A stretch of 64,000 nt of DNA from Defluviitaleaceae bacterium (lineage in GTDB: Bacteria; Bacillota; Clostridia; Lachnospirales; WQUN01), in assembly GCA_009777845.1 (NCBI GenBank), contig WRLD01000001.1, forward strand, positions 120,177-184,176, in the 5' to 3' direction. The notes beneath the pieces are model-generated. The model searched no databases. It saw nothing but the letters and a program-made list of their open reading frames with translations, and was not told the DNA's origin. A program made the translations under genes and the position numbers. Below are positions 1 through 64,000 of the stretch, one piece after another. Numbering within the stretch: position 1 is the stretch's first letter; every line of letters begins with the position of its first letter.

Positions 1-653
1 GCGTCGGCGTGCATTATTCCCGCCTTGAGATAGCTTATGTTTTGGAAAAATTCCAAATCGCCGCCCGTAAAATAGCCGTCGTTTAGCCCTACCGCCCAGA
101 GTACCTCGCGTCCAAAAACGCCTTGGTAGTGCAAATTATGAATTGTGAAAAGGCTTTTCATGTTGGTATAATACGTAAAGCCCTTGTACACGTCACGTAA
201 ATAAGTAGGCCCAAGCCCCGTGTGCCAGTCATTAAAATGTACTATATCGGGCTGGAAGTTGATATGCGTAAGCATTTCCAGCGATGCCTTTGTAAAAAAC
301 GCAAAGCGTTCGTAATCGTCGCCGTAGCCGTAGAATGTATTGCGGTTGAAATAAAAATCGTTTTCCACGAAGTAGACCGACTCGCCGTCGCCGTGAGCGT
401 CCAGCGCGTGGACAGATGCTTGCTGTACCCGCCACGACAAATGCACGTCAAAGGACGATATGTTTTTTGCCTCGTCTAAATATTTTTGCGGAATACTGGC
501 ATATTTAGGAAGCGCAACGCGCATGTCTACGCCTAAATCTCTAAGTGCCTTGGGAAGCGAGCCTGCCACATCGCCAAGCCCGCCCGACTTTGAATAAGGA
601 TTAACCTCTGTAGACACGAACAATATTTTTAATGAATTTTTATTAAATGACAT
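1..653 (-). CDS. glgA: Glycogen/starch synthase GlgA, N-terminal part (gene runs off the left edge)
   Basis: Absent from the ORF track because its stop lies outside the window. My reverse-strand translation from the ATG at 653 gives MSFNKNSLKILFVSTEVNPYSKSGGLGDVAGSLPKALRDLGVDMRVALPKY... The K-x-GGL motif and the later HFNDWHTGL and HNLHYQG blocks are typical of GT5 glycogen synthases. Confidence 0.8.
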   Translation of the reverse strand, partial: MSFNKNSLKILFVSTEVNPYSKSGGLGDVAGSLPKALRDLGVDMRVALPKYASIPQKYLDEAKNISSFDVHLSWRVQQASVHALDAHGDGESVYFVENDFYFNRNTFYGYGDDYERFAFFTKASLEMLTHINFQPDIVHFNDWHTGLGPTYLRDVYKGFTYYTNMKSLFTIHNLHYQGVFGREVLWAVGLNDGYFTGGDLEFFQNISYLKAGIMHAD

Positions 654-733
654 AAGCCCTGCACTCCCTTATTCTTCTGAGATATAGAAATTATACCACT
701 CTATAAATAATTGTAAAGGACGGTAAATGTAAA

Positions 734-2065
734 ATGTACGAAAAAACCCGAGCCTACCTAGCAAAAAATATTTATCCCTTCCATATGCCGGGGCATAAAC
801 GCAACGCGGAATTTTTTCCGCCCGACATGCACACCCTTGATTTGACTGAAATATCGGGCATGGACACCCTCTCCGCGCCCAGTGGTATTATAAAGGAATT
901 TTCGGATAAAATCGCAAAAATTTATGGCGCGAAGGAAAGTTTTTTCTTAACCAACGGCTCGTCTGCGGGAATAGTGGCGGCGATTTGTGCCGTATGTGAC
1001 GAAAATACAATAGTGTACGCGCCGCGTAACGCGCATGTTAGCTTCTACAATGGTCTTGCTTTTAGCGGGGCAATGCCATATTATGTTTATGACGAAAATG
1101 CCTTTGACACCATGCCTAGAGGCGCGGTGGCCTTTGTTGTAAGCCCCACATATGAGGGCTTTGTTTATGACATAGAAGCGATTGCCAAAAAGGTACACGC
1201 CAAGGACGGCATACTAATTGTAGACGAGGCGCACGGCGCACATTTTGTGTTCCACGATTATTTTCCCAAAACGGCGTTACAACAGGGCGCGGACATTGTA
1301 ATTAACAGCCTGCACAAAACGCTGCCCGCTATTTCCGGCTGTGCTGTGCTGCATACCTCGCGCGAGTTCGGTCGGAGTGCGGTATCGCCTAAGGCAACAC
1401 CGCACGACCCACTTTCGCGATTGCGTTTTTTTATTAACGCTATGCAAACAACAAGCCCGTCATATATGCTTATGTCGGCGTGTGATTATATGCTTGATAA
1501 ATTAACGCCCGCTCTTTTTGAGGGTTATGTGCGGCGATTGAAACGTATGCGCGGGGTGATTGGGGGGTTTGGGGATTGTAAAACATCAGCAGACCCGAGC
1601 AAATTCTTTTTTCGTGTACGTCCGCCGCATACTGCGGAGCAAGTGGCGGAAATTGCAAGGCGTGATTACAAAATCGAGTTTGAAATGGCTATGGGGCAAA
1701 ATTTGCTTGCTATGACTTCTGTGGCGGACACTGACGAGGGATTCTTGCGGTTGGAAAGGGCGGTTTGTGGGTTATTATCCCCTCGTCAAGGTTCTGTGTT
1801 GGAAAACCTTGACACCGCCCTTGGAAATGGGGTTACGCCGCCGAATCAAATGGATAACACGATTCTGCGACACAAGCCCGACATTGTTATGAGTCCGCGA
1901 GAAGCCCTACAGCACAAAACCGAATGGGTGACAAGCGACACCGCCATAGGCAGAATATCCGCAGAGCTGTACGCCTTGTACCCGCCAGGCCACGCGCTGA
2001 TTGTACCAGGGGAGCGGATTCATTTGAAGGTACCTAAGGAATATGTGCAGGTGATTTTAGCTTAA
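734..2065 (+). CDS. PLP-dependent Orn/Lys/Arg decarboxylase family protein
   Basis: 443-aa ORF. YPFHMPGHKRN near the N-terminus and the PLP-lysine block NSLHKTLPA are hallmarks of this decarboxylase family. Divergent from glgA. Confidence 0.75.
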   Translation: MYEKTRAYLAKNIYPFHMPGHKRNAEFFPPDMHTLDLTEISGMDTLSAPSGIIKEFSDKIAKIYGAKESFFLTNGSSAGIVAAICAVCDENTIVYAPRNAHVSFYNGLAFSGAMPYYVYDENAFDTMPRGAVAFVVSPTYEGFVYDIEAIAKKVHAKDGILIVDEAHGAHFVFHDYFPKTALQQGADIVINSLHKTLPAISGCAVLHTSREFGRSAVSPKATPHDPLSRLRFFINAMQTTSPSYMLMSACDYMLDKLTPALFEGYVRRLKRMRGVIGGFGDCKTSADPSKFFFRVRPPHTAEQVAEIARRDYKIEFEMAMGQNLLAMTSVADTDEGFLRLERAVCGLLSPRQGSVLENLDTALGNGVTPPNQMDNTILRHKPDIVMSPREALQHKTEWVTSDTAIGRISAELYALYPPGHALIVPGERIHLKVPKEYVQVILA

Positions 2066-2092
2066 ATAATATAGTATGACAGGAGGAACACC

Positions 2093-3079
2093 ATGACCAC
2101 CATTATACAAATCGTAGGCATAATAATAGGCTTTGTCTTACTCATCAAGGGCGCGGACGTTTTTGTGGAGGCGAGCGTAAGCATAGCCAAGGGGCTACGC
2201 ATACCGAGTATAGTCGTGGGGCTGACAATCGTTGCCATAGGCACTAGCCTGCCCGAGCTGGTCGTATCGGTATCGGCGGCGTTGGGCGGCTCTAGCGATA
2301 TGGCGGTCGCAAATGTCGTCGGCTCAAATATTTTTAATATTCTGTTTATATTAGGCGCGTGCGCCTTGATTAAGCCAATCAATGTTCTTATAAAGGAAAT
2401 TTGGCGCGATTTTTTCGTAGCCCTTGTTGCGGCTGTGGCTTTATTTGCGGCTAGTCTAGCTTTCCGAATACCCAATGACATGAATATACTAGCTTTCCGC
2501 GGAATAATCCCTCGTAGTATTAGCCTAGCGTTTCTTGCCGCGTTTATTCTTTACATGGCTGTTTTGGTCAAGAGCGCGTTAAAAAATCGTACTCCAAGCC
2601 CAGACGAGGAAGCGGACACACCAAAAAAGCCCCTGCCTATAAGCATTTTGTTTGCCGTTTTGGGGGCAGGGGTAATTGTGCTAGGCGGACAAATAACCGT
2701 AAGCAGTGCCATGGATTTTGCCCTCAACATCGGCATTTCAGAGCGGGTGGCAGGGCTTACGATTTTGGCGGTTGGCACGTCCCTACCAGAGCTTGTTACC
2801 TCGCTTGTGGCGTGCAAAAAGGGCGAAAACGGAATAGCAATCGGCAATGTCCTTGGCTCAAATATTTTCAATATATTGGCTGTTTTGGGCATAACTGGAA
2901 TAATATCACCGCTTTTTATAGATTTAAATATGATGTTTGACCTAGCCTTTTTGGCTTTGGGCAGCTTGGTGTTTTTTGCGTTTGCGGCTACTGGCAAGGG
3001 GCTTTCGCGCTTGGAAGGCGGCGTAATGATACTGTTTTATTCCGCATATATTGTGCCGTTTGCCCTTTTAGGGTCTTAA
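2093..3079 (+). CDS. CaCA-family Ca2+/Na+ antiporter (YrbG-like), paralog 1
   Basis: 328 aa and polytopic. Both alpha-repeats are present (GTSLPELVVSV..GSNIFNIL and GTSLPELVTSL..GSNIFNIL). GGAGGA lies upstream of the ATG. Confidence 0.8.
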   Translation: MTTIIQIVGIIIGFVLLIKGADVFVEASVSIAKGLRIPSIVVGLTIVAIGTSLPELVVSVSAALGGSSDMAVANVVGSNIFNILFILGACALIKPINVLIKEIWRDFFVALVAAVALFAASLAFRIPNDMNILAFRGIIPRSISLAFLAAFILYMAVLVKSALKNRTPSPDEEADTPKKPLPISILFAVLGAGVIVLGGQITVSSAMDFALNIGISERVAGLTILAVGTSLPELVTSLVACKKGENGIAIGNVLGSNIFNILAVLGITGIISPLFIDLNMMFDLAFLALGSLVFFAFAATGKGLSRLEGGVMILFYSAYIVPFALLGS

Positions 3080-3102
3080 ACTACTGTAACAGGAGGAATA
3101 AC

Positions 3103-4059
3103 GTGGGTATAATTTTCCAAATAGTAGGCTTAATAATCGGCTTTGTCCTGCTTATAAAGGGCGCAGACGTTTTTGTCGAGGCGAGCGTAAGCATAGCCAA
3201 GGCACTACGCATACCGAGCATAGTCGTGGGGCTGACAATCGTCGCCATAGGTACTAGCCTGCCCGAGCTGGTCGTATCGGTATCGGCGGTGGTGAGCGGC
3301 TCAAGGGCTATGGCAGCAGGAAATGTCGTCGGCTCAAATATCTTCAATATCGTGCTTGTTGTAGGCGCGTGTGCCGTGGTTAGGCCTATCGGCGTTGCCC
3401 TAAAGGAAATTCGGCGCGATTTTCTCGTAGCTCTTGCCGCGGCTGTGGCTTTAGCTATCGTGCGGCTAGTTTCCGATGGGACAATCCCTCGCGGAATGAG
3501 CCTTGCGTTTGTGATTGCGCTTGTTTTTTACATGGTAGCGTTGGTTGAACGCGCGTTAAAAACTCGCACGGCAAGCCCAAGCCTAGACGAGGAAGCCCTT
3601 GCGAACACGCCAAAAAAGCCCCTGCCCATAAGCATTTTGTTTGCTGTTTTGGGGGCTGGGGTAATTGTGCTAGGCGGACAAATAACCGTAAGCACAGCCA
3701 TGGACTTAGCCCTCACTGTAGGCATTTCACAGCGAGTGGCAGGGCTTACCATTTTGGCGGTTGGCACGTCCCTGCCGGAGCTTGTTACCTCGCTCGTGGC
3801 GTGCAAAAAGGGCGAAAGCGATATAGCAATCGGCAATGTTTTTGGCTCAAATATTTTCAACATACTGGGCGTTTTGGGCGTGACGGGAATAATAACGCCT
3901 ATTTTTGTAGATTTGCATATGATGTTTGACCTAGGCGTTTTGATTGTGGGTAGCCTGGTGTTTTTGGCGTTTGCGTTTACGGACAAAAAGGTTTCGCGCC
4001 TAGAGGGCGGCGTTATGGTGTTGTTTTATTTGACGTATCTTGTTTTGCTTGCTTTTTAG
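3103..4059 (+). CDS. CaCA-family Ca2+/Na+ antiporter (YrbG-like), paralog 2
   Basis: 318 aa with a GTG start 7 nt after AGGAGG and the same alpha-repeat motifs. The N-terminal ~60 aa and C-terminal half are near-identical to the upstream paralog. Confidence 0.8.
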   Translation: MGIIFQIVGLIIGFVLLIKGADVFVEASVSIAKALRIPSIVVGLTIVAIGTSLPELVVSVSAVVSGSRAMAAGNVVGSNIFNIVLVVGACAVVRPIGVALKEIRRDFLVALAAAVALAIVRLVSDGTIPRGMSLAFVIALVFYMVALVERALKTRTASPSLDEEALANTPKKPLPISILFAVLGAGVIVLGGQITVSTAMDLALTVGISQRVAGLTILAVGTSLPELVTSLVACKKGESDIAIGNVFGSNIFNILGVLGVTGIITPIFVDLHMMFDLGVLIVGSLVFLAFAFTDKKVSRLEGGVMVLFYLTYLVLLAF

Positions 4060-4085
4060 GGGGCTGTCGCTGAAGTCGCTTAGGG

Positions 4086-4177
4086 TGATTTATGGAGCGT
4101 GGATTTAGTGAGTTATGGAACGCGGATTTAGTGATTTATGGAGCGTGGATTTAGTGAGTTATGGAACGCGGATTTTC
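4086..4177. repeat. 46-bp tandem duplication (x2) of a family A left-end variant
   Basis: TGATTTATGGAGCGTGGATTTAGTGAGTTATGGAACGCGGATTTAG occurs twice in a row (4086-4131 and 4132-4177). Confidence 0.8.
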
Positions 4178-4494
4178 GCGGATTTGGCGGATTTTCGCGG
4201 ATTCTTTCCGTGTAAATTCACGGCAGTGGAATGGAAGTTTTGTCCATGCAAGTTAAGGATAGTGGAACGCGGATTTAACGGATTTTCACGGATTTGGCGG
4301 ATTGGCTCGTGGGAAAATATTTCGCCGTTTAGTAGATTACGCGGACAAAATCCGCGTAATCCGTGCAAATCCGCGTTCAATGCCTTTAAAATCCGCACAA
4401 ATAAAAACCCACGCAATTCACATTCCCTAGGTTTGAATGAACACGAGAAAAAATCCGCGAAAATCCGTTAAATCCGCGAAAATCCGCGTTCCAT
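4161..4494. mobile_element. Family A MITE-like element, copy A-1 (334 bp, non-autonomous)
   Basis: It starts ATGGAACGCGGATTTTCGCGGATTT and ends with the exact reverse complement AAATCCGCGAAAATCCGCGTTCCAT, a 25-bp perfect TIR. CGGATT boxes recur every 9-10 bp in both arms. The only ORFs are repeat-derived (MERGFSDLW...). Confidence 0.7.
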
Positions 4495-4507
4495 AATTTT
4501 TTATATA

Positions 4508-5362
4508 TTAGTCGTTTTGTATATTCGGCACGAAAGTACCATCGTCACTAAACTTCGACATTATCGTTGGCGGAGGCATTTTGTTGAAATCTGGAGTGTC
4601 GCTAGGTGTAGAATCCGCGGACGAATTACCCGAATTAAAGGAATCCGTTGAACCAAAGGAATTGCCCGAGCTAAAGGAATCCCCCGAACCAAACGAATCC
4701 GCTGAACTGCCCGAACTAAACGAATCCGCAGAATTACCCGAACCAAACGAATCCCCTGCCCCTACTGACGAGGTCTGAATTTCCATAGGCTTAGGCTGTG
4801 CTGGCGGCATAGGCGGTCTTGGCGGTGGTGGCGGTGTCGTCGCGGACGACATAAACGAAAACTGCTCCGCTGGCTTTTGCAGCGGCGCGGGAGGTGCGGG
4901 CGGCGTAGGCATTGGCGGCGGCGTAGACATCGACTGCGTAGGCGGCGGAATCAAATCGCCGCTAGTAGGCGGAACAATGTCCACCTCTTTTAGGCGTTCA
5001 ATTAGCCTGTCCAGCTCGTCAAGGCGTTCTAATAACGAATCTATGTCGTTGCTGTCCAGCTCGGTCAAATATTTTTGTACAAGCCCTGCGTACACGTCTT
5101 GGAAAGCCTTTACCTTCATGCGCTGGTGTTCTACCTGCTCGGTCACCTTGCTTAGCTCGCGCGCGATAATGGCTTTGTACTCGTCGGCTTGGTATTTTGC
5201 GTTTTTTAGCATATTATCAGCCGCTATTTGCGCGCTAATAATCGCGTTTTTGATGGCGTTGTCCTTTTCCTTATAGCTTTTTACTACCTGCTCTAGGGTG
5301 GCGATATATCTATCAACCTCGTCGGGGTCGTAACCGCGCTTTACAAAAGTGAATTGTTCCAT
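4508..5362 (-). CDS. DivIVA-domain protein with Pro-rich and DSF-repeat C-terminal tail
   Basis: 284 aa. The N-terminal FTFVKRGYDPDEVDRYI plus a coiled coil is DivIVA-like. The C-terminal half has PPPMPTPPAPPAP followed by (A/G)DSF(G/S)SG(N/S)S low-complexity repeats. Confidence 0.75.
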   Translation of the reverse strand: MEQFTFVKRGYDPDEVDRYIATLEQVVKSYKEKDNAIKNAIISAQIAADNMLKNAKYQADEYKAIIARELSKVTEQVEHQRMKVKAFQDVYAGLVQKYLTELDSNDIDSLLERLDELDRLIERLKEVDIVPPTSGDLIPPPTQSMSTPPPMPTPPAPPAPLQKPAEQFSFMSSATTPPPPPRPPMPPAQPKPMEIQTSSVGAGDSFGSGNSADSFSSGSSADSFGSGDSFSSGNSFGSTDSFNSGNSSADSTPSDTPDFNKMPPPTIMSKFSDDGTFVPNIQND

Positions 5363-5379
5363 TAAAACTTCCCCTTTAG

Positions 5380-5418
5380 CTCGCCTTCGGCGATTTATTG
5401 TGTGCGAATTTACACTAT
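5380..5418 (-). promoter_or_regulatory. Conserved hairpin leader motif, copy L1 (upstream of the DivIVA-domain gene)
   Basis: Minus-strand sense reads ATAGTGTAAATTCGCACACAATAAATCGCCGAAGGCGAG, with hairpin TCGCC-GAA-GGCGA. An A-rich RBS follows, and the ATG at 5362 lies 18 nt after the hairpin. The same motif occurs at 13223, 59885 and 25184, with a degenerate copy at 19917. Confidence 0.5.
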
Positions 5419-5452
5419 TTCCATTTAATTAGAAAATCATAGCACAAATATT

Positions 5453-6493
5453 TCAATCACGCAAGCGTATTACATTCGCGGCTTTACGGCGTTTTGTGTC
5501 GTCCATTTTTGCATAATGCTTTCGCGTGGTGTTTACGTCACTGTGACCCAGCACATTTGCGACAAGGTAAATGTCGCTCGTTTCGGCGTACAGCTGTGTG
5601 CCAAACGTGCTACGTAATTTATGCGGCGAAATATTTTTCAGCCTAGTAACAAGCGAGGCATATTTTTTTACCATTTTCTGGATTTGCCGCGTGGTTATTC
5701 TGCGATTTTGCAGCGAAAGAAAAACCGCGTCCTCATGCCCTTTTTCGGGGAACGCCTCGTCACGCTCGTCCAAATACGCAAAAAGCGCGGCTTCTACCTC
5801 GTCGCCGAAGTACAAAATCATTTCGTCGCCGCCCTTTCGTCTTACACGCAGGCCGTTTGTTTCAAAGTCAATGTCACGCAAATTAAGCCCGACACATTCC
5901 GACACTCTCATGCCAGTTCCAAGCAACAGGGTAATAATCGCCGCGTCCCTAAGCCGCGTTTTTTCGTGGAAAACCTTTTGCCGCTCGGTTAAATTCTCGC
6001 CGCTGTCTATCTCGTCCAACAATCGCGCTATTTCGTTTGTTTCCAGTGTCGTAATCGTTTTTTCGTTCATTTTCGGGAAATCAATCAGCTCCGCAGGGTT
6101 CGCTAGTATTAGTTTCTTCTTATATAAATACTTAAAAAACACGCGCACCGCCGCGAGCTTGCGCGACTTTCCTGCCGCCGCATTCTTTACCGCCGTTTCG
6201 GGGCTTTCCGCAGGCACATAATATGTTAAATATTCCATAAATTCTTCTATGTCGTCCGACTCCACCTCACGCATTTTTTCTACAGTAATCTGCAAAACAG
6301 GCACATAAAAAACTTCCTCCGACAGGAATTTAAAAAAAATACGCAAATCATAAGCGTACCCAAGCCGCGTAAGCGTTGCCGTTTGGTCGCCAAGGCTACG
6401 AAAAAAGCCCGCCGCAAACTGCGGCAGTGTCTTTAACATCTCACGCAGCTTGAGAATGTTTTGGTTGTCTTGGTCTGTGTGGTAGGTACTCAT
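5453..6493 (-). CDS. Tyrosine recombinase, XerC/XerD-like
   Basis: 346 aa. Catalytic blocks are LLLGTGMRVSECVGL, SPHKLRSTFGTQLY and LGHSDVNTTRKHY (R...HxxR...H...Y), preceded by an N-terminal SAM-like domain. Confidence 0.8.
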   Translation of the reverse strand: MSTYHTDQDNQNILKLREMLKTLPQFAAGFFRSLGDQTATLTRLGYAYDLRIFFKFLSEEVFYVPVLQITVEKMREVESDDIEEFMEYLTYYVPAESPETAVKNAAAGKSRKLAAVRVFFKYLYKKKLILANPAELIDFPKMNEKTITTLETNEIARLLDEIDSGENLTERQKVFHEKTRLRDAAIITLLLGTGMRVSECVGLNLRDIDFETNGLRVRRKGGDEMILYFGDEVEAALFAYLDERDEAFPEKGHEDAVFLSLQNRRITTRQIQKMVKKYASLVTRLKNISPHKLRSTFGTQLYAETSDIYLVANVLGHSDVNTTRKHYAKMDDTKRRKAANVIRLRD

Positions 6494-6520
6494 GCTAACT
6501 CCAGACTTTATTTTAAAGGA

Positions 6521-6655
6521 ATGGAACGCGGATTTTCACGGATTCTTTCCGTGTAAATTGACGACAGTGGAATACAAATTTTATCCATGTGAATTAAAGG
6601 TGGCGGAACACGGATTTAACGGATTTTCGCGGATTTGGCGGATTCGTTCGTACTT
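6521..6655. repeat. Family A left end, truncated by the family B insertion
   Basis: ATGGAACGCGGATTTTCACGGATTC... continues to ...GGCGGATTCGTTCGTACTT, where it abuts B1. No matching right TIR follows. Confidence 0.6.
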
Positions 6656-6809
6656 CTGCTGTGCCACGCTCCCTCTGTGCCTCTGTGCCTCTGTGTGAAA
6701 ATCTTTTTGACAAATAATGAACGTAGGTAAAGCGTATAACTTCCATTCTTTAGTTAAAAGATTTTTTCACACAGAGGCACAGAGGCACAGAGGGAACGAG
6801 GCATAGCAG
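6656..6809. repeat. Family B hairpin element, copy B1 (~154 bp)
   Basis: The left arm CTGCTGTGCCACGCTCCCTCTGTGCCTCTGTGCCTCTGTGTGAAAATCTTTT pairs with the right arm AAAAGATTTTTTCACACAGAGGCACAGAGGCACAGAGGGAACGAGGCATAGCAG. The loop is ~47 nt. Confidence 0.8.
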
Positions 6810-6861
6810 ACACGAAACGTAAATTAAAATATTGCGTTTGTTGTGGGGATTTGCAGGTTTT

Positions 6862-6973
6862 TGTAGGGGACGGATTTATCCGTCCCGAGGTATTAACGCT
6901 CGTCAATTCGGGCAGGCAACGTCTATTAACGCAGAGCGAGGTAATCTCGGGACGGATAAATCCGTCCCCTACA
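6862..6973. repeat. Family C palindromic element, copy C1 (112 bp)
   Basis: TGTAGGGGACGGATTTATCCGTCCCGAG...CTCGGGACGGATAAATCCGTCCCCTACA. Each end is a 9-bp-arm hairpin, and the two ends are inverted repeats of each other. Confidence 0.85.
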
Positions 6974-7014
6974 AGAACCTGCAATTTCCCAGTGGTTTAA
7001 CAAATGATTTATGC

Positions 7015-7130
7015 AACACGGATTTAACGGATTTTCGCGGATTTGGCGGATTCGTTCGTGGTAAAATATATCGCCGTTTGGTAATTTACGCGGACAAAAT
7101 CCGCGTAAATAAAAAACCACGCAATTTGCG
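7015..7130. repeat. Family A internal fragment
   Basis: AACACGGATTTAACGGATTTTCGCGGATTTGGCGGATTCGTTCGTGG...CGCGGACAAAATCCGCGTAAAT...CCACGCAATT is collinear with 4266-4420 of copy A-1. Confidence 0.6.
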
Positions 7131-7155
7131 TATCAACGGACACGGTAACGGTTTT

Positions 7156-7268
7156 TGTAGGGGACGGATTTATCCGTCCCGAGATTACCTCGCTCTGCGT
7201 TAATGGACGTTACTCGTCCCGAATTGACGAACGTGCGTACCTCGGGACGGATAAATCCGTCCCCTACA
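7156..7268. repeat. Family C palindromic element, copy C2 (inverted relative to C1)
   Basis: It has the same ends as C1, and its core is the reverse complement of the C1 core (GAGATTACCTCGCTCTGCGTTAATGGACG...). Confidence 0.85.
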
Positions 7269-7457
7269 AAAAACCTGCAATTCCTCAATCATTTCCGCAA
7301 CCGAGGAATAAGACTTAGTTTTTATTTTACCGCTCGCTATATCACGCGCTTCCTGCATGGCGGCTAATGTTTCTTTATTGTACTTTAATGGAAGCATGTC
7401 AAACGACAGCCCTATGTTTATTTCTGACGGTCTATTTATACTTGCTGTTTTAGCCAT
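7200..7457 (-). CDS. Small hypothetical protein with a DinJ/RelB C-terminal-like motif; its C-terminus is encoded by repeat C2
   Basis: The ATG at 7457 (or GTG at 7466) directly abuts the HD-GYP stop at 7467. ETLAAMQEARDIASGKIKTKSYSSVAEMIEEL resembles the tail of DinJ-type antitoxins, but the RHH part is missing. The last ~23 aa (QVFCRGRIYPSRG...) translate family C. Confidence 0.3.
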   Translation of the reverse strand: MAKTASINRPSEINIGLSFDMLPLKYNKETLAAMQEARDIASGKIKTKSYSSVAEMIEELQVFCRGRIYPSRGTHVRQFGTSNVH

Positions 7458-7466
7458 TTTCTTCAC

Positions 7467-8657
7467 TCACTTCCTCAACCTATACCCCTCAGGCAAGTGC
7501 TTCTCGTCCAGCACCTCTACTATAACAATACCCTTATTTTCCGATGCCGACAAATCCAAAACAATACGACTGCCCCATAGCTTCACCACGGGATTCAGCT
7601 TGGTTTTGCCTGCGCGTACTACCTTGGCGAGCTTGCCGTTGGATAGCTGTACGATTGTGTTCATGGGGTACGGCTCTAGCTTCGCCATAAACGCCTTTAC
7701 TATATCTGCCTCAAAATGCGTGCCGGTGTCCTTGCACAATATGCCCATGGCGTGCGAGGGCAGCATGGGCGAGCGGTACGAGCGGTACGAGGTAATAGCG
7801 TCGTACACGTCCGTTACCGCAATAATTTTGCTAAATAGTGGAATATACGGACCAGTTAGCTTGTGCGGATAGCCTGTTCCGTCTACCTTTTCGTGGTGGT
7901 ACATTACGGCGCGCCATAGCTCCGTATTGCCTATTTTGTTCTTTTTTAGGCTTTCCGCGCCGATTACTGGGTGGGTCTTAATTAGCTCAAATTCGCGGTC
8001 GCTTAGCTTGCCTGCCTTGTTCAAAATATCCAGCGGAATAAGATTCTTTCCTATATCGTGAAGCATGGCGCAACGCCCTAGCCGAAAGAGCATATCCTTG
8101 CTAAAGCCAAGCTCCTTGCCCACAGCAATAGACAGCACAGACACACTAAGCGAATGGTGATACGTGTACTCGTCATGCCGTTTTAGGTCGCTTATGTGAA
8201 CAAGCCCTGTTTCGTCGCCTGCAATTACGTCAAGCAAATCCTCGACTACGCCATCAATATTTTCCACGCACTGATACGCGGTCGTCATATTGACCTTTTC
8301 GCCGCTCGATAGGAACGAAAACAGCTGCTTTACGCTAGATACCGCTTCCTCCTTTAGCCTATTGTCGATAATAGCCTCGACAGGCGCTACGTCCTCGTAA
8401 AGCGGCTCGGGCGCAGGCGGCGCAGGCGGCGGCTCGGGAAGCTGCACAACAGGAACATACTCCGTATTGTGCGGTTCTTCGTTTTCGGCGATTTCCAGCG
8501 TGGTTATGCCTATGCGCTTGAGGCGTTCTATGAGAATATCGTCTAGCTGCGCGCCCTTTCTCGCAACCAAAACATCTACGTCTAGCTGATTTTTTACATA
8601 AATTGGCTTGCCTAGCACTAGTCCCCCATATGCGTCATTTATCCCTATTTTTGCCAT
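7467..8657 (-). CDS. HD-GYP domain c-di-GMP phosphodiesterase
   Basis: HHSLSVSVL...LHDIGKNLIP...HHEKVDGTGYPHKL are the HD and GYP signatures. The ATG at 8657 has GGGAG 9 nt upstream and lies 2 nt after the upstream stop. An alternative GTG at 8672 would overlap that gene by 13 nt. Confidence 0.85.
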   Translation of the reverse strand: MAKIGINDAYGGLVLGKPIYVKNQLDVDVLVARKGAQLDDILIERLKRIGITTLEIAENEEPHNTEYVPVVQLPEPPPAPPAPEPLYEDVAPVEAIIDNRLKEEAVSSVKQLFSFLSSGEKVNMTTAYQCVENIDGVVEDLLDVIAGDETGLVHISDLKRHDEYTYHHSLSVSVLSIAVGKELGFSKDMLFRLGRCAMLHDIGKNLIPLDILNKAGKLSDREFELIKTHPVIGAESLKKNKIGNTELWRAVMYHHEKVDGTGYPHKLTGPYIPLFSKIIAVTDVYDAITSYRSYRSPMLPSHAMGILCKDTGTHFEADIVKAFMAKLEPYPMNTIVQLSNGKLAKVVRAGKTKLNPVVKLWGSRIVLDLSASENKGIVIVEVLDEKHLPEGYRLRK

Positions 8658-8659
8658 AG

Positions 8660-9958
8660 TCACATCTCCCACTGAGCTACGTTTATTTGTCCTTTGTTCT
8701 TGGAAATATCGGGGTGCAGCATTTCCGCTACAAGCGTTCCGTTAGATTTCCAACCGATTATATGATACCGCCCCGCCGCAATGGCGATTATTTCGCGCCA
8801 GTCTACCACTGCGGCCTCCACGCCCGAATCCTGCCAAAAATACGCAAGCAGACGTACCGTTCCGTCGTCTGAAAGCCCCGCAAAATAGTCGGGCGCGGCG
8901 GAAATTTGCCTTATGTTCTTGAAGCCCGAAAAATTCTTACGCATGATGTTTTCCTTGCCCACGCGCGCGATTGTTCCGTCCTGCAAAAGCGCGATTATTC
9001 GTAGGGGCGTGGCGTACGCAATGTCCACGACCCCCTCCAAATGCGACACCATTAAATTGCCGTTTTGGTTCTTGCCGCTGACAAGCACGCGGCCGTCCTT
9101 TTTTATGCCAAAGGTGCAGTCCTGCCCTGCGATTACGTGGATTACGTTACGCCAGTGCGTCACCTTACATTCGCCGTAACGGCTCTGTCCGCACGCAAGA
9201 AGCGTGCCGTCCGCGCGTAAGCCCACGGTATGCCTAGCGCCCGCCGAAATTGCCTTTATATCAGTCCAGTCCTTGACGTTTATTTGCCCGAAATCGTTCG
9301 CGCCTACGCCGACCACTGTACCGTCCGCGCGTAGGCCTACGGTGAAGCTCGCGCCTGCCGACACTGCCGTCATGTCGCGCCAGTCGTACGTGTTTGTGTG
9401 ACATTGTCCGTCAGAATTTGTGCCGCTGGCTCGTACCTGCCCGTCCCTCGTCACCGCTACGGTGTGATAATCCGCAGAAATACGCTGTGCAAACCGCTGA
9501 TTTACAAAGGCACGCCTAGTGGGCGAGAGCTTCGGCTTGGCTACCGTCATAATCGGGCGGCGTTCGTCGCCTATAAACGGGCTTTTTTCTACGCTCATTA
9601 CGGCTCTTTTGGGCGCGCTGTGATTTTCTGGCTCGTACACCGAGCCGTCATCACTAACTGTATAGCCCAAAAACATACTAAAAATATTCAAAACCCATTC
9701 CGCTACGCTTTCATCTACCGCAAAGGTTTCTACTAGCTGTACCGCAAGCCGCCGCCTAACCACAGGAAACGCCTTGTCCGCATACTTTAGCTGAAAATAG
9801 CCTCCTATTTCTAGGAAATTTATAATTTGTATACGTTCCTTACGCATATTAGGCGCGAGGTCGTTTAGAATATTACGCACGGTAGTGGTATTATAAAATA
9901 CGCCATCGCCGTATTTTTCGCGAATAGCACTTAATGCTTCCAATATTTTCAAATTCAT
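8660..9958 (-). CDS. RCC1-repeat (beta-propeller) protein, paralog B
   Basis: Repeated ~50-aa units such as SAGARHTVGLRADGTLLACGQSRYGECKVTHW are RCC1-like. The start is placed at MNLKILEAL (ATG 9958), which forms an ATGA overlap with the upstream stop and aligns with the N-terminus of paralog A. Confidence 0.7.
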   Translation of the reverse strand: MNLKILEALSAIREKYGDGVFYNTTTVRNILNDLAPNMRKERIQIINFLEIGGYFQLKYADKAFPVVRRRLAVQLVETFAVDESVAEWVLNIFSMFLGYTVSDDGSVYEPENHSAPKRAVMSVEKSPFIGDERRPIMTVAKPKLSPTRRAFVNQRFAQRISADYHTVAVTRDGQVRASGTNSDGQCHTNTYDWRDMTAVSAGASFTVGLRADGTVVGVGANDFGQINVKDWTDIKAISAGARHTVGLRADGTLLACGQSRYGECKVTHWRNVIHVIAGQDCTFGIKKDGRVLVSGKNQNGNLMVSHLEGVVDIAYATPLRIIALLQDGTIARVGKENIMRKNFSGFKNIRQISAAPDYFAGLSDDGTVRLLAYFWQDSGVEAAVVDWREIIAIAAGRYHIIGWKSNGTLVAEMLHPDISKNKGQINVAQWEM

Positions 9959-11160
9959 TCCGCGCCACCAACTGGAAACCACTCGCATACGTATTCCATA
10001 CGCATGGCTTGGTTGCTCCATAGCCAGCCCTGGTGAGTGTACGCCGAAAGTAGGTTTCCCTCCGCGGTAAGCCCAACAAGCCGCTTGTAGCCGCCATAAA
10101 TGGCTACGATATTTTCCCATTTGTCCGCATCGGTATCGGGGCGAGGGCTTTCTCGTTCATAGGGCAAAACGCGCACAGTGCCGTCTGCTCGCAAAATAGC
10201 GAAGCTATCCGCCAAATCAACAATAGAAACAACGTCACGCCATTGTGCAAAATAGCTCTCGGGCTGGTTATTCTTGTAAATGCGCCTGTCCTTGCCAAGC
10301 ACCACACAGCCGCTATTGTACGTACAAATTACCTGCATTACATCATGGCAGGAAAGAAGCCACGCTATTTCCGCGGCCGCCTCGTCGTCAGTAATTTTTG
10401 CCGCGAGGCAAAGCGTTCCGTCAGACTTTAAGCCGACTACGCCCTCGGGATAGCGCGTTATTCCTACAATATCGACAAAGGACGACAAATCCAAGCCCGA
10501 GCGACCGCAAGCGACCGCCGTACCGTCCCCGAACACACAAACGCTGTCATTTCCAAAGGCATAAACCGCGCTAACGCCGCTTAAATGCCCTACGTCACAT
10601 TCGTCATGGGTATTAGAGCCTGCCGCAAGAACTGTGCCGTCCGCGCGAAGCCCTAAGGTATGGGAATCACCTGCCGCTACAGCGACTATGTCCTTCCAGC
10701 CGACTACATCGCACTGAAACTCCGTATTGTCGCCGCCTGCAAAGACTGTGCCGTCCGCACAAATGGCTACTACGTGCTTTTTGCCGATTGCTACCTGGCC
10801 GCCGATATATGCCTGCACGACACGTTTTAACGCAGGCTCGCCGCTAAGCATAGGCAAATCGCCCTCGTCAAGCAAGCCGAGTGCCGCGCCAAACAGCCGC
10901 ACGACCCACAGCGCGGCAGGCCTTTCTATAGAAAACGTATCAACCATTAGCTGTACCAGTTTTTTTTCCGCAAGCGGATACGAGGTGTCCTTTAGTACAC
11001 TGCAACCGTCAATTTCCACAAAATTTCGTACCAAAATGCGTTCGCGCTTCATATTTTGGGCGAGGTCAAGCAAGAGTGCGTTTACACGGTACATATTGTC
11101 CAAGCAATCGGCGTGTTCACGCAATATTTTAGTGAGTATATTGAGCATTTCGTTGTTCAA
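9955..11160 (-). CDS. RCC1-repeat (beta-propeller) protein, paralog A
   Basis: 401 aa with units AAGDSHTLGLRADGTVLAAGSNTHDECDV. It shares a ~100-aa helical N-terminal domain with paralog B (..LLLDLAQNMKRERILVRNFVEIDG..). Confidence 0.7.
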   Translation of the reverse strand: MNNEMLNILTKILREHADCLDNMYRVNALLLDLAQNMKRERILVRNFVEIDGCSVLKDTSYPLAEKKLVQLMVDTFSIERPAALWVVRLFGAALGLLDEGDLPMLSGEPALKRVVQAYIGGQVAIGKKHVVAICADGTVFAGGDNTEFQCDVVGWKDIVAVAAGDSHTLGLRADGTVLAAGSNTHDECDVGHLSGVSAVYAFGNDSVCVFGDGTAVACGRSGLDLSSFVDIVGITRYPEGVVGLKSDGTLCLAAKITDDEAAAEIAWLLSCHDVMQVICTYNSGCVVLGKDRRIYKNNQPESYFAQWRDVVSIVDLADSFAILRADGTVRVLPYERESPRPDTDADKWENIVAIYGGYKRLVGLTAEGNLLSAYTHQGWLWSNQAMRMEYVCEWFPVGGAE

Positions 11161-11163
11161 GAT

Positions 11164-12666
11164 TTACTTCCTTTTCTTGGCTTTCACTATTCCTAAAATC
11201 GCAACACCGACAGCTACACCGACACCAAAAAGCGTACCCCATATCCAAGGCTCGACTGTGCCGCGTTCGGCGGGTTCGGGTGCTTCGGGTGTGGTATCGT
11301 TGTTTTCGGTATCTTGTACGAGCGGGTCAACTTCCACATCACTTGGCGGTCTGCCTGCTGTAGTATTCGGAGAAGGTACAGATATACTCGCCGTAGGCGT
11401 GGGCGTTGGCTCTACTTCCTCGATTTCTACAATAAATTCTTCCCTGCCATAGCCCAACATCATACGGTTAATAATTTCCTGTGACTGGTTGGGTATATCG
11501 TGGGGCAACGCTCTGGGAATAAGCCCGAAGTTTTGGTCTGCGCCCATGGTGAAGCTATTGTTATCCCACCATGCCGTTACCATGCCAAGCTCCGTAGCAA
11601 TACGCGCAAAATCCTCGGCGTGCTGTAGTCTGTTTCTGTTACGAATAGACTGCCCCGAGCCGCTGCGAGATGTCAGCATTGAGCCCCATTCACTTAGAAT
11701 TACTGGCAAGCCCAAGCGGTCTGCGTTGGTTTTTACGTTTTGCAGGTCTTGGCGGATTAAATGCTCGCCTTGGTAATCGCCGTTTCCGTCATGCGCCCAG
11801 CCAAACGGCGAGTACGTGTGGATTGCCCACACTAGCTTATTTACGCTGTTTTCGGGGTCTGTTGGCACAACAAAGTCGCGCATTGCGTTGGCGTGCGAGC
11901 TTGCCGCCGTCGTGGGTACAAGCACGATACGATACCTATTATTTCCGCCTGTACCGCGAATTACGTCAAGCGCCGCTTGGTTTAGATAATTTACATTGTC
12001 GCGTACGGTTTGTGTACCGCCGCTCCACTCATGCTCGCCGCCCTTGTTCCGCGGCTCGTTAAGCGTAGCAAACAGCAGTCTATCGCCGTAGCTATTAAAA
12101 TATTCCGCCACCTGCCGCCATATAGCCGTAACAAAAACATTGCCTGGGTGGTCGCTTTCGTAGGCGTTTTCTATGTCCATGCCGAGGTGTTCCTCCTCGT
12201 GGTGCATGTTAAGAATTACGTGCATATCCTCCGCCAACGCCCATTCGACAACCTCCTGCACACGTTCGAGCCAATCCGCGCGGATTTGCCAGTTATTGCT
12301 AGGGTCTGCCACCTTGCTCCACGTCACGGGAATCCGCAGGGTATCAAAGCCCGCCGCCTTCACCTTTTTGATAAGCGTATAGCTAGTTACGTTTCCGCGG
12401 CCGCTCAGCCATATTGTTTCAATATCGGGAATATAGTGAATATTGCTATCGAACCTCGCACCCGCGCCGAAATTTTCGCCGCGCGCAGTAGCGTCAAACG
12501 TATTGCCCAAATTCCAACCCGGCCCCATACGCGCGACCACTTCCTCCGCCGAAAGCTCAGGCGAAATCTCGCCCCGCCCGACATTTTCCGTTTCCGCCAT
12601 GGCAAAAAAACCGCCAAAAATAAGGCTAAGCGAACACACAAACACAAATGTAAAAAACTTTTTCAT
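11164..12666 (-). CDS. Glycoside hydrolase family 5 (cellulase/mannanase-type), membrane-anchored
   Basis: It has a signal peptide, the acid/base block FATLNEPR, the nucleophile block VILSEWGS, a PT-rich linker and a C-terminal TM helix followed by KAKKRK. Confidence 0.8.
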   Translation of the reverse strand: MKKFFTFVFVCSLSLIFGGFFAMAETENVGRGEISPELSAEEVVARMGPGWNLGNTFDATARGENFGAGARFDSNIHYIPDIETIWLSGRGNVTSYTLIKKVKAAGFDTLRIPVTWSKVADPSNNWQIRADWLERVQEVVEWALAEDMHVILNMHHEEEHLGMDIENAYESDHPGNVFVTAIWRQVAEYFNSYGDRLLFATLNEPRNKGGEHEWSGGTQTVRDNVNYLNQAALDVIRGTGGNNRYRIVLVPTTAASSHANAMRDFVVPTDPENSVNKLVWAIHTYSPFGWAHDGNGDYQGEHLIRQDLQNVKTNADRLGLPVILSEWGSMLTSRSGSGQSIRNRNRLQHAEDFARIATELGMVTAWWDNNSFTMGADQNFGLIPRALPHDIPNQSQEIINRMMLGYGREEFIVEIEEVEPTPTPTASISVPSPNTTAGRPPSDVEVDPLVQDTENNDTTPEAPEPAERGTVEPWIWGTLFGVGVAVGVAILGIVKAKKRK

Positions 12667-12764
12667 AGCTCGGCTCCTTGCTGAGATTATTTTTTTAGTG
12701 CTTGCTAAATTACAGCTCCACTATTATAACGCCTAAGTATGAGAAAACGCAAGTAAACCACAGG

Positions 12765-12995
12765 CTATTTTATAGTGTGTTGTACATTCAATGAACATAG
12801 GGAATCTATCTCGTCAAGCACGCCCTCGTCCCCTGTCAAATGAAGGGCTTCGTACCCTGCCTTGATAAAGCCCAAAATATCCTTTTCCTCGTCAATAGCA
12901 AGGAATGTGTCCACCGTCATGCCATGCCGTTCCATATACAGCCGCGAGGAACGCGCCACCAAAAACGCCACAGGCTCAATCAATGTATGCTTCAT
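12765..12995 (-). CDS. DUF3791-like small protein (second copy)
   Basis: 76 aa. GFIKAGYEALHLTGDEGVLDEI matches my recollection of DUF3791. There is a 4-nt overlap with the upstream gene. Confidence 0.5.
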   Translation of the reverse strand: MKHTLIEPVAFLVARSSRLYMERHGMTVDTFLAIDEEKDILGFIKAGYEALHLTGDEGVLDEIDSLCSLNVQHTIK

Positions 12996-13198
12996 TCGTT
13001 ACGCTCCTCTATAAACATATCATAAACATACTCAAACACCTCTAAATATAGCCCTGTTTCGGGAATACTTAACGCCCTATAGGTGAGAGAAGCCAAAAAC
13101 TGCCGCATTGCTTGCTCTAGCGTAATGCTTTCGCTTTTGGCGTATCGGTCGGCGATACGCGCGGTTTTGGAATCGACTAGGAAGCTGTAGCCTTTCAT
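12992..13198 (-). CDS. DUF3791-like small protein (first copy)
   Basis: 68 aa with a 4-nt overlap on both sides. It is preceded by leader motif L2. Confidence 0.45.
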   Translation of the reverse strand: MKGYSFLVDSKTARIADRYAKSESITLEQAMRQFLASLTYRALSIPETGLYLEVFEYVYDMFIEERNE

Positions 13199-13782
13199 AG
13201 GCGTGTCACCTGCCTTTTTTGATTCGCCTTCGGCGATTTTTCATGTGCGAGCTTGACTATCTCTTGCCGTTGTAACAGCCTTACGGCTTCATTATTGGAA
13301 AAGAAAATTTGCTCGGGAAGATTTTCGGCTTCTATGTTTTTCAACAAGGTATTTAACGCGCTGTCGCTGTTAATTTCCCCATACAAGCCATCTAAATACG
13401 CATTTATTACTACCAGTGTATCATCGTCTGCGGTAGGCCCGACAACAACATCATAAGCATGTGCAGAATTGCGTGATTTGCGGTTAGCAAGAACAAACCG
13501 CACCCATTCAAAATCGGGCTGGGCAAAAATCTTGACACTAAGGCTTGACAATTTAGCCCCGTCTAGCTCGTATGTGTACAAATACGCCTCGCATGTATTT
13601 TTGTATCGCTCTATTTCAACGCGCTTATTGCGTATAGCCAGTTTTTCGGCGTGTATTCTGCTCCTTGTGACATAAAAGCCACGCCCAAAATCCTTGTAGG
13701 GCTTGCCCTTAGTTACATCTATTTCGTCAATCAAGGAGGTTGTGCCATGATAAACTGTCACCCTACCGTCAAAGCCCCTCAC
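13195..13782 (-). CDS. DUF3990-like protein
   Basis: GTG start. VTVYHGTTSLIDEIDV...YKDFGRGFYVT...VVGPTADDD matches the DUF3990 pattern as I recall it. The last ~22 aa (EIVKLAHEKSPKANQKRQVTRL) translate leader motif L2. Confidence 0.55.
   Translation of the reverse strand: MRGFDGRVTVYHGTTSLIDEIDVTKGKPYKDFGRGFYVTRSRIHAEKLAIRNKRVEIERYKNTCEAYLYTYELDGAKLSSLSVKIFAQPDFEWVRFVLANRKSRNSAHAYDVVVGPTADDDTLVVINAYLDGLYGEINSDSALNTLLKNIEAENLPEQIFFSNNEAVRLLQRQEIVKLAHEKSPKANQKRQVTRL
13223..13260 (-). promoter_or_regulatory. Conserved hairpin leader motif, copy L2
   Basis: Minus-strand sense reads ATAGTCAAGCTCGCACATGAAAAATCGCCGAAGGCGAA, 25 nt upstream of the ATG at 13198. It lies inside the 3' end of the DUF3990 ORF. 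Confidence 0.45.
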
Positions 13783-13930
13783 AAAATCACCTACCCTTGC
13801 TTAATTTCACGCCCTACTATACCACATATTTAAATTTCTGTTAATTCCACCTACCCATTTTGTTAAAAATAATTAAAAAATACAAGCAACTTTACGTTTG
13901 CTATACACAAAATAACCCATTATTATAAGG

Positions 13931-13970
13931 TCAACCGCCGAAAACCTCATTCGAGGCTTTCGGCGGTTGA
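13931..13970. other. Long perfect hairpin in the leader of the A2M-like gene
   Basis: TCAACCGCCGAAA / TTTCGGCGGTTGA are 13-bp arms. The inner CCTC/GAGG pairing extends the stem. The hairpin lies 26 nt upstream of the ATG at 13997. Confidence 0.6.
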
Positions 13971-13996
13971 CAAAAAAAACCCCACGGAGGCTCATT

Positions 13997-16684
13997 ATGC
14001 TGTCTAAATTTTCTAACCTTTCTAAAAGCGACAAAAAGCTAATATTCACAGTCGCAGGAATAGCCCTTGTGCTACTTATAGCCGTAGCGTGTATCGCTAT
14101 GCTTACCAACATGCCCGAAAAAAATGACGGCCTAGCCGAAAACACAGAAAACACCGAAAACCGCGAAACCACACAACCCTACCCACCCCAAAACGAAGCC
14201 CTGCCGCCGTCTGTCGCGCCGTCTGCGTTGGGAAGCATAAGCATTTTGCCGCTTAGCCAAAATGAATTTGGTGTAACGGTGGATTCCGACTTTTTAATTA
14301 CGTCAGAAACAAACGCGCTGGACACGGAACACCTAATAAGCTACCTATCCTCACGCAATGGCGAGCAGTTTACCATAACGGAACGAGAGCGCGAGGCAGA
14401 CGAGAACGCAGAATTTATCCTGCAATTCGACAACGAGCTAGAGCCAAACAAAATAGTAAGCCTAGTCTACCAGCCCCCATACCATGCCCCCACCTCTCAC
14501 GCGTTCCAAACTGCCGACCTCTTTCGTATAATCACCACCTCGCCTGCAAGCAATACGCACAATGTACCCCTAGACGGCAGTATACAAGTGACCTTTAACC
14601 GAGAGCTTGGCGGCTTGACGGCGTTTAATGACGCGCTTGTGTTTGACCCGCCGCTAGATGGCAGAGTATTACAGCTAGAGGACAGCTTTACCTACGTTTT
14701 CGCGCCTACTGCCCTAGCATCTAATACCACCTATAGAGTAACGGTCAAGCAAGGTCTTGTTAGCGTTTTGGGCGAGGCTATAGACGAGGACTATACCTTT
14801 TCGTTTTCTACGAGGTGGGGAAACACAGACATGCCGCCGTTTAGCGTTTTGGGCGATGTGTACGAAAATTTCCTGCCGTGGGACGAGGTCTTTATCGAGC
14901 TTGAATTTCCGCGCGATTTTACAGCGCGCAGCTTTACCGTAGAGCTGTCCAAGCTAGACGATTACGGGAGCTATATAAATTTTGATGGAACAGGGGAAAC
15001 GCCGATTGACAGCTACGAGCTAGAGGTCGTAGAGTTTGGCTCACAGTACGACGCTAGCTATTATTTATTCCTAGAAACAACACTGCCAGTGGGCTACTAT
15101 GTAGCAAGAATACGCGCCGAGGATATAGACACAACGGCACATAAATTCATACAGGTTTCGCCGCTGTCGGTGTATTCGCTTGTGCTTAACGATGAAGCCA
15201 TTTTTTGGGTGAATGATGCCGAAACAGGCGAGCCTGCCCAAGGCGCGAAAATCGCCGTAGACGGCTACGAAATAATAACCGACAGTGACGGCATTGCGAG
15301 GACAACCACCACTACCGTAAGCAGGCAAACACAAATAGTGGTAGACTATGCTCCGCATTTGCCCTTTGTGTACACCACGCCCACCTACGATAGCTACACG
15401 CTCATACCCTCCGACCGCTTTCTTTCCTATATGTACACCGACCGCCCTCGCTACCGCCCAGACGACACCATAGACGTGTTTGGCGTAATAATGCCGCGCT
15501 ACGGCCATTCTCATTCCTCCGAGGACGTATTTACATTAAAAATAGGCGACATGCTAGAAATGCCCATTAGCCTAGACTCGCATAGCTCCTTTGCGGTACG
15601 CGTGCCTGTCACCAATATGCTAGGCAACGCCACTATCGAGATTCAAGTAAACGGCGAACGGCTAATGTCCTCGTGGGTGTATTTTATTGATTATACCAAT
15701 CTTGAATTTATTCTTTCGGAGAAGCTAGACAAGCTAGTCTACGAGCCAGACGAAATCGCGCAGGTGGAAATAACCGTAACAAATTTTGCGGAGCAACCCA
15801 TAGCAGATGTCGAGCTAGTCCGTAGATGGGCGGACGAGCTTAGTCCGTACACGAGAATGTCCACGGGCGCGGACGGCATAGCCAGAGGAGAATTGCAGAT
15901 TATTACGCGCGGTACAACCTGGCAGCCCTACTGGGATAACGCGTGGTACGCTGTACAGGGCGATGCCCAAGGCTCGCAGGGCATTAGCCTAAATTATATC
16001 ACAGTACCGCGCGATATAATGCTCGAACACGAATGGAACGGCGATACACTGCTTGTAAGCACAAATGAAATCTTGGCCGAAAAAATAGCCGAACACTACA
16101 AAAACGAACGCATATGGACACCTATAGCAAATAATGTTTTCCGCGGCGAGCCAGTGGACGTTGATTTTGAAATTATTGTCACTAGGCATGTCACCACTCG
16201 TACAGAGCGTAGCCGTTACTACGACCGAATCAATCGGCGCGAGGCAGTCACCTATGATTACAGCCATACCCGAGATGAAAACTACATGCGTATCAACGGG
16301 CGTACGGTAAACGGCAAAGCGGAAATAACAAGCCTGCCAAGCTCGCAAGAGGAGCCGCTAATTAGTTATAGCTTTGAAATACGTTGCAAAGACACGAGGG
16401 GACGGGAAATCGTTGTTTGGCCGTGGCGGCCGTGGTGGTACGATATACCTCTGGAAGAATCCAATCTTCGTAATTTTATTTTTGTTCCAGAAAAAAGAAG
16501 CCTATGCGTGAATGAAACAACCGCTATTTCACTAAGGGAGTTTAGCGGATGGAGATTGCGTGAGGACACAACAGAACCCACACAAGGGCGATTGTTGCTT
16601 ATGACAACGCGTGACAAAATCCTTTCCGCTAATGTATCAAGCCCCCAAGGAGCGGAAGTGACCTTTACCCAAGAGGGGGATTAG
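13997..16684 (+). CDS. Alpha-2-macroglobulin-like large surface protein, N-terminal fragment (frameshifted gene)
   Basis: The ATG at 13997 lies 7 nt after GGAGG, and the TTG at 13967 is rejected. There is a signal-anchor helix and an SbsA-Ig-like segment (TSPASNTHNVPLDGSIQVTFNRELG). The ORF ends in a G5 run at 16675-16679. Confidence 0.6.
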   Translation: MLSKFSNLSKSDKKLIFTVAGIALVLLIAVACIAMLTNMPEKNDGLAENTENTENRETTQPYPPQNEALPPSVAPSALGSISILPLSQNEFGVTVDSDFLITSETNALDTEHLISYLSSRNGEQFTITEREREADENAEFILQFDNELEPNKIVSLVYQPPYHAPTSHAFQTADLFRIITTSPASNTHNVPLDGSIQVTFNRELGGLTAFNDALVFDPPLDGRVLQLEDSFTYVFAPTALASNTTYRVTVKQGLVSVLGEAIDEDYTFSFSTRWGNTDMPPFSVLGDVYENFLPWDEVFIELEFPRDFTARSFTVELSKLDDYGSYINFDGTGETPIDSYELEVVEFGSQYDASYYLFLETTLPVGYYVARIRAEDIDTTAHKFIQVSPLSVYSLVLNDEAIFWVNDAETGEPAQGAKIAVDGYEIITDSDGIARTTTTTVSRQTQIVVDYAPHLPFVYTTPTYDSYTLIPSDRFLSYMYTDRPRYRPDDTIDVFGVIMPRYGHSHSSEDVFTLKIGDMLEMPISLDSHSSFAVRVPVTNMLGNATIEIQVNGERLMSSWVYFIDYTNLEFILSEKLDKLVYEPDEIAQVEITVTNFAEQPIADVELVRRWADELSPYTRMSTGADGIARGELQIITRGTTWQPYWDNAWYAVQGDAQGSQGISLNYITVPRDIMLEHEWNGDTLLVSTNEILAEKIAEHYKNERIWTPIANNVFRGEPVDVDFEIIVTRHVTTRTERSRYYDRINRREAVTYDYSHTRDENYMRINGRTVNGKAEITSLPSSQEEPLISYSFEIRCKDTRGREIVVWPWRPWWYDIPLEESNLRNFIFVPEKRSLCVNETTAISLREFSGWRLREDTTEPTQGRLLLMTTRDKILSANVSSPQGAEVTFTQEGD

Positions 16685-16694
16685 CAGTATTGCA

Positions 16695-18902
16695 TTGTAT
16701 GGCGCGTATTTTGACGGTAAATATGTTTTCCCTGTATCTGGCTATCAGACCATAGAATATGACTTTACGGAGCAGAAATTAGAAATAGAGCTAGACTTTG
16801 ACAAGGAGGAATACCGCCCGAGCGAGGAGGTCACGCTAACTATACAAACTGCGGCACAATCGCAGGTTTTAATAAGCGTGGTAGACGAGTCGGCAATCCC
16901 TAACCAATGGCATAATGCCAATTTTATCAGAGAGCTATACCTAAGTTCGAGAAACTATAGATGGCAGAGCAGAAGCAGTCAGTACGCTTCCTATACACAG
17001 CACGATTTTGGCGGCTATGACGGCGGCGCGGAGGGCGGCGGCGGCGACGACGATTACGAGAGCGACCGATTCCGTGACTTTTTCGTGGATAACCCGATTT
17101 TTGAAATAGTAAAAACAGACGAAAACGGCGTAGGACAGCTCACATTTACCTTGCCCGACCAGATTACGTCATGGCGCGTTACTGCCATAGGGCTAACCGA
17201 GGACGGCTTTGCAGGCGATACCAAGGAAAATATTATTTCGTTCTTGGATTTTTACTGCGACCTGCTGTACACGCATGAGTATATCGCAGGTGACGATATA
17301 GCCGCCTTGGCTAGAGTTTACGGCGCGGACGAGGCCGAATTTACGTTTAATGTCTTATCGCAGGACGAAGTGATTTTTACCGATACACAGCAGGGGCGGC
17401 GCGTTGTTTTTAATGCAGGCAAGCTGCCAGTGGGCGAATACAAGGTACAGCTAGTAGCAAAAAGCGGAGAGCTAAGCGATGCGGTAGAGCTTCCGTTTAC
17501 TATAGTAGATTCGGCGTTGATTATTCAAAGCTACGTGTCGGGCGTGGTTTCGCCTGACGGCGATATTACCCTGCCAGAGCTTAATATGCGTGATTTTCCT
17601 GTGCGTATTACGCTAAGCAACGCGAATATACAACCGCTCACAAGCATTTTGTGGGCGGCGGCGTGCAGTCAATCTTCACGCACGGACAATAACGCGGCGG
17701 CGGCATACGCCCAATACTTTTTTACTGGCGAGGACAGCGCGTACAAGGTCGCGCACGCCAGTGACGGCGGGATTCCCGAGCTTATCTATGAAAATTCCGA
17801 CTGGTATTATACGGCGCGCTTTGCGGCGGCGTTTCCCGAATATGTAGAGCGTGAGAAAATTATTAGCTATGTACGGAACGGCATGGTTGACAGCGCAGGC
17901 AGAGCCGCAAGCACCGAAAAGCGCGCCGCTGGCTTGCTTGCTTTGGCGGCGGTGGGCGAGCCTGTTTTGCTTGAAATACAAGAGCTGTTAAGCGAGGCAA
18001 GAAGCACGTTAAGGAGCGGCAATTATAACGTGTACTTGTATCTTGCCGCCGCCTTGGTGACAATCGGTGACGATAGCGGCGCGGCAGAAATTATTTCCAA
18101 TTTAGATGCTAATGATGTAAGGCTTGACATGATTGAAACCCGCGACACGCTTATGTTCTATATAAATACCGCCCTTGACCCACAAGCGGCATGGGAATAC
18201 GTGCGAAAGGCTCCGCAAAACAAAATTGTAAGCGACATAGCCGAGCGAGTTAATTTTGTACGGCGTATACAGCTCATGGACGGCACAATTTCCGAGGTAG
18301 AATACACCCTAGACGGCGTACGGCACAGCCTGCGGCTAGAAAACGACCGCATACAGCAGCTGCATATATCCGCCTTCAGCACGCTGTGCGTTGTCTGCGC
18401 CCTATCGAACTACGGCAACCAGTATTTGCATATATCCAAGGAGCAGTTTGACGCGCTCGACCTAGTAGCCGTAAAGGGCGAAACTGAGTATTCAATCGAG
18501 TTTTACAGCTCGGACGGCTCGAACTGGAACGAAGCCGACAGAAACGTAAGCATAACGCGCGAAATAGAACACGAAAACGGCATGGAGCGTATTACGTTTA
18601 CTGTAACCGCGGACAGAGAGCGTACCTCGTTCTCCAGCTTTGTAATTTACGACCGTGTGCCAAGCAATATGCGCTTTATGTCCGCACGCCACCCATTGGG
18701 CGGCAGGCACGCATGGACGAACGTACGCCATATACAACGCCAGCTAGTAGAAATACGCTTTTGCCTTTGCTCGTACTGCGCCTATAGCCGTACTGTTTCG
18801 TACTACGCAAATAAGCTGTTTGATGCCGATATGGCGGACGGTGTGGCGTATGTGACTAATGGTCGGGTTTGGGGTCATTCGTGGGGGAGGACGGGGGCAT
18901 AG
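16695..18902 (+). CDS. Alpha-2-macroglobulin-like large surface protein, C-terminal fragment
   Basis: This is the +1 frame relative to the upstream fragment, and it is open from 16662. FRDFFVDNPIFEIVKTDENGVGQLTFTLPDQITSWRVTAIGLTEDGF is the classic A2M-family block. I saw no CxEQ thioester motif. Confidence 0.6.
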   Translation: MYGAYFDGKYVFPVSGYQTIEYDFTEQKLEIELDFDKEEYRPSEEVTLTIQTAAQSQVLISVVDESAIPNQWHNANFIRELYLSSRNYRWQSRSSQYASYTQHDFGGYDGGAEGGGGDDDYESDRFRDFFVDNPIFEIVKTDENGVGQLTFTLPDQITSWRVTAIGLTEDGFAGDTKENIISFLDFYCDLLYTHEYIAGDDIAALARVYGADEAEFTFNVLSQDEVIFTDTQQGRRVVFNAGKLPVGEYKVQLVAKSGELSDAVELPFTIVDSALIIQSYVSGVVSPDGDITLPELNMRDFPVRITLSNANIQPLTSILWAAACSQSSRTDNNAAAAYAQYFFTGEDSAYKVAHASDGGIPELIYENSDWYYTARFAAAFPEYVEREKIISYVRNGMVDSAGRAASTEKRAAGLLALAAVGEPVLLEIQELLSEARSTLRSGNYNVYLYLAAALVTIGDDSGAAEIISNLDANDVRLDMIETRDTLMFYINTALDPQAAWEYVRKAPQNKIVSDIAERVNFVRRIQLMDGTISEVEYTLDGVRHSLRLENDRIQQLHISAFSTLCVVCALSNYGNQYLHISKEQFDALDLVAVKGETEYSIEFYSSDGSNWNEADRNVSITREIEHENGMERITFTVTADRERTSFSSFVIYDRVPSNMRFMSARHPLGGRHAWTNVRHIQRQLVEIRFCLCSYCAYSRTVSYYANKLFDADMADGVAYVTNGRVWGHSWGRTGA

Positions 18903-18957
18903 GGGGCGTTGCCCCTTTTCACCGCTGTACTTTGGTGGGAATGTCGTCACGAGCCTT
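18902..18957 (+). repeat. Family D element, copy D1 (short form)
   Basis: GGGGGCGTTGCCCCTTTTCACCGCTGTACTTTGGTGGGAATGTCGTCACGAGCCTTT starts at the last base of the TAG stop of the A2M-like gene. Confidence 0.7.
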
Positions 18958-18984
18958 TATAGATTCGCGGGGGATTTAAAGGCA

Positions 18985-19094
18985 ATGGAACGCGGATTTA
19001 CACGGATTTACGCGGATTGGCTCGTGCGAAAACATTTCACGGATTTCCCACGAACGAATCCGCGTAATCTGCGTAAATCCGTTAAATCCGTGTT
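18985..19094. repeat. Family A short element (ATGGAACGCGG left end, AAATCCGTGTTT right end)
   Basis: ATGGAACGCGGATTTACACGGATTTACGCGGATTGGCTCGTGCG...GAATCCGCGTAATCTGCGTAAATCCGTTAAATCCGTGTTT. Confidence 0.65.
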
Positions 19095-19184
19095 TAAATA
19101 TACCTTTTTTTCGCTTATATTTCTTCCGTGCCTCGCTCCCTCTGTGGGAAAATATTCCTGCCTGTCCCGCAATTCGCAAGGTTT

Positions 19185-19297
19185 TGTAGGGGACGGATTT
19201 ATCCGTCCCGAGGTATGCACGCTCGTCAATTCGGGCAGGGTAACGTCAATTAAAATAGAGCGAGGTAATCTCGGGACGGATAAATCCGTCCCCTACA
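19185..19297. repeat. Family C element, copy C3
   Basis: TGTAGGGGACGGATTTATCCGTCCCGAGGTATGCACGCTCGTCAATTCGGGCAGGG...CTCGGGACGGATAAATCCGTCCCCTACA. Confidence 0.85.
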
Positions 19298-19344
19298 AGT
19301 AGCCGTCACTAAGCCTTGAGAGATTGGCAGGTTTTTTAAAGGCA

Positions 19345-19458
19345 ATGGAACGCGGATTTACACGGATTACGCGGATTTTGTCTGCGTAAATTACCAAACG
19401 GCGATATATTTTCCCACGAGCCAATCCGCAAAATCCGCGTAAATCCGTTAAATCCGTG
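19345..19458. repeat. Family A short element
   Basis: ATGGAACGCGGATTTACACGGATTACGCGGATTTTGTCTGCGTAAATTACCAAACGGCG...CCAATCCGCAAAATCCGCGTAAATCCGTTAAATCCGTG. Confidence 0.65.
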
Positions 19459-19460
19459 TG

Positions 19461-19487
19461 AAGCCCTTGAAGCCCTTGAAGCCTTTA
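19461..19487. repeat. 9-bp tandem repeat AAGCCCTTG x3 (third copy degenerate)
   Basis: AAGCCCTTG AAGCCCTTG AAGCCTTTA read directly from the sequence. Confidence 0.7.
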
Positions 19488-19512
19488 AATCCCTTAAATC
19501 TACATTTTATCG

Positions 19513-19665
19513 TCTGTCGTGCCTCGCTCCCTCTGTGCCTCTGTGCCTCTGTGTGAAAAAATCTTTTAACTAAAGAATGGAGCTATACGCTTTACCTACG
19601 TTCATTATTTGTCAAAAAGATTTTCACACAGAGGCACAGAGGCACAGAGGGAGCGAGGCACGGAA
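19513..19665. repeat. Family B hairpin element, copy B2 (loop inverted relative to B1)
   Basis: The arms are the same as in B1, and the loop AACTAAAGAATGGAGCTATACGCTTTACCTACGTTCATTATTTGTC is the reverse complement of the B1 loop. A truncated left arm also occurs at 19126-19146. Confidence 0.8.
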
Positions 19666-19680
19666 GGCATCACTATATTT

Positions 19681-19793
19681 TGTAGGGGACGGATTTATCC
19701 GTCCCGAGGTATGCACGCTCTATAATTCGGGGCAGGTAACGTCAATTAAAGTAAAGCGAGGTAATCTCGGGACGGATAAATCCGTCCCCTACA
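19681..19793. repeat. Family C element, copy C4
   Basis: Same ends as C1-C3. Confidence 0.85.
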
Positions 19794-19916
19794 GGTAGCC
19801 GTTACGAAGCCTTGAGAGTTTGGCGGATTTTTTAAAGGCAATTTCCATAAACAACAATCCACGCACTTTTAAATTACACTTGCGGGAATTTTATTTTATA
19901 TTAAAATAGGTACATA

Positions 19917-19946
19917 CTTAAAAATCGCCAAGGGCAAATTAAAAAA
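19917..19946 (+). promoter_or_regulatory. Degenerate copy (L5) of the hairpin leader motif
   Basis: CTTAAAAATCGCCAAGGGCAAATTAAAAAA is followed by CTGGAGG and the ATG at 19962. It aligns to L3 with one indel, and the stem is weakened. Confidence 0.3.
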
Positions 19947-19961
19947 CTGGAGGTTACAAAA

Positions 19962-21509
19962 ATGAAAAGGCTAATTTTTGCACTGGTTGCCGTTGCCATG
20001 CTTTTTACGGCAATGCAGGTAAACGCGCAAGGCATAACCAACACCGTCCGCGAAATCAACGGCGAAATGGTTGTTATTTCCACCACGGACGGCAGGGCAT
20101 TACAGCGTGACACCACAGGCATTACCGCCTTTTCGGACGACTTCCCCGCCCCGAGCAACCCACACTGGGGCGAAAACTACGAAATACACTTTGGCGAGCT
20201 TGATTTTGCCGAGGGCATGTATCACGTTCTCTTGTACAAGGACGATGTGTTGATTTCCGACCTTCGCCATTATCTTTTCGATTGGTATAACCAAGGCTTT
20301 CTTACTGCATTTTGCCACAAATATATTACAGACAGCGGTGTCTATCGCTTTGAGGTAGCGGGAATAATCGACGCTGTATTTGACCCATCAGTCGGCTTTA
20401 CCTACGAGTGCGGAGAGTACGCCGAATCGTCAATTACGTACACCAAGCCTGCGGAAGCACTTGGCACAGCCACAAACCTACGGTGGGAGCAGGGCAGTGA
20501 CAGAATGATTTTGCACTGGGATTTACCGCCCGACGTAGACGAGAATGCGCAATACGATATATGTCTTTATAAGCTAGACGATTTGGGCGAACCAGACATT
20601 GCCGCTTTCACATACGGCATGGCGGTGCATAACCACCCTACCTACTTTGATGGGTTTAATTCTAACTGGGGATTTACAGAACCCGGCACATATTTTGCCA
20701 CAGTACGCTTGCTCAGCGGACGTTTGGACGAAATCGCCAGCGGCGTGGAAGCCGAAAGCCCCTACTACGATTTAGCCGAGGTTGTTGTCAATATCGGCAG
20801 AGATGTCGAATATCTGTTCTATGATGTGCTTGACGGCTTTGTTTCCCCCGAAGAGGCAAGGGACACACTCGCAAGCATGAACAACCACGACCTAGCCGTT
20901 GCTATGCAGGGCGACCCCGCCGTGCTTGACGACATAAAATCGCTAGAGTATTTATACAACTCCCAAAAGGGCATAAGCGTAAGCCGAACAGTAGCGGACG
21001 AAATAGACCTAGATGCGGACAAAATAAGCGTTGTCGGCGCGGGCTTCAACACAAGCGTTTTCGGGCAGGACATGAAGCTAAACTTTACCGTGCCTAACGA
21101 GCAAGTAGTAGTAAACGACAGCCAGTACAAAAACTGGGTACAGTTTAACATAGACCTAGACGGCAGAGATACGCCCGCAGGCGGAGAGCTAGACGTACCA
21201 GTACAAATTACCATGCCGATTCCTGCGGGAGTTTCGCTGATTCGGTTTGTTATACTGCACTACAAAGCGGACGGCTCCTACGACACCATTCACCCTATTC
21301 TCAACCTTGATGACGGCACGGCTACTTTTACGGTAACGCGGTTTAGCGTGTTTGTTTTCGCTAATGGCGTAGACGATGGTTTTCCCGCTACTGGCGTTTC
21401 GAGCCACACAACGCAGTCTATGCTAATGCTTGGGCTTTTTGCTGTGGCGGTTGTTTTGTTTGGGGTTGTGTTTTCTCGTGGGGCTTTATGGAATAGAACG
21501 CGGATTTAG
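19962..21509 (+). CDS. Secreted surface protein with an FPATG sorting-signal-like C-terminus
   Basis: It has a signal peptide (MKRLIFALVAVAMLFTAMQVNA). The C-terminus is FPATG, then a hydrophobic helix, then SRG...NRTRI. The last residues and the stop are encoded by a solo family A end (TGGAATAGAACGCGGATTTAG). Confidence 0.65.
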   Translation: MKRLIFALVAVAMLFTAMQVNAQGITNTVREINGEMVVISTTDGRALQRDTTGITAFSDDFPAPSNPHWGENYEIHFGELDFAEGMYHVLLYKDDVLISDLRHYLFDWYNQGFLTAFCHKYITDSGVYRFEVAGIIDAVFDPSVGFTYECGEYAESSITYTKPAEALGTATNLRWEQGSDRMILHWDLPPDVDENAQYDICLYKLDDLGEPDIAAFTYGMAVHNHPTYFDGFNSNWGFTEPGTYFATVRLLSGRLDEIASGVEAESPYYDLAEVVVNIGRDVEYLFYDVLDGFVSPEEARDTLASMNNHDLAVAMQGDPAVLDDIKSLEYLYNSQKGISVSRTVADEIDLDADKISVVGAGFNTSVFGQDMKLNFTVPNEQVVVNDSQYKNWVQFNIDLDGRDTPAGGELDVPVQITMPIPAGVSLIRFVILHYKADGSYDTIHPILNLDDGTATFTVTRFSVFVFANGVDDGFPATGVSSHTTQSMLMLGLFAVAVVLFGVVFSRGALWNRTRI

Positions 21510-21542
21510 TCTTGTAATGATATAATGGAGGTCGCTTAAATA

Positions 21543-21992
21543 ATGTCAAAGCTAAAATTATACTTGGATATGTGTTGCTTCAACAGACCCTACGACGACC
21601 AACAGCAGGCACGTATTCATGTCGAATCCCTAGCGAAGCTAAGCATACAGCAATTATTGACAGTTGGGGCTTTGGAGTTTGTATGGTCGTATATTTTGGA
21701 ATTTGAAAACAGCAGAAATCGTTATAAACTTAGACAAGACACCATTCATAAGTTTTCATACCGCTGTGTCCAATATGTAGACGAAACAAACGAGGACAGT
21801 ATTATTAAAATAGCGTTGCCTATCATGGCACAGGGCGTGAAAGAAAAGGATTCCCTGCATGTTGCTTGTGCTGTATATTCGGCTTGTGATTATTTTATTA
21901 CCACTGATGACAGACTACTAAAATATAAGGACGATAGGATAAAGCTACTAAATCCTGTACAATTTATCGAAGAAACGGAGAACAATTTATGA
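21543..21992 (+). CDS. PIN-domain protein (putative toxin)
   Basis: LYLDMCCFNRPYDDQQQARIHVES...DSLHVACAVYSACDYFITTDDRLLKY carries acidic residues in the PIN arrangement. Confidence 0.6.
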   Translation: MSKLKLYLDMCCFNRPYDDQQQARIHVESLAKLSIQQLLTVGALEFVWSYILEFENSRNRYKLRQDTIHKFSYRCVQYVDETNEDSIIKIALPIMAQGVKEKDSLHVACAVYSACDYFITTDDRLLKYKDDRIKLLNPVQFIEETENNL

Positions 21993-22192
21993 TAAGTGAC
22001 GCTATTATTATGGAAAAAGGAATGCGCTCCTTGGTTGAGAGCTTGGGGGAAGTAAACGCGGAGCGATTTATAACTCGTTTAATTCGCGAGCCGTTTGATT
22101 ACACAAAATGGCAACGCAATTTATTTGAGAGCATGTCTATTGAGGAAATAAGCGGCGAGGCTGTAAGGTATTGTAAAGAAAATCCAAGATAG
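21989..22192 (+). CDS. Small partner protein of the PIN gene (putative antitoxin or adaptor)
   Basis: 67 aa with an ATGA overlap to the PIN gene. LGEVNAERFITRLIREPFDYTKWQRNLFESMSIEEIS recalls partners seen next to this PIN type. Confidence 0.45.
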   Translation: MISDAIIMEKGMRSLVESLGEVNAERFITRLIREPFDYTKWQRNLFESMSIEEISGEAVRYCKENPR

Positions 22193-22200
22193 AACGCAGT

Positions 22201-23106
22201 GTGAGTATGCTACAACTTATAACACTAATTACAATCCTCTTTTTATCACCCCCTCCGCTACCCCCCCCACAAGACTTCGCCGACCTCCTGCACGAAGCCC
22301 CAAAAAACGCGGAAGCACGGACAGAACCACGCCACGCCTTCAACCACATCTCCCCCGAGCGTTTCCTATCGTCAGTACAAAACGCGCGTGCCTACGAAAT
22401 AACCGACCATATCGCGGCTGGGGTAGTACCGCACCACGATACGGCGGCGGCAATGATTAGCGGCTTTTTTGCACAGGCGGCGCGGTTTGAGTACGACACG
22501 GTTATTATTCTCGCGCCAAACCACGAAAACAACGCCGCTATAGTGACCTCGTACCGCGATTGGGAAATCGGCGTTTTTGCACACCGCGAATTTGCGGCGG
22601 ACTTGCTCGCGGCGCGTGTCGGCGCGGAAATCGACCACGAATATGTAGAGCGCGACCATTCCGCCGCTATTTTGATGCCGTATATCGAGCATTATTTGCC
22701 GCACACAAAAGTCGCGCCTGTTTTGCTTGGGCGTTCCTTGGGCTTTGACGGCACTCTGCGTTTTTATGATTGGCTAAAAAATTGGGTCAGCGAAAGCGGC
22801 GAAAGCGTTTTGCTCGTGGCTTCCGTTGACTTTTCTCATTTTTTAGACGTGCCTAATGCGGCGGAGCATGATAGAATAACGTGGGAAGCAATTCTTGCGC
22901 GTGATTATTTGAAAATACACGCCATGAACAGTAGCTTTTTGGATTCGGCGGCGGCGATGATTGTTTGGTTAAACTATCTGCACGATTTGGGAATAGAGCC
23001 GCGCCTAATCGACCGCAAAAGCTCCGCGGATTTTGTCGCGGGCTTGGAACAGGTAACTACTTACAAGGTAATTGTCGGAGGGGCTTTGCCCCTTTTCTCC
23101 GACTGA
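22201..23106 (+). CDS. MEMO1 / AmmeMemoRadiSam-system-protein-B-like protein with an N-terminal TM segment
   Basis: AAGVVPHHDTAAAMISGFF...VIILAPNHEN...ERDHSAAILMPYIEHY...LLVASVDFSHFL follows the Memo-like metal-site pattern. The final GALPLFSD-stop is encoded by repeat D2. Confidence 0.45.
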   Translation: MSMLQLITLITILFLSPPPLPPPQDFADLLHEAPKNAEARTEPRHAFNHISPERFLSSVQNARAYEITDHIAAGVVPHHDTAAAMISGFFAQAARFEYDTVIILAPNHENNAAIVTSYRDWEIGVFAHREFAADLLAARVGAEIDHEYVERDHSAAILMPYIEHYLPHTKVAPVLLGRSLGFDGTLRFYDWLKNWVSESGESVLLVASVDFSHFLDVPNAAEHDRITWEAILARDYLKIHAMNSSFLDSAAAMIVWLNYLHDLGIEPRLIDRKSSADFVAGLEQVTTYKVIVGGALPLFSD

Positions 23107-23170
23107 TGTTGTTGATGTTTTGCGTTACACGCAAAACACCAACTTGGTGGGAATGTCGCCTCGAAGCCTT
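23080..23170 (+). repeat. Family D element, copy D2 (long form with internal 15-bp-stem hairpin)
   Basis: GGGGCTTTGCCCCTTTTCTCCGACTGATGTTGTTGATGTTTTGCGTTACACGCAAAACACCAACTTGGTGGGAATGTCGCCTCGAAGCCTT. It is ~90% identical by eye to 34776-34865. Confidence 0.8.
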
Positions 23171-23199
23171 AACAGCACATAAAAAAAGGGGAGTACGCG

Positions 23200-23934
23200 G
23201 TGCGATTATCGTCAATAATGCTTGCTATAGCTTCCATGGCGTTGGTTTTTATTTTCATGCTGTCGGTTTTTGACATGGGGTCGGATTCTACGCAACAGCA
23301 AGCCCCAGAGCCTAGCCTGGCACAAATGCCCTCCTACGGCTGGGCGGGCGTGCTTTTTGAGCCGACCCTATTCTCTAGCGAGGAAATAGACGAAATGCTC
23401 GCGAACGCGCCGCATTATTCCCAAACACGCCCCACAAGCCCCCACCCCGACCGCGCTATGACCAACAGCGAGCGCGAGGAGTGGATAGCCGACTACTATT
23501 ATCTCGGCGGACTTAACGCGCAGGAGCTGGAAATGTACAAAATAATAAACGAAATACGCGCGGAGCATGACCTGCCGCCGTTTATTTTGTGTCCGCGCCT
23601 ATCCATGGCGGCGCGCTTGTTCAGCTATTTGCAGGTAACACACCACAGCAGCGGACATACAGACCCCTACTATACGACATTTTCCGACCGCATTCATTTT
23701 TTCGGCGTGCAGGGCAGGATTTATATGGAAAACGCAAACTCGGAGCGGTGGTACGAAAAGCCAGACGGCAGTATCGAGTATATCTACCAAACGCCGCGCG
23801 AGCTTATAGACGGCTGGCTAAGCTCACAGCCCCACCGCGAGCATATTCTCACCACGGACACAACGCATGTAGGCTTTGGCATAGACAGCGGACGAAATCG
23901 TGTTGTGCCTACTATGAAATCGTGCGGTTTCTAA
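23200..23934 (+). CDS. CAP/SCP (YkwD-like) domain secreted protein
   Basis: GTG start 7 nt after AGGGGAG, with a signal-anchor helix. INEIRAEHDLPPF...GHTDPYY...GWLSSQPHREHILTTDTTHVGFG is CAP-domain-like. Confidence 0.65.
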   Translation: MRLSSIMLAIASMALVFIFMLSVFDMGSDSTQQQAPEPSLAQMPSYGWAGVLFEPTLFSSEEIDEMLANAPHYSQTRPTSPHPDRAMTNSEREEWIADYYYLGGLNAQELEMYKIINEIRAEHDLPPFILCPRLSMAARLFSYLQVTHHSSGHTDPYYTTFSDRIHFFGVQGRIYMENANSERWYEKPDGSIEYIYQTPRELIDGWLSSQPHREHILTTDTTHVGFGIDSGRNRVVPTMKSCGF

Positions 23935-25057
23935 GCGCGGTCGCTCGTTTCCGCAAATGCTTCTCGATAGCAATAATGTGTTCCTCAGGCAAATTAAATT
24001 CGCTATGCCTTGCAAAGGAAAAATCCGCGATTTTACGTAGCTTTTCCGCTTGCCGTGCAGTCATAAACGTACTGCATATGCCCTCAAAGGTAGTGTTTCC
24101 ATAGGCAGGAAAGCGTGTTTTGGCGTATTCGTCTAGGTCTGCGTAATCGGTTGGCATAGCATAGCTAAATAACGAAAGCCCATTATCAAAAATCGGCGCA
24201 GGTGCTATAATATCCCCTGTGCGGTTGTCACGCAACAGCCCAAAATTGCCAAAATGCCTATCCTCGTTGTAAATTAGCGCGTCAAACACAAGCATATCTC
24301 GCACTGCATGGGAAAACTGCTCGCCAAGCTCGTCATAATACCCAACCACCGCGCTAATACCGCCCGACCTTACGAGCCTGCCTATCGGCACAAATGCCGT
24401 GTTTATGTCAGTAAACAGCCTGCACTTAGATGCAAGTATGCCTTTCCAGTTTTCCAAGTCATAAAACACGGCGTTTATACCCATAGCCGCCGCGATTTGG
24501 CTCGCATAAAACTCGCTGTACGGCTCCTTGCCTGCGTTCGCAAAGCCGCTTGTACCGCCCTTGTACAGAAAAATGCCCTCGCCGTTGACAGAACGCCACG
24601 CCTTGGGTAGCATACCGTTTGTAGTAAGCTCCGGCGAGGTCGAAAACGCCGCATCGCTCTGCGTTATGCCCGTATAGGCGACAAGCGACAAAATTTCCGA
24701 AAATCGGTTTTCGTATAGGTTAAAATCTGCGTATTTTCCGCCAAAGCCTTGGGGAACGACCCAGTAGCTATCATTAAGCGAAAGCCCCCTGCACACGTCT
24801 ATGATGTCCTTAATATTATTACGCGACAGCCCCAACGAACGCAGAATTTCCTCGACAAATGCCCTGTTTTTGGGAATAACTCGGCGTTCCAGCCATTTTA
24901 TTATTCCCTCGCCAGTCAATTCTAGGTCAAGCGGCAGTAGCCTTGGCGAATGGTCGGCGCTTGTTATTTCTATAGCATAGCCGCCAAGCACGCCCACCGA
25001 CAGCGCGAATGTCAAAAGCGTTGTGTCGTATAGTTTTAGCTCATAATGGCTATTCAT
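23912..25057 (-). CDS. HipA-like serine/threonine kinase (no HipB partner)
   Basis: The start is set at the ATG at 25057 (AGGAGGTG 8 nt upstream), not 25117. ALIYNEDRHFGNFGLLRDNRTGDIIAPAPIFDNGLSLF is the HipA_C catalytic/activation-loop pattern. Confidence 0.65.
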   Translation of the reverse strand: MNSHYELKLYDTTLLTFALSVGVLGGYAIEITSADHSPRLLPLDLELTGEGIIKWLERRVIPKNRAFVEEILRSLGLSRNNIKDIIDVCRGLSLNDSYWVVPQGFGGKYADFNLYENRFSEILSLVAYTGITQSDAAFSTSPELTTNGMLPKAWRSVNGEGIFLYKGGTSGFANAGKEPYSEFYASQIAAAMGINAVFYDLENWKGILASKCRLFTDINTAFVPIGRLVRSGGISAVVGYYDELGEQFSHAVRDMLVFDALIYNEDRHFGNFGLLRDNRTGDIIAPAPIFDNGLSLFSYAMPTDYADLDEYAKTRFPAYGNTTFEGICSTFMTARQAEKLRKIADFSFARHSEFNLPEEHIIAIEKHLRKRATALRNRTIS

Positions 25058-25183
25058 TAAGGTGTCACCTCCTGCTTTGGATATGCTTATTATGCCTTTT
25101 GTTTCCAAGAATGACAAGGGTCATTCCACAAATCACTTGCAAACTTTGCTTCGTTGGTGTAAATTTACAACAATACGATTTAT

Positions 25184-25223
25184 CACTATAGCTTCGCACG
25201 TAAAAAATCGCCAAAGGCGCATC
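25184..25223 (+). promoter_or_regulatory. Conserved hairpin leader motif, copy L4 (upstream of the GGDEF gene)
   Basis: CACTATAGCTTCGCACGTAAAAAATCGCCAAAGGCGCATC is followed by an A-rich stretch, AGGGGG and the ATG at 25248. It is in the same order and orientation relative to its gene as L1-L3. Confidence 0.45.
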
Positions 25224-25247
25224 AAAAATTTCGCAGGGGGCTTATAT

Positions 25248-26000
25248 ATGGATTTATTTGCCAGAGAACAGCAAATTTACGAGGCGGTCATTGCCGAGCT
25301 TAAAGGCGCGGACAAGGACACTGTGTTCGATTTTTGCAAATACAAAAGAATAGTGGACGAATACGGCAAGCTACTAAAGCAATTTCAGCAATACAGGCAG
25401 ATTACGGGCGAGTCGGAGCGTAAGGCGCTTTTCTTGCCGCCTGAAAAGCTCGAGGTGTCGATTAGTGCGCATTATGACGTGCTTACAGGCGTTTTCAGCA
25501 AAAAATATTTGCAGGAAAACATGGAGCGCGTGCTAGGCACTATGGGGCGTAAAAACGATATTCTAAGCCTTGTAAAGGTAGATATTGACCACTTTAAGAA
25601 TTACAATGACATCTATGGCTATACCGCGGGCGACGAGTGCATACGCGGTGTTGCCGATACGCTAAAATCCTGCCTTTTTAGGGCGCAGGACTTTGTGGCG
25701 CGTTATAGCGGCGAGGAATTTATGGCGATTTTGCCGCATACGCCCGAGGAAGGCTCGCGGCTTGTGGCGGAGCGTATGCTAGAGGGCGTACGCAACCTAA
25801 AAATTCCGCATCTTGGCAACAAGGGCGTGGGCTTCGTCACCGTTTCCATAGGGCTTGTCGCAAGCAAGCGTACCCCAGGCGAGCTTACGATTGACGACTT
25901 TTTCAAAAGCGCAGACCAGGCGTTGGCGGAAGCGCAGAGCCTAGGCAGAAATCAGTATTCGTTTGTAGAATTAACGGACAGTGCAGAGGACGGTAAATGA
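25248..26000 (+). CDS. GGDEF-domain diguanylate cyclase with SGEEF active-site variant and RxxD I-site
   Basis: ATG at 25248 with AGGGGG 8 nt upstream. VDIDHFKNYNDIYGYTAGDECI...RAQDFVARYSGEEFMAIL shows RAQD exactly 5 aa before SGEEF. Confidence 0.75.
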   Translation: MDLFAREQQIYEAVIAELKGADKDTVFDFCKYKRIVDEYGKLLKQFQQYRQITGESERKALFLPPEKLEVSISAHYDVLTGVFSKKYLQENMERVLGTMGRKNDILSLVKVDIDHFKNYNDIYGYTAGDECIRGVADTLKSCLFRAQDFVARYSGEEFMAILPHTPEEGSRLVAERMLEGVRNLKIPHLGNKGVGFVTVSIGLVASKRTPGELTIDDFFKSADQALAEAQSLGRNQYSFVELTDSAEDGK

Positions 26001-26488
26001 TAAAGCCCGACATTCAAACCCACTTGAAAATTCTGCAAGACGGCTTAAAAAGGAAAAAAGCCGCGCTTACGGAAATTTTGAGTATCACCGAAAATCAAAA
26101 GACCGTAATCGAAAGCGAGCTTCCGCTCGACAGCGTTCGGGAAATGATTTTTGGCATGAACGAGGCAAAGCAAAAGGCAATCCAGATTGTCAAGGATTGT
26201 GACGATATGTTTGAAAAAATGCTAAAGGAAGTAGGCCCAGAGCTAGAAGCACAGCAGGAAATGTTTAAGCCGCAGGTAAAAATATTGCAAGACAGTATAC
26301 GCGCGGTTATGGACTTGGACGTAAAAATCCGCGTAACCGAGGACGAAAACAACAAGCTACTGGACGCGCGGCGCGGCGTAGAGCTTCCGCAAGCCCAAAC
26401 AGGCCTAAAGCCCAAGGTAACCATGCCCACCGATACCGCAAAGGTACTGAACGCATACAAACAGGGCAAGACTAATTATAAAGGATAA
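25997..26488 (+). CDS. Hypothetical coiled-coil protein (FlgN-like helical character, uncertain)
   Basis: 163 aa with an ATGA overlap to the GGDEF gene. It ends 4 nt before the PBP1A start and is helical and charged throughout. Confidence 0.4.
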   Translation: MIKPDIQTHLKILQDGLKRKKAALTEILSITENQKTVIESELPLDSVREMIFGMNEAKQKAIQIVKDCDDMFEKMLKEVGPELEAQQEMFKPQVKILQDSIRAVMDLDVKIRVTEDENNKLLDARRGVELPQAQTGLKPKVTMPTDTAKVLNAYKQGKTNYKG

Positions 26489-26492
26489 TGAG

Positions 26493-29396
26493 ATGAATTA
26501 CTCCCGTTTCGGAAACAAAAAACGAGGGCAAAATCCCCACGCTACCCGCGTTAGGAATAAGGCGGGGCTTCTTATTTTGCGTATTACTATTTCCTTGGTG
26601 CTTGTTGTCGGCTTTGCTGTGGCAGGCTTGGGAATAGGCGTATACCGCGGCATTGTCAACAATTCGCCGAGCATAGACTTTACCGCGCTTGGTACAGGAA
26701 ATCTGGCGTTGACCTCGTTTATCATAAGCGACAAAACAAACGAGGAGCTAGTACAGCTGCACGCAGGCGTAAATAGGCGGTTTGTGTCGATTAGTGACGT
26801 GCCGCAGCACTTGGTTTACGCCTTTGTCGCGATTGAGGACGAGCGGTTTTTTGAACACAACGGTATCGACCCGCAGGGAATCGCAAGGGCGGTTTATTTC
26901 AATTTCACCGACCCAAACAGGCAGACCGAGGGCGCGAGTACCATTACGCAGCAGCTAGTAAAAAACATGCTAGGCGTACAGGACAATACCTTTGTCACAA
27001 AAATGCAGGAGCAGCACATAGCCGTAAATTTCGAGAACCACTTGACAGAGGAATTTAGAAACCTAGGCTACGAGGAGCCGCGGCTGGAGGCAAAGAATTT
27101 TATTATACAATCGTATTTAAATATAGCCTCGCTAGGGCGCGGCAATAGGGGCGTACAGGCGGCATCGTGGTTTTATTACGGTGTAAGCGTGTCGGAGCTT
27201 TCTATTGTGCAATCCGCCACTATTGCGGCGATTACACAGCACCCGTCACGCTTTCCGCCCGATATTAGGCCGCAAAACAACTGGGGCAGAACCAAGCTAG
27301 TGCTAAGAAACATGCACAGGCTTGGCTTTATTAGCGACGAGGAATACGAGGAAGCCCTACAGGAAAGGGAAGTGCTAGACCCCGAAACAGGCGAGCCGCA
27401 ATTCGACGAGGACGGCGAGCCAGTCATGCTCGGCATTGTGTACGATACTATTTTCCGTATGGACGGCGGCGGCGAAAGGCAAATAGAGTCTGAGTTTGAC
27501 TGCTTTACAGATGCGCTAATCACGCAGGTACGCGAGGACTTACAGCGTGAACACAACCTTACGCCAGACCAAGCCGACCGCAGAATTTTTGAAACAGGGC
27601 TTAGAATTTATTCTACGCAGGACTTGGACAAGCAAGCCATAGTGGACAGGGCTTATCTGGACGATTCCTTGTGGCCTGGGCCTGGAGCATATATTGAAGT
27701 AACCTATCTTTTGTCGGTATACAATTCGATTACACAGCAAACGCGCCACTACACACGCCAGCGCGATGTCGCCAGTATGGACGCGGTCGCCGCCTTTGAA
27801 GAAGAAATGAAGGCTACGCTTTTAACCGAGGCGGACGAAATACGCGCGGAGCGTACGTTTAGCGTGCCGCAGCCGCAAAGCGCGTTTGTGCTAATCGACC
27901 ACCACACAGGGCATGTAGTAGCCATGCGCGGAGTGAGGGGCGAAAAGCAAGCCAACCGCGCCTTTAACCGTGCTACACAGGCGACACGCTCGCCAGGCAG
28001 TCAAATGAAGCCGCTCGCGCCGTTCGCCGCGCTTATAGACGTGGGCGCGGTACAGCCTGCCACGGTTATTGACGATATTCCCTTTCGCCTAGTACGCCCA
28101 GGCAGTGCCGACTGGACACCTACCAACCACTGGAGCGGCTATCGCGGGCTTTCCACTGTACGCAACGCCATTTACGCCTCGGGCAACGTGGTATCGGCGC
28201 GTGCGGCGGCAGACCCGTCTATTACGCAAAACGGCGTACCCATGATGATGAGCTACTTGGAGGAAATGGGAATTTCCACGCTCGCGCCCAATGACGGTGC
28301 GGCGATTGTTTTGGGCGGCATGACAAACGGAACAAGGCTAATAGAGCTTGCAGGAGCGTACGCCACCATAGCCAATATGGGCGAATACAACCGCCCTGTG
28401 CTGTACACCCGAGTAGAGGACCACGAGGGCAGAATTTTACTGGACAATCGGCACGAGCCGCAAAGAGTTTTACGCGCTACTACGGCGTTTTTGTTAGCCA
28501 ATTGCATGATGGACACTATTTCACGCGGCACTGGCGGCAGTGCAAACTGGACTTCGGCCTCGGGCTTACGCGGCCAAATTCAAATAGCAGGAAAAACAGG
28601 AACGTCACAAAGCAACCGCGACTTAGGCTTTTCGGGCTTTACGCCCTATTATACCGCCTCTATATGGATGGGCAACGACAACGAAAAGCCCATGCACACT
28701 CGCGCGCGCGAGTTTCATCAGCCTGTTTGGCGCGCGATTATGTCAGAAATCCACGCCAATCTGCCTGCGCGTTCCTTTGAACGCCCCTCGGGCATTACCT
28801 CGGCGAACGCTTGCCTTGATTCGGGGCATTTGCCTACGGAGCTATGCTCCCAGGACCCGCGCGGAAACCGCGTTGTCGGCGAGGTTTTCGCCACCATTCA
28901 CGTACCCACACAGTATTGTGAGGTACACCAGAAATTCACCTACTGCAACGAATCGCGCATGGTGGCAGGTCCTTACTGCCCCGACGAAACAGTGGAAACG
29001 CGCGTAGGCATAGTTAGGGCTGTGCCCATCGACGATATTTCCGCGGCGGTGGGCGACAGGCACTTGGAATTTCCGCTAATGGTACGGCAGGGCGTAGCGT
29101 GTACTGTTCATATGAGCGGCTTTGTCGGTCCTAGCCAAAATAACGGCGGCTTTTGGGACGGCTTGCACGACAACCCCGAATATATTATTGACATGATAAC
29201 TGGTATGCTAACGCCCAATCCAAACTATGTACCGCCGCTAAATCTGGACAATCCCGACCCTGCCTTTGACGTGTTTTCGCCTGATAATACCCCTACGCCT
29301 ACCGCCACGCCCTGGCAGGGCTTAGGCTCTGCACAAGAGCCAGTAAGCACGCCGCCGCCGTTTGTGAATACTGTACCCATACCGGGGCTTGACTAA
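26493..29396 (+). CDS. Class A penicillin-binding protein (PBP1A-type transglycosylase/transpeptidase)
   Basis: The GT51 motifs are FVAIEDERFFEHNGID and GASTITQQLVKN. The transpeptidase motifs are SPGSQMKP (SxxK), SGN and KTGTS. There is an N-terminal TM helix. Confidence 0.9.
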   Translation: MNYSRFGNKKRGQNPHATRVRNKAGLLILRITISLVLVVGFAVAGLGIGVYRGIVNNSPSIDFTALGTGNLALTSFIISDKTNEELVQLHAGVNRRFVSISDVPQHLVYAFVAIEDERFFEHNGIDPQGIARAVYFNFTDPNRQTEGASTITQQLVKNMLGVQDNTFVTKMQEQHIAVNFENHLTEEFRNLGYEEPRLEAKNFIIQSYLNIASLGRGNRGVQAASWFYYGVSVSELSIVQSATIAAITQHPSRFPPDIRPQNNWGRTKLVLRNMHRLGFISDEEYEEALQEREVLDPETGEPQFDEDGEPVMLGIVYDTIFRMDGGGERQIESEFDCFTDALITQVREDLQREHNLTPDQADRRIFETGLRIYSTQDLDKQAIVDRAYLDDSLWPGPGAYIEVTYLLSVYNSITQQTRHYTRQRDVASMDAVAAFEEEMKATLLTEADEIRAERTFSVPQPQSAFVLIDHHTGHVVAMRGVRGEKQANRAFNRATQATRSPGSQMKPLAPFAALIDVGAVQPATVIDDIPFRLVRPGSADWTPTNHWSGYRGLSTVRNAIYASGNVVSARAAADPSITQNGVPMMMSYLEEMGISTLAPNDGAAIVLGGMTNGTRLIELAGAYATIANMGEYNRPVLYTRVEDHEGRILLDNRHEPQRVLRATTAFLLANCMMDTISRGTGGSANWTSASGLRGQIQIAGKTGTSQSNRDLGFSGFTPYYTASIWMGNDNEKPMHTRAREFHQPVWRAIMSEIHANLPARSFERPSGITSANACLDSGHLPTELCSQDPRGNRVVGEVFATIHVPTQYCEVHQKFTYCNESRMVAGPYCPDETVETRVGIVRAVPIDDISAAVGDRHLEFPLMVRQGVACTVHMSGFVGPSQNNGGFWDGLHDNPEYIIDMITGMLTPNPNYVPPLNLDNPDPAFDVFSPDNTPTPTATPWQGLGSAQEPVSTPPPFVNTVPIPGLD

Positions 29397-30325
29397 TGGC
29401 AGAATTTAACCACGAATCAGTCCTGCCCAACGAGGTAATCAACGCGTTGCAAATACAGCCAAGCGGCGTTTACGTAGACTGCACCTTAGGCGGCGGCGGT
29501 CATTCCGCGCTTATTTGCCAACAGCTTACGGCAGGTAGACTAATCGGCATAGACAGGGACGAAAACGCCATTATTGCCGCTACGAAAAAAATCAATTCGC
29601 CGAGCTTCACGGCAGTACGCGGAAATTTCCACGACTTCGAGGACATAATGCGCGAGCTGGGAATAAAAGAGGGCGCGCTAAACGGCGTTTTGCTCGACCT
29701 TGGCGTTTCGTCACACCAAATAGACGCGCCCGAGCGCGGCTTTTCGTTCCGCCATGATGGGCCTTTAGATATGCGAATGGACACCGCTTCGCCGCTAACC
29801 GCCAAGCAAATAATCAACGAGTATAGCGAAAAAGAGCTAGTCAAAATATTTTTCGAGTACGGCGAGGAACGATTTTCACGCAAAATCGCGCGGCGTATTT
29901 GCCAAGAACGCGAAATCGCGCCTATCGAAACGACCTCGCGCCTTGCCGCCATTATAGAAAAGTCACAGCCCTTTAAGCCGTCCGCACCGCACCCTGCCAT
30001 GCGTACATTTATGGCGTTGCGTATAGCCGTAAACAACGAGCTTTCGCCGCTCGGCGCGGTTTTGCAAGCCGCGGTAGGCTACCTTGCGCCCAACGGCAGA
30101 ATAGCCGTCATTTCCTTTCATTCCCTAGAGGACAGAATTGTAAAGGCTACGTTCGCCAAGCTCGCCTCGCCCTGCGAATGTCCGCGTGATATTCCGTATT
30201 GTGTATGCGGAAAAACGCCTACGCTTAGGCTGGTTACACGCAAGCCGATTGTTCCGACGGCGGCAGAGGTTGAGAGGAATAAACGCTCGCATAGTGCTAA
30301 GTTGAGAGTGGGGGAGAGGGTTTAA
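29396..30325 (+). CDS. 16S rRNA (cytosine1402-N4)-methyltransferase RsmH (MraW)
   Basis: HESVLPNEV...YVDCTLGGGGHS...GIDRDENA...DLGVSSHQID..ERGFSF..DGPLDMRM...ISFHSLEDRIVK. There is a TAATG overlap with the PBP1A gene. Confidence 0.9.
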   Translation: MAEFNHESVLPNEVINALQIQPSGVYVDCTLGGGGHSALICQQLTAGRLIGIDRDENAIIAATKKINSPSFTAVRGNFHDFEDIMRELGIKEGALNGVLLDLGVSSHQIDAPERGFSFRHDGPLDMRMDTASPLTAKQIINEYSEKELVKIFFEYGEERFSRKIARRICQEREIAPIETTSRLAAIIEKSQPFKPSAPHPAMRTFMALRIAVNNELSPLGAVLQAAVGYLAPNGRIAVISFHSLEDRIVKATFAKLASPCECPRDIPYCVCGKTPTLRLVTRKPIVPTAAEVERNKRSHSAKLRVGERV

Positions 30326-30356
30326 AGGATTTAAAGGATTTAAAGGATTTAAAGGC
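30321..30356. repeat. 9-bp tandem repeat TTTAAAGGA x4 overlapping the rsmH stop codon
   Basis: TTTAAAGGA TTTAAAGGA TTTAAAGGA TTTAAAGGC, directly followed by the family A TIR. Confidence 0.8.
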
Positions 30357-30460
30357 ATGGAACGCGGATTTTCGCGGATTTGGCGGATTTTCGCGGATTT
30401 TTTCGAGGTTTTATTGAAAGCTAACGGAACGCGGACGGACGGCGAAATTTGCATGTTTTA

Positions 30461-30634
30461 TGTAGGGGACGGACAAGCAGGCAGTAAATATGTAGGGGAC
30501 GGACAAGCAGGCAGTAAATATGTAGGGGACGGATTTATCCGTCCCGAGATTACCTCGCTCTGCGTTAATGGACGTTATCCTCCCCCGAATTGACGAACGT
30601 GCATACCTCGGGACGGATAAATCCGTCCCCTACA
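30461..30634. repeat. Family C element, copy C5 (30521-30634), preceded by two 30-bp tandem copies of a variant left end
   Basis: TGTAGGGGACGGACAAGCAGGCAGTAAATA occurs twice, followed by a complete C element. Confidence 0.8.
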
Positions 30635-30747
30635 AAAACCCATGAAAATCCGCGTAAATCCATATATAATATAACGCAGATAAAATCCGCAAAATCCGCG
30701 AAAATCCGTTAAATCCGTGTGAAGCCCTTGAATCCGCGTTTCATTGT

Positions 30748-30910
30748 CTGCTGTGCCACGCTCCCTCTGTGCCTCTGTGCCTCTGTGTGAAAATCTTTTT
30801 GATAAATAATGAACGTAGGTAAAGCGTATAACTTCCATTCTTTAGTTAAAAGATTTTTTCACACAGTAGTTCGCACAGAGGCACAAAGCAGAGGGAGCGA
30901 GGCACAGCAG
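30748..30910. repeat. Family B hairpin element, copy B3 (right arm degenerate)
   Basis: The left arm is CTGCTGTGCCACGCTCCCTCTGTGCCTCTGTGCCTCTGTGTGAAAATCTTTT. The right arm carries substitutions (CACACAGTAGTTCGCACAGAGGCACAAAGCAGAGGG). Confidence 0.75.
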
Positions 30911-31091
30911 AAATACGAACAATACGTAAATTTCTAACTACACGGATAAAAAAGCACGCCCGAAAAAATCCGCGAAAATCCGTTAAATCCGCGTAAATCC
31001 GCGTTCCATTGCTTTTAAATTCACGTTCCATCGCTTTTAAATCCGCGTTCCATGCCCTTAACAAAAAACAGCACGAATTGAGGTATAACCC

Positions 31092-31589
31092 ATGAAAAAG
31101 CCCAAAAAACCCAAAAATCCCAAGCATAACCCCAACCCCAACGCACCAGTCGTACTAGAAAACCGCTACGCCCGATTTGTTATATACAAGGAACGGCTCA
31201 AAAATTTCCCGCTTAAAAAAATCACGGTTACGCTTCTCCTCGTTTTGGTTGGCGGTATAGGCTCGGCGTGGTTTCAAGCGCAAAATTCCAATACGCAGGT
31301 AGCCATAAACGCCGCTTCACGTCAGCTGCGCAGTATACAAGCCGAAAACGCCACGCTTAGGGCAAGCCTACAGGAACGCTACACGCCCGCCGAAATAGAA
31401 CGCATAGCGCAGGAACGCCTAGGCATGTCTGCGCCCGACCCTGCGCAGGTAGTCAACATATACGTGCCGCGCCTTGGCGGCGTTACGCTAAACAACGACG
31501 AGGACGTTCTGCCGCAGCACAATTATTTTTGGAGCGATGTAACAAGGCATTTGTCCGAGTCTATGAATAGATTATTCGGGGGGAGCTAG
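31092..31589 (+). CDS. ftsL: FtsL-like cell division protein
   Basis: 165 aa with a basic N-terminus, one TM helix and a coiled coil (LRSIQAENATLRASLQERYTPAEIERIAQERLGMSAPDP). It lies between rsmH and a class B PBP. Confidence 0.6.
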   Translation: MKKPKKPKNPKHNPNPNAPVVLENRYARFVIYKERLKNFPLKKITVTLLLVLVGGIGSAWFQAQNSNTQVAINAASRQLRSIQAENATLRASLQERYTPAEIERIAQERLGMSAPDPAQVVNIYVPRLGGVTLNNDEDVLPQHNYFWSDVTRHLSESMNRLFGGS

Positions 31590-31634
31590 GGACATTATCC
31601 AACCTACAATGCTTGTGGAAAAGGGGGAATAGCC

Positions 31635-31817
31635 ATGCCAGAATTGAATATCAGCCCTGCCTTTACCGTTGGGGATATTCATAAGGTAAGGGAATACCAT
31701 TATGAGATTACAAAAAACATGACCACCGAGGAACGCCGCACCTTTTACAAAAAAGGCGCGGACGAAGCAGAGAGAAAAATAAGGGAAATAAAAAAACAAA
31801 AAAATCATGGGGGATAA
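31635..31817 (+). CDS. Small hypothetical protein (60 aa) inside the dcw cluster
   Basis: Strong RBS (AAGGGGG) 7 nt upstream. The stop lies 2 nt before the PBP2B start. I recognise no family. Confidence 0.4.
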   Translation: MPELNISPAFTVGDIHKVREYHYEITKNMTTEERRTFYKKGADEAERKIREIKKQKNHGG

Positions 31818-31819
31818 AA

Positions 31820-34183
31820 ATGGAAACCAACCACAAAAAAAGAAAATCAAACCCGCCCTACGACCCGCCCGCAAACAGACGCGCGAGGCGTTTTTTGCTA
31901 TTGCTTGTAGTCTTTAATCTTTGTATCGGCGGGCTTCTTTTTCGGATATGGTATCTGCAAAAGGAATACGGCGAGGAGTATGCCGTAGAAGCGGCGCGGC
32001 AGGCGGCAAACCGCGACAGAGCATCAGTCGCGCAGACGTTTGAACCACTACGCGGCGGATTTTTGGACAGAAACAGACAGCCAATCACCGCCACACAAAA
32101 GGTGTATACTATATTCTTAGACGTGGAAGCCCTGCACAATAGGCACGAAAGCCGCAAGCGAACGCACCCGAACGAGGACATACGGCAGGCGGTTTTTGAC
32201 GAGCTTCACGAAAAGCTGGGTATTCCTATGTATGAGCTTGTGGCGTTGTTTGCGTTGGACGAGCAAGGCAAGCTCGCCCTGCGTGAGGGCAGGAATCACA
32301 GGGTATTAAAGCGTGAGGTACCTGCCGATATAGCCAACGAGCTTACCAGTAAATTCCTAGACGTGCATAGTACAGAGGTTTCTGTACGCCGATATGTAGA
32401 CCCGCTTTTCGCGCCGCAGGTAATCGGCTTTACGCGCGGCGATAGCACATGGGGGCTAGAATTGCAGTACCAAAACGAGCTGCGCGGCGAGCAAGGCCGC
32501 AACATGTGGGTCATGGGCAATACGGAAACAATTCCAGTGCGTGACGGCTATACCTTAGTTACGACATTAGATGCCGATATACAGCGTTTGGCGCAGGAGC
32601 ATGTAAACAAAGCGTACATCAAGTATGTATCACAATTTGTGGCATTGCTAGTAATGAACCCTCACACAGGCGAAATTCTCGCTATGGCACAAGCGCCTAC
32701 ATTTTCCTTGGACGAGCCGTACAATCCCGAGCATTTTACCGACCCCATATTGCAGGAAATTTGGGACGATTTAACCGAAGCGGAACGAACCACGCAGGTT
32801 ATGTCGCTGTGGCGTAATTATCACACCACGCGAAGCAATGAGCCTGGCTCTACGTTCAAGCCGTTTGTAATAGCCGCCGCCATAGAGGAGGGCGTAATAT
32901 CGCCGCATAGCACGTTCCACTGCACAGGCGGACGGCAAATTCTCGACCGTGTCGTAACCTGCTGGAACACCTACGGCTGCGGCAATTTGAGCCTTAGGCG
33001 CGCGATTTACCGCTCGTGCAACGTGGCTATGATAGATATTAACCGTCAGCTAGGGCGCGATTTGTTCTATCGCTACCGCGGCTTTTTCGGCTTCGGCGAG
33101 CAAACGGAAATAGACTTCCCAGGCGAGGAAGCCGTTTCCAGTCCCCTAGTAATGTACCCCTACTCCATGCTACAGCCAGTACAAATGGCGACCTCCGCCA
33201 TAGGGCAGGGCTTCAACGCCACCACCTTGCAGGTCATAAACGGCTACGCCGCGCTTATAAACGGCGGAAACCTAATGCGGCCGTATTTAGTGTCACAAAT
33301 AGTAGACAGCAACGGCAACGTGGTACAGGAAAACACGCCCACCGTGGTACGCCGCGTTATTTCGCAGGAAACGTCCGACTTTATACGCACGGAGCTACGC
33401 TATGTAATCAACAATCGGCCGGGCGTAAGCGAGCTAACAGGCACAGGCTACCGCGCGCATATCCAAGGGCATGACATAGCAGGGAAAACAGGCACGGCGC
33501 AGCAGGGAGAAAGGGACGGCGGCGAGCATATTCCCACCTTTGTGGCGTATTTGCCAGTGGAAAATCCGCAGTATTTGGTTTTATTAACCATCGACCGCAT
33601 AGAGGGCGACGACTACTACGCAGGTAGCACGGTCGGGCCGCTAATGCGCGAGTTTTTGGTTGATTTAATCCGCGAGCGGAATATCCAGCCTATGGGCGAG
33701 GGCGAAGCCACCCCCGAAATTTTCGGTACGCCTATGCCAGACTTCGCAGGGCAACGCCTTTCCGAAGCGGTACGCACCGCTATAAACATGGGCGGCGGCA
33801 GCTATCAAGCCGTGGGCGGCGGCACGATTGTTTCGCACACATGGCCTGCGGCAGGGCAGGCTATGCCCGAAAACGCGCCGATTACGTTCTTTACCGACCC
33901 TGCCACGCGCATACCCGAGCGAATGGTTTCCGTGCCAGACGTAGTAGGCTTGCGTGACGAAACGGCGCATTTTGTGCTTACCGAGGCAGGCCTGCCCACC
34001 GTTCTTATTACGGACGAACGCACTCAGACCAACCAGCAGGAAGCAAACCCCGTAACGTCCAACCCAGAACCACTAGACGAAAATAATCCGCCCGCGGTCG
34101 CTACGCACACGGTATATCAGCAGTATCCCACGGCGGGCTCGGAAATAGAGCAAGGCACGCAGGTGATTATTAGGGCGAGATAA
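31820..34183 (+). CDS. Class B penicillin-binding protein (FtsI/PBP2B/SpoVD-type) with C-terminal PASTA domain
   Basis: The motifs are GSTFKP (SxxK), RSCN (SxN) and GKTGTA (KTG). The PASTA-like segment is VPDVVGLRDETAHFVLTEAGLPTV. Confidence 0.85.
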   Translation: METNHKKRKSNPPYDPPANRRARRFLLLLVVFNLCIGGLLFRIWYLQKEYGEEYAVEAARQAANRDRASVAQTFEPLRGGFLDRNRQPITATQKVYTIFLDVEALHNRHESRKRTHPNEDIRQAVFDELHEKLGIPMYELVALFALDEQGKLALREGRNHRVLKREVPADIANELTSKFLDVHSTEVSVRRYVDPLFAPQVIGFTRGDSTWGLELQYQNELRGEQGRNMWVMGNTETIPVRDGYTLVTTLDADIQRLAQEHVNKAYIKYVSQFVALLVMNPHTGEILAMAQAPTFSLDEPYNPEHFTDPILQEIWDDLTEAERTTQVMSLWRNYHTTRSNEPGSTFKPFVIAAAIEEGVISPHSTFHCTGGRQILDRVVTCWNTYGCGNLSLRRAIYRSCNVAMIDINRQLGRDLFYRYRGFFGFGEQTEIDFPGEEAVSSPLVMYPYSMLQPVQMATSAIGQGFNATTLQVINGYAALINGGNLMRPYLVSQIVDSNGNVVQENTPTVVRRVISQETSDFIRTELRYVINNRPGVSELTGTGYRAHIQGHDIAGKTGTAQQGERDGGEHIPTFVAYLPVENPQYLVLLTIDRIEGDDYYAGSTVGPLMREFLVDLIRERNIQPMGEGEATPEIFGTPMPDFAGQRLSEAVRTAINMGGGSYQAVGGGTIVSHTWPAAGQAMPENAPITFFTDPATRIPERMVSVPDVVGLRDETAHFVLTEAGLPTVLITDERTQTNQQEANPVTSNPEPLDENNPPAVATHTVYQQYPTAGSEIEQGTQVIIRAR

Positions 34184-34196
34184 CGCGCCCTGCGAG

Positions 34197-35441
34197 GTGA
34201 TTTATATTATTGCGGAAATTTTAACCGTAGGCACGGAAATTCTTTTGGGTAATATAGTAAATTCCAACGCGGCGTTCTTGTCGCGGGAATTGGCGGCGCT
34301 TGGCGTGGCGGTGTATACGCACACTGCCGTGGGCGACAACCACGAACGCCTCGCCGCCGCGCTCGAACACGCTTTCGGCAAGGCAGACATGGTAATAACT
34401 ACTGGCGGCCTTGGGCCTACGCAGGACGATATTACGCAGGAGGTAGCGGAGCGGTTTTTCGGCGAGGCCGCGCGGACGGAGCTACCGAACCATCACGGCA
34501 CTGCGGCAGGGCTTGTATACACCAGAGCGGACGGCAAAATTCTAATGATGTTCCCTGGCCCGCCCCACGAGCTACAGCCTATGTTTTTGGGCTATGCCGC
34601 CGATTTTTTGCGGCAAAAAACAGGGCGCGTGTTTGTTTCGCGTACGCTTAAAATAATCGGTAGGGGCGAGTTGGAAGTAGAAACGATGTTGCGTGACTTG
34701 ATTGATACGCAGACGAATCCTACTATTGCGCCTTATGCTAAGGTTGGTGAGGTGCATATACGCTTAACCGCCTCAGGGGCATTGCCCCTTTCCTCCGACT
34801 GCTCGGTTGATGTTTTGCGTGAAACGCAAAACATCAACTTGGTGGGAATGTCGCCTCGAAGCCTTGACAGCTCACTATCACATCAAGAGGCAGACAGCCT
34901 AATTTCGCCCATAGCGGACGAGATTTACAGGCGGCTAGGTGTGCAGGTTTACGCCGAGGACGACACAAGCCTTGCGGAAACGGTTTTGAACCTATTAAGG
35001 GAACAGGGGCTTACTCTCGCGGTAGCGGAATCCTGCACTGGCGGACTTGTTGCTTCGGAGCTAGTGTCTGTTTCGGGCTGTTCCGCTGTGTTCCGCGAGG
35101 GCTTCGTCACTTATTCCAACGAGGCGAAAATAGAACGGCTTGGCATATGTAAAGACCTGCTCGCGCGGCACGGCGCGGTGAGTGCGGAGGTCGCCATGGA
35201 AATGGCAAAAAACGCCGCCGAAAAAAGCGGTGCGTGCGTAGGGCTTTCCACTACAGGAATAGCAGGGCCTGAGGGCGGCTCGGCGGAAAAGCCCGTAGGC
35301 TTGGTTTATATGGGGCTGTATGTGAATGGAGAATTGACGAGCGAGAAGCATAATTTTAAAGGCTCGCGTAATGCCGTTCGTACACGCGCTATGGTGTTTG
35401 CGTTGGATTTTTTGAGGAGAGGGCTATTGTCTGATGTATAA
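34197..35441 (+). CDS. cinA: CinA (MoCF-binding domain + PncC nicotinamide-nucleotide amidase domain) carrying an in-frame family D insertion
   Basis: The blocks are AEILTVGTEILLGNIVNSNAAFLS, TTGGLGPTQDDIT and LAVAESCTGGLVAS. Residues GALPLSSDCSVDVLRETQNINLVGMSPRSL are encoded by repeat D3. Confidence 0.8.
   Translation: MIYIIAEILTVGTEILLGNIVNSNAAFLSRELAALGVAVYTHTAVGDNHERLAAALEHAFGKADMVITTGGLGPTQDDITQEVAERFFGEAARTELPNHHGTAAGLVYTRADGKILMMFPGPPHELQPMFLGYAADFLRQKTGRVFVSRTLKIIGRGELEVETMLRDLIDTQTNPTIAPYAKVGEVHIRLTASGALPLSSDCSVDVLRETQNINLVGMSPRSLDSSLSHQEADSLISPIADEIYRRLGVQVYAEDDTSLAETVLNLLREQGLTLAVAESCTGGLVASELVSVSGCSAVFREGFVTYSNEAKIERLGICKDLLARHGAVSAEVAMEMAKNAAEKSGACVGLSTTGIAGPEGGSAEKPVGLVYMGLYVNGELTSEKHNFKGSRNAVRTRAMVFALDFLRRGLLSDV
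34776..34865 (+). repeat. Family D element, copy D3 (long form, 90 bp, in frame inside cinA)
   Basis: GGGGCATTGCCCCTTTCCTCCGACTGCTCGGTTGATGTTTTGCGTGAAACGCAAAACATCAACTTGGTGGGAATGTCGCCTCGAAGCCTT. It contains a perfect 15-bp internal stem. Confidence 0.8.
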
Positions 35442-35444
35442 AAC

Positions 35445-35537
35445 AAACACGGATTCAGCGGATTCTCACGGATTTACGCGGATTCGTTCGTGCAAAAATC
35501 CGCGTAAATCTGCGTGAATCCGCTTAAATCCGTGTTA
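35445..35537. repeat. Family A inner palindrome, solo copy (93-bp hairpin)
   Basis: AAACACGGATTCAGCGGATTCTCACGGATTTACGCGGATTCGTTCGTGCAAAAATCCGCGTAAATCTGCGTGAATCCGCTTAAATCCGTGTT begins 4 nt after the cinA stop. Confidence 0.8.
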
Positions 35538-35634
35538 ATCAGATTTAAAATCAAAGAAGCTATACGCTTTTGCAATTCATGCGTTTGCTATTCATGCTTT
35601 TACCGTTTATGCGTTTGTCGTAGGGCTTTGCCTT

Positions 35635-36393
35635 TTACCACAGCCCCCCATAAATCAAGTCTGTAAGGCTTCCAAAAAAGCCACTAAGCACACGCCCCAT
35701 ACCAAACGCGCAATACGCCGTAGCCACTACATAGGTTAATATGGACGAGTAGACGGTCTGCTCGTTGGTGACGTTAAAGGTTCTTTTTACTGCGGTGGCG
35801 TGTAAAATCCAAAAGGCTATAGAGCCAAAGCCAAATGCGCCCACTAAGAAAAGCCCAAATCCAACGGAAATATTAAAAAGCATACCAACCGTACCCAAGA
35901 TATAATTCACCGTCACGGGCAAGGTAGCCGCCGCAAAAACAGGAAAAATGTCGGATATAGCAATTTTTTCTTCGTTGTCGAACAAAACCTTATACGCAAG
36001 CAAAGGGATTACAATAAGTATAGCAAACCATACAGCTGTGTGTATAAGCAATTCAAATATGGCAGACATAGCTATCTCTTTTACCAAATCGCCGACAGCA
36101 CGCCACATAAAGGCATACAAAAACAAAATCATGCTTACTGGCAATAACGCGATGTAAATAATGCCCTCTGGCTGATTTATACTGCTAGTTTTTATTGCGG
36201 TGGCAGGGCTTTTAACAAACGACTTAAAAAAGCCAAGCGCGGTACTTGCCGCCGCTGTAGCCGCCGCCATAGCCGCGTTAGGGCTTGCTGTCGTGCTAGG
36301 GCTTGCCGCGCCTCCGTCCACCGCCGCGCCGCACCCCGCACAAAACCTAGAATCCGCCGCAAGCTCATTGCCACAGCTAGGACAAAATTTCAT
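35635..36393 (-). CDS. Zinc-ribbon membrane protein
   Basis: The start is moved to the ATG at 36393 (AAGGAG upstream), because the longer ORF runs through a tRNA gene. MKFCPSCGNELAADSRFCAGCG is a zinc ribbon, followed by about five TM helices. Confidence 0.6.
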   Translation of the reverse strand: MKFCPSCGNELAADSRFCAGCGAAVDGGAASPSTTASPNAAMAAATAAASTALGFFKSFVKSPATAIKTSSINQPEGIIYIALLPVSMILFLYAFMWRAVGDLVKEIAMSAIFELLIHTAVWFAILIVIPLLAYKVLFDNEEKIAISDIFPVFAAATLPVTVNYILGTVGMLFNISVGFGLFLVGAFGFGSIAFWILHATAVKRTFNVTNEQTVYSSILTYVVATAYCAFGMGRVLSGFFGSLTDLIYGGLW

Positions 36394-36416
36394 AGGGAAC
36401 ACTCCTTTTTTATATA

Positions 36417-36500
36417 TGCCCGAGGCCGGACTCGAACCGGCACGTCCTTGCGAACGAGGGATTTTAAGTCCCTTGCGTCTACCAATTCCGCCACTCGGGC
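36417..36500 (-). tRNA. tRNA-Leu (anticodon TAA)
   Basis: The reverse complement is GCCCGAGTGGCGGAATTGGTAGACGCAAGGGACTTAAAATCCCTCGTTCGCAAGGACGTGCCGGTTCGAGTCCGGCCTCGGGCA. It has a 7-bp acceptor stem, anticodon loop CTTAAAA, a long variable arm and a TTCGAGT T-loop. No CCA is encoded. Confidence 0.9.
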
Positions 36501-36597
36501 ATGGGGAAAAGTACACGAGAGGAATTTTATCAAAGAGCGTTGGAAAATGCAAGGGAAATTTTTTGTTTAAACACGCCATACACATGTCACGTTTATC

Positions 36598-36606
36598 TGC
36601 TATACT
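36598..36606 (+). promoter_or_regulatory. Candidate extended -10 element (TGCTATACT) for the WYL regulator gene
   Basis: TGnTATACT lies 43 nt upstream of the ATG at 36649, and the -35 is poor. Prediction by eye only. Confidence 0.3.
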
Positions 36607-36648
36607 ACAAGCGTATTATTATCCGACCCATCTCGGAGGTCACCTAAA

Positions 36649-37545
36649 ATGAAACTCGACAGATTACTTGGCATTGTCACCATTCTGCTGCAAAAGGAAC
36701 GCGTAACCGCGCCGGAGCTGGCCGCAAAATTCGAGGTAACGCGCCGTACTATTGGGCGTGATATTGACGCGCTGTGCATGGCGGGAATCCCAGTCATAAC
36801 GCACCAAGGGGCGGGCGGCGGGCTTTCCATTGCCGAGGGGTTTAAGCTAGACAAAAGCGTACTCACAACGGACGAATTGTCGGGCATTATCGCCGCGATA
36901 AAGGGCATTGGCAGTGTTTCGCAGAGCTCGGGCATAGAGCGGATTTTGGACAAGCTACACGCCAACGCCAGCGCGGTTGTTTCCATGCGCGAGCCAGTCA
37001 TTATCGACCTTGCTTCCTATTATAAAGGACAGCTTACCGACAAAATCGAACGCATTAAGCAAGCCGTGCTAGAGGCGCGGCTAATTGAGTTTGACTATTT
37101 TTATGACAAGGGCGAAGGTCGCCGTCGAATTGAGCCGTATTTTGTAATATTTCAATGGTCGTCGTGGTATGTTTTTGGGTTTTGCTTGGAACGGCAGGAC
37201 TGGCGGCTGTTTAAGCTGCAAAGGCTGTGGAATTTGTCGATGTGTGACGAGCGTTATTCGCCGCGCGAAATACCGCAGGAGAAGCGGGATTTTGGGTTTA
37301 CAGATGATGTCAAGCTAGCCGCGATATTTGACCCGTCCGCAAAATATCAGCTTATCGAAATTTATGGGCTTGATTGCTACACAGAAACGCACGAGGGGAT
37401 TTTATTCGAGTTTGGGTTTGCCAATCGCGAATATTTGGTTAGCTGGTTGCTTAGCTTTGGCGGCAAGGTAAAAGTGCTAGAGCCTGACTATATCGCGGAA
37501 GATTTAAAAGCCGCCGCCAAAAAAATTTTGGAGCTATATAAATAG
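36649..37545 (+). CDS. YafY-family transcriptional regulator (HTH + WYL domain)
   Basis: The N-terminal HTH is RLLGIVTILLQKERVTAPELAAKFEVTRRTIGRDIDAL. The central/C-terminal part is WYL-like (IEFDYFYDKGEGRRRIEPYFVIFQWSSWYVFGFC). Confidence 0.75.
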   Translation: MKLDRLLGIVTILLQKERVTAPELAAKFEVTRRTIGRDIDALCMAGIPVITHQGAGGGLSIAEGFKLDKSVLTTDELSGIIAAIKGIGSVSQSSGIERILDKLHANASAVVSMREPVIIDLASYYKGQLTDKIERIKQAVLEARLIEFDYFYDKGEGRRRIEPYFVIFQWSSWYVFGFCLERQDWRLFKLQRLWNLSMCDERYSPREIPQEKRDFGFTDDVKLAAIFDPSAKYQLIEIYGLDCYTETHEGILFEFGFANREYLVSWLLSFGGKVKVLEPDYIAEDLKAAAKKILELYK

Positions 37546-37606
37546 GACATACTGTTGTCGTGTTTGGTGTGGTAGGATAGGCTCAGTAAACGAATCGAGG
37601 TCAACC

Positions 37607-38167
37607 ATGACATATAAAACCCGAAATTTCCCAGAATTTTCCGCTTGTGGGCTAAACTGCGGATTATGCCCCAACTACTTTAAGCATACCAATGGCGCGT
37701 TCAAATGCCCTGGCTGTGCGGGGGCGGGCTTTTCGGACGTACACCCTGCCTGCGCAGTGCTTACCTGCTGTCAGAAAAAGGGGCTTGAATATTGCTGGCA
37801 CTGCGGTGAATATCCATGCAAACGATATGACAACGCCGACACTGGCGATTCCTTTATCACGCATAAAAATCAGCTTAGGGATATTGAGAAAGTCAAGCAA
37901 ATCGGCATAAACGGCTATATTTCCGAGCAAAATGAGAAAATAGCAATATTACAAAATCTGCTTGCCAATTTTAATGATGGACGAAAAAAATCATTTTTCT
38001 GCGTAGCGGTAAATCTTTTGCAGCTTGGCAATTTAAAAAACATCATGCGCCAAATCGAGAACGAAATAAACCCAAACGACCCAATTAAAGAAAAGGCTAA
38101 AGCCGCCGCTCGGCTGTTTCAAGCTGTGGCGGACGAGCAGGGCATAGAACTAAAACTTAGAAAGTAG
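37607..38167 (+). CDS. DUF3795-like Cys-rich protein
   Basis: The cysteine pattern is CGLNCGLCPNY...CPGCAG...CAVLTCCQKKGLEYCWHCGEYPC. Confidence 0.55.
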   Translation: MTYKTRNFPEFSACGLNCGLCPNYFKHTNGAFKCPGCAGAGFSDVHPACAVLTCCQKKGLEYCWHCGEYPCKRYDNADTGDSFITHKNQLRDIEKVKQIGINGYISEQNEKIAILQNLLANFNDGRKKSFFCVAVNLLQLGNLKNIMRQIENEINPNDPIKEKAKAAARLFQAVADEQGIELKLRK

Positions 38168-38178
38168 GAGGACAGCAT

Positions 38179-38544
38179 ATGCAAAAATACAACTGGTTTG
38201 AGGACTATTGCAAGGCTAAAAAGGGCGTAACCAAGGACTACAAGCAGGAATGGCAAGCCCACCGTTATTTAATCCGCGACAAAATGTTTATCATGCACGC
38301 AGGCGACAAATACGGCAAGGAAATAATAACGCTCAAGCTAGAGCCGTTGTACGGACAGTTTCTCAGGGAGCAGTACAAGGGCGATATTGTGGCAGGATAC
38401 TATATGAACAAGGAGCATTGGAACTCGGTGTATGTCGACGGCGATGTCCCTGACGATGTTTTGCGCGACATGGCAGACAAGTCGTATGCCTTGATTTTGG
38501 GCGGGTTTAGCAAGAAAATACAAAACGAAATATTAAAGGGGTAA
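38179..38544 (+). CDS. MmcQ/YjbR-family protein
   Basis: 121 aa. ...YLIRDKMFIMHAGDKYGKEIITLKLEP...YMNKEHWNSVYVDGDVPDDVLRDMADKSYALI is typical of the family. Confidence 0.65.
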   Translation: MQKYNWFEDYCKAKKGVTKDYKQEWQAHRYLIRDKMFIMHAGDKYGKEIITLKLEPLYGQFLREQYKGDIVAGYYMNKEHWNSVYVDGDVPDDVLRDMADKSYALILGGFSKKIQNEILKG

Positions 38545-38548
38545 ACCC

Positions 38549-39457
38549 ATGCAAACAAAAGCCTTAGTCATAATAGATATTCAAAACGACATAACAAAAA
38601 ATTACAAGGATGTTATCGACAATATCAACAAGGCGATTGATTGGGCGGCTGGTAACAATATCCATGTGGTTTATATAAGGCATGAAAATTTATCAGACGG
38701 CACGAGGACTTTTAAGCCTAATACACGCGGGGCAGAATTAGCCCCAGACCTAAAAATAGTGTCAACAAACATCTTTACTAAATACAAGGGAAACGCGCTA
38801 ACCAGTGCGGAATTTGCGGATTTTATCGACAAAAACAAAATACGCGATTTCTATATAACAGGGGCAGATGCTGTCGCTTGTGTCAAATCAACCTGCTACA
38901 ACCTACGCAAGGCAAATTATGGCGTTGCTGTCTTGTCCGATTGTGTTACAAGCTACGACAAGAGGAAAATTGACGAGATGCTAAATTATTATAAAAGTAA
39001 AGGTTGTGAAGTAATGGATTTAAACGAAAAACTAAAAAAAGCAAGCGAAATAATCCAAAGCAGAACCGCATCGGGCGAATACAAAAATCAGCACTGCGTA
39101 CTCGCGCAGGAGGACTTAGACGGGCGAGTAACCGCCGCCGTTATCACGCCGTCTAGGGCGAACGGAATCGGACAGCTTACATTTTGCTCTGGCGTAGAAA
39201 GCAACTGGGCAAAGCGCGCCAGACGTGACAGCCGCGCCGCCGTGTGCTTTTCGTCCGAGGAATACAGCATTACGCTACGCGGAAAACTGGAAGTGCTAAC
39301 AGACACGGCAAGCAAGCGCGAAAATTGGTATACAGGAATGGAAAACCACTTCCCCAACGCAGACGACCCTAATTATTGCGTATTGCGGTTTACGACCGAA
39401 AAATACAAATTGTTTGTTGATTGGCAAGAAGTAGAGGGTAGTTTCGGCAATCTATAA
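38549..39457 (+). CDS. Isochorismatase-family hydrolase fused to a PNPOx-like (general stress protein 26-type) domain
   Basis: The N-terminus ALVIIDIQNDI...GADAVACV matches cysteine hydrolases. The C-terminal ~150 aa (VTAAVITPSRANGIGQLTFCSG...CVLRFTTEKYKLF) resemble a split-barrel flavin-binding fold. Confidence 0.55.
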   Translation: MQTKALVIIDIQNDITKNYKDVIDNINKAIDWAAGNNIHVVYIRHENLSDGTRTFKPNTRGAELAPDLKIVSTNIFTKYKGNALTSAEFADFIDKNKIRDFYITGADAVACVKSTCYNLRKANYGVAVLSDCVTSYDKRKIDEMLNYYKSKGCEVMDLNEKLKKASEIIQSRTASGEYKNQHCVLAQEDLDGRVTAAVITPSRANGIGQLTFCSGVESNWAKRARRDSRAAVCFSSEEYSITLRGKLEVLTDTASKRENWYTGMENHFPNADDPNYCVLRFTTEKYKLFVDWQEVEGSFGNL

Positions 39458-39477
39458 AACTGAAAGGAAGTATTCCC

Positions 39478-40044
39478 ATGCCAAGACCGTCAACAAAGCA
39501 GGATTTACTCACTGCGGCGAATGAGCAATTTGAAAAGCTATGGAAGCTAATTGAAACACTGCCAGACGAAAAAAGCGTGACGTTCGACTTTGACCCCAGT
39601 ATCGGCAAGGGCGAGGCGCACTGGAAGCGCGACAAAAACCTGCGTGATGTGTTCGTTCACCTTTACGAATGGCATTCGTTGCTGTTAAACTGGGTGATGT
39701 CTAACCAAAGGGGCGAGGCGAAGCCTTTTTTGCCCGAGCCGTATAACTGGAAAACATACGGTGATATGAACGTCATGTTTTGGGAAAAACATCAAGCCGT
39801 GTCTTATGACGATTCAAAGGAAATGCTTTGTGAAAGCCATAAAAAGGTGCTAGACTTAATCGGGCGATTCTCAAACGAGGAATTATTCGAGAAAAAGGCG
39901 TTTTCTTGGGTGGGCGGCTCGACTCTTGGCAGTTATTGCGTTTCGGTTACGTCTAGTCATTATGATTGGGCTGTTAAGAAGATTAGGGCGTATATAAAGC
40001 AAAGCGTGTTGCCACTAAGAAAGGAAACCAAAAATGGCGATTGA
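39478..40044 (+). CDS. ClbS/DfsB-family four-helix-bundle protein
   Basis: PRPSTKQDLLTAANEQFEKLWKLIE...HLYEWHSLLLNWV...RFSNEELFEKK parallels E. coli ClbS (PSSKEELIKAIN..., RFSNDELY) as I recall it. Confidence 0.65.
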   Translation: MPRPSTKQDLLTAANEQFEKLWKLIETLPDEKSVTFDFDPSIGKGEAHWKRDKNLRDVFVHLYEWHSLLLNWVMSNQRGEAKPFLPEPYNWKTYGDMNVMFWEKHQAVSYDDSKEMLCESHKKVLDLIGRFSNEELFEKKAFSWVGGSTLGSYCVSVTSSHYDWAVKKIRAYIKQSVLPLRKETKNGD

Positions 40045-40648
40045 TTTTAAGAAAACCCAAAAAGACCTCTACCAACCAAAAACCGCTCCCGCTGTCATAG
40101 ACGTGCCAGAAATGCTGTTTATTATGGCAGACGGCACAGGCAACCCCAACACAAGCGAGGAATACAAGTCTGCTGTGGAAATTTTATATGGGCTTTCCTA
40201 CACTATTAAAATGGAAAACAAGGAAATTTTGCAGTATGTCGTGCCGCCGCTTGAGGGCTTGTGGTGGCTTAATGACGGCTCGGACGAATGGTACAAGGAT
40301 AAGGACAAATACTGTTGGACTTCGATGATACGACAGCCCGAGTTTGTAACACAAGATGTCTTTGAATCGGCAAAGACCATTCTCTCCAAGAAAAAACCGC
40401 ACCTTAATCTTTCTCGGGCGCGGCTTGAAAAATTAACCGAGGGGCTTTGCGTACAAGCCATGCACATTGGCTCATATGACGACGAGCCGCGAACAAACGC
40501 CGCAATCATGCAGTTTATGACCGCGCATGGTTATGCCTGTGATATTAGCGGCAAACGCCGTCACCACGAAATTTACCTAAACGACCCACGCAAAACCGCG
40601 CCGGATAAGCTAAAAACAGTGATACGACAGCCCGTAAAGCGTGTGTAA
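40034..40648 (+). CDS. GyrI-like small-molecule-binding domain protein
   Basis: FKKTQKDLYQPKTAPAVIDVPEMLFIMADGTGNPN...VPPLEGLWW...MHIGSYDDEP...HHEIYLNDPRKTAPDKLKTVIRQPV. There is an 11-nt overlap with the ClbS-like gene. Confidence 0.65.
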   Translation: MAIDFKKTQKDLYQPKTAPAVIDVPEMLFIMADGTGNPNTSEEYKSAVEILYGLSYTIKMENKEILQYVVPPLEGLWWLNDGSDEWYKDKDKYCWTSMIRQPEFVTQDVFESAKTILSKKKPHLNLSRARLEKLTEGLCVQAMHIGSYDDEPRTNAAIMQFMTAHGYACDISGKRRHHEIYLNDPRKTAPDKLKTVIRQPVKRV

Positions 40649-40673
40649 TTAGACCTATCCTAGGGAGGGAATT

Positions 40674-41075
40674 ATGCTTATACCACATCTACATTTTAAG
40701 GGGAATTGCGAAAAGGCGATTGCCTTATATGAAAAGGCGTTTGACACCAAGGTGGACGAAATCGTCCGCTTTTGCGACTATGACCCCGAAAAATGGGCGG
40801 GCGATAACCGTATCGCCCACGCCAACATGAAAATTAAGGGGCAGGCTGTGTTTCTTAATGACAATGACTGCATGTTCGGCAACGAGGATACCTCGCTCAA
40901 TTTCCCTGTTCACTTAATCGTGCAATTCCAAACAAGCGGGGAGCTGTTGGCTTGCTATGAAATATTAAGGGCTTGCAGCATAGCGGACAATCCGTTTGTT
41001 AAAACCTTTTACAGCGAGCTAGTGGGAAATTTTAAGGATAAATTTGGTATGCTTTGGGGGTTTATGGTTGTGTAG
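40674..41075 (+). CDS. VOC-superfamily (PhnB/glyoxalase-bleomycin-resistance-like) protein
   Basis: 133 aa. The N-terminus MLIPHLHFKGNCEKAIALYEKAF is characteristic of PhnB-like VOC proteins. Confidence 0.6.
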   Translation: MLIPHLHFKGNCEKAIALYEKAFDTKVDEIVRFCDYDPEKWAGDNRIAHANMKIKGQAVFLNDNDCMFGNEDTSLNFPVHLIVQFQTSGELLACYEILRACSIADNPFVKTFYSELVGNFKDKFGMLWGFMVV

Positions 41076-41096
41076 CCAAAATTCAAAAATCTACAC

Positions 41097-41126
41097 TTGA
41101 CGAACAAGCCCCATGTGGTTTATACT
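41097..41126 (+). promoter_or_regulatory. Candidate sigma-A promoter of tRNA-Phe
   Basis: TTGACG (41097-41102), an 18-nt spacer and TATACT (41121-41126), about 30 nt upstream of the tRNA 5' end. Confidence 0.45.
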
Positions 41127-41156
41127 GCTTCTCGTGTCCAAAAGTATATATTTTTT

Positions 41157-41229
<73 letters not shown>

Positions 41230-41273
41230 TACATATGGGGGCGTGTTTTCGTCCTGTCTAGCTTAAATAAATG

Positions 41274-41556
41274 TGGAATGCGGATTTTCGCGGATTTTTT
41301 CTTGTGCAAACTGCGTTCTAGGTCTTTATTTGGAGCTTACAAAAATATTATAGATTAAACACGGATTTGGCGGATTTACGCAGATTTTCGCGGATTTTGT
41401 CTGGCACGTTTTTTTATCCGCGTAATCCGTGTAAATCCATTAAATCCGTGTTTGATACCCTTTAAAAACCTACGCAATCCGCAATCCGTAAGTTTTGAAT
41501 AAACGCAAGAAAAAATCCGCGTAAATCCGTTAAATCCGCGTAAATCCGCGTTCCAT
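41274..41556. mobile_element. Family A element, copy A-5 (283 bp) with nested inner palindrome (41357-41454)
   Basis: The left end is TGGAATGCGGATTTTCGCGGATTTTTTC and the right end is AAAAAATCCGCGTAAATCCGTTAAATCCGCGTAAATCCGCGTTCCAT. Confidence 0.7.
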
Positions 41557-41596
41557 TGATTTTTTTACATGCCCCATACAAGAATCATTCCCACTC

Positions 41597-41625
41597 TTGA
41601 CAACTAGGTTCTATACATGTAGAAT
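41597..41625 (+). promoter_or_regulatory. Sigma-A-type promoter of blaI with an overlapping TACA/TGTA inverted repeat (candidate BlaI operator)
   Basis: TTGACA (41597-41602), a 17-nt spacer and TAGAAT (41620-41625). TTCTATACATGTAGAA spans the spacer and the -10, with a TACATGTA core palindrome. Confidence 0.55.
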
Positions 41626-41671
41626 ATGAATCAATGAACCACCAACAGCAAACCAAAAGGGGGTCGCCACC

Positions 41672-42046
41672 ATGCTTCCCAAGAAAAAACTGCCCGATGC
41701 GGAATTTGAAGTTATGAAAATCATTTGGAGCAATCCGTCGCCCATTACCACATTGGAAATAATGGGCAAGCTGTCGCCTGTCAAAAAATGGAAACAGCAG
41801 ACCGTACTTACCATGCTCGTACGCCTTACGGAAAAGGAGTTTTTGCAAACTAGCCGTATAGGCCGCGAACGCAATTACACGCCCATTGTCAGAGAAGCGG
41901 ACTATATGCAAATCGAAATCGAGGGCTTCGCGGACAGATATAGGGGCAACTCGCTAGGAAGCCTAGTCAAGGCCTTGTATGACGGCGACAACCTCTCGGA
42001 GCAAGAGGTCGTAGAGCTTCGGGCTTGGCTGGAAAGTAGGGGGTGA
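41672..42046 (+). CDS. BlaI/MecI/CopY-family transcriptional repressor
   Basis: LPDAEFEVMKIIWSNPSPITTLEIMGKL...WKQQTVLTMLVRLTEKEFL..RIGRERNYTPIV is the winged-helix penicillinase-repressor pattern. Confidence 0.85.
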   Translation: MLPKKKLPDAEFEVMKIIWSNPSPITTLEIMGKLSPVKKWKQQTVLTMLVRLTEKEFLQTSRIGRERNYTPIVREADYMQIEIEGFADRYRGNSLGSLVKALYDGDNLSEQEVVELRAWLESRG

Positions 42047-42050
42047 TGTC

Positions 42051-43223
42051 ATGGCACAAAATGCTTTAACCTTCCTTTCGGTTTCGCTTACTATGTCCGT
42101 TTTAATTCTGTTCGTATCGGTGCTTAGTATGCTGTCGTTCCGCTGGTTTCAGCCAAAGCATAGGTACGCCGTTTGGCTAGTTGTGCTTGTGGGCTTTCTT
42201 GTTCCGCTTCGCCCTGTGTGGGGCGATGGGCTGTTTAATATTCCTGTTTTTGCCATTTCACAGGAAAGCTCCGCGCTAGTCACAATATGGGCGGTCGCGG
42301 CGTTTGCGATTTTTGCGTACCATTCATGGCGGTATCTTCATTTTAAGAGAATTGTCAAGCGTTGGGGCAAGCCAGTCACAGACGAGCAGGCACTCGCCCT
42401 GTATAACGCCATAAAAAAGGAAAAAGGGCTGGAAAACAAGGAAATAAAGCTAATTGAGCTAGAATTTGTTTCCACGTCTATGCTTACAGGCTTTTTCAAG
42501 CCAGTTATTATTTTACCTGCCAAGCAGTTTTTGAACACCGAGCTGGAAATGATTTTCAGACACGAATTGATACATTATAAGCGCGGCGATTTGTATGTAA
42601 AGCTGCTGTCGGTCGCCGCGGTCGCCATTCATTGGTTCAATCCGATTGCGTACTGGCTAAACAGCACGCTGCAAACCGAATGTGAAACATCATGTGACGA
42701 AGCCGTTTTGCAGGACATTGGCGAGGAAAACAGGCTGTATTATGCCGAGCTAATAGTAGAAATGGTGGGCAAGAAAAAAAGCTCTACGCTTTTTTCCACC
42801 TGCTTCTACGGCGGTAAGCGAAGCCTAAAACGGCGTTTGGACTGCATTTTGGAAACCTCAAAAAAGCTAAAAAAGCCTGCTTATGCCGCGTTAGTGATTA
42901 TTATTATGTTTTCTGCGTTATCTGGCTCGGTTTTTGCGTTTTCTGCCATTAGCCCAGCCATAACGCCTGCGTACAGCTACGACCTAACCGACCGCAAGGT
43001 CACGCCGCTAAATCCGCCTATAAATAGCCTTACGGCGGCGGAAATAGCCATGGCGGCGGTGTCTGCACTGGAAGAACACGGCGTGCTTGACGAGGTTGAC
43101 CTTACCTTTAAGGGCGGACAATGGGTCTGGGAGGTAGAAGTAGACTTTGAATCCGACCTCGAAGCAGAGGTTAGGCTTGATATTGTTACAGGGGAAGTAA
43201 TTTCCATTAAATGGGACGACTAG
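42051..43223 (+). CDS. BlaR1-type M56 peptidase signal transducer lacking a PBP sensor domain (PepSY-like C-terminus)
   Basis: It has TM helices and the zinc site FRHELIHYKRGD (HExxH). At 390 aa it is too short for a transpeptidase-like sensor. The C-terminus is ...EVDLTFKGGQWVWEVEVDF...VRLDIVTGEVISIKWDD. Confidence 0.75.
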   Translation: MAQNALTFLSVSLTMSVLILFVSVLSMLSFRWFQPKHRYAVWLVVLVGFLVPLRPVWGDGLFNIPVFAISQESSALVTIWAVAAFAIFAYHSWRYLHFKRIVKRWGKPVTDEQALALYNAIKKEKGLENKEIKLIELEFVSTSMLTGFFKPVIILPAKQFLNTELEMIFRHELIHYKRGDLYVKLLSVAAVAIHWFNPIAYWLNSTLQTECETSCDEAVLQDIGEENRLYYAELIVEMVGKKKSSTLFSTCFYGGKRSLKRRLDCILETSKKLKKPAYAALVIIIMFSALSGSVFAFSAISPAITPAYSYDLTDRKVTPLNPPINSLTAAEIAMAAVSALEEHGVLDEVDLTFKGGQWVWEVEVDFESDLEAEVRLDIVTGEVISIKWDD

Positions 43224-43277
43224 GGGGCATTGCCCCTTTTCTACGGCGGAGTGTTGTGGGAATATCGTCCCGCAGAG
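43224..43277 (+). repeat. Family D element, copy D4 (short, divergent 3' half)
   Basis: GGGGCATTGCCCCTTTTCTACGGCGGAGTGTTGTGGGAATATCGTCCCGCAGAG begins immediately after the TAG of the BlaR1-like gene. Confidence 0.65.
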
Positions 43278-43284
43278 TAGATAG

Positions 43285-43815
43285 GATAGAACGCGGATTT
43301 ACGCGGATTTAACGGATTTTCGCGGATTTTAAAAACATTAAACACGGATTTACGCAGATTACGCGGATTCGTTCGTGCTTCTGCTGTGCCTCGCTCCCTC
43401 TGTGCCTCTGTGCCTCTGTGTGAAAAAATCTTTTAACTAAAAAATGGAAGTTATACGCTTTATCTGCGTTCATTATTTGTCAAAAAGATTTTCACACAGA
43501 GGCACAGAGGCACAGAGGGCGAGAGGCACAGCAGACAATAGCGTACGTATTTAGAGGCAATCAAACACGGATTTACACGGATTTACGCAGATTACGCGGA
43601 TTTTATCGGGCGGAGCGGATTTTCGTAGATTTTCCCACGAGCCAATCCGCGTAATCCGTGAAAATCCGTTAAATCCGCGTTCCATACCCTTAAACTACCC
43701 CCTTACAAAAAAATATCCACGACACTCCGCCCACTCCGTAGAATCCGCGGAAATCCGCCAAATCCGCGAAAATCCGCGTTCCATGCCTCTAAAATCCGCC
43801 AAACCCGCGTTCCAT
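43285..43815. mobile_element. Family A element, copy A-6, with nested B4 and extra right-end copies
   Basis: The left end is GATAGAACGCGGATTTACGCGGATTTAACGGATTTTCGCGGATTTT. Right ends CCGCGTTCCAT occur at 43685, 43794 and 43815. Confidence 0.65.
43381..43534. repeat. Family B hairpin element, copy B4 (loop in B2 orientation)
   Basis: CTGCTGTGCCTCGCTCCCTCTGTGCCTCTGTGCCTCTGTGTGAAAAAATCTTTT...AAAAGATTTTCACACAGAGGCACAGAGGCACAGAGGGCGAGAGGCACAGCAG. Confidence 0.8.
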
Positions 43816-43851
43816 TACCTTTAAAAAACCATCTCATAGGAGGAATTTAAA

Positions 43852-45204
43852 ATGAAAACCAACCCACAAACCACCCCAAAAAAATATTTTTTGCTCTTTG
43901 CCGCAATCACATGTATAATAGGTATTCTATCGGGCTGTAACAGCACGCTGCAGGACGATGGCTTTACGGGCGAATATTTCCCCGACGGCGTTTATTCAAT
44001 CACCACCGCAGGGCGGTACGAATTTTCCGGCGATTACAGAGGACAAATTTTTATCGAAACAGGAAGAAACGACATAGTAGAGCTCGTATTTGATAACTTC
44101 TCTCTGCACAACCCCGACGGCGCGGCGATTAACGCGCCAAACTCGCGCAGGGTAGAAATTTACCTAACAGAGGGTACAGAAAACTCTGTATCAAACGCCG
44201 TAGGCTCTCGCAGAACCACACAAACCGATGAGGATTCCGTAATAGATGCGGTATACGTAAACAACGACCTAATTATCAACGGAAGCGGCACGCTAAACGT
44301 AACCAGCGCGAGCCGTCATGGACTGCGTTCGCAGGACTATCTCACAATAAACAGCGGCACGCTCAACATACAGGCCGCAGGCAGCGGCTTGCGCGGGCGT
44401 GACGGCGTTACGGTAAACGGCGGCACGATTACCATAAACGCGGGCAGTGACGGAATACAGTCGAACCACGCCACCAATCCGTCACGCGGCTTTGTGGTAA
44501 TAAGTGACGGCACGCTTGACATAACCGCCATAAGTGACGGCATACAGGCGGCTACCCGCGCCACAATCAATGACGGCAGTCTGCGCTTTATCGTAGGCGA
44601 TGACGCTATTTCCGCGGCCGAATCCATTGTTGTAACAGGCGGCAATATAGACATAGTAAACGCCTCCGAGGGCTTGGAATCGAAAAACATCACCATTTCC
44701 GGCGGCGACATTAGCATTTTTAGTATAAATGACGGAATAAACGCGCGCGACGCTTCGGGCGAGGCACATGTGTTTGTACGCCTGCTAGGCGGAAATGTGC
44801 GCGTGCAAACTCGCCGCGACAGTATCGAATCGGACGGCTTTATCTATGTAGAGGGCGGCACGCTGCACGGTAGCGGCTTGTTTGTGGGGGAAAGACCCGC
44901 AGGGCAGGTCATGCTTACATCTGGCGAATTTATAAATACTGGCAACACGGTAAATATTTCGGCGGAATCCACTCAGCCAAACATGACATTCCACTTCCCG
45001 TATTACCAAACCGAGGATACACTGCTAGAAATCAAATCCGCAGACGAGGAAACGCTTCTTTCTTATACCGCGCCAAATACCTTTGCCAGAGCGGTGGTTT
45101 CCTCGCCCTCCTTTGAGGTAGGCACGACATATCAGCTTTATCTCAATGGGGAAAAAATAACGGAGTGGGTTTTTAGTCAGATTAACGAGGAATTAACTTT
45201 GTAG
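43852..45204 (+). CDS. Lipoprotein with Cthe_2159-like carbohydrate-binding beta-helix domain
   Basis: The lipobox is GILSGC. Repeated G-x-L-x-I / DGI segments (ITTAGRYEFSGDYRGQIFIETG..., INAGSDGIQS, ITAISDGIQA, SINDGINA) are as in PF14262-type proteins, by recollection. Confidence 0.5.
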   Translation: MKTNPQTTPKKYFLLFAAITCIIGILSGCNSTLQDDGFTGEYFPDGVYSITTAGRYEFSGDYRGQIFIETGRNDIVELVFDNFSLHNPDGAAINAPNSRRVEIYLTEGTENSVSNAVGSRRTTQTDEDSVIDAVYVNNDLIINGSGTLNVTSASRHGLRSQDYLTINSGTLNIQAAGSGLRGRDGVTVNGGTITINAGSDGIQSNHATNPSRGFVVISDGTLDITAISDGIQAATRATINDGSLRFIVGDDAISAAESIVVTGGNIDIVNASEGLESKNITISGGDISIFSINDGINARDASGEAHVFVRLLGGNVRVQTRRDSIESDGFIYVEGGTLHGSGLFVGERPAGQVMLTSGEFINTGNTVNISAESTQPNMTFHFPYYQTEDTLLEIKSADEETLLSYTAPNTFARAVVSSPSFEVGTTYQLYLNGEKITEWVFSQINEELTL

Positions 45205-45223
45205 TAACACCGCAGAAAAAATG

Positions 45224-45447
45224 ATGGAACGCGGATTTTCGCGGATTTAACGGATTTTCGCGGATTTTTTCTAACCTTTATTAAAAGCTAACGCAACACG
45301 GATTTAAAGGATAATTAAACACGGATTACACGGATTTACGCAGATTTCACGGATTCAAAAGTACGCCCGAAAGAATCCGCGGAAATCCGCCAAATCCGCG
45401 AAAATCCGCGTTCCATGCCCTTAAAATCCACTAAATCCACGTTCCAT
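45224..45447. mobile_element. Family A element, copy A-7
   Basis: ATGGAACGCGGATTTTCGCGGATTTAACGGATTTTCGCGGATTTTTTC...GAATCCGCGGAAATCCGCCAAATCCGCGAAAATCCGCGTTCCAT ends at 45416. An extra degenerate end reaches 45447. Confidence 0.7.
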
Positions 45448-45479
45448 AAATAACACAAAATCTGTAGGGGGTCTTTAAA

Positions 45480-48400
45480 TTGTTAAACAAAAATCGCCAC
45501 ATAGCGTTATTTCTTGCTCTTTTTATGCTTTTATCTTCTACGCTTTCCACCATGCCTATTACCGCGCTTGGCGACACCGCCAAGCAAACCATACTTATCA
45601 ACCAAGTCTACGGACAAGGCTCGCCAGGGACGAACGCCATATCCCACGGCTTTATTGAGCTGTACAATACGACCAACAAGGACATAGAGCTGGACGGCAT
45701 GTCGCTACAGCTATCAAACGGCGGCGATGACTGGCATGTTCTGCCCCTCACCGACCAGGTAATCCCTGCGTTGTCCTCCTTTTTGGTGGTAAGCACAGAC
45801 TGGTACAACGACAATTCCCGTAGCGAGGCCGTGCACGCCGACGCGCGCGAGCATCGCGTACGCTATGTAATAGAAGCCTACGATATGGAATGGGACGTAC
45901 AATTCAGCAACTCTCAAATGTCCGTAATCCTCGCAGAGGGTCACGAAGCCCTAGAGCTTGACAACAAGGGCGTAATAACGGAAAACGAACGCGTAATCGA
46001 CCTAGTAGGCGCGGTAAGCACCTCTGGCGAAATAGCCAACTCTATGAAAAACCCTGCCTCTAGCTTTTCGCGGCAATCGTCCCTACGCAGAATAAACCTG
46101 CAAAACACAGGCGACAACGAGGCAGACTTCGAGCGCGTAGACTTTAGGCTACCGTCAGACGAAAGCTATGACGTGTCCGCCTATGTAACCCCCGAATGGA
46201 ATATATTACCTGCACGAAACGAAAGCGGAATAACCGATAACCAGCTCGAAAGCCTACGCCCACGCTATAGCGGAGATGGCGAATGGTCGGGCGTAGCCGT
46301 GCCTTTGTTTGCGGTAAGCGTAAAGGGTACTGCCGCGGAGCAAACCACCATAAGCCCTGCCGAGGCACAGCCGCAGGGTACGCCTATCACCGTAACGGTA
46401 ACGCCTCCGTACGGTCAGCACTTCGCCGCTGATGCAAACTCGAAAATAACCGTGCCTGGCTTGATGGGCTTTTTAGGGCTAAATAACTTTAGCGTAACTG
46501 TGGCGGCCGATAGACTTTCCGCCAGCGGCGAATTTATTATGCCTGCCAAGAATGTGGAGCTTACAGTTGATGCGAGCTTTTCTGCTAATCACATAGAGCC
46601 GAATGTACTTATTAACCAAGTTTACGGACAAGGCTCGCCTGGGGCTAACGCTGTTTCGCACGGCTTTATCGAGCTGTACAATCCCACACATAGCAGTATC
46701 GACTTAAACAATTATTCCCTGCAAATATTAAACGGTGCGCGCGGCTCGGGCGGTAGCGGCACGCTTGCGGACGATTTAGGCAAGTGGCTAGTGCTTCCTC
46801 TGCGCGGCGAGGTAATTCCTGCGCGCTCGTCCTTCCTTGTGGTAAGCACAGACTGGTACAACGACAATTCGCGCTCGGTATTGCTTCCGCAAGAGGTACG
46901 CAACCACCGCGTACGCCACGTAATCCGCGACTGGGACTTGGCGTGGGACGTTCCCATGAGCAATAATCACCTATCCGTAGCACTCGTACGCGGCGACAGA
47001 CCGCTATCCAACGGCAACAACGAAGTAACAGCGCGAGGAACAGCCGCCGCACAGGCGACATTCTCGCCCGCAGGTACTCACCCCTACCAAACGCCCATGA
47101 CTATGACCGTAACCGCGCCCTTTGGCAAGCAGTTTGCCGCACAGGCAGGGGACGTAATCCCCCTACGCGGCGCGGCGGACGTTAGCCTGCGTGTAGAGCC
47201 GAACAGGCACACCGCTATAGGCCATTTTAATATGCCAGTAGGCGGCGGTAGCTTTACCATAAATCAAGACCTATTCGAGGACGTAAGCATTGAGCCGAAT
47301 ATCATTATTAACCAAATAGCCAACGATTTTATCGAGCTGTTTAACCCCACCGACCAGACCATTTCCATGGGTAGATACTCTCTGCAAGTGTTTAATGCGG
47401 ACGAAAACGCATGGCGCGTAATGCCGCTTACGGCGAGGAGTATTCCCGCGCGCTCGTCATATTTAGTCGCACATCACGACTTTGACGGCAAGGCGGATAT
47501 GCGTACACATAATATCTTTGCCAGCCCTATGTCTGTAGCGATTGTACACGGCACGTCTGCCCTGCTACCGCAAAACGGCGTTACGCTCGCGGAGCTATCA
47601 CGCTTGGTAGATTATGTAAGTGATGCCGATTTTTCGGAAAATACATCTATTAGAAGGAAAGACTTTCAAAATACACGCAATAATTCTTATGACTTCGAGC
47701 AAATAGACTTTAGGTTACCCACTGAAGCCGTAAGGAACGCAAGGCCGCGTACTACCGCGGACGGCGCGTATACTACGCCCTCGGCGTTGACCGTTGACAC
47801 CGCGGACATTATGATTAGACAAATAAACAATTCGATAGAGCTTTACAACCCCACTAATCAAGCCATTGCCCTTGACGGCTTCTCGTTGCAGGCTTTAGGC
47901 AATAATACATGGCAGGTTTTGCCCCTTGCGGAGCAAAAAATCGCCGCACGTTCCTCTTTCCTAGTAGTAGGAAAGGACTGGAAAAACGACAATTACGATA
48001 TGGAATGGGAAATTGAGCTAAAAAATATAGTCGCGGCTCTAGTGACAGGTGACGAACCGCTGCAAAACGCAGGCGGAATAATCGAGCCGTCACAAATGCC
48101 GCGCGTAGCCGCTCTCGCGGCAGACACCGAAGGCCCCGACACGCCGCACTACAGCAAGGACGGCGCATGGCAAGCAGTAGCGACTAGCCCAAAAAGCAAC
48201 GTAATAGACCCCGAGGAAGAATGGCGGATTATCGACCTGGTAGGCGCGGTAAACGAGCCTGATATTATACCCAATTTTTGGGGAGAAGGCCCTGCCACAG
48301 GCATATCTCGTAACGTAGCCATACGCAGGCGCGGCAGCTTTAGAAACACGCACAACAATAGAACGGACTTCGAGAGAATCGACTATAGGCTTCCCTCAGT

Positions 48401-51400
48401 AGGCGAGGACACGACATTTTTCGACTTTGACGACAACTGGGGCTATATTTCCCCTGCGAGAAATTCCTCGGGAATAACGGAGGCAAGGCTTTTGCGGTTT
48501 ATGCCGCGCTTTACTGGAAGCGGAGCTTGGCCCGACGACGACGACGACCAAATCGTTATGCTTATTATCAATGGCTCTGACATGGCGAGAACCAACATAC
48601 ACCCATCTAATTCCGAGCCGGTAGAAACCAAAATGACCGTAACAATAACCGCGCCCGAGGGCTATCGTTTTGTTGCTCCTGCGGGTACGCCCTTGGTAGT
48701 GACAGGCATGGAGGATGTGGAAATCTTTGTCACAAGCACGCGCCTTTCGGCGGTGGGTACGTTTGAGATGCCTAGGGGCGGCGGTACTATTACGGCGGTG
48801 GTAGAATTTGAGCCGTTGCCAGTGCCTACGGGCGCGGTCGTAGCAGGCTTAACCATAACGGACGTAGAAGCGGTCGCAAACGATAGCTACAACCCAACCA
48901 TATCCCACTTCACAGGAACAACTGGCGTGTACGGCCCTGCTCTACGCCTCACCGCATGGGACGACAATAAGCAGGTACTAATCGGCACGGCAGGTACAGA
49001 AAGAACACCAATAGTATTTAATAACGCGTCACTATTAGCAGGAAACACATGGCGGCCTGCATGGGACACAAGCATAAATCACGCCCCTGCGTTTCAAATA
49101 AGAGTGCCGACCTCTGGCTTCAAGGACTTACGCTTGTATACGTCACAAAAATCTACAGGAAGCGGCCCAGACGAGTTTGTTCTTGCGTACCGCGTAGGCA
49201 GTGAGGGCGAATTTACGCATATACCCGACTCTACGGTAAGACCGCACCGCATAGGCAACGACACCTATTCGGCGTTACAGTCCTCGTACTGGGATTTTGC
49301 ACTGCCCGAGGAGCTGGATAATCAGCCGATAGTATATTTGCGTGCGGTATTTTCTGGTAGCGGCGAGCTAGAACGCGCAGGAAATACCTCGATTAACGAT
49401 ATTGTGATTCGCGGCACGGTCATGGACGATGTAAAGACCTTTATACTAAACCCAAACCCAGTAACCATAAATAACACCCATCTGTACGCAGAGGTGGAGG
49501 CGCTAGGCTCGGCTGTGGACGATATTTCTATAGGCGAATGGTCGCCGCCATTGCCCGAGGGCGTTACCGTAGACCTCATAGACGACGAATTGATTATTAT
49601 TGAGGGCGTGCGACCCTTGGCAGGGCAGCCCGATATAATAGGCACGTATAGAAATACAGTTACCCGCGAGGGCTTGACCACCGAGCTTGTGGTAAACGTG
49701 AATCTTACCGCGCCGCCCGCAGGGATATTATTGGCGGAAATAGTAGAGCGTTCCTCACGCGCTACAGCCATAAACACAAATATACCCGAGGAATCCTATT
49801 TTGGGGCTACTGGCGGCTTTTATTGGAATACGGCGCGGCTTACCGCGTGGGACGATAATACGCAAATTCGCATAGGCACGACAGACAGGGACAGAACGCC
49901 CATAGTAATAGAAAATAATGCCATGCTAGGCACTAATGACTGGCGTACCGCTCGTGATGTCGGGCTTATGAACGCGCCCGCGTTTCAGCTACAGTTTTCT
50001 ACAGAGGGCTTTACTAATGTGCGTTTTTACTCCTCGCAGAAGTCTACAAACAGTGGGCCGGACGAATTTATTCTCGCGTACCGTGTAGGCGATGTGGGCG
50101 ATTTTATACCGCTTCCCGATTCCTCTATCCTTACCTACCGTGATGTCGCAGGCGACAACACATACGCGGCACTGGAAAGCTCGTATGACGATTACCTTCT
50201 GCCCGAGGATATGTTTGACAAGGAAACGGTTTACCTGCGCGTAATTTTTAACGGCGTGACAAGTCTAATACGTAACGGAAATACCTCGATTAACGATATA
50301 GCCCTTTACGGCGATTCCTTAGGCAAGGTGCTAATTCTTACGCCGAACCCCGCAACACTTACTGACGATAGCCCAAGTGCTACGGTAGAGGTAAGCGGCG
50401 TGGGCGATGCAGATATTACTATAGGCGAATGGTCGCCGCCGCTTCCTAGCGGAGTAACGGCGCAGGTCGTGGGCGGCTCGATTGTCATAAACGGCATACG
50501 CCCTGTCAAAGGCGAGCCGAATATTTTGGACACCTTTACTACTACGGTTACATGTGACGATATAACCGCGCCGCTTACGCTTCATGTTAATCTTACCTCG
50601 CCGCCCACTGGTTTGATTTTGGCTTCGCTGACAGAAACGTCACAGACTGCTACGGCGGTAAATAATTCTACGCCTGCGGAATCCCATTTTGTGGGTAACG
50701 GCGGATTGTTTGGCAGTGACTTTAGGCTTACGGCGTGGGACAATAATACCCAAAGGCTAATCGGCTTTGCGGGTACGGCAAGAACGCCGATTGTGTACAA
50801 TAACGCCTCACTGGCAAGCACGAATCCATGGCGTACCGCGCGTAATATCGGCATACTAAACGCGCCCGCGTTCCAAATGAGCTTTAAGACAACTGGCTAC
50901 GAAAATATCCGCTTCTCCGCTTCCCAAAAGTCTACGGGCAGCGGGCCTGACGAGTTTATTCTTGCGTACCGCATAGGCGATACTGGCCCATTCACAGAAA
51001 TTCAAAATTCTACCATGCGGCCTGTGCGTGTTACCAACGACACCTACGGCGCGTTACGGCCGACCTATACCAATTTTGCGTTGCCAGTCGAAGCAACCGA
51101 CAAGGAAACCGTTCAGCTACGCGTAATTTTCAACGGCCCAAGCAACCTAGCGCGCGGCGGTAATACGTCTATTAACGATATTATTATTTACGGCGACGAA
51201 ATTTCCCAAAGATTTAGCCTAACTGCGGTGGGTACGGCGGCGGCGCAAACCGCCTTTTACCCCACCACGCCGCAGTCCGCAAACATGCCCACCACCATTA
51301 CCGTAACCGCGCCAGTGGGCAAACGCTTTGCTTCAAGTGACCCAATCGCGGTAACAGGGGCGGTGTCCGCCGCTTTGCAAGTAGCGGCCAACCGCCGTAC

Positions 51401-52358
51401 GGCTACTGCAACCGTGCCTATGCCTATAGGCGGCGGAAGCGTCACCGTAAACGCCGACTTTGAGGACTTAGAGGGCTTGGTGATTAACCAAATTTACAGC
51501 CGCGCGTTTAGTGCGGAGGGCGCGTTCTCGCACGGCTTTGTGGAGCTTTACAACGCTTCTGATACGGATTTTTCACTAGCTGGTAAATCCTTGCAGGTGC
51601 AAAACGTATCGGACGGCGCAGGGCATATCGCCGACCCATGGTTTGTGTTTGACTTTAGTGCGGAAATAGCCACGGATAAGCTAATAATGCCGCCAAAGAC
51701 CTCGTTCCTTATTGCTACCTCTCAGTCTGCGTACGGCACACGCCACAATATTACTGACGTAGACGGCGTAATCGACCTAGTCTTTAGCAACCGTAATATA
51801 AGCGTGGCGCTCGTAAACGGCACGGCACAGCTCTCGGAGCTAATAACCGCATCGGAAATGGACTATGTAATCGACCTAGTAGGCGCGTGGAACAACAACA
51901 ATAACGAGCGTGACAGAGTATACAGCTTTTGGGGCGAAGCGCCCGCGAGCCGTATTTCTAACCAGGAGGCCGCAAGGCGTATATGGGTTAGTGACGGCGC
52001 AGGCGGCCTTATGCCGCAAAACACAGGAAGCAACGTGGACGACTTCCACGGCGTACGCTACGGCAATACCGACCCCACACAGCCAGGCATATCGGACGAG
52101 GACTTCGCGATAATGAAGCCGCGTTCTAGTGCAGAGGGCGCGTTGATGTTTGGGTTTGGTATGGGTGAGGTGGGGGAATTGGAGGAATTGGAAATGACCT
52201 CGCCTGGGGCTTTGGTTGTGGGTATGTCGGAGGGGGTAGAGGGTGTGGACGGTGTAGAGGGTGAGGGTGGTAGTGCGGACGGTGATGTGATGGAGGGGGT
52301 AGAGGTGGTTGCTGTGGATAATCGGGAGGATAGGCGTAGGAGGGGTATGGTAAGGTAG
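45480..52358 (+). CDS. Giant secreted protein (2,292 aa) with five lamin-tail-like (LTD) domains and three ~296-aa tandem modules
   Basis: TTG start 9 nt after AGGGGG, with a signal peptide. LTD-like blocks (LINQVYGQG..SHGFIELYN.T...I.L.G.SLQ) lie near nt 45590, 46605, 47300, 47815 and 51480. The C-terminus is Gly/Glu/Val-rich and ends RRRRGMVR. Confidence 0.7.
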   Translation: MLNKNRHIALFLALFMLLSSTLSTMPITALGDTAKQTILINQVYGQGSPGTNAISHGFIELYNTTNKDIELDGMSLQLSNGGDDWHVLPLTDQVIPALSSFLVVSTDWYNDNSRSEAVHADAREHRVRYVIEAYDMEWDVQFSNSQMSVILAEGHEALELDNKGVITENERVIDLVGAVSTSGEIANSMKNPASSFSRQSSLRRINLQNTGDNEADFERVDFRLPSDESYDVSAYVTPEWNILPARNESGITDNQLESLRPRYSGDGEWSGVAVPLFAVSVKGTAAEQTTISPAEAQPQGTPITVTVTPPYGQHFAADANSKITVPGLMGFLGLNNFSVTVAADRLSASGEFIMPAKNVELTVDASFSANHIEPNVLINQVYGQGSPGANAVSHGFIELYNPTHSSIDLNNYSLQILNGARGSGGSGTLADDLGKWLVLPLRGEVIPARSSFLVVSTDWYNDNSRSVLLPQEVRNHRVRHVIRDWDLAWDVPMSNNHLSVALVRGDRPLSNGNNEVTARGTAAAQATFSPAGTHPYQTPMTMTVTAPFGKQFAAQAGDVIPLRGAADVSLRVEPNRHTAIGHFNMPVGGGSFTINQDLFEDVSIEPNIIINQIANDFIELFNPTDQTISMGRYSLQVFNADENAWRVMPLTARSIPARSSYLVAHHDFDGKADMRTHNIFASPMSVAIVHGTSALLPQNGVTLAELSRLVDYVSDADFSENTSIRRKDFQNTRNNSYDFEQIDFRLPTEAVRNARPRTTADGAYTTPSALTVDTADIMIRQINNSIELYNPTNQAIALDGFSLQALGNNTWQVLPLAEQKIAARSSFLVVGKDWKNDNYDMEWEIELKNIVAALVTGDEPLQNAGGIIEPSQMPRVAALAADTEGPDTPHYSKDGAWQAVATSPKSNVIDPEEEWRIIDLVGAVNEPDIIPNFWGEGPATGISRNVAIRRRGSFRNTHNNRTDFERIDYRLPSVGEDTTFFDFDDNWGYISPARNSSGITEARLLRFMPRFTGSGAWPDDDDDQIVMLIINGSDMARTNIHPSNSEPVETKMTVTITAPEGYRFVAPAGTPLVVTGMEDVEIFVTSTRLSAVGTFEMPRGGGTITAVVEFEPLPVPTGAVVAGLTITDVEAVANDSYNPTISHFTGTTGVYGPALRLTAWDDNKQVLIGTAGTERTPIVFNNASLLAGNTWRPAWDTSINHAPAFQIRVPTSGFKDLRLYTSQKSTGSGPDEFVLAYRVGSEGEFTHIPDSTVRPHRIGNDTYSALQSSYWDFALPEELDNQPIVYLRAVFSGSGELERAGNTSINDIVIRGTVMDDVKTFILNPNPVTINNTHLYAEVEALGSAVDDISIGEWSPPLPEGVTVDLIDDELIIIEGVRPLAGQPDIIGTYRNTVTREGLTTELVVNVNLTAPPAGILLAEIVERSSRATAINTNIPEESYFGATGGFYWNTARLTAWDDNTQIRIGTTDRDRTPIVIENNAMLGTNDWRTARDVGLMNAPAFQLQFSTEGFTNVRFYSSQKSTNSGPDEFILAYRVGDVGDFIPLPDSSILTYRDVAGDNTYAALESSYDDYLLPEDMFDKETVYLRVIFNGVTSLIRNGNTSINDIALYGDSLGKVLILTPNPATLTDDSPSATVEVSGVGDADITIGEWSPPLPSGVTAQVVGGSIVINGIRPVKGEPNILDTFTTTVTCDDITAPLTLHVNLTSPPTGLILASLTETSQTATAVNNSTPAESHFVGNGGLFGSDFRLTAWDNNTQRLIGFAGTARTPIVYNNASLASTNPWRTARNIGILNAPAFQMSFKTTGYENIRFSASQKSTGSGPDEFILAYRIGDTGPFTEIQNSTMRPVRVTNDTYGALRPTYTNFALPVEATDKETVQLRVIFNGPSNLARGGNTSINDIIIYGDEISQRFSLTAVGTAAAQTAFYPTTPQSANMPTTITVTAPVGKRFASSDPIAVTGAVSAALQVAANRRTATATVPMPIGGGSVTVNADFEDLEGLVINQIYSRAFSAEGAFSHGFVELYNASDTDFSLAGKSLQVQNVSDGAGHIADPWFVFDFSAEIATDKLIMPPKTSFLIATSQSAYGTRHNITDVDGVIDLVFSNRNISVALVNGTAQLSELITASEMDYVIDLVGAWNNNNNERDRVYSFWGEAPASRISNQEAARRIWVSDGAGGLMPQNTGSNVDDFHGVRYGNTDPTQPGISDEDFAIMKPRSSAEGALMFGFGMGEVGELEELEMTSPGALVVGMSEGVEGVDGVEGEGGSADGDVMEGVEVVAVDNREDRRRRGMVR
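48837..51215 (+). repeat. Intragenic tandem repeat, 888-bp period (2 full copies plus a ~600-bp third copy)
   Basis: Units start at 48837, 49725 and 50613. The conserved blocks are RLTAWDDN, NAPAFQ, SQKSTGSGPDEF(V/I)LAYR(V/I)G and GNTSINDI. Copies are divergent, roughly half of residues identical by eye. Confidence 0.7.
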
Positions 52359-52398
52359 GTGCGGATTTAATGAATTTATACGGATTATTATTAAACAT

Positions 52399-52533
52399 AA
52401 ACACGGATTTAACGGATTTTCACGGATTACGCGGATTCGTTCGTACGAAAATCCGCTTGTGCGAAATCCACGAAAATCCGACAGGCACGATAAAATCCGC
52501 GTAAATCTGCGTAAATCCGCATAATCCGTGTTT
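52399..52533. repeat. Family A inner palindrome, long variant (135 bp), left copy
   Basis: AAACACGGATTTAACGGATTTTCACGGATTACGCGGATTCGTTCGTACGAAAATCCGC...GCGTAAATCTGCGTAAATCCGCATAATCCGTGTTT is near-identical to 53051-53185. Confidence 0.8.
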
Positions 52534-52583
52534 AACAATCACTTGTTAAACCAACCAATGCCAACAAATTAGTGACGGTTAAT

Positions 52584-52999
52584 TGTAGGGGACGGATTTA
52601 TCCGTCCCGAGGTATGCACGCTCGTCAATTCGAGGACGGATAACGTCCAGTAACACAGAGCGCGGTAATCTCGGGACGGATAAATCCGTCCCCTACAAAA
52701 AACCGCCACCAATCCCAAGTCTTAACCTACTGGCATTTGTAGGGGACGGATTTATCCGTCCCGAGGTATGCACGCTCGTCAATTCGAGGACGGATAACGT
52801 CCAGTAACGCAGAACGCGGTAATCTCGGGACGGATAAATCCGTCCCCTACAAAAAACCGCTACCAAGCCTAAATCTTAACCTACTTGCATTTGTAGGGGA
52901 CGGATTTATCCGTCCCGACCCCCGCACGTTCTGACAGAATTTGCTCGCTCTAAAATGATAAACGTACGCATATCGGGGCGGACAAGTCCGCCCCCTACA
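52584..52999. repeat. Tandem array of three family C units (C6, C7, degenerate C8), period ~154 bp
   Basis: C6 is 52584-52697, C7 is 52738-52851 and C8 is 52892-52999. The ~40-bp spacers are homologous (AAAAAACCGC(C/T)ACCAA..CTTAACCTAC(T)TGCATT). C8 has a different core and a GGGGCGGACAAGTCCGCCCC right hairpin. Confidence 0.8.
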
Positions 53000-53050
53000 A
53001 AAACCTTGCCATTGGCAGTCACACACCAAAAGCAGATTTTTAGAAACATA

Positions 53051-53185
53051 AAACACGGATTTAACGGATTTTCACGGATTACGCGGATTCGTTCGTGCGA
53101 AAATTCGCTTGTGCGAAATCCACGAAAATTCGATAAGCACGATAAAATCCGCGTAAATCTGCGTAAATCCGCATAATCCGTGTTT
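53051..53185. repeat. Family A inner palindrome, long variant, right copy (direct repeat of 52399-52533)
   Basis: Same sequence with a few substitutions (GTGCGAAAATTCGC, AAAATTCGATAAGC). Confidence 0.8.
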
Positions 53186-53253
53186 AATTCTTCACAAAGC
53201 AGGTAGATGTGTATCGTTTGTGTGGGAATTTTTATGATAAGGAGTAAGCAAGC

Positions 53254-53733
53254 ATGTTGAATAATATGCACTCATTGCCTTTGTTAATAAGAAATAACAT
53301 TATTTCAATTGTTGCACATTCTTGTATATGCTTTATATCGCTACCATTTTTTCTTCTTATTCGGAATAAATTGATTCCGAGTATGTCATCAGATTTAATA
53401 TTTTTATTATATGATTCTATAGTGGCAGCGATTAGTATTATTATCTTTATTTTTTTGTATTTTTGGGTAGGCAGGAAGTTTTTAACAAGCACACATAATA
53501 TTTTAACAGATGGATTGTCTGTAATAGGATTGTTAATTTTGCTTATTATTTGTGCAATTGCATATTTCATATGTGAAGCATATGTGATAATGATGTTTTT
53601 GATGCCAATCGGTCTAATTAGTGGTGCTATAGCACACCTTCTTCATGTTAATGCAATGTATGTCTGCTTTATAATGTCAATACTGCCATCTTTATGTATG
53701 TGGACGGGAATGATTTTAAAAAACAAGGCTTAA
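53254..53733 (+). CDS. Hypothetical polytopic membrane protein in an AT-rich islet
   Basis: 159 aa with AAGGAG 8 nt upstream and 4-5 hydrophobic helices. Codon usage and base composition are visibly AT-rich compared with all neighbours. I recognise no family. Confidence 0.5.
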   Translation: MLNNMHSLPLLIRNNIISIVAHSCICFISLPFFLLIRNKLIPSMSSDLIFLLYDSIVAAISIIIFIFLYFWVGRKFLTSTHNILTDGLSVIGLLILLIICAIAYFICEAYVIMMFLMPIGLISGAIAHLLHVNAMYVCFIMSILPSLCMWTGMILKNKA

Positions 53734-53879
53734 AAGATTGCACACCCTGTCATTTTAATCGGGATAAATAAGCAATAATCTTGATTTGCATGGTTAATAT
53801 GATATAAACAACCGTTTAACCGCCGTAACTGATACTATGCCTACCTCACCCGCAACTCCACCCCAACCCCCTCCCATGC

Positions 53880-55487
53880 CTATCCTCCAACCACCCCATA
53901 AAACCCCAGCTTGGCCGAAAGCTGTCTGTCAAACATCAGCGGGAAGCCCCACGACCGCCAGTTTGTGGCATCGTCTAGCCCCCATAAAGTTACGCGGTCT
54001 ATCACATCGGCGTGCTTCTTAAAAATTTCAAACAAGCTAGAATATAACTCCGATTGTGCTATTTCTAGCTCTGGCGGCATTTTGTGTGATAATTCGACGG
54101 AAAGGGGCAACGCCCCCGTCACCACATCTAGCTCCGTTATACTTACAGATATTCCCAGCTCCGCAAACCGCTCAATCGAAGCCTCCACATCGCTAGGCAT
54201 TGTGTCCAAGCTGTAATGCGCCTGCATACCTACGCCGTGTATGGGTACGCCCTTTTCGAGCAATTCCTGTATCATATAAAAAACCGCTTCCCGCTTGCCT
54301 ACGCCGTCTAGGTTGTAATCGTTGTAAATTAGCCTCGCGCTTGGGTCGGCTTCGTGTGCCGCGCGGAACGCAAGCTCGATATAGTCACTGCCAAGCGCGG
54401 CAAGCCACGGCGTTTGGCGAAGCAGCTCGCGCCAGTTGGCGTGGTCTGCGTTCTCGGGTACATAGCTCGGAAATGCCTCGTTTACTACGTCCCAGGCCAC
54501 GAGCCTGCCCTTGTAATACGTCACGACCTCGCCGATATGTGTCCGCATGTTCTGCAAGGCCTCCTCGGGGCTTATGCCTTCGCGGTTTAGCCACTCGGGC
54601 GACTGCTCGTGCCAGACTAGCGTATGCCCGATTAGGCTCATGCCGTCAAGCGCGTTTACGATTTCGTCGGCCGCGCTAAATGTAAAAATTCCGCGCCTGT
54701 TTTGCAATGCGTCGGGCTTCATGTCGTTTCCTGCGGTTATTGCGTTAAAATGGTGGCGTACAAATTCCAAGCGCGTGCCATGCAAATCTCGCCGCGAAAC
54801 AGCCGTGCCAACCAAAAAATAGTCCTCGAAAACCTCGCAAAGCCGCGGAAGCGAGGCATCAAACGAATAATCAATAGCCATAAGGCTAAAAAACACGTCG
54901 TCGATAAAAAAATCCGTGTCCTTGCCCGCTAGGTTTGTTTCGATATAGACATTAACTGTATCAAAATCATAGAAACTTAATGTGCCGCCAATAAACGACC
55001 ATTCGCCCGCCCGCGCCGTGACGCTTGCGCCGCCGAAGTTACGCCAGAAAGGCTCTCCGTCCTTGATAAACTCCGCCGAAAGCACAAAGCTCGTGTCCTC
55101 GTCCACAGGCATGACCCACATAGAAAACGCGTGTTCCTCAAAGGCAACGGCCTGCTCCGTCACATTAACCGCAATTCCGTTCCACGGCTCGTTTCGCCCC
55201 GTGACCTTCAGCGAAAATTCGCCAGTATGCGAAGCCTCGCTCGTACGCGATAGCTGCTCGAAGCCGCGTGCGAAAAAGCCGTAATCGCCCGATTCAAATG
55301 AAATTATGTCGTGGTTTTGCGGCGTTTCCGTAAAGGCTACGATTGGCTCGGGGGTGGTTTGGGTTTGGGCTTGTTGGTGGAGTTCGGGCTGGGATTCTTG
55401 TTGCGCTTCTAGTTGTGTTTCAAGGGGCATACTATCTGTACACGCAGAAAAGGCTAGTAGCAGGATAAGGATTAGGAACTTTTTCAT
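53880..55487 (-). CDS. GH10 endo-1,4-beta-xylanase lipoprotein with N-terminal CBM4_9/CBM22-like module
   Basis: The lipobox is LLAFSAC. The GH10 blocks are GHTLVWHEQSPEW, WDVVNEA (acid/base) and ITELDV (nucleophile). Confidence 0.85.
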   Translation of the reverse strand: MKKFLILILLLAFSACTDSMPLETQLEAQQESQPELHQQAQTQTTPEPIVAFTETPQNHDIISFESGDYGFFARGFEQLSRTSEASHTGEFSLKVTGRNEPWNGIAVNVTEQAVAFEEHAFSMWVMPVDEDTSFVLSAEFIKDGEPFWRNFGGASVTARAGEWSFIGGTLSFYDFDTVNVYIETNLAGKDTDFFIDDVFFSLMAIDYSFDASLPRLCEVFEDYFLVGTAVSRRDLHGTRLEFVRHHFNAITAGNDMKPDALQNRRGIFTFSAADEIVNALDGMSLIGHTLVWHEQSPEWLNREGISPEEALQNMRTHIGEVVTYYKGRLVAWDVVNEAFPSYVPENADHANWRELLRQTPWLAALGSDYIELAFRAAHEADPSARLIYNDYNLDGVGKREAVFYMIQELLEKGVPIHGVGMQAHYSLDTMPSDVEASIERFAELGISVSITELDVVTGALPLSVELSHKMPPELEIAQSELYSSLFEIFKKHADVIDRVTLWGLDDATNWRSWGFPLMFDRQLSAKLGFYGVVGG

Positions 55488-55516
55488 AATTAAATACCTC
55501 CGAATTTTTTTCGTAT

Positions 55517-55857
55517 GACGGAACGCGGATTTTCGCGGAGTTGGCGGATTTTAAAGGCATGGAACGCGGATTTTCGCGGATTTAACGGATTTTCGCGGAT
55601 TTTTTCTCGCGTTCATTAAAAGCTAACGGAACACGCACCTTACTACGCAGATTTAATGGATTCAAGGGCTTCACACGGATTTAACGGATTTTCACGGATT
55701 ACGCGGATTGGCTCGTGGGAAAGTCCACGAAAATCCGATAAGCCCGATAAAATCCGCATAATCTGCGTAAATCCGCGTTTTGTGGTTTTAAAATCCGCGA
55801 GAATCCGCCAAATCCGCGGAAATCCGCGTTCCATTATCTTTAAAATCCGCATTCCAT
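55517..55857. mobile_element. Family A element, copy A-8 (core 55559-55834) with flanking partial ends
   Basis: ATGGAACGCGGATTTTCGCGGATTTAACGGATTTTCGCGGATTTTTTC...GAGAATCCGCCAAATCCGCGGAAATCCGCGTTCCAT. It contains a nested inner palindrome at ~55673-55790. Confidence 0.7.
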
Positions 55858-55896
55858 GCCTTTAAAAGAGGAAACGCCCCCCATACCCCCACCCTA

Positions 55897-55954
55897 AAGG
55901 CTTCGAGGCGACATTCCCACCAAGCACCAGTCGGAGAAAAGGGGCAACGCCCCC
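55897..55954 (-). repeat. Family D element, copy D5 (short form, minus strand)
   Basis: The reverse complement is GGGGCGTTGCCCCTTTTCTCCGACTGGTGCTTGGTGGGAATGTCGCCTCGAAGCCTT. It follows the capA-like TGA stop after a G-run. Confidence 0.75.
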
Positions 55955-55959
55955 CCCCC

Positions 55960-57486
55960 TCACTTCCACGGCAAGCTCCCCCAAAGCGGCAGCCCTGGAA
56001 ATTCCTCACGCGTTCTACTTCGCGTTATTTCATATTCGTGTAGCATTTCCCTCAGCGGTTCGCCTGAAAACATATGGGTCACGTCGCGGTGTACCTCCTG
56101 CAAGCGCGAGGTGTACTGGATATAGTCGTCCTGCTCCGCGGTAAGCAACGCTTCTGTCACGGGCAGGACGGTAAACGTCTGCGGCTGTACCCAAATCGGC
56201 GCGTAGGAAGCCGCCGCGATATACGCCGCGCCGTTTTCGTCACGCGCGAGGTCTACGTAAATAATCGCGCTCGTTTCTCGCGGAGCGGTACGCTGTCCCG
56301 ATATAAAGTTGGCGAGCGAATACGCCATAAATCCGCGGCGGGTGCGTTCGCCGTCGTTTACATAAACAAATTCCGCAGGCAAAAGCGTGTGGGGGTGGTG
56401 GTTCAAAACCATGTCCGCGCCCTCGTCCAAGAACAAATGAAGCGTACGCATCCAGTTGACCCAGCGCGTGTCGCTTGTGTCGAAATTGTCCCAGCGATGC
56501 CCCGCCCCGCGGTTCATTGTGCCGTAATATTCTATGCCAATGTGCGGCAAAACGACAATAAAATCGGTGTTTAGCTCGCGTGCGCGCGCCATGCTCGCGC
56601 GAATCATGTCGTAATCAATCGTGGCTTGTTCCACAAGGTCGTGATAGATAATTTTTACCATATAATTATGCTCGCCTAGGTCAATGCCGTTGGTGTGCAT
56701 TGTGAAGCTCAAGACGGCAATCGAAAATCCATTTACTTCCACCACGGCGATTTCGTCGCGCGCCTCGGGCGTGAGGTACGTGCCGGTAAACATCAGCCCC
56801 ACCTCGTCCAAGATTTCCATAGTGGAACGCACGCCTGCCGCGCCCGCGTCAAAGCTGTGGTTGTTGCCCGTAGTCACCATGTCGAAGCCTGCGTTTACGA
56901 GAGCCTCCGCAAACGCCTTGGGCGAGCGGAACAAAGGCCAGCCAGCGTAGCCCTCGCGGACAAGGGTGGTTTCCAAGTTGCCGATTGCGAAGTCTGCCGC
57001 CTGTATGTACGGCGCGATGTAGCGGAATGCGTAGTTGAAGTTGTATTCGTCTTGTGCTTGGGAATGGGCTTGTGCTTCGGTTTGGGCTTGTGCTTGAGAA
57101 TGGGAAACACGAGCCGCATTAAGTTGGTCGGCATGGCACATAATATCGCCCACGAAAGCAAGTCGTGCCGAGGGCATGGGAATTTCGTCCGTGGTGGGGT
57201 TTTCTGATGTGGGTTCGCCTGTGGCGGTGTTCGTTCCGTCCGCAGGTTCGCCTGTGTTGGTATTCATTTCGTCCGTGGCGTGGTTTTCTGATGTTCCGTG
57301 TGCTTCGAGGTTTCCGCGTTCCGATTGCCCCACTCGTTCGTCCCCTGCTTCGGGAACAACAGCCAACACATCTTGAGTGTCACGCCCACGCCCATCAGAA
57401 AAAATAATAGCCGCCAAAATCGCCACAATAAAAAGAGTAGCCACTGAAGCAAACAGCACCCACAAATAATATGTTTTTTTTGACAT
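55960..57486 (-). CDS. CapA-family (PGA_cap metallophosphatase-like) membrane-anchored protein
   Basis: The start is set at the ATG at 57486 (AAGGGGG upstream), and the longer ORF begins inside a repeat. LAFVGDIMCHADQ...GNLETTL...VTTGNNHSFDAG...SIAVLSFT is the CapA pattern. There is a QAQAQTEAQAHSQAQ low-complexity insert. Confidence 0.7.
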   Translation of the reverse strand: MSKKTYYLWVLFASVATLFIVAILAAIIFSDGRGRDTQDVLAVVPEAGDERVGQSERGNLEAHGTSENHATDEMNTNTGEPADGTNTATGEPTSENPTTDEIPMPSARLAFVGDIMCHADQLNAARVSHSQAQAQTEAQAHSQAQDEYNFNYAFRYIAPYIQAADFAIGNLETTLVREGYAGWPLFRSPKAFAEALVNAGFDMVTTGNNHSFDAGAAGVRSTMEILDEVGLMFTGTYLTPEARDEIAVVEVNGFSIAVLSFTMHTNGIDLGEHNYMVKIIYHDLVEQATIDYDMIRASMARARELNTDFIVVLPHIGIEYYGTMNRGAGHRWDNFDTSDTRWVNWMRTLHLFLDEGADMVLNHHPHTLLPAEFVYVNDGERTRRGFMAYSLANFISGQRTAPRETSAIIYVDLARDENGAAYIAAASYAPIWVQPQTFTVLPVTEALLTAEQDDYIQYTSRLQEVHRDVTHMFSGEPLREMLHEYEITRSRTREEFPGLPLWGSLPWK

Positions 57487-57504
57487 GGTAGCCCCCTTGT
57501 GGTT

Positions 57505-57545
57505 GTTTTTTGTATGGGACGGATTTATCCGTCCCATACAAAAAA
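57505..57545. repeat. Core-less family C palindrome (single perfect hairpin)
   Basis: TTTTTTGTATGGGACGGATTTATCCGTCCCATACAAAAAA has ~19-bp arms around TT. Confidence 0.85.
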
Positions 57546-57576
57546 CTTGCAATCATTTTTTACACGGTCGTGTATC

Positions 57577-57688
57577 GTAGGGGACGGATTTATCCGTCCC
57601 GAGATTACCTCGCTCTGCGTTAATGGACGTTACCTGCCCCGAAATGACGAGCGTGCGTATCTCGGGACGGATAAATCCGTCCCCTACA
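57577..57688. repeat. Family C element, copy C10
   Basis: GTAGGGGACGGATTTATCCGTCCCGAGATTACCTCGCTCTGCGTTAATGGACG...CTCGGGACGGATAAATCCGTCCCCTACA. Confidence 0.85.
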
Positions 57689-57733
57689 AAAAACCTGCAA
57701 TTCCCTTAACTTGACAGTGGATTTCAAGTGATT

Positions 57734-57842
57734 AAAACACGGATTTAACGGATTTACGCGGATTCGGCGGATATAGCGGACGTAGCGAATTTTCCCACGA
57801 ACGAATCCGCATAATCCGCGAAAATCCGTTAAATCCGTGTTT
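57734..57842. repeat. Family A inner palindrome, solo copy
   Basis: AAAACACGGATTTAACGGATTTACGCGGATTCGGCGG...GAATCCGCATAATCCGCGAAAATCCGTTAAATCCGTGTTT. Confidence 0.75.
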
Positions 57843-57907
57843 AATAATACTTTAAATCCGCACTCCATTTAATAATCCGTCAAATCCGTGTTTGATAAAC
57901 AATAATC

Positions 57908-58013
57908 TACGCAGACGTGAAAATCATTCACGGAGCAAACGCCTGCAATTGCCTTTTAATTACGCAGACGTGAAAATCATTCACGGAGCGAACGCCCGCA
58001 ATTGCCTTTTTAT
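57908..58013. repeat. 53-bp tandem duplication (x2) spanning the 3' end of the BspA-like gene
   Basis: TACGCAGACGTGAAAATCATTCACGGAGC(A/G)AACGCC(T/C)GCAATTGCCTTTT.AT appears twice (50/53 identical). Each unit contains the stop codon and last ~10 codons (..KRQLRAFAP) plus a CGTGAA/TTCACG hairpin. Confidence 0.8.
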
Positions 58014-59867
58014 GAAATACCCCCACGCCACTATTGAAGCGGTTAAGAATACAATCATCAACACGGTCAAAGGCGTTCTGTCCCCAACCCCAGTAACAGG
58101 AAAGCAAGTATGAGGATAGCGTCCGCACCATTCACAAAAATACTTCGCCCATATCCATTGCTCGGCGGCGTTTCTGCTGTCATTAGTCCGCAGATAATCC
58201 CACAGCTCGGCAGACGTAAGCGTGTCGTCATTACCCACGGTACGCCAATCGCCGCCGTTTTCCTCGGAAACCTCGGGCAGGGAATTATCGTCACGACTTA
58301 TAAATTTTTCGCCAAAGGTAATGCTTTTTAAGTCGCTCGTACCTAAAAACATCATATCCATACTCATAACATTGCCTGTGTCGAAGCCCGATAAGTCAAG
58401 GGAGGTTAGCCCGCTCGCACCGTAAAACATACCCGACATATCCATAACATTGCCTGTGTCAAAGCCCGACAAGTCAAGGGCGGTTAGACCTCTCGTAGCA
58501 CTAAACATACCCCTCATCCTCGCAACATTGCTTGTGTCAAAGCCCGATACGTCAAGGGTGGTTAGACCGCTCGCACCGCTAAACATACCAAACATATCCG
58601 TAACCTTGCTTGTGTCAAAGCCCGACACATCAAGGGAGGTTAGACCGCTCGCACCGCCAAACATACCATACATACTCGTAACATTGCTTGTGTCAAAGCC
58701 CGACACATCAAGGGTGGTTAGACCGCTCGCACCGCTAAACATACCAAACATATCCGTAACCTTGCTTGTGTCAAAGCCCGACACATCAAGGGAGGTTAGA
58801 CCGCTCGCACCGCCAAACATGTTAACCATATCCATAACCTTGCTTGTGTCAAAGCCCGACACATCAAGGGAGGTTAGACCGCTCGCACCGTAAAACATGT
58901 GATCCATATCCGTAACATTGCTTGTGTTCCAACCAGATACGTCAAGAGCGGTTAAACCGCTCGCGCCTTCAAACATCCTCTCCATATTCGTAACCTTGCT
59001 TGTGTCAAAGCCTAACAAGTCAAGGGTGGTTAGACCGCTTGCACCGAAAAACATGTTACTCATATTCGTAACATTGCTTGTGTCGAAGTCTGACACATCA
59101 AGGGTGGTTAGACCGCTCGCACCGCGAAACATCCACGACATATTCGTAACCTTGCTAGTGTCAAAGCCCGACACATCAAGGGTGGTTAGCCCGCTCGCAC
59201 CGTAAAACATACCCGACATATCCATAACATTGCCTGTGTCAAAGCCCGATAAGTCAAGGGTTGTTAATTTATTAGAACTAAACATACGCTCCATATTCGT
59301 AACCTTGCTTGTGTCCCAACCCGATAAGTCAAGGGTGGTTACGCTCAATACATAGTTAAACATGCCTGCCATATTCGTAACATTGCTTGTGTCCCAACCC
59401 GATAAGTCAAGGGTGGTTACGCTCACTACATAGTTAAACATGCCTGCCATATTCGTAACATAGCTTGTGTCAAGAAAGCCCAAGCCCTCAATTTCTGTTA
59501 CATTAAACAAGTAAGAGAATAGGTACATTAGGCTTTCCCCCGCAGTAATCGGGGCAGTGAAGCTAATACGTGTAATGCTGTCTGCGTAATCGCCCCACGG
59601 ACTGTCCCAGTCGGTATTATTGATATACCCACCGCCGACCACTAGCTCCCCGCACTCGAATAACTGCCATTCCGCGCCTGTGCCTAGTGTCGAGTGGTCG
59701 AGGAATTTGTCGTTAGCCGTGACGGAGTGCGGAACGTCACAGGAGCAGGGCGTGCTTGCGTAGACCGCGGTGGTAAGTACCACCACGCAGAGTGCCATAA
59801 GTAATACTAAACCGAATACTTTAACTAATCCTAAGCGTTCTTGAGTTTTTCTAATTTCCATTTTCAT
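57981..59867 (-). CDS. BspA-type leucine-rich-repeat surface protein (DUF285-like repeats) with FPVTG sorting-signal-like C-terminus
   Basis: The start is at ATG 59867 or 59861 (AGAGGGG upstream). It has a signal peptide and about seventeen 26-aa units LDVSGFDTS(K/N)VT.M..MF.GASGLT.. The C-terminus is FPVTG, then a TM helix, then KRQ. Confidence 0.8.
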   Translation of the reverse strand: MKMEIRKTQERLGLVKVFGLVLLMALCVVVLTTAVYASTPCSCDVPHSVTANDKFLDHSTLGTGAEWQLFECGELVVGGGYINNTDWDSPWGDYADSITRISFTAPITAGESLMYLFSYLFNVTEIEGLGFLDTSYVTNMAGMFNYVVSVTTLDLSGWDTSNVTNMAGMFNYVLSVTTLDLSGWDTSKVTNMERMFSSNKLTTLDLSGFDTGNVMDMSGMFYGASGLTTLDVSGFDTSKVTNMSWMFRGASGLTTLDVSDFDTSNVTNMSNMFFGASGLTTLDLLGFDTSKVTNMERMFEGASGLTALDVSGWNTSNVTDMDHMFYGASGLTSLDVSGFDTSKVMDMVNMFGGASGLTSLDVSGFDTSKVTDMFGMFSGASGLTTLDVSGFDTSNVTSMYGMFGGASGLTSLDVSGFDTSKVTDMFGMFSGASGLTTLDVSGFDTSNVARMRGMFSATRGLTALDLSGFDTGNVMDMSGMFYGASGLTSLDLSGFDTGNVMSMDMMFLGTSDLKSITFGEKFISRDDNSLPEVSEENGGDWRTVGNDDTLTSAELWDYLRTNDSRNAAEQWIWAKYFCEWCGRYPHTCFPVTGVGDRTPLTVLMIVFLTASIVAWGYFIKRQLRAFAP

Positions 59868-59884
59868 AACCCCTCTTTTTTTGA

Positions 59885-59923
59885 CTCGCCTTCGGCGATT
59901 TTTCATGTGCGACTTTACACTAT
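59885..59923 (-). promoter_or_regulatory. Conserved hairpin leader motif, copy L3 (upstream of the BspA-like gene)
   Basis: Minus-strand sense reads ATAGTGTAAAGTCGCACATGAAAAATCGCCGAAGGCGAG, then TCAAAAAAAGAGGGGTT and the ATG. Confidence 0.5.
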
Positions 59924-60052
59924 CTATTTTATCGTAAAGCTCCACACAGATTTTACCCCCTCCCACAAAAAAATGCAAACACATAAGAGTTGCCTTTCCA
60001 AGCCCTCTTATTATACAATATCCTATAAAATCTCAAAGGAAGTGCAAACGCG

Positions 60053-61108
60053 GTGAAAAAAATTATTCTTACAGGCGGCGGAACGGCAGGGCATGTAATC
60101 CCGAACCTTGCCTTGCTTGCATCTTTACGCAAGGCAGGCTGGGAAGCGTATTATATCGGCAGTAGCGAGGGGCTGGAACGAGGGCTTGCCGAGGGCGCAG
60201 GGTTGCCATATTATGGAATTTCGTCGGGCAAGCTGCGGCGATACTTTGATATGAAAAACGTGACGGATATTTTCCGCGTGGCAAAGGGCTTTGGCGAAGC
60301 GCGAAAAATTATCAAGGAAATACAGCCCGATTTGGTTTTTTCCAAGGGCGGCTTTGTGGTTGTGCCTGTGCTTGCGGCGGCGCGGACATGCGGCGTGCGT
60401 TCGATTATCCACGAGTCGGACATCTCGCCTGGGCTTGCCAACCGCTTGGTTATGCCATTTGCCGACAAAATCTGCGTGTCGTTTCCCGAAACGCTGGAAT
60501 ATTTACAGCCAAAAATGCGGAAAAAAGCCGCGCTTACAGGCACGCCCATACGGCAAAGCATACTAAACGGCGACCGCCTAAGCGGCTTTAAGTACGTGAA
60601 TTTCGAGGTCGGCGGAAAGCCCATACTGCTAGTAACAGGCGGAAGCCAAGGCGCGGCGGCAATCAACGCCGCGGTACGCGGAGCGTTGCCCGAATTGTTG
60701 AAAAAATTCCGCGTAATCCATTTGTGCGGCAAGGGTCATCTTTCGGGCATAAACGACAAGGGCTACGCGGAATTTGAATATATTTCCAGTCAAATGCCCG
60801 ACATTTTTGCGATTGCGGACATTGTAATTTCACGCGCGGGCGCAAACACCATTTTCGAGCTGCTCGCGTTAAAAAAGCCGAGCCTGCTTATTCCCCTGCC
60901 GCTGGAAAAAAGCCGCGGCGACCAGATTTTGAACGCCGAATCCTTTAAAAAGCAGGGCTTCGCGGCGGTTTTGTATGAGAAAGAAATGGCAAACTTACTA
61001 AATGAAGTAAATTTATTGTACGATTCGCGTCAGCAATTTGTCGAAAAAATGAACGCGCATAAATTATCTGACGGAGTTTTGGAAATTATGAAAGTAATTC
61101 AAATGTAA
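60053..61108 (+). CDS. murG: MurG (UDP-GlcNAc:lipid I GlcNAc transferase)
   Basis: GTG start. KIILTGGGTAGHVIPNLAL...VTGGSQGAAAIN...ISRAGANTIFELLALKKPSLLIP..SRGDQILNA are the GT28 signatures. Confidence 0.9.
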   Translation: MKKIILTGGGTAGHVIPNLALLASLRKAGWEAYYIGSSEGLERGLAEGAGLPYYGISSGKLRRYFDMKNVTDIFRVAKGFGEARKIIKEIQPDLVFSKGGFVVVPVLAAARTCGVRSIIHESDISPGLANRLVMPFADKICVSFPETLEYLQPKMRKKAALTGTPIRQSILNGDRLSGFKYVNFEVGGKPILLVTGGSQGAAAINAAVRGALPELLKKFRVIHLCGKGHLSGINDKGYAEFEYISSQMPDIFAIADIVISRAGANTIFELLALKKPSLLIPLPLEKSRGDQILNAESFKKQGFAAVLYEKEMANLLNEVNLLYDSRQQFVEKMNAHKLSDGVLEIMKVIQM

Positions 61109-61185
61109 TATATTTTTTGTCGTAGGTTGGTATAATAGAGCTATCATGGAATCTTTAAAGATTATGGAATGCGAATTTTAAAGGC

Positions 61186-61356
61186 ATGGAACGCGGATTT
61201 TCGCGGATTTGGCGGATTCTCGCGGATTCTGTCTGGCGTAAATTCATAAAATCCACACAATTAAAAACCCACGCAATTCCGTGTTCCGTTAGTTCTTAAT
61301 GGAAGCACGAAAAAATCCGCGAAAATCCGTTAAATCCGCGTAAATCCGCGTTCCAT
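61186..61356. mobile_element. Family A element, copy A-9 (171 bp, shortest complete copy; inverted relative to A-4/A-7/A-8)
   Basis: ATGGAACGCGGATTTTCGCGGATTTGGCGGATTCTCGCGGATTC...CGAAAAAATCCGCGAAAATCCGTTAAATCCGCGTAAATCCGCGTTCCAT. A degenerate extra left end lies at 61164-61185. Confidence 0.75.
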
Positions 61357-61398
61357 GCCCTTTAATCCTTAAAAACCTGCCGAAAAGAGGGACTGTTC

Positions 61399-62364
61399 AT
61401 GCAATATCTTATTGCTTTTATCGCGGTGTTTGCATTTGTTGTGGTGCTAATGCCCAAGGCTGCAAGGCTCGCGTCCAAGGTCGATTTTACCGACAAGCCC
61501 ACGGAACGCAAAAAGCACGCTTCGCCCATTCCCCTATCGGGCGGAGTGGTTATGTTTCTTGCCATGGCGTTGGGCTTTCTTGTGTTTGTTTTGTTCGCCG
61601 AGGGGGCGGACTCCTCGCTGTGGGCGGTGCTTGCAGGCGCGGCGTTGATTGTTTTCGTTGGGCTTATTGACGATTACGCAAAGGCGCAGTTCAAGGAGTT
61701 TCCTGTTTCTCCGCGGCTTCTTGTGCAAATCGGCGCGGCTTCGCTTGCTTTTGCGGCAGGAATCCGCTTCACTGGCTTTACTAATCCGTTTTCCGACCAG
61801 TACATTTTGTTACCAATTGCTGTACAATTTGTGCTAACGGTGCTTTGGTTTGTCGGTCTAATCACCGCGTTTAATTTTATGGACGGGTTGGACGGGCTTT
61901 CGGGCCTGTTGGCGCTAGGCTCTGGCTCTACCTTTTTTGTGGTAGCTCTAGTCATGGGTCAGCCCGAATCGGCGTTCCTGTCGGCTATTTTTGTAGCGGC
62001 CGTGGCAGGCTTCCTGCGTTACAATTTGCCGCCTGCCAAGGTGTACATGGGCGATTCTGGCGCGTATTTGTTGGGCTATATGCTTGCCGCCATTTCCCTG
62101 CACGGCGTGTTCAAGCAAGCCACGATTATCTCGCTTGCCATTCCCATGCTCGCCATGGGCGTGCCTATTTTTGACAGCATTTTGGTGGTCGTACGCCGCC
62201 TCATGGCACACAAGCCCGCACATATAGCCGATTCCACGAATATAACGCATTTACATTTTAGGCTACTAAAAAACGGCATGAAGCCGTCACATGCCGTTAT
62301 GTTGATTTTTTTGCTGAGTGTGTGCTTGAATCTTACTTCTATTATTTTGATTTTTGCGTTTTAG
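61399..62364 (+). CDS. MraY/WecA-family (GT4) polyprenyl-phosphate GlcNAc-1-phosphate transferase, WecA/TagO-like
   Basis: 321 aa. DKPTERKKHASPIPLSGGVVMF, GLIDDY and NFMDGLDGLSG are present. The length and the H-x-x-P-x-P-x-x-GG block fit WecA/TagO better than MraY. Confidence 0.7.
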   Translation: MQYLIAFIAVFAFVVVLMPKAARLASKVDFTDKPTERKKHASPIPLSGGVVMFLAMALGFLVFVLFAEGADSSLWAVLAGAALIVFVGLIDDYAKAQFKEFPVSPRLLVQIGAASLAFAAGIRFTGFTNPFSDQYILLPIAVQFVLTVLWFVGLITAFNFMDGLDGLSGLLALGSGSTFFVVALVMGQPESAFLSAIFVAAVAGFLRYNLPPAKVYMGDSGAYLLGYMLAAISLHGVFKQATIISLAIPMLAMGVPIFDSILVVVRRLMAHKPAHIADSTNITHLHFRLLKNGMKPSHAVMLIFLLSVCLNLTSIILIFAF

Positions 62365-62377
62365 TGTGAATATTAAA

Positions 62378-63127
62378 ATGCTCGTCACCGACCTAGACGA
62401 TACCTTGCTGCGCCGTGACAAAACAATCAGCGGCTACACGCTGGCTGTTTTACGCCGTTGTCGGGAGGCGGGCATTAAAACGGTGATTGCCACAGGGCGA
62501 GGACACCCCGAAGTGGTTGCGCCGCTAGAGCTTTTTGACGGCGTGATTGCAAACAATGGCGCGAACATAACGGACGGCGATTTTAAGTCGCAGAGGTATA
62601 TACCATATGCGGAGGCTCGTCCGCTTTTGTTGGCTTGCCATAAACACGGCCTGCGGATTGCGTTAAATTTTAAGGGTACGCACTACACAAATTTTGATTG
62701 TTCGCAGGTGTGGCCGCATATCACGGACTTTGAGCTTGTTGACCTTGCTTCTCACGCCTTAGATTCCGAGAAAATTTGCTTTGAGGGGCTTACGCCAAGG
62801 GACGCGGAGTTTGTCGAACAGCACCTCGCGGACAACATGTATCTGAAAGTAGCGCGTGACGGCTTGGGTATGGTTATGCACAAAAAAGCGACAAAATCCG
62901 CCGCTATAGCGGAGCTAGCGGAACGGTGGGGCATAACAAGGGACGAAATCGTGGCGTTTGGCGATGATTTGAATGATATAGATATGTTGAGCTTTGTGGG
63001 GATAGGCGTAGCTGTGGAGAACGCGCTAGACGAGGTTAAGGCTGTTGCGGATTGTATTTGTGGGGATTGTGATGATGATGGTGTGGCTCGGTGGGTGGAA
63101 AATTTATATTTGTGGAGAGTGGAATAA
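62378..63127 (+). CDS. Cof-type HAD-IIB phosphatase
   Basis: The start is placed at the ATG at 62378 (MLVTDLDDTLL carries the DxD nucleophile motif). IATGR and FGDDLNDIDML are also present. Confidence 0.75.
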   Translation: MLVTDLDDTLLRRDKTISGYTLAVLRRCREAGIKTVIATGRGHPEVVAPLELFDGVIANNGANITDGDFKSQRYIPYAEARPLLLACHKHGLRIALNFKGTHYTNFDCSQVWPHITDFELVDLASHALDSEKICFEGLTPRDAEFVEQHLADNMYLKVARDGLGMVMHKKATKSAAIAELAERWGITRDEIVAFGDDLNDIDMLSFVGIGVAVENALDEVKAVADCICGDCDDDGVARWVENLYLWRVE

Positions 63128-63423
63128 TGCTTGCTTTAGACCATATAGCCGATATATTAAAACCAGTATTAGAAAAGCAAGGGATTTATAAGGCTACTGT
63201 TTTTGGTTCGTATGCTAGGGGCAACGCTACGCCCGCAAGCGATATTGATTTAGTAGTTGACAGCAAAGGCGGCTTGAAAGGCATTGCGTTTTTTATTGCC
63301 AGTGACGAAATATCCAAAGCCTTGCCGATAAAGTCAGATATTTATGAGCAACGTGAAATTAAAGAGGGTTCGGCATTGTATAACGAAATATTGAGGGAGG
63401 GCGTTACAATATATGACAAGTAA
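63127..63423 (+). CDS. Nucleotidyltransferase (MNT-type antitoxin-like)
   Basis: ATG at 63127 with a TAATG overlap to the upstream stop. TVFGSYARGNATPASDIDLVVDS is the minimal NTase GS-x10-DxD motif. Confidence 0.7.
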   Translation: MLALDHIADILKPVLEKQGIYKATVFGSYARGNATPASDIDLVVDSKGGLKGIAFFIASDEISKALPIKSDIYEQREIKEGSALYNEILREGVTIYDK

Positions 63424-63426
63424 GAT

Positions 63427-63648
63427 ATGGTACTGTACGCTATGGGGCAAATCGGGGAAAATGCGAACGCTGTTAGTGAAGCGTCACGTAATAAGTACCA
63501 TAGGGTTTTATGGAATCCTATAATAGGTATACGCAATCGGGTGTTTCATTCTTATGGGGCTGTAGACATGTCAATTGTCTATGAAACCGCAATAGATTAT
63601 ATGTCTGAGCTTATCAATGAGCTGTCGGAGATTATTGTTGAAAATTAA
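63427..63648 (+). CDS. HEPN/DUF86 (HepT-like) protein, unusually short (73 aa)
   Basis: GIRNRVFHSYGAVDMSIVYE contains the R-x4-H-x-Y HEPN motif. It starts 3 nt after the MNT stop and lacks the N-terminal ~40-60 aa typical of DUF86 proteins. Confidence 0.55.
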   Translation: MVLYAMGQIGENANAVSEASRNKYHRVLWNPIIGIRNRVFHSYGAVDMSIVYETAIDYMSELINELSEIIVEN

Positions 63649-64000
63649 CCAGCTTCCCAGTCCGAGCAGACTCATAAATCGCCTCAAGAATTTCCGTAAC
63701 AACACATGCTTCTTCCGGCAAAACAACTAGCGGAGTGCCTTTTTGGATTGCGTTGATGAAAGAAAGCTGTTCGAGTACGGCTGGCTCGGCTGTTTCGCCT
63801 GTAAAAAAGTCTACGCCCTCCTTGCCTAGTGCGGGCGATTTTTCGTATAATTTGCCGAAATCGTCGCCGTTTATGCGTACCTTGTCCCACATATCCGCGC
63901 CGCCCTTTGTGCCGCAAATTGTCGCCTTGGCTTCGCCGAAATTTAAGATATTTAACGCCCAGCTTGATTCTAATACAATGGTCGAGCCGTCCTGCATGGT
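63632..64000 (-). CDS. Gfo/Idh/MocA-family oxidoreductase, C-terminal part (gene runs off the right edge)
   Basis: ...STIVLESSWALN...FINAIQKGTPLVVLPEEACVVTEILEAIYESARTGKLV is typical of the C-terminal alpha/beta domain. The ORF is open to the window end. Confidence 0.6.
   Translation of the reverse strand, partial: TMQDGSTIVLESSWALNILNFGEAKATICGTKGGADMWDKVRINGDDFGKLYEKSPALGKEGVDFFTGETAEPAVLEQLSFINAIQKGTPLVVLPEEACVVTEILEAIYESARTGKLVNFQQ

What the first reader, a model, noticed from the sequence alone, without database searches (positions are those of the whole stretch)
4161..4494. Family A: MITE-like element with 25-bp perfect TIRs made of helically phased CGGATT boxes (at least 9 copies in 64 kb)
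The copy at 4161-4494 begins ATGGAACGCGGATTTTCGCGGATTT and ends with its exact reverse complement, and arm similarity continues to ~43 nt. In each arm CGGATT recurs four times at 10/9/10-bp spacing separated by T-tracts, about one box per helical turn. That predicts curved DNA or a cooperative protein-binding array. TIR-to-TIR copies of variable length are 4161-4494, 30357-31009, 41274-41556, 43285-43685, 45224-45416, 55559-55834 and 61186-61356. One-ended or rearranged copies lie at 6521, 18985, 19345, 21488 and 55517. Length differences are explained by nested B and C insertions and by an inner palindrome AAACACGGATTT...AAATCCGTGTTT, which also occurs solo at 35445, 52399, 53051 and 57734. 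No transposase or RAYT gene is present, and ORFs across the elements are repeat translations (MERGFSRIWRI...). Five copies end 40-110 bp upstream of gene starts (ftsL, blaI, 43852, 45480, 61399). Promoters for those genes must therefore lie in the elements or read through them.
Basis: seen in the sequence. Interest (0 to 1): 0.75.

Follow-up and report, generated by a model that had tools for sequence, protein, structure and literature searches.

The report
Iteron-armed inverted-repeat intergenic element family
The window is peppered with a real, unannotated family of small non-coding inverted-repeat elements whose 43-base arms are four tightly conserved CGGATT boxes one helical turn apart; they behave like mobile "junk" inserted between genes, but they lack the footprints of a classical transposon and their ends recur in distant bacterial phyla.

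Summary
The 25-mer ATGGAACGCGGATTTTCGCGGATTT occurs 18 times (0 expected by chance). There are 7 arm-to-arm pairs and 12 intergenic repeat clusters in 64 kb. The host is a termite-gut Defluviitaleaceae MAG.

New findings:
- Each arm is a 5-nt cap plus four invariant boxes at 10/9/10 bp. Only the spacer bases vary.
- Every complete element has one "G-arm" and one "A-arm", so the ends are heterotypic and are not selected for pairing.
- The ends are fuzzy. They have a TTTAARGGC extension and 22-23-bp stuttered head units.
- No target-site duplication is detectable.
- Interiors are mosaics that include a second (h-type) subfamily, family B hairpins and family C, which is a GTAG-tagged REP dimer.
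- Orthologous sites in four related Defluviitaleaceae contigs are empty, while near-identical strains are all filled.
- The same head plus phased boxes occur in Bacteroidales, Paraprevotella, Pirellulales and high-GC contigs.
- Rfam, plasmids, phages and the literature gave no match. No transposase lies within about 74 kb.

Best reading: a non-autonomous mobile intergenic element whose arms are a protein-binding iteron array for an unidentified trans-acting recombinase. It resembles MITEs, REPINs and BIMEs but is a member of neither MITEs nor REPs. The curvature and promoter ideas are weakly supported.

The parts
4092..4494 (+). Complete A element in G-arm to A-arm orientation. Three stuttered head units (4092, 4115, 4138), G-arm 4161-4203, nested h-type unit 4262-4381, A-arm 4452-4494. 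It lies between convergent genes, 13 bp from the stop of the DivIVA-like gene.
6521..7130 (+). Rearranged cluster. It holds a head plus one box and the G-arm extension module (6521-6602), an inner 4-box arm (6603-6644) and an h-type half unit (7011-7130). These are interleaved with one B hairpin and two C REP dimers. It starts 28 bp upstream of the Xer-like recombinase gene.
18985..19460 (.). Two H-headed, h-type short hairpin units (18985-19110 and 19334-19460) with a C dimer between them.
21493..21507 (+). Solitary head unit (ATAGAACGCGGATTT) with no boxes, at the 3' end of ORF 19962-21509.
30327..31053 (+). Composite insertion between the mraW stop and ftsL. It contains a GGATTTAAA 9-bp microsatellite (30327-30356), G-arm 30357-30399, a nested C dimer (30462-30633), an inner arm (30684-30744), a nested B hairpin (about 30747-30912), A-arm 30967-31009 and two stuttered heads (31017-31053).
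35445..35545 (.). Solo h-type unit. It is a near-perfect hairpin with a stem of about 43 bp made of 4+4 boxes, 4 bp after the CinA stop, between convergent genes.
41273..41556 (+). A element with a truncated left arm (head plus one box), a nested h-type unit 41354-41456 and A-arm 41514-41556. It lies between tRNA-Phe and blaI.
43286..43815 (-). Composite A element. It contains A-arm 43286-43328, an h-type half, a nested B hairpin (about 43378-43538), an h-type unit 43560-43685, G-arm 43742-43784 and an outer stuttered head 43801-43815.
45224..45447 (-). Short A element with A-arm 45224-45266, G-arm 45374-45416 and an outer stuttered head 45433-45447.
52362..53188 (.). Cluster of h-type box arrays (52362-52530 and 53048-53188) flanking three tandem C REP dimers (52585-52998).
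55518..55857 (-). A element with a partial outer head/arm 55518-55542, A-arm 55559-55601, a nested h-type unit (about 55660-55790), G-arm 55792-55834 and an outer head 55843-55857.
57732..57896 (.). An h-type unit plus extra head units, next to two C dimers (57512-57687).
61164..61356 (+). Minimal A element (171 bp, 61186-61356) with G-arm 61186-61228 and A-arm 61314-61356, preceded by one stuttered head at 61164-61178. It lies between murG and the GT4 gene.

Best explanation
Family A is a non-autonomous, horizontally spread intergenic DNA element.

Its functional parts are the two 43-nt arms. Each arm is a cap (ATGGA) followed by four direct iterons, (A/T/G)CGCGGATT(T), spaced one helical turn apart. 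I infer that an unidentified trans-acting DNA-binding recombinase or transposase, encoded elsewhere in the genome, loads cooperatively on one face of this array. The two distinguishable ends (G-arm and A-arm) would define left and right.

The interior is dispensable cargo. It accumulates nested insertions of a sister subfamily (h-type) and of families B and C.

Once inserted, the element is tolerated only between genes. When transcribed, the arms must form a duplex hairpin of about 43 bp, which is inferred to be an RNase III or attenuator substrate. So the elements probably also modulate operon mRNA.

Shown: the anatomy, the conservation pattern, the copy number, filled versus empty orthologous sites, and presence across phyla. 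Inferred: protein binding, the identity and mechanism of the mobilising enzyme, and any RNA-level effect.
For: 1. Repeat reality and density. The 25-mer has 18 hits against 0 expected.

2. Insertion. The mraW-ftsL gap is 1-8 bp in three related Defluviitaleaceae contigs and 767 bp here, with the mraW C-terminus intact. A relative with a 78%-identical Xer-like gene keeps the recombinase-DivIVA synteny but has no A, B or C repeats in 17 kb. The relatives have no heads and a background box density of 0.8-1.6 per kb (about 0.9 per kb in four of the five relative loci), against 3.5 per kb here.

3. Conservation pattern typical of protein-binding iterons. Across 40 arms the box positions are invariant, while spacer positions 16, 26-27 and 35 vary freely, and conservation collapses right after box 4. 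Interiors are about 41% identical on average while the arms are invariant.

4. Heterotypic ends. The arms of a pair differ at position 26 in 12 of 13 pairs (p about 0.002 under independence). The same G/A asymmetry is seen in a Pirellulales copy.

5. The same head and 9-10-bp box spacing occur on contigs of 42-62% GC assigned to Bacteroidales, Paraprevotella and Pirellulales, always between housekeeping genes.

6. The element is non-coding. Its ORFs are repeat translations with homologues only in the same MAG.

7. It is strictly intergenic.

8. Hairpin potential has z about -10 as RNA or as DNA.
Against: - No target-site duplication at any offset, and the termini are not sharp (stutter units). 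A classical DDE cut-and-paste origin is therefore doubtful.
- No autonomous copy and no transposase in 74 kb of this genome. No recurrent neighbouring gene family among the 25 most frequent Pfam families of 110 ORFs next to copies in other loci. The L048 contig of the same genome also has none.
- No presence/absence differences among near-identical strains, so recent mobility is not shown.
- Invariant arms beside diverged interiors could equally reflect selection for a host function in place.
- Binding by any protein is entirely inferred.
Confidence: 0.55

Rival explanations
1. Host-selected cis-acting element. The arms would be a binding array for a conserved host DNA-binding or nucleoid protein, or the element would act as a hairpin-type transcript end or processing signal (terminator, attenuator, mRNA stabiliser, as REP/BIME, ERIC or SPRITE do). 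On this view the copies are kept because they are useful rather than because they are mobile.
For: - The arms are invariant while the interiors decay.
- The consensus is conserved across phyla.
- Clusters begin 2-83 bp after stop codons.
- In the close relative L049 a canonical hairpin plus T-run terminator sits downstream of the DivIVA-like gene, exactly where the window has the A element.
- Several outer flanks are A/T runs, for example CCAT-AATTTTTT at 4494 and CCAT-TGATTTTTTT at 41556.
- The hairpins are very stable.
Against: - Orientation relative to the flanking genes is not fixed. The G.U-compatible strand is the sense strand in 3 of 5 cases (and the arm types).
- No consistent T-run follows the stem, and terminator-like hits are not above shuffles.
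- Related genera do without the elements.
- Elements sit inside an essential, normally translationally coupled operon junction (mraW-ftsL), where a terminator would be harmful.
- Spacer positions are anti-correlated between arms, which argues against selection for pairing.
Confidence: 0.2
2. Component of a REP/RAYT-type (HUH, single-strand) system. On this view family A is moved by, or serves as the preferred 'target palindrome' for, the same Y1 enzyme that maintains the GTAG-tagged REP dimers (family C) found beside it. Mobility would go through hairpinned single-stranded DNA without target duplication.
For: - No TSD.
- Inverted heterotypic dimers and mosaic clusters, like BIMEs.
- Family C (GTAGGGGACGGATTTATCCGTCCC ... 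inverted copy) meets the GTAG-tag, short-palindrome and head-to-head-dimer definition of REPs in PMC3733652.
- Family C shares the ACGGAT core with the A boxes.
- C dimers lie in 6 of the 12 A clusters.
- REP dimers nested in longer palindromes are described in PMC3733652.
Against: - The A arms are direct-repeat arrays. They are not palindromic units and carry no GTAG or CGTC tag.
- A occurs without C in six of the twelve clusters.
- A occurs without C in the inspected stretches of L001-L003; those loci were not scanned specifically for C.
- No RAYT gene was seen in the 74 kb examined.
Confidence: 0.15
3. Structured non-coding RNA gene or riboregulator family, for example a protein-sponge RNA with repeated GGA motifs.
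For: Repeated (A/C)NGGA motifs about every 10 nt and very stable folds.
Against: - No Rfam match at the gathering threshold or at E<=1 apart from spurious miRNA-hairpin hits on family B.
- There is no strand bias.
- The GGA motifs would be buried in a perfect duplex.
- Differences between the arms are fixed rather than compensatory.
- Interiors are mosaics of other repeats.
Confidence: 0.05

Closest known systems
Bacterial MITEs (Correia/CREE, ERIC, RUP, Nezha; as defined in PMC3184786)
   Same: Small (about 100-650 bp), non-coding, multi-copy and intergenic. They have long terminal inverted repeats, stable hairpins, and filled versus empty orthologous sites.
   Different: No target-site duplication and no cognate IS with the same ends were found. 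The arms are built of four phased iterons. The termini stutter. The interiors are mosaics rather than a conserved core.
REP / REPIN / BIME elements with RAYT (PMC3116915, PMC3733652)
   Same: No TSD. High density just outside ORFs. Inverted heterotypic dimers that fold into one long hairpin. Mosaic clusters. No transposase nearby, as expected for a single-copy enzyme. A bona fide GTAG-REP family (C) co-resides with family A.
   Different: The A arms are not short palindromes and lack the GTAG or CGTC tag. REP sequences are lineage-specific, whereas the A head and boxes are conserved across phyla.
Pneumococcal BOX elements (modular A-Bn-C repeats; PMC3184786)
   Same: A Firmicute intergenic element with a modular build, variable numbers of internal modules, complementary end modules, and co-transcription with neighbouring genes.
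   Different: No sequence relationship was seen. BOX modules are 45-59 bp and are not 10-bp iteron arrays.
Iteron or arm-type binding arrays of recombinases and Rep proteins (for example lambda-type integrase arm sites, the direct repeats bound by pMV158 RepB, multiple transposase sites in Tn7, Mu and IS21 ends). This comparison is from general knowledge and was not tested here.
   Same: Three to four direct repeats at about one helical turn, next to the site of action. The repeats are conserved and the spacers are free.
   Different: Those arrays belong to autonomous elements that encode the binding protein. Here no such gene is linked.

Membership tests
MITE (classical, DDE-transposase derived) | Small non-coding element bounded by terminal inverted repeats | tested here: met
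   The arms are 43 nt, with the first 25 nt perfect at 4161/4494. The ORFs are repeat translations.
MITE (classical, DDE-transposase derived) | Flanking target-site duplication (direct repeat) | tested here: not met
   Across 30 elements the longest direct match between flanks is 3-6 nt and falls at inconsistent offsets. Instead the flanks continue the inverted symmetry (TTTAARGGC, or ACGA in Pirellulales).
MITE (classical, DDE-transposase derived) | A related autonomous IS with the same TIRs | tested here: inconclusive
   None was found in 74 kb of this genome, in 31 other loci, in 72,556 plasmids, in phages or in viral contigs. The whole genome and ISfinder could not be searched.
MITE (classical, DDE-transposase derived) | Insertion polymorphism (filled and empty orthologous sites) | tested here: met
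   The sites are empty in four related Defluviitaleaceae contigs. Near-identical strains are not polymorphic.
REP / REPIN | Unit is a 20-40-bp imperfect palindrome with a GTAG (or CGTC) tag | tested here: not met
   The A arms are direct-repeat arrays without a self-palindrome or tag. Family C does meet this feature.
REP / REPIN | Inverted dimers separated by a spacer, folding into a long hairpin; no TSD | tested here: met
REP / REPIN | Cognate RAYT (Y1 HUH) gene flanked by the repeats | not testable with these tools
   No RAYT was found in the window or in the 10 kb beyond it.
Known structured RNA (Rfam) | Match to a curated covariance model | tested here: not met
   Only tRNAs reach the gathering score. 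At E<=1 there are only spurious miRNA-precursor hits on family B hairpins.
Intrinsically curved DNA | Predicted curvature clearly above background and above shuffled sequence | tested here: inconclusive
   The arms reach 8.7-17.9 degrees per turn, which is the 75th-99.6th percentile of the window. One arm compared with its shuffles gave 12.4 versus 10.1 +/- 3.0. The wedge parameters were taken from memory.

The most novel reading that the evidence does not exclude
The ATGGAACGCGGATTT head plus phased CGCGGAT iterons would mark a previously undescribed superfamily of bacterial intergenic elements spanning several phyla (Bacillota, Bacteroidota, Planctomycetota). It would be propagated without target duplication by a still unknown, conserved DNA-binding enzyme or host factor. 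That would make it a second REPIN/RAYT-like 'domesticated replicator' system, with an iteron-array recognition logic instead of a tagged palindrome.
Probability: 0.25. Interest if true: 0.75.

Novelty: new variant of a known kind. Interest (0 to 1): 0.55.

Why it matters
If the arms are the recognition array of an unknown trans-acting enzyme, this family offers a handle on a new mobilisation system present in several phyla. A phyletic profile of genomes with and without the elements could identify the enzyme.

The family also matters in practical ways:
- It fills almost every intergenic gap larger than 150 bp in this genome.
- It splits a normally translationally coupled essential gene pair (mraW-ftsL).
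- It breaks or chimerises metagenome assemblies (see L006).
- It generates spurious 'hypothetical protein' calls in public databases.

Tried and rejected
- Literature search for the arm sequences returned 0 papers.
- BLAST of an element and of a 48-nt arm against PLSDB plasmids and INPHARED phages found nothing. The only hits were chance matches in cysN/nodQ coding sequence of Sinorhizobium megaplasmids.
- Viral-contig scans gave 0 hits, then one chance hit in coding sequence.
- Rfam at the gathering threshold and at E<=1 found only tRNAs and spurious miRNA hairpins on family B.
- The TSD search found nothing.
- The sigma-70 promoter and terminator scans found no recurrent site in the arms and no excess over shuffles.
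- Hand comparison of the head with sigma-54, ECF -35, DnaA-box, IHF, CsrA and attC/dif consensus sequences found no convincing match. The consensus sequences were from memory and this was not a database test.
- The Xer-like recombinase next to the 6521 copy was considered as the mobilising enzyme and rejected. It is a conserved family-wide gene, also present in relatives that lack the repeats, and it lies outside the arms, not between them.
- A Pfam scan of 110 neighbouring ORFs from 27 other loci showed no recurrent associated gene among the 25 most frequent families.
- Using the spurious ORF as a protein query to reach new loci found only hits in the same MAG. Two of three look-ups were not on record.
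- The L006 junction was considered as a strain polymorphism. It switches partner inside a nested B repeat, so an assembly chimera cannot be excluded.

Full report
**Observation**

The sequence at 4161-4494 begins ATGGAACGCGGATTTTCGCGGATTT and ends with the exact reverse complement. The two arms stay alike to position 43 and differ only at positions 26-27. The 25-mer occurs 18 times at up to 3 mismatches, against 0.00 expected from shuffles.

CGGATT/AATCCG occurs 224 times. 181 of these lie in the 19% of the window that is non-coding (15 per kb, against 0.83 per kb in genes). Same-strand neighbouring boxes are 9 bp (43 cases) or 10 bp (47 cases) apart.
- the 41274 copy starts at 41273 and has a truncated left arm;
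- the outermost partner of 43286 is 43784, not 43685.

**Anatomy**

A token map resolves 12 intergenic clusters. The basic unit, of which 61186-61356 (171 bp) is the best example, is arm - about 85 bp - inverted arm.

Across 40 arms from the window and from same-sample contigs, the cap ATGGA and the four boxes are invariant. Variation is confined to spacer positions 16, 26-27 and 35, and conservation collapses after box 4. The search pattern allowed 4 mismatches in the boxes, and these were almost never used.

The arms come in two types:
- G-arm: ...GATTTGGCGGATT...
- A-arm: ...GATTTAACGGATT...

In 12 of 13 pairs the two arms differ at position 26. Under independence the probability of this is about 0.002. 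So the ends are heterotypic, like the left and right ends of a transposon, and the differences are not compensatory. The pattern therefore points to recognition of each box rather than to selection for hairpin pairing.

Outside the head, most copies continue with TTTAARGGC, and often with 1-3 degenerate head units of 22-23 bp. The termini are therefore not sharp.

Interiors are mosaics (mean column identity 41% in a 10-copy alignment whose arms are invariant). They contain:
- a sister subfamily with the head AAACACGGATTT (h-type), which also occurs as solo hairpins of about 100 bp at 35445, 52399, 53048 and 57734;
- family B hairpins;
- family C.

**Host and surroundings**

FtsL and other proteins identify the source as a termite-gut MAG annotated Defluviitaleaceae bacterium. 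The Pfam scans of the larger ORFs show housekeeping and glycan-degrading genes and no transposase. The only recombinase is a Xer-like gene at 5453-6493. That gene has 65-79% identical orthologues throughout the family, so it is a resident gene and not an element gene. Ten further kb downstream hold two more A clusters and again no transposase.

**Mobility evidence**

In three related Defluviitaleaceae contigs the mraW stop and the ftsL start are 1-8 bp apart, with the ftsL ribosome-binding site inside mraW. In the window they are 767 bp apart. The MraW C-terminus is intact, its TAA stop is part of the first TTTAAAGG unit, and ftsL has a new GAGG site.

A closer relative, with a recombinase 78% identical, keeps the recombinase-DivIVA synteny. 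It has no A, B or C repeats in 17 kb, and a canonical terminator sits where the window has the A element. The relatives have no heads and only background box density.

By contrast, near-identical strains from three samples have the same filled sites. The family therefore expanded in this lineage, but recent movement is not shown.

No target-site duplication was found at any offset in 30 elements. The flanks instead extend the inverted symmetry.

**Distribution**

Exact-pattern scans found the head plus first boxes in 4 loci of the species-representative genomes: a Paraprevotella MAG, a Pirellulales MAG at 62% GC, and a Bacteroidales reactor MAG.

In these lineages the head is again followed by CGCGGAT boxes at 9-10 bp (10-12 bp in the reactor Bacteroidales). 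The elements are again inverted pairs or tandem units of about 200 bp, and they lie between housekeeping genes. One Pirellulales copy shares 33 identical terminal bases with the window and also has a G-type and an A-type arm.

There was no match in plasmids, phages, viral contigs, Rfam or the paper library.

**Function tests**

The elements fold into very stable hairpins as RNA or as DNA, with z about -10.

A wedge-model curvature calculation, using parameters from memory, puts the arms at the 75th-99.6th percentile of the window. However, it does not clearly separate one arm from its own shuffles. The helical phasing is real, but strong intrinsic curvature is not established.

No recurrent sigma-70-like promoter or intrinsic terminator lies in the arms. 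blaI has its own near-consensus promoter between the element and the gene. For six genes (ftsL, 43852, 45480, 61399, the recombinase, and the gene starting at 55487) only 28-43 bp separate the outermost head from the start codon. Their transcription must therefore traverse the element or start inside it.

**Interpretation**

The best-supported reading (0.55) is a non-autonomous mobile intergenic element whose arms are an iteron array for a trans-acting recombinase encoded elsewhere.

It works like a MITE or REPIN but fails the membership tests of both. It has no TSD and no cognate IS, which a MITE requires as defined in PMC3184786. It has no tagged palindrome, which a REP requires as defined in PMC3733652.

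The rivals are:
- a host-selected binding, terminator or processing element (0.2);
- a module or target of the REP/RAYT system represented by family C (0.15);
- a structured RNA (0.05).

**Verdict**

This is a real and unusually dense repeat family. It is a new variant of the MITE/REPIN kind, with an uncommon iteron-built arm and a conserved end across phyla. The mobilising factor is unknown. Interest 0.55.

Noticed in passing
window 6863-6972, 7157-7267, 19186-19296, 19682-19792, 30462-30633, 52585-52998 (three in tandem), 57512-57687: Family C has the form (GCAGGTTTT)TGTAGGGGACGGATTTATCCGTCCCGAG ... inverted copy. It is a GTAG-tagged short palindrome arranged as head-to-head dimers with a spacer of about 70 bp. 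That matches a REP/REPIN-type element as defined in PMC3733652 and implies a RAYT gene somewhere in the genome. Its stem shares the ACGGAT core with the A boxes.
   Followed up: partly
window ~6647-6809, ~19505-19665, ~30747-30912, ~43378-43538: Family B is a hairpin of about 160 bp whose arms are also short tandem repeats (CTCTGTGC, 8-bp period). It produces spurious sub-threshold Rfam hits to plant and animal miRNA precursors. It shares with family A the design of arms made of tandem iterons.
   Followed up: partly
window 30236-30330 and 31054-31094: The composite insertion separates mraW and ftsL, which are translationally coupled in the relatives (1-8 bp gap, RBS inside mraW). In the window ftsL has a new GAGG RBS in a 38-bp stretch of unknown origin. 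GAGGGTTTAA on the left and GAGGTATAAC on the right might be a decayed duplication.
   Followed up: partly
window 41597-41625: A near-consensus sigma-70 promoter (TTGACA-17-TAGAAT) lies between the A element and blaI, outside the element.
   Followed up: yes
L049 9635-9738 versus window 4495-4507: In the closest relative a canonical bidirectional intrinsic terminator follows the DivIVA-like gene. In the window that position is taken by the A element, which is followed by AATTTTTTAT on the + strand.
   Followed up: partly
window 13967-16684 and 16695-18902: The alpha-2-macroglobulin-like gene is one 1608-aa ORF in relative L037 but two adjacent ORFs here (905 and 735 aa). This could be a frameshift or stop, or a real split.
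   Followed up: no
L006 1600-1990 versus window 30911-31009 and L032: A JGI contig follows the window up to the nested B repeat, then continues into a different locus that is 99.96% identical to L032. This is either recombination at the repeats or an assembly chimera. Contigs also often end in these repeats.
   Followed up: partly
window 30327-30356: A 9-bp microsatellite (GGATTTAAA, about 3.5 copies) derived from the head-unit spacer starts inside the mraW stop codon. Together with the stuttered heads, this indicates frequent slippage in these arrays.
   Followed up: no
window 63127-63648: A nucleotidyltransferase (NTP_transf_2) and HepT-like toxin-antitoxin pair.
   Followed up: no
L003 2100-3030, 3560-3880, 6300-7100 (Bacteroidales reactor MAG): In this lineage the same head and boxes form tandem, same-orientation arrays of units of about 200 bp (up to 6 units), each with an internal GC hairpin. 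This organisation differs from the inverted pairs in the window.
   Followed up: partly

Follow-up and report, generated by a model that had tools for sequence, protein, structure and literature searches.

A short hairpin element ahead of the ribosome binding sites of about 80 unrelated genes in a Defluviitaleaceae bacterium

In a 64,000-nucleotide stretch of DNA from a Defluviitaleaceae bacterium (in the following referred to as the window), a first-pass annotation had described five unrelated genes preceded by the same hairpin sequence of about 40 nt, always in gene sense and 18-27 nt before the start codon. This raises the question what kind of element is placed so regularly ahead of a ribosome binding site, how it gets there and whether it acts as a promoter, as a part of the mRNA or only in favor of its own spread. 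The window corresponds to C1:120177-184176 of an assembly of 2.98 Mb (67 contigs, 47.5% G+C, 96.65% complete).

Copies in the window and across the genome

A motif search of the window gave matches at 5381-5407, 13224-13250 and 59886-59912, all on the minus strand and with zero to two mismatches, while zero were expected by chance. In these minus-strand copies, an A-run, then a purine-rich SD sequence and a start codon come after the motif. A covariance model (R1) was built from an alignment of the genome copies (A1), which also provides the column numbering used here. With the filters switched off, the model recovered all five copies described before, the fifth one marginally (Table 1). All five are oriented in sense to the downstream gene, as had been reported, and the reported distance of 18-27 nt between hairpin and start codon applies to four of them. 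In the diverged copy 4, the loop reads AAA, the closing pair is broken (GGCGC) and the 5' half has drifted to the -10-like hexamer TATAGC. The DUF3990 ORF continues through copy 2 and its stop codon overlaps the next start as ATGA; hence the translation agrees with the earlier statement that the C-terminal residues of the preceding ORF are encoded by this copy. With regard to the gene labels, the GGDEF assignment stands and the 'BspA-like' gene encodes a DUF285/LRR protein, while the DivIVA match stays below the Pfam cut-off and the 'DUF3791-like' label of the 68-aa ORF finds no Pfam match. The sigma-70-like site upstream of copy 3 would make this copy the 5' end of its transcript.

Table 1. 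Copies of the element and neighboring features in the window.
Feature	Position	Strand	Properties
Gene after copy 1, weak DivIVA domain	4508..5362	-	284 aa; Pfam 24.9 vs 28-bit cut-off; ATG 18 nt past hairpin
Copy 1	5370..5426	-	cmsearch 60.6 bits; motif with 2 mismatches, variant CACACAATAAA; hairpin 5381-5393
ORF after copy 2	12992..13198	-	68 aa; no Pfam match
DUF3990 ORF upstream of copy 2	13195..13782	-	Pfam DUF3990 2.8e-38; tail ...EIVKLAHEKSPKANQKRQVTRL*
Copy 2	13213..13269	-	cmsearch 61 bits; exact motif; hairpin 13224-13236; within 3' end of upstream ORF
Copy 5, degenerate remnant	19899..19948	+	cmsearch 18.1 bits, E=0.002; AAAAATCGCCAAGGGCAAATTAAAAAACTGGAGG; found only with filters off
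Gene after copy 5	19962..21509	+	515 aa; no Pfam match; N-terminus signal-peptide-like
Copy 4, diverged	25175..25231	+	cmsearch 38.8 bits
GGDEF diguanylate cyclase gene after copy 4	25248..26000	+	250 aa; Pfam GGDEF 3e-40
DUF285/LRR gene after copy 3	57981..59867	-	628 aa; Pfam DUF285 3.5e-139; ATG 18 nt past hairpin
Copy 3, full-length, consensus-type	59875..59931	-	cmsearch 81.2 bits, E=4.8e-22; exact motif match; GATAGTGTAAAGTCGCACATGAAAAATCGCCGAAGGCGAGTCAAAAAAAG; hairpin 59886-59898
Sigma-70-like site TTTGCA-18-TAAAAT	59950..59979	-	consensus scan, pattern match only; ~19 nt upstream of copy 3

Across the genome, 77 copies were counted at E<0.01 by nhmmer, using a profile from 50 sites with an exact hairpin, and 83 by cmsearch. 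The scan with a covariance model that had been proposed for the window therefore yields about 80 copies instead of five, and these are spread over more than 45 contigs. All 77 nhmmer copies have an SD sequence, a start codon and an ORF behind them on the same strand. In 67 of them, 18-27 nt separate the end of the hairpin from the start, and the first GG of the SD sequence is located 6-15 nt after the hairpin. Under a strict position test comprising a distance of 14-30 nt, an SD sequence and an ORF no shorter than 60 aa, 70 of the 77 copies passed compared to 3.4% of 20,000 random positions (binomial P ~1e-94). The bias toward start codons, on which the reading of the first-pass annotation depended, thus holds for the whole genome. 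The precision of the SD-proximal position amounts to 100%, even where long intergenic regions were on offer.

A comparison with the replication strand showed 48 of the 77 copies (62%) on the G>C strand, compared to 63% of the long ORFs, while in regions of strong skew both values were 73%. The orientation of the element tracks the genes and not the replication strand, which argues against a mechanism based on single-stranded DNA of the lagging strand. All copies are in gene sense and lie before starts, and multiples occur as direct tandems; neither inverted doublets nor a location after stop codons was found. Direct tandem copies adjoining the SD sequence were observed at C3 46.2 kb, at C19 39.9 kb, at tuf of the sister species G004 (two copies) and on the metagenome contig L172 (four copies). 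This stacking at the SD sequence points to a target that is specified by the SD side.

Sequence, structure and insertion sites

The full form of the element comprises about 49 nt (G-R-Y-AGTGYAAAKTCGCACAUG-AAAAA-UCGCC-GAA-GGCGA-RYC-A5-7), the minimal form about 28 nt from the A5 tract onward. In the information profile, conservation is limited to columns 8-56, with nothing conserved upstream of column 8, and the consensus of A1 is G8 R9 Y10 AGTG Y15 AAA K19 U CGCACA UG AAAAA [UCGCC GAA GGCGA] R47 Y48 CAAAAAAA. Among the 49 best copies, about 30 columns show no variation, and columns 9, 10, 15, 19, 47 and 48 are split near 50/50 and assort freely, resulting in 40 haplotypes. The 3' module AAAAA-hairpin-RYCAAA was found 77 times with at most two mismatches, 27 times of these without a recognizable 5' half. 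The 5' half occurs 40 times with the hairpin following in 39 cases, and stands without the 3' module once. The short form may be ancestral, or the 5' half may decay while the 3' module persists in place; on both readings, it is the 3' module that matters.

The hairpin UCGCC-GAA-GGCGA with its 5 bp is 98-100% paired and is the sole helix kept by RNAalifold. The loop is GAA in 50 copies and AAA in 10, followed by GAG, GCA and GUA. One copy in this genome contains a compensated stem (CCGCC/GGCGG), and in the sister species G006 (12 copies) and G004 (6 copies) a GGCC stem, (U/C)GGCC/GGCCA, is found, again in SD-proximal position throughout and with the flanks GCACAUG-N5 and RNYAAA preserved. As these exchanges show, compensation maintains the hairpin. 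Two additional helices, hp1 (columns 12-15 with 22-25) and P0 (columns 8-10 with 47-49), are paired in 77% and 68% of the cells; the 9:48 pair comprises AU 20, GC 16, GU 8 and other 14 (covariation P=0.017, uncorrected). Both were rejected, as RNAalifold drops them and the pair counts support them weakly. The folding energies of the whole leader were no better than those of shuffled sequences (z -0.2 to -1.1). An intrinsic terminator is absent from the sense strand, where an A-tract follows the stem; only the antisense strand fits, with TCGCCTTCGGCGA followed by TTTTTC and a fold of -7.5 kcal/mol (z=-1.7). An Rfam scan of the window at the gathering threshold returned two tRNAs only, and a scan of copy 3 at E<=10 only chance CRISPR-DR matches (E ~4.6-4.7), so that the cmscan suggested at the outset left the element without any family match. 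A uORF or translational relay from the internal AUG (column 26) was rejected as well, since the AUG is missing in 34 of the 77 copies, possesses no SD sequence and is spread roughly evenly over the frames relative to the gene (32/29/16).

Orthologous sites with and without the element were found by comparison with related species. At alaS, the upstream gene ends with ...NGEFVF* in this genome and in G004. The empty site in G004 reads TAG-AGGAGTGATTAAA-ATG, while the filled site here reads TAA-[GCAAAATATAAGCTCGCACATGGAAAATCGCCGAAGGCGAGTCAAAT]-AAGGAGTGCATCT-ATG, with a block of ~48 nt between the stop codon and AAGGAGTG. Since the SD sequence AGGAGTG is common to the empty site in G004, it is native to the gene. 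The reverse situation is given for rpsD, with a 42-nt copy in G004, and for leuD, with a copy in G003, both of which are empty here. In the case of maf-acpS and dpaA-dpaB, the gene pairs of the relatives overlap or the SD sequence lies inside the upstream gene, while here the element is located between them; Maf and DpaA end a few residues earlier in this genome and their stop codons are the element's own TAA or TGA. For typA, the TGnTATAAT box is kept in all species, and the 5' UTR from this box to the SD sequence is here made up of the element, while the 5' UTRs of the relatives are unrelated to it and comprise roughly 35-80 nt. Altogether, insertion-site polymorphism between species was seen at alaS, rpsD, leuD, acpS and dpaB.

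A co-directional upstream ORF is present at 58 of the 77 copies, and about 40 of these ORFs end between -21 and +12 nt from the 5' edge of the element, often on its TAG (columns 10-12), TAA (columns 15-17) or TGA (columns 27-29). This frequent supply of the upstream gene's stop codon by the element had been missed by the first-pass annotation. Another 17 copies are located at divergent promoters. The filled and empty orthologous sites, the unrelated downstream genes and the -10 boxes just upstream bear out the earlier idea of a mobile 5' UTR cassette, and the junctions show that the element is an inserted block between the native SD sequence and either the upstream stop codon or the gene's own -10 box. 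An integron attC/cassette array was rejected, since the copies are dispersed and the flanking genes are shared by sites that contain the element and sites that lack it. The similarity in the upstream flanks originates from other repeat families at variable distances and not from a larger composite element, and the hairpin at the alaS junction of G003, considered as a parallel repeat family, is single-copy.

Distribution, transcription and possible modes of action

The minimal model matched 78 times here and 0-8 times in nine congeners, and it gave no match in 30 genomes of 18 other genera of the family; the element is restricted to one genus. The gene tuf carries it in G004 and G006 and lacks it here. 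Instead, the 5' UTR of tuf in this genome contains an unrelated hairpin and, between it and the SD sequence, a short A-rich stretch, and the same holds true for typA in the relatives, which indicates that such a leader architecture is native to the clade. Exact cores were also found on five JGI metagenome contigs, in all cases before an SD sequence and an ATG, one of them being the fourfold tandem array of L172. Another one (L173) is a 79.8-kb contig, of which a compared stretch of 14.5 kb showed neither DNA nor protein similarity to this genome. The collections of phages, plasmids and viral contigs contained no copy.

With respect to the mode of insertion, no target-site duplication was detected (LCS of same- and cross-copy flanks 4.22 vs 4.27; local score P=0.165). 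The ends, GRYAGTG... and ...RYCAAAAAAA, comprise no terminal inverted repeats apart from a possible 3-bp GRY/RYC with 68% of cells paired. The Y1 (HUH) transposase PF01797 gave zero matches in this genome while the positive controls matched, although the draft assembly may miss IS copies. Likewise, reverse transcriptase PF00078 gave zero matches in this draft genome, and the best match to the IS607 TnpA model NF033518 reached 45.9 bits compared to a cut-off of 110 bits; this draft assembly shows generic serine recombinases only. Antisense insertions would be selected against, as the reverse complement is terminator-like, but such selection would leave the fixed position unaccounted for.

Where no upstream gene lies close by (39 copies), good -10 boxes are present 2-30 nt upstream of column 11, several of them with an extended TG, and the copies before first genes with a sigma-A -10 box upstream include those of typA (TGgTATAAT), minD and dapF. 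From these promoter positions, we infer that the element is transcribed, either as the 5' end of an mRNA or as a polycistronic spacer. Inside the element, no conserved sigma-70 -35/-10 pair with a spacing of 16-18 bp was found, with ~0 bits of information upstream of column 8. The internal hexamers TGYAAA and AAAAAT are without A2/T6 or T1/T3, and in a scan promoter-like sites were located only outside the element. Binding sites or signals of the sigma-28, sigma-54, ECF, cre, Spo0A-box, lambda nut-like and ops-like type, compared by eye with their consensus sequences, misfit in spacing or key bases and have spacers that are best conserved.

Taken together, we favor with moderate confidence a genus-restricted family of short, non-coding and non-autonomous insertions, which would serve as a mobile leader or intercistronic cassette and whose 3' module would act in cis on the mRNA. 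The element lodges between the native SD sequence and the sequence upstream, and in this way makes up either the complete spacer between two cistrons or the 5' end of an mRNA. Stops in its 5' part terminate the upstream frames cut by the insertion, and the 3' module, comprising the A-tract, the 5-bp G+C hairpin and RYCAAAA and located 9-15 nt before the SD sequence, would provide the downstream cistron with a standard leader. The module A5-hairpin-RYCAAAA probably acts on mRNA processing, stability or translation. RNase Y preferentially cuts at G/A with a U at -2/-3 in AU-rich RNA and can be guided by a structure ~6 nt downstream (PMC11780869, PMC5449607). Corresponding features are present in the element, with U 86%, G 84% and A 90% at columns 27-29 and the A5 tract and stem thereafter (49 copies), and U-G|A-AAAA-hairpin is accordingly a predicted processing site of the RNase Y type. 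Cleavage or transcription initiation would leave a protective hairpin close to the 5' end, followed by an unstructured A-rich landing zone for the ribosome, an arrangement also seen in highly expressed genes native to the clade. In saePQRS, cleavage by RNase Y stabilizes the downstream fragment (PMC5449607, PMC11780869). Several points speak against the leader model: the hairpin comprises 5 bp compared to 24 bp of the guide structure in sae, neither the folding energies of the whole leader nor the pair counts of hp1 and P0 lend it much support, the SD-proximal position in 77 of 77 copies is easier to obtain by targeted insertion than by selection and does not require a function for the host, and the invariant CGCACA block is left without explanation.

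An outward promoter with transcription starting at TCGCAC, one of the roles considered initially, is not supported by the element, given the missing -35 information, the internal hexamers without A2/T6 and the location of about half of the copies between co-directional genes. A more flexible version, in which sigma-A uses a weak -10 hexamer (YAAAKT, columns 15-20) or an alternative or ECF sigma factor recognizes TGYAAA-N16-CGCC, with the start in or just after the element, appears very improbable. The hexamer at columns 15-20 keeps A2 (96%) and T6 (84%), but no -35 is conserved at any spacing, conservation is highest in what would be the spacer, and the TG does not have the register of an extended -10. 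While TATACT, TATAGC and TATAAT overlap the 5' half in a few degenerate copies (C55, copy 4 and C39), short-form copies are entirely without this half, and the first-gene copies have independent -10 boxes upstream. Half of the copies being intercistronic also has to be set against the two ECF sigma genes that bear the element and against the precedent of a promoter-bearing repeat, Neisseria REP2 (PMC3184786). Hardly credible at all is a one-way DNA/RNA insulator, whose opposite strand, a hairpin followed by U5, would stop antisense transcription leaving the 5' end of the gene. The terminator-like reverse complement described above fits this idea, yet the stem of 5 bp only, the fixed SD distance and the conserved CGCACA and CAAAA blocks are not explained by it, and it offers no obvious use at the 17 divergent-promoter copies.

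Sequence conservation beyond the needs of a hairpin (CGCACA, the A5 tract, the loop GAA and CAAA) could also point to an operator, at which a single trans-acting factor (RNA-binding protein or small RNA) recognizes CGCACAUG and the hairpin, so that ~80 mRNAs would be co-regulated post-transcriptionally and the element would recruit genes to a regulon. Even the GGCC-stem subfamily of the sister species has retained GCACAUG-N5-hairpin, and binding of S1, Csp or CsrA was proposed for the analogous TAACTGA repeats (PMC4679880). We nevertheless consider this improbable, since the targets are functionally incoherent (tRNA synthetases, cell division, spore and accessory genes), loop and stem sequences vary between species, no candidate factor was found and the genome contains no complementary sequence elsewhere, every match of the model being a gene-sense copy. 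A purely selfish element is possible, if somewhat unlikely. It would be aimed at the region 5' of the SD sequence as a safe harbor by a recombinase or another way of copying, with orientation and position as by-products of targeting and of the purging of terminator-like antisense copies, and with the conserved bases serving mobility. The positional precision, the turnover of insertion sites between species, the tandem stacking at the SD sequence (C3, C19, G004 tuf and L172), the exact copy on the unrelated contig L173 and the terminator-like reverse complement all agree with such a behavior. They are opposed by the lack of a target-site duplication and of terminal inverted repeats and by the absence of a Y1 transposase, a reverse transcriptase or an IS607 transposase above the cut-off in the 96.7%-complete assembly. 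Moreover, decayed copies keep A5-hairpin-RYCAAA while losing the 5' half (27 vs 1), which would be unexpected of selfish fossils, and the columns are either invariant or saturated, unlike the result of a uniform decay. The selfish and the leader reading are compatible and not exclusive.

The element might even represent a new kind of mobile DNA, a tentative suggestion that we regard as rather doubtful. Here, an integration machinery would recognize the DNA just 5' of the coding-strand SD sequence, without target-site duplication, terminal inverted repeats, Y1, reverse transcriptase or IS607, and the A5-hairpin-RYCAAAA unit would have been domesticated by the host as a plug-in leader that uncouples cistrons and standardizes mRNA 5' ends, with the stems having co-evolved separately in each species.

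Relation to known repeats and downstream genes

When tested for the defining features, the element did not qualify as a classical MITE, as a RAYT/IS200/605 repeat or IS607 derivative, as a REP2-type promoter/RBS cassette, as a sigma-70 promoter or as a member of an Rfam family. It belongs among the small dispersed repeats that shape gene expression; unusual are its absolute rule of position and orientation and its insertion in the leaders of essential genes. With REP/BIME sequences, REPINs (RAYT/Y1) and the PATEs of IS200/IS605 it has in common a short G+C hairpin, the lack of target-site duplications and terminal inverted repeats and the often intercistronic, co-transcribed location, and many copies show a GTAG-like tetranucleotide at columns 9-12 as in REP/REPIN-type repeats. 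For REP/BIME-type repeats, effects on mRNA stability are known. In contrast to the REP/REPIN/PATE group, the present element is accompanied by no Y1 transposase, forms no inverted doublets, lies before starts and not after stops, and is oriented by the gene and not by replication. Similar to MITEs (Correia/NEMIS, ERIC, RUP and BOX), it is a small non-autonomous insertion that varies between related genomes, is co-transcribed and may alter the expression of neighbors, but it lacks terminal inverted repeats and target-site duplications, and its strict single orientation and position class is atypical of MITEs. The location between co-transcribed genes and U-G|A in an A-rich stretch just before a stem resemble the RNase Y sites of S. 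aureus saePQRS and B. subtilis cggR-gapA. However, the known sites are unique loci and the sae helix comprises 24 bp, whereas the element is dispersed, its stem comprises 5 bp and its cleavage is predicted.

Neisseria REP2, with ~26 copies, and Borrelia IR-A/IR-B contain their own promoter, RBS and ATG (reviewed in PMC3184786). Like these, the present element is dispersed, without terminal inverted repeats, contains an internal stem-loop and is found in sense directly upstream of many unrelated ORFs, comparable to a portable expression cassette (PMC3184786). It differs from them in its size of 28-49 nt, its ~80 copies, the missing promoter signature, the retention of the native SD sequence and start codon and the supply of upstream stops. 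Since start codons and SD spacing differ among the copies, there is no built-in RBS/ATG of the REP2 type. The TAACTGA repeats of marine Beggiatoaceae occur by the hundreds a few nt before the starts of unrelated genes including essential ones, with a suspected post-transcriptional role and suggested horizontal spread (PMC4679880). The closeness of short repeats to the starts of functionally unrelated, including essential, genes is common to both. TAACTGA repeats are tandem heptamers without a hairpin, found in several phyla and in settings with few canonical RBSs (PMC4679880), while the present element is a single structured unit before strong SD sequences in one genus and its habitat.

If the leader model is true, ~3% of the genes of this organism would share one interchangeable leader acquired by insertion, serving genes for tRNA synthetases, cell division and sporulation, and in sister species tuf and rpsD. 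It would also represent a natural, promoter-independent rewiring of operons, in which maf-acpS and dpaA-dpaB were physically uncoupled and the upstream proteins shortened. Two questions arise, namely how a sequence of 28-49 nt is aimed at the few bases before an RBS without the known hallmarks of transposition, and whether a minimal module of A-tract, 5-bp hairpin and A-tract is sufficient for mRNA processing, stability and translation in Firmicutes. For synthetic operons in Gram-positive hosts, this module would offer a small insulator part of natural origin.

In an all-against-all BLASTP comparison, 64 of the 77 downstream proteins were singletons, and together with functions ranging from alaS to bacteriocin-like peptides this rules out a coherent regulon. 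Downstream genes confirmed by NCBIfam comprise alaS, argS, typA, minD, dapF, acpS, xseB, dpaB, the GPR endopeptidase gene (gpr) and yabP (YabP). The spore genes dpaB, gpr and yabP indicate that the organism is an endospore-forming Firmicute. An origin from Treponema, considered because the 19-mer GAAAAATCGCCGAAGGCGA is multi-copy in MAGs of uncultured Treponema, was accordingly rejected; in these MAGs, the 19-mer forms the apex of a different, long palindromic repeat.

Tandem copies and neighbouring repeats

Besides single copies, four copies of the element stand in direct tandem on a metagenome contig (L172), and tandem pairs were observed in the Defluviitaleaceae genome as well as in the sister genome G004. 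The organism behind L172 is related to the Defluviitaleaceae bacterium, with a DNA identity of 78% to C12 across 1 kb.

The slot of hairpin, A-rich tract and SD in front of a gene is also taken by a second, unrelated repeat family ('family C'), since its palindrome is followed by AAAAACAACCACAAGGGGG and then by ATG. For about 20 copies of the element, other repeat families of 45-110 nt recurred in the upstream flanks at variable distances. In general, several independent repeat families crowd the intergenic regions of this genome. At the alaS junction of the sister genome G003, the stretch from the upstream stop to the SD, which holds the element in the Defluviitaleaceae genome, comprises a hairpin followed by an A-rich tract, and this hairpin was single-copy in the four genomes searched.

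Coordinates of repeats, recombinase genes and associated loci (C-numbers without a genome label, contigs of the Defluviitaleaceae genome; L-numbers, loci)
Feature	Location	Strand	Remark
Direct tandem array, four element copies	L172 (Ga0123356_10027411), 3366-3557	+	
Tandem pairs of the element	C3:46186-46290; C19:39934-40012; G004		G004: upstream of tuf
Three tandem paralogous ORFs, 106-114 aa	C26:18826-20000	+	One element copy per ORF
'Family C' palindrome TGTATGGGACGGATAAATCCGTCCCATACA	Window 57505-57545	-	
Element copies with other repeats upstream (examples)	C19, C39, C29, C64, C40, C27, C6		
XerC/D-type tyrosine recombinase	Window 5453-6493	-	Phage_integrase, 1.4e-34
Serine recombinase/invertase-type ORFs (examples)	C20:12079, C63:6459, C2:95528, C18:53235, C62:6976, C58:8834, C43:19171, C30:35616		
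Unique 10-bp hairpin GTTCGCGGGG-CTTC-CCCCGCGAAC	L069 (G003:C43:9509-9539)		Stop-to-SD junction before alaS
Full-length perfect element copy	L173 (Ga0131853_10000395, 79.8-kb contig), 2639-2695	-	Upstream of 159-aa ORF
Treponema MAG loci with the 19-mer	L011, L012, L014, L018, L019, L021, L024, L027, L029, L033		

Genes adjacent to the element and recombinases

The N-termini of the C26 paralogues (MKDENK...EEQLGE(I/V)SGG) resemble the double-glycine leader peptides found in precursors of the bacteriocin or RiPP type. Directly upstream of the copy preceding the weak DivIVA-domain gene, and in the same direction, lies the XerC/D-type recombinase gene. Genome-wide (3 Mb), about eight small (~200 aa) and five larger (338-677 aa) serine recombinase/invertase-type ORFs were detected.

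Occurrence in other metagenomic sequences

A perfect copy was located on the metagenome contig L173, for which none of the 11 ORFs tested had a homologue in the Defluviitaleaceae genome. This region could be a vehicle for transfer of the element between hosts. The region resembles a mobile element.

The 19-mer GAAAAATCGCCGAAGGCGA of the element is also present in the uncultured Treponema MAGs CALDIB01, CAMOTL01 and CAMNPJ01, where it forms the apex of a different, long and multi-copy palindromic repeat (GTCGCGCTATTATAGCGAC...GGCACTTTCGAAAAATCGCCGAAGGCGAGTTTTTCGAAAGTGCC). Exchange or shared ancestry is a possible origin of a hairpin core common to two phyla. Since at least one run name of the Treponema MAGs is shared with an Elusimicrobia MAG, a termite-type gut habitat is suggested for them.

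Follow-up and report, generated by a model that had tools for sequence, protein, structure and literature searches.

How did a hairpin-rich dispersed repeat come to stand inside the open reading frame of cinA, and was it fitted by selection to be translated there or merely tolerated by its host? We asked this of a stretch of 64,000 nucleotides from a Defluviitaleaceae genome, referred to here as the window, in which an initial annotation made from the letters alone had pointed out the repeat.

A dispersed repeat lies in frame inside cinA

According to the initial annotation, the segment 34776-34865 is about 90% identical to a copy at a gene end (23080-23170) and lies within an uninterrupted CinA reading frame of 414 amino acids, to which it adds the peptide GALPLSSDCSVDVLRETQNINLVGMSPRSL. 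All of this was borne out: the two segments differ by 9 mismatches and one indel of 1 nt (~89% identity), the frame is a single ORF, and the peptide is as given. Moreover, the cinA copy and the copy at 23080 have an identical 31-mer in common, which recurs with 3 mismatches in a third copy on the minus strand (55897-55927), while the number of 31-mer matches expected in the shuffled window was 0. The length of the insert, put at 90 nt, needed correction, since an alignment of 17 copies of the repeat, called family D, carries the full unit through GACAGC, so that the copy in cinA covers 34776-34871, that is, 96 nt or 32 codons. The GC hairpin and the perfect 15-bp stem that had been described in the element are both present, the stem being formed by 15 perfect pairs between 34806-34820 and 34824-34838. 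One tryptic peptide, ETQNINLVGMSPR, falls entirely inside the CinA insert. The coordinates of the element, of its parts and of the other family D copies are collected in Table 1.

Table 1. The cinA element, its host gene and further family D copies (window positions, except where a locus on another contig is named)
Feature	Location	Strand	Frame or host	Remark
Long-form family D element	34776-34871	+	in frame, CinA residues 194-225	encodes GALPLSSDCSVDVLRETQNINLVGMSPRSLDS
Head hairpin GGGGC-ATT-GCCCC, followed by TTTCCTCC	34776-34788	+		kept in 16/17 copies
Hairpin module of 33 nt, 15-nt perfect arms and 3-nt loop	34806-34838	+		distinguishes long from short form; confined to family D copies
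Conserved 3' tail TTGGTGGGAATGTCGCCTCGAAGCCTTGACAGC, containing TTGACA	34839-34871	+		from the family alignment; conservation is partly by construction, the tail having served as search pattern
cinA ORF, insertion host	34197-35441	+	414 aa	MoCF_biosynth 7-139, CinA_KH 148-195 (truncated), CinA/PncC 257-408
Long-form copy D2	23080-23176	+	gene end	97 nt, 1-nt indel
Short-form copy	55893-55953	-		G-run joins it to the TGA of the PGA_cap ORF 55960-57552
Diverged short-form copy	18903-18962	+		directly after the TAG of ORF 16695-18902 (alpha-2-macroglobulin-like)
Truncated, diverged short-form copy	43224-43275	+		directly after the TAG of ORF 42051-43223 (Peptidase_M56)
Possible family D head fragment, 26 nt	54092-54117	-	in a GH10 xylanase ORF, same frame (GALPLSVE)	weak evidence
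Copy in Spore_permease	L002, 5817-5879		same frame	GAQPLSSDCPMVGMSPRSLDT
Copy in PDZ/Radical_SAM_2/DUF512 protein	L005, between PDZ (5-54) and radical-SAM domain (120-262)		same frame	17 orthologs lack the insert
Copy in TilS	P0123, between PP-loop and substrate-binding domains		same frame	
Copy in YhhN membrane protein	P0122		same frame	
Copy in unnamed protein	P0121		same frame	ENA sample as for the cinA contig
Copy in a second CinA	P0015, different site, PncC loop GIAG|...|KPVGLVY		same frame	
Copy in carboxynorspermidine decarboxylase			antisense	29 extra residues against the contiguous PDB 9eaf

The insert interrupts a CinA that is otherwise conserved

The host protein shows all three CinA domains in Pfam, with E-values as follows (MoCF_biosynth 6e-32, CinA_KH 3e-20, CinA/PncC 5e-55), and its best homologs are the CinA proteins of Defluviitaleaceae MAGs. 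In the ortholog alignment, the conserved residues A192 and P238 are separated by 45 residues in the window protein, whereas 116 of 118 orthologs have 13 there; the difference is exactly 32 amino acids, and the lineage-specific insert that such an alignment had been expected to reveal is thereby confirmed. The alignment to the solved structure of Streptococcus mutans CinA (PDB 6mr3) breaks at the position of the insert. On one point the placement had to be revised: the insert had been assigned to an interdomain linker, but it splits the CinA_KH match, which ends at model position 47 of 73, and in an AlphaFold2 model it falls between the last beta-strand (185-195) and the long helix (226-250) of the KH-like middle domain, hence in a strand-helix loop and not in a free linker.

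The genome is extremely repeat-rich, which is a risk for any assembler, and the segment might on that account be an assembly artefact; it might also be an ancestral linker of cinA from which the repeats elsewhere were derived. We regard these explanations as exceedingly improbable. An independent MEGAHIT contig (ENA ERZ27257348 k141_197389, locus L006) carries the same insert in cinA with the same junctions, and its sequence agrees with that of the window at all but 4 of 20,921 positions, with no difference falling in cinA, which rules out the misassembly that the initial annotation had considered. In addition, the ORF is in frame, the segment is lacking in the 116 orthologs, and the element stands in other genes on other contigs with different flanks.

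As judged from the alignment, CinA is not decaying in general: 14 orthologs share 131 invariant columns, of which the window protein retains 122, and V317I is the sole change at such columns in its PncC domain. An AlphaFold2 model computed with 119 sequences reached a mean pLDDT of 92.2, and its comparison with full-length Thermus thermophilus CinA (4uux/4cta) gave TM scores of 0.73-0.77; according to this model, the three-domain CinA fold would be preserved with the insert in place. Only the blocks of the insert were poorly determined, with mean pLDDT values of 53 and 52 (~52 over residues 201-220). Thus, of the surface loop that a structure prediction was to look for, the low-confidence loop was found, and the surface position is our inference.

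The window CinA is also short of about 32 residues in its N-terminal domain, and given this absence the constraint on it may have changed; the site of this deletion shows no repeat scar. No empty-site allele at high nucleotide identity was found, since identity to the nearest CinA ortholog is 58-70%, which leaves the precise limits of the insertion, any target duplication and the date of the event loosely constrained.

Family D consists of a short and a long form

Scanning metagenomes with a 23-mer taken from the tail brought up six copies, distributed over five contigs, and a profile built from the copies detected further ones in the window and on additional contigs. Altogether, the window holds five copies and one fragment, and 11 further distinct copies are located on metagenome contigs. 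The contigs that bear them share the other repeat families of the window at 83-97% identity, which indicates that they come from the same or sister organisms, and for one host protein NCBI holds an identical entry, derived from a Defluviitaleaceae MAG.

The short form measures 63 nt and is composed of GGGGC-NNN-GCCCC, the T-rich spacer TTTYCTCCGACTG, six variable bases and GGTGGGAATGTCGCCTCGAAGCCTTRACAGC. The long form, at 96 nt, is the short form plus the 33-nt perfect hairpin with its 15-nt arms, and this hairpin was not detected outside family D copies in the window or the metagenome contigs. Both lengths are multiples of three; five of the six long copies are exactly 96 nt long, and most short copies 63 nt. 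About four of the six frames of the element are open, and the frame GGG GCA TTG CCC is free of stops in nearly all copies, including the non-coding ones. In the alignment, pairing in the two hairpins is preserved in 98.8% of cells, and the count of compensatory changes is one, namely G2/C12 to C/G in the head hairpin of the L012 copy; by reading the sequence we found the same C/G change (GCGGC...GCCGC) in the second L008 copy, whose head is cut off in the alignment.

Searches of Rfam and of the GTDB species genomes were negative. With gathering thresholds for the window as a whole and E <= 10 for the element, Rfam matches were confined to two tRNAs and noise, and an exact 25-mer had 0 matches in 185,579 GTDB species genomes. 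A degenerate two-part pattern had one GTDB match, in a Verrucomicrobiales MAG, which we discarded as a chance hit without hairpin and tail. Within the window, TAGGGGGC at 4057 was considered as a family D copy and rejected. The possible head fragment in the GH10 xylanase gene was found by nhmmer at E = 0.009 and corresponds to 7 extra residues, against PDB 3rdk, just past the ITELD motif.

Copies of family D are translated in unrelated genes

The initial annotation had suggested a search for other coding insertions of the repeat, and this search was productive: besides the window cinA, family D is translated in at least seven other genes (Table 1). Eight of the 17 distinct copies are coding, in seven gene families, and, apart from the window cinA, there are inserts that fall between Pfam domains or between transmembrane segments. 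A dispersed palindromic repeat has thus been inserted in cinA in frame and in a lineage-specific manner, as had been claimed, with 116 of 118 orthologs lacking it and with copies elsewhere, and the parallel drawn with Rickettsia palindromic elements (RPEs) is apt and even stronger than was proposed.

The frame in which the copies are read raised the possibility that selection maintains the encoded peptide as a functional module, for example a flexible linker, a site for a protease or a motif for interactions, and that recombination spread it. Seven of the eight coding copies use one sense frame though about four of six are open; three of these in-frame cases came from a peptide query and are therefore biased toward one frame, yet outside that set four of five coding copies still use it, for which we estimate p ~0.016 if the four open frames are equally likely. 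However, no synonymous bias exists among the copies (by reading, the cinA and L008 copies differ by 3 replacement and 2 silent changes), AlphaFold2 assigns no confident structure to the insert, and the host proteins are unrelated, comprising cytosolic enzymes and membrane permeases. Furthermore, an exhaustive search of 1.84 billion cluster representatives recovered the peptide in only three proteins. Considering these observations, we find a selected peptide module very unlikely. A fourth peptide match in that collection (P0124; 35% identity, 6 stretches) was set aside as a repetitive-protein artefact. A concatenated query of the three peptides returned nothing from an index of 5.8 billion proteins, probably an artefact of the query design, the window CinA itself being in the database.

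We favour, with a probability of roughly 0.8, the explanation that a selfish or neutral dispersed repeat was inserted in frame in cinA and is tolerated there as a loop, much as RPEs are. The element is a small, non-autonomous, hairpin-rich repeat (its short-form tail being described here as GGTGGGAATGTCGCCTCGAAGCCTTGACAGC), which in this Defluviitaleaceae-type genome normally follows a gene in the sense orientation, immediately after its stop codon. In cinA, a long-form copy entered the KH-like domain at the loop that joins its last beta-strand to its C-terminal helix. With modules of 3n length and a stop-free sense frame, the ORF stays open and CinA gains 32 residues, which most likely form a flexible surface loop that the three-domain fold tolerates. 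We infer that the insert is neutral and exposed on the surface; by analogy with the Rickettsia elements, the insertion may have survived by being harmless.

Translatability is a property of the family

Set against D2 by itself, the cinA copy shows exactly three points of difference, all of which had been read as signs of selection for translatability: a length change of 1 nt (90 versus 91 nt in the original delimitation), TGC in place of the in-frame TGA, and TCA in place of TAG at the left junction. That the cinA copy was reshaped in this way is very improbable in the light of the 17 aligned copies, among which the cinA copy is canonical and D2, at 97 nt, the outlier. The base that follows GACTG varies (T, T, G, T, C, A, G), being T, C or G in all copies except D2, so that TGA exists in D2 only and the non-coding copies read TGT or TGG. 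Likewise, the TAG ahead of other copies is the stop codon of long upstream ORFs, and TCA at cinA is the codon of the host residue Ser193, which is nearly invariant in the orthologs. Importantly, four non-coding copies (L001, L002b, L003 and L004) are also 63 nt long and stop-free in the GALPL frame. Since lengths of 3n and an open frame are found in non-coding copies too, translatability belongs to the family and not to the cinA copy; it is a family property combined with a survivorship filter, and not an adaptation of the copy in cinA.

Non-coding copies abut stop codons

The non-coding copies that have a long upstream ORF touch its stop codon, with gaps of 0, 0, -1 and +1 nt; one further non-coding copy is linked to the stop through a G-run of 6. 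D2 itself contains the stop, since the Memo-like ORF 22201-23106 draws its final 8 codons (GALPLFSD) and its TGA from this copy. The frame of the upstream ORF coincides with the open frame of the element in five of seven cases. By our estimate, random insertion into spacers of tens to hundreds of bases would rarely generate this pattern. Targeting next to stops, overlap of gene ends with partial element heads, or a function in termination are all possible causes of the abutment; the tail of ORF 16695-18902 reads GGG GCA TAG, like the head of the element. An enrichment of TAG was considered and dropped: TAG is common in the window (14 of 41 ORFs), and thus 4 TAG among 6 adjacent stops is not significant. 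The stop-abutting copies offer a concrete and testable lead on how repeats choose their sites or survive at them.

Their position at 3' gene ends in the sense orientation, where a 3'-end function is plausible, together with the strong RNA structure predicted for the cinA copy (-41.3 kcal/mol, z = -4.6), could also be taken to mean that the element acts at the RNA level within cinA. It would terminate or pause transcription internally or block RNases, and expression of the MoCF and KH domains would thereby be uncoupled from that of PncC. Against this, a terminator scan of three stretches was negative at the cinA copy, at D2 and at the copy at 18903, where the head hairpin was not called, the U-tract (UUUCCUCC) is short, and the element is also present in single-domain membrane proteins and in antisense, where such a role would make no sense. 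An RNA-level role in cinA is therefore improbable in our view. A promoter scan found nothing at the element, and no -10 box accompanies the TTGACA of the tail.

A wider interpretation, to which we give some chance while considering it unlikely, is that coding genes of termite-gut-type Defluviitaleaceae have been invaded in an RPE-like manner by several palindromic families, and that family D is put to dual use, on the one hand as a stop-placed hairpin that acts on termination, ribosome stalling or the mRNA 3' end, and on the other as an open frame of 3n length that is absorbed as a protein loop within genes. Liang, Rudd and Deutscher are said to have reported in 2015 that REPs no more than 15 nt from a stop codon act so in E. 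coli.

Family D compared with known mobile repeats

We compared family D with the hallmarks of the known classes of small mobile repeats. Terminal inverted repeats, as in MITEs, are not present, the hairpins being internal and the ends not complementary. A target-site duplication of fixed length was not found either, since the flanks differ between copies without a consistent pattern; the sole candidates, identified by reading, are 3-4 nt (TCA/CTCA) at cinA and an imperfect 15-nt repeat at L005. The REP/REPIN type of head was likewise not recovered: a palindrome is present, but the TAG before it is the upstream stop and is absent from coding copies, and the fact that family D copies occur singly, many of them within genes, also argues against this class. 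Nor did the terminator scan call a GC-rich stem with a U-run, the mark of terminator-type repeats such as SPRITE, at the cinA, D2 and 18903 copies. A scan of about 25 window ORFs with Pfam detected no Y1 transposase/RAYT; one gene of the phage-integrase family is located in the window (5456-6493). As guesses at the mode of movement we name recombination between copies and a hairpin-dependent transposition of single strands, of the REP/RAYT type; the latter guess is a reasonable one because GTAG-headed inverted REP doublets fill the same intergenic regions.

Family D resembles REP/BIME/REPIN sequences, including the GTAG-headed SMAG of Stenotrophomonas (PMC3184786), in being a short GC-rich palindrome at 3' gene ends, in its occurrence in mosaic arrays with other repeat modules, and in the TAG that directly precedes the palindrome in four copies. 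It differs from them in that it is single and not arranged as inverted doublets, has a long conserved non-palindromic tail, and is preceded by a TAG that is the stop codon of the host gene and no conserved base of the element; moreover, the definition of REPs places them outside genes. The window also contains classical inverted doublets with GTAG heads.

In-frame fusions are documented for RPE, ERIC/YPAL, pneumococcal BOX/RUP/SPRITE, Coxiella QMITE1 and Anabaena MITEs (PMC10969869, PMC3184786, PMC5896051). With the last four groups family D shares open frames, occasional internal fusions and C-terminal extensions, such as the 8 codons of D2; in those groups, however, coding insertions are exceptional, and most of the elements have terminal inverted repeats and target duplications. 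RPE is the only documented case in which in-frame fusions are frequent. For several RPE families about half of the copies are coding (Ogata et al. 2000, 2002, as summarised in PMC10969869, PMC3184786), and the inserts have been proposed to be selfish or neutral and tolerated (PMC10969869). Like RPE, family D is short, hairpin-forming and dispersed, a large share of its copies stand in frame inside unrelated housekeeping genes, and it encodes a family-specific, conserved peptide, at sites that may be compatible with the fold of the host. Unlike RPE, its units measure 63 and 96 nt, as opposed to about 105-150, its host is a gut bacterium of the class Clostridia and not an obligate intracellular alphaproteobacterium, its non-coding copies abut stop codons, and it has a modular short and long form. 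We have therefore not filed family D as an RPE, from which host and length set it apart; by analogy, it would be a new repeat family that behaves like the Rickettsia palindromic elements. The initial annotation had seen no such elements described for Clostridia-like genomes, and our literature search for Clostridia and Defluviitaleaceae likewise found no description.

The wider phenomenon

That selfish palindromic repeats colonise housekeeping genes in frame is textbook knowledge for Rickettsia; elsewhere this is known mainly from isolated cases. Here, a free-living or gut-associated lineage of Clostridia exhibits it at a comparable rate, with 8 of 17 copies of one family and a second family in addition, which suggests that such colonisation is independent of the reduced genomes of obligate intracellular bacteria. 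The copies also amount to a set of naturally occurring loop insertions in enzymes whose homologs have solved structures (CinA, TilS and carboxynorspermidine decarboxylase), and they flag a risk for annotation and homology searches in these metagenome-assembled genomes.

The second family is represented in the window at 1773-1839, within a decarboxylase-like ORF, where the sequence is 85% identical to a 102-nt in-frame insert of another CinA ortholog. Of the 118 CinA orthologs, 12 have private inserts, placed at a small number of recurrent sites; taken with the second family, these suggest a clade-wide phenomenon.

Insertions and loss in CinA

We found private inserts of at least 10 aa in 12 of the 118 CinA orthologs in alignment A3, and their sites were clustered, with seven cases after consensus column 143-145, three after column 228 and three after columns 251-255. 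Column 228 is the site at which the window's CinA carries its family-D element, a copy of the dispersed hairpin-forming repeat, and the orthologs P0008 and P0011 have inserts that are related to each other (PEAxHSLExG) and unlike family D, yet lie at this very site. In addition, the N-terminal MoCF/COG1058 domain of the window CinA was found to be without about 32 residues: the spacing from F88 to N98 is 9 residues (89-97) versus 40-43 in nearly all orthologs, and comparison with PDB 6mr3 bore out this deficit. The inserted residues offset those lost from the N-terminal domain, so at 414 aa the protein is of normal length. A repeat scar was looked for in the DNA at the deletion, and none was visible.

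CinA orthologs also share a second palindromic repeat family with the window, where it is translated in frame within an Orn/Lys/Arg-decarboxylase-like ORF (734-2062) and encodes the peptide LLSPRQGSVLENLDTALGNGVTPPNQMDNT. The DNA of this repeat matched an in-frame insert in the ortholog P0087, for which a fold of three hairpins is predicted (-46 kcal/mol), and this insert is present in the ortholog P0025 too.

Coordinates of repeat-associated features in the window and in metagenome loci
Feature	Sequence	Position (strand)	Remark
Stop codons at non-coding family-D copies	window	18900-18902, 43221-43223, 55960-55962, 23104-23106	
Stop codon at non-coding family-D copy	L001	1672-1674	
Stop codon at non-coding family-D copy	L002	8391-8393	
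Family-D head match	window	54092-54117 (-)	in GH10 xylanase ORF 53880-55487
N-terminal deletion in cinA	window	34461-34490	
Further CinA-ortholog inserts	L015	3813-3899, 4152-4241	
Second palindromic family	window	1772-1861 (+)	
P0087 insert, 102 nt	L016	10420-10521	85% identity to window 1773-1839, E = 1e-9
Family-D element with direct repeats	L005	5896-6021 (-)	
Second partial head	L011	7290-7315 (-)	
Second, diverged copy	L008	2449-2502 (+)	
Inverted GTAG-headed doublets	window	19183-19297, 19679-19793, 6860-6973, 7154-7268	
Inverted GTAG-headed doublets	window	30519-30640, 52582-53013, 57574-57688	
Intergenic mosaics	window	18940-19010, 19300-19370, 19790-19840	
Intergenic mosaic	L001	1728-1775	
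Tandem array	window	58256-59497 (-)	in ORF 57984-59984
Na_Ca_ex gene pair	window	2067-4056	

Family-D copies within and at the ends of genes

Several of the coding family-D insertions are compound. Comparison of the flanks in a PDZ/Radical_SAM_2 gene (L005) revealed an imperfect 15-nt direct repeat on both sides of the element, CCTGCACACGCAGAG and CCCGTACACGCGGAG, encoding PAHAE and PVHAE. Behind the antisense copy at L011 lies a second partial head (GGGCGTTGCCC), and at L008 a second copy with the compensatory hairpin GCGGC-TTC-GCCGC follows the first. In the GH10 xylanase gene, 26 nt match the head of family D (GGGGGCGTTGCCCCTTTCCGTCGAAT) and read GALPLSVE in the family's usual frame. At this point the protein has 7 residues that PDB 3rdk lacks; they follow immediately on ITELD, which we take to be the catalytic-nucleophile motif of GH10, and the segment may be a remnant of a family-D element.

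Non-coding copies adjoin the stop codon of the gene upstream at a gap of -1 to +1 nt, are linked to it by a G-run bridge, or contain it; in five of seven cases the frame of the upstream gene is the open frame of family D.

Intergenic mosaics and other repeats

Many copies of a GTAG-headed palindrome occur in the window as inverted doublets (TTGTAGGGGACGGATTTATCCGTCCC ... GGGACGGATAAATCCGTCCCCTACAA), which look like classical REPIN/REP doublets; doublets of this kind generally point to the presence of a RAYT transposase in the genome. Intergenic regions have a mosaic structure: behind family-D copies and REP doublets alike comes AAGCCTTGA(C/G)AG-like sequence, and next a module, TTTAAAGGCAATGGAACGCGGATTT..., that includes runs of CGGATTT units. 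Stretches of about 1 kb are built up in this BIME-like way.

A DUF285/leucine-rich-repeat protein gene harbours about 15 tandem units, each of 78 nt, which are ordinary protein repeats with no relation to family-D insertion. Two adjacent sodium/calcium exchanger (Na_Ca_ex) genes share 84-89% DNA identity along 600 nt or more, a sign that the pair arose by a recent tandem gene duplication.
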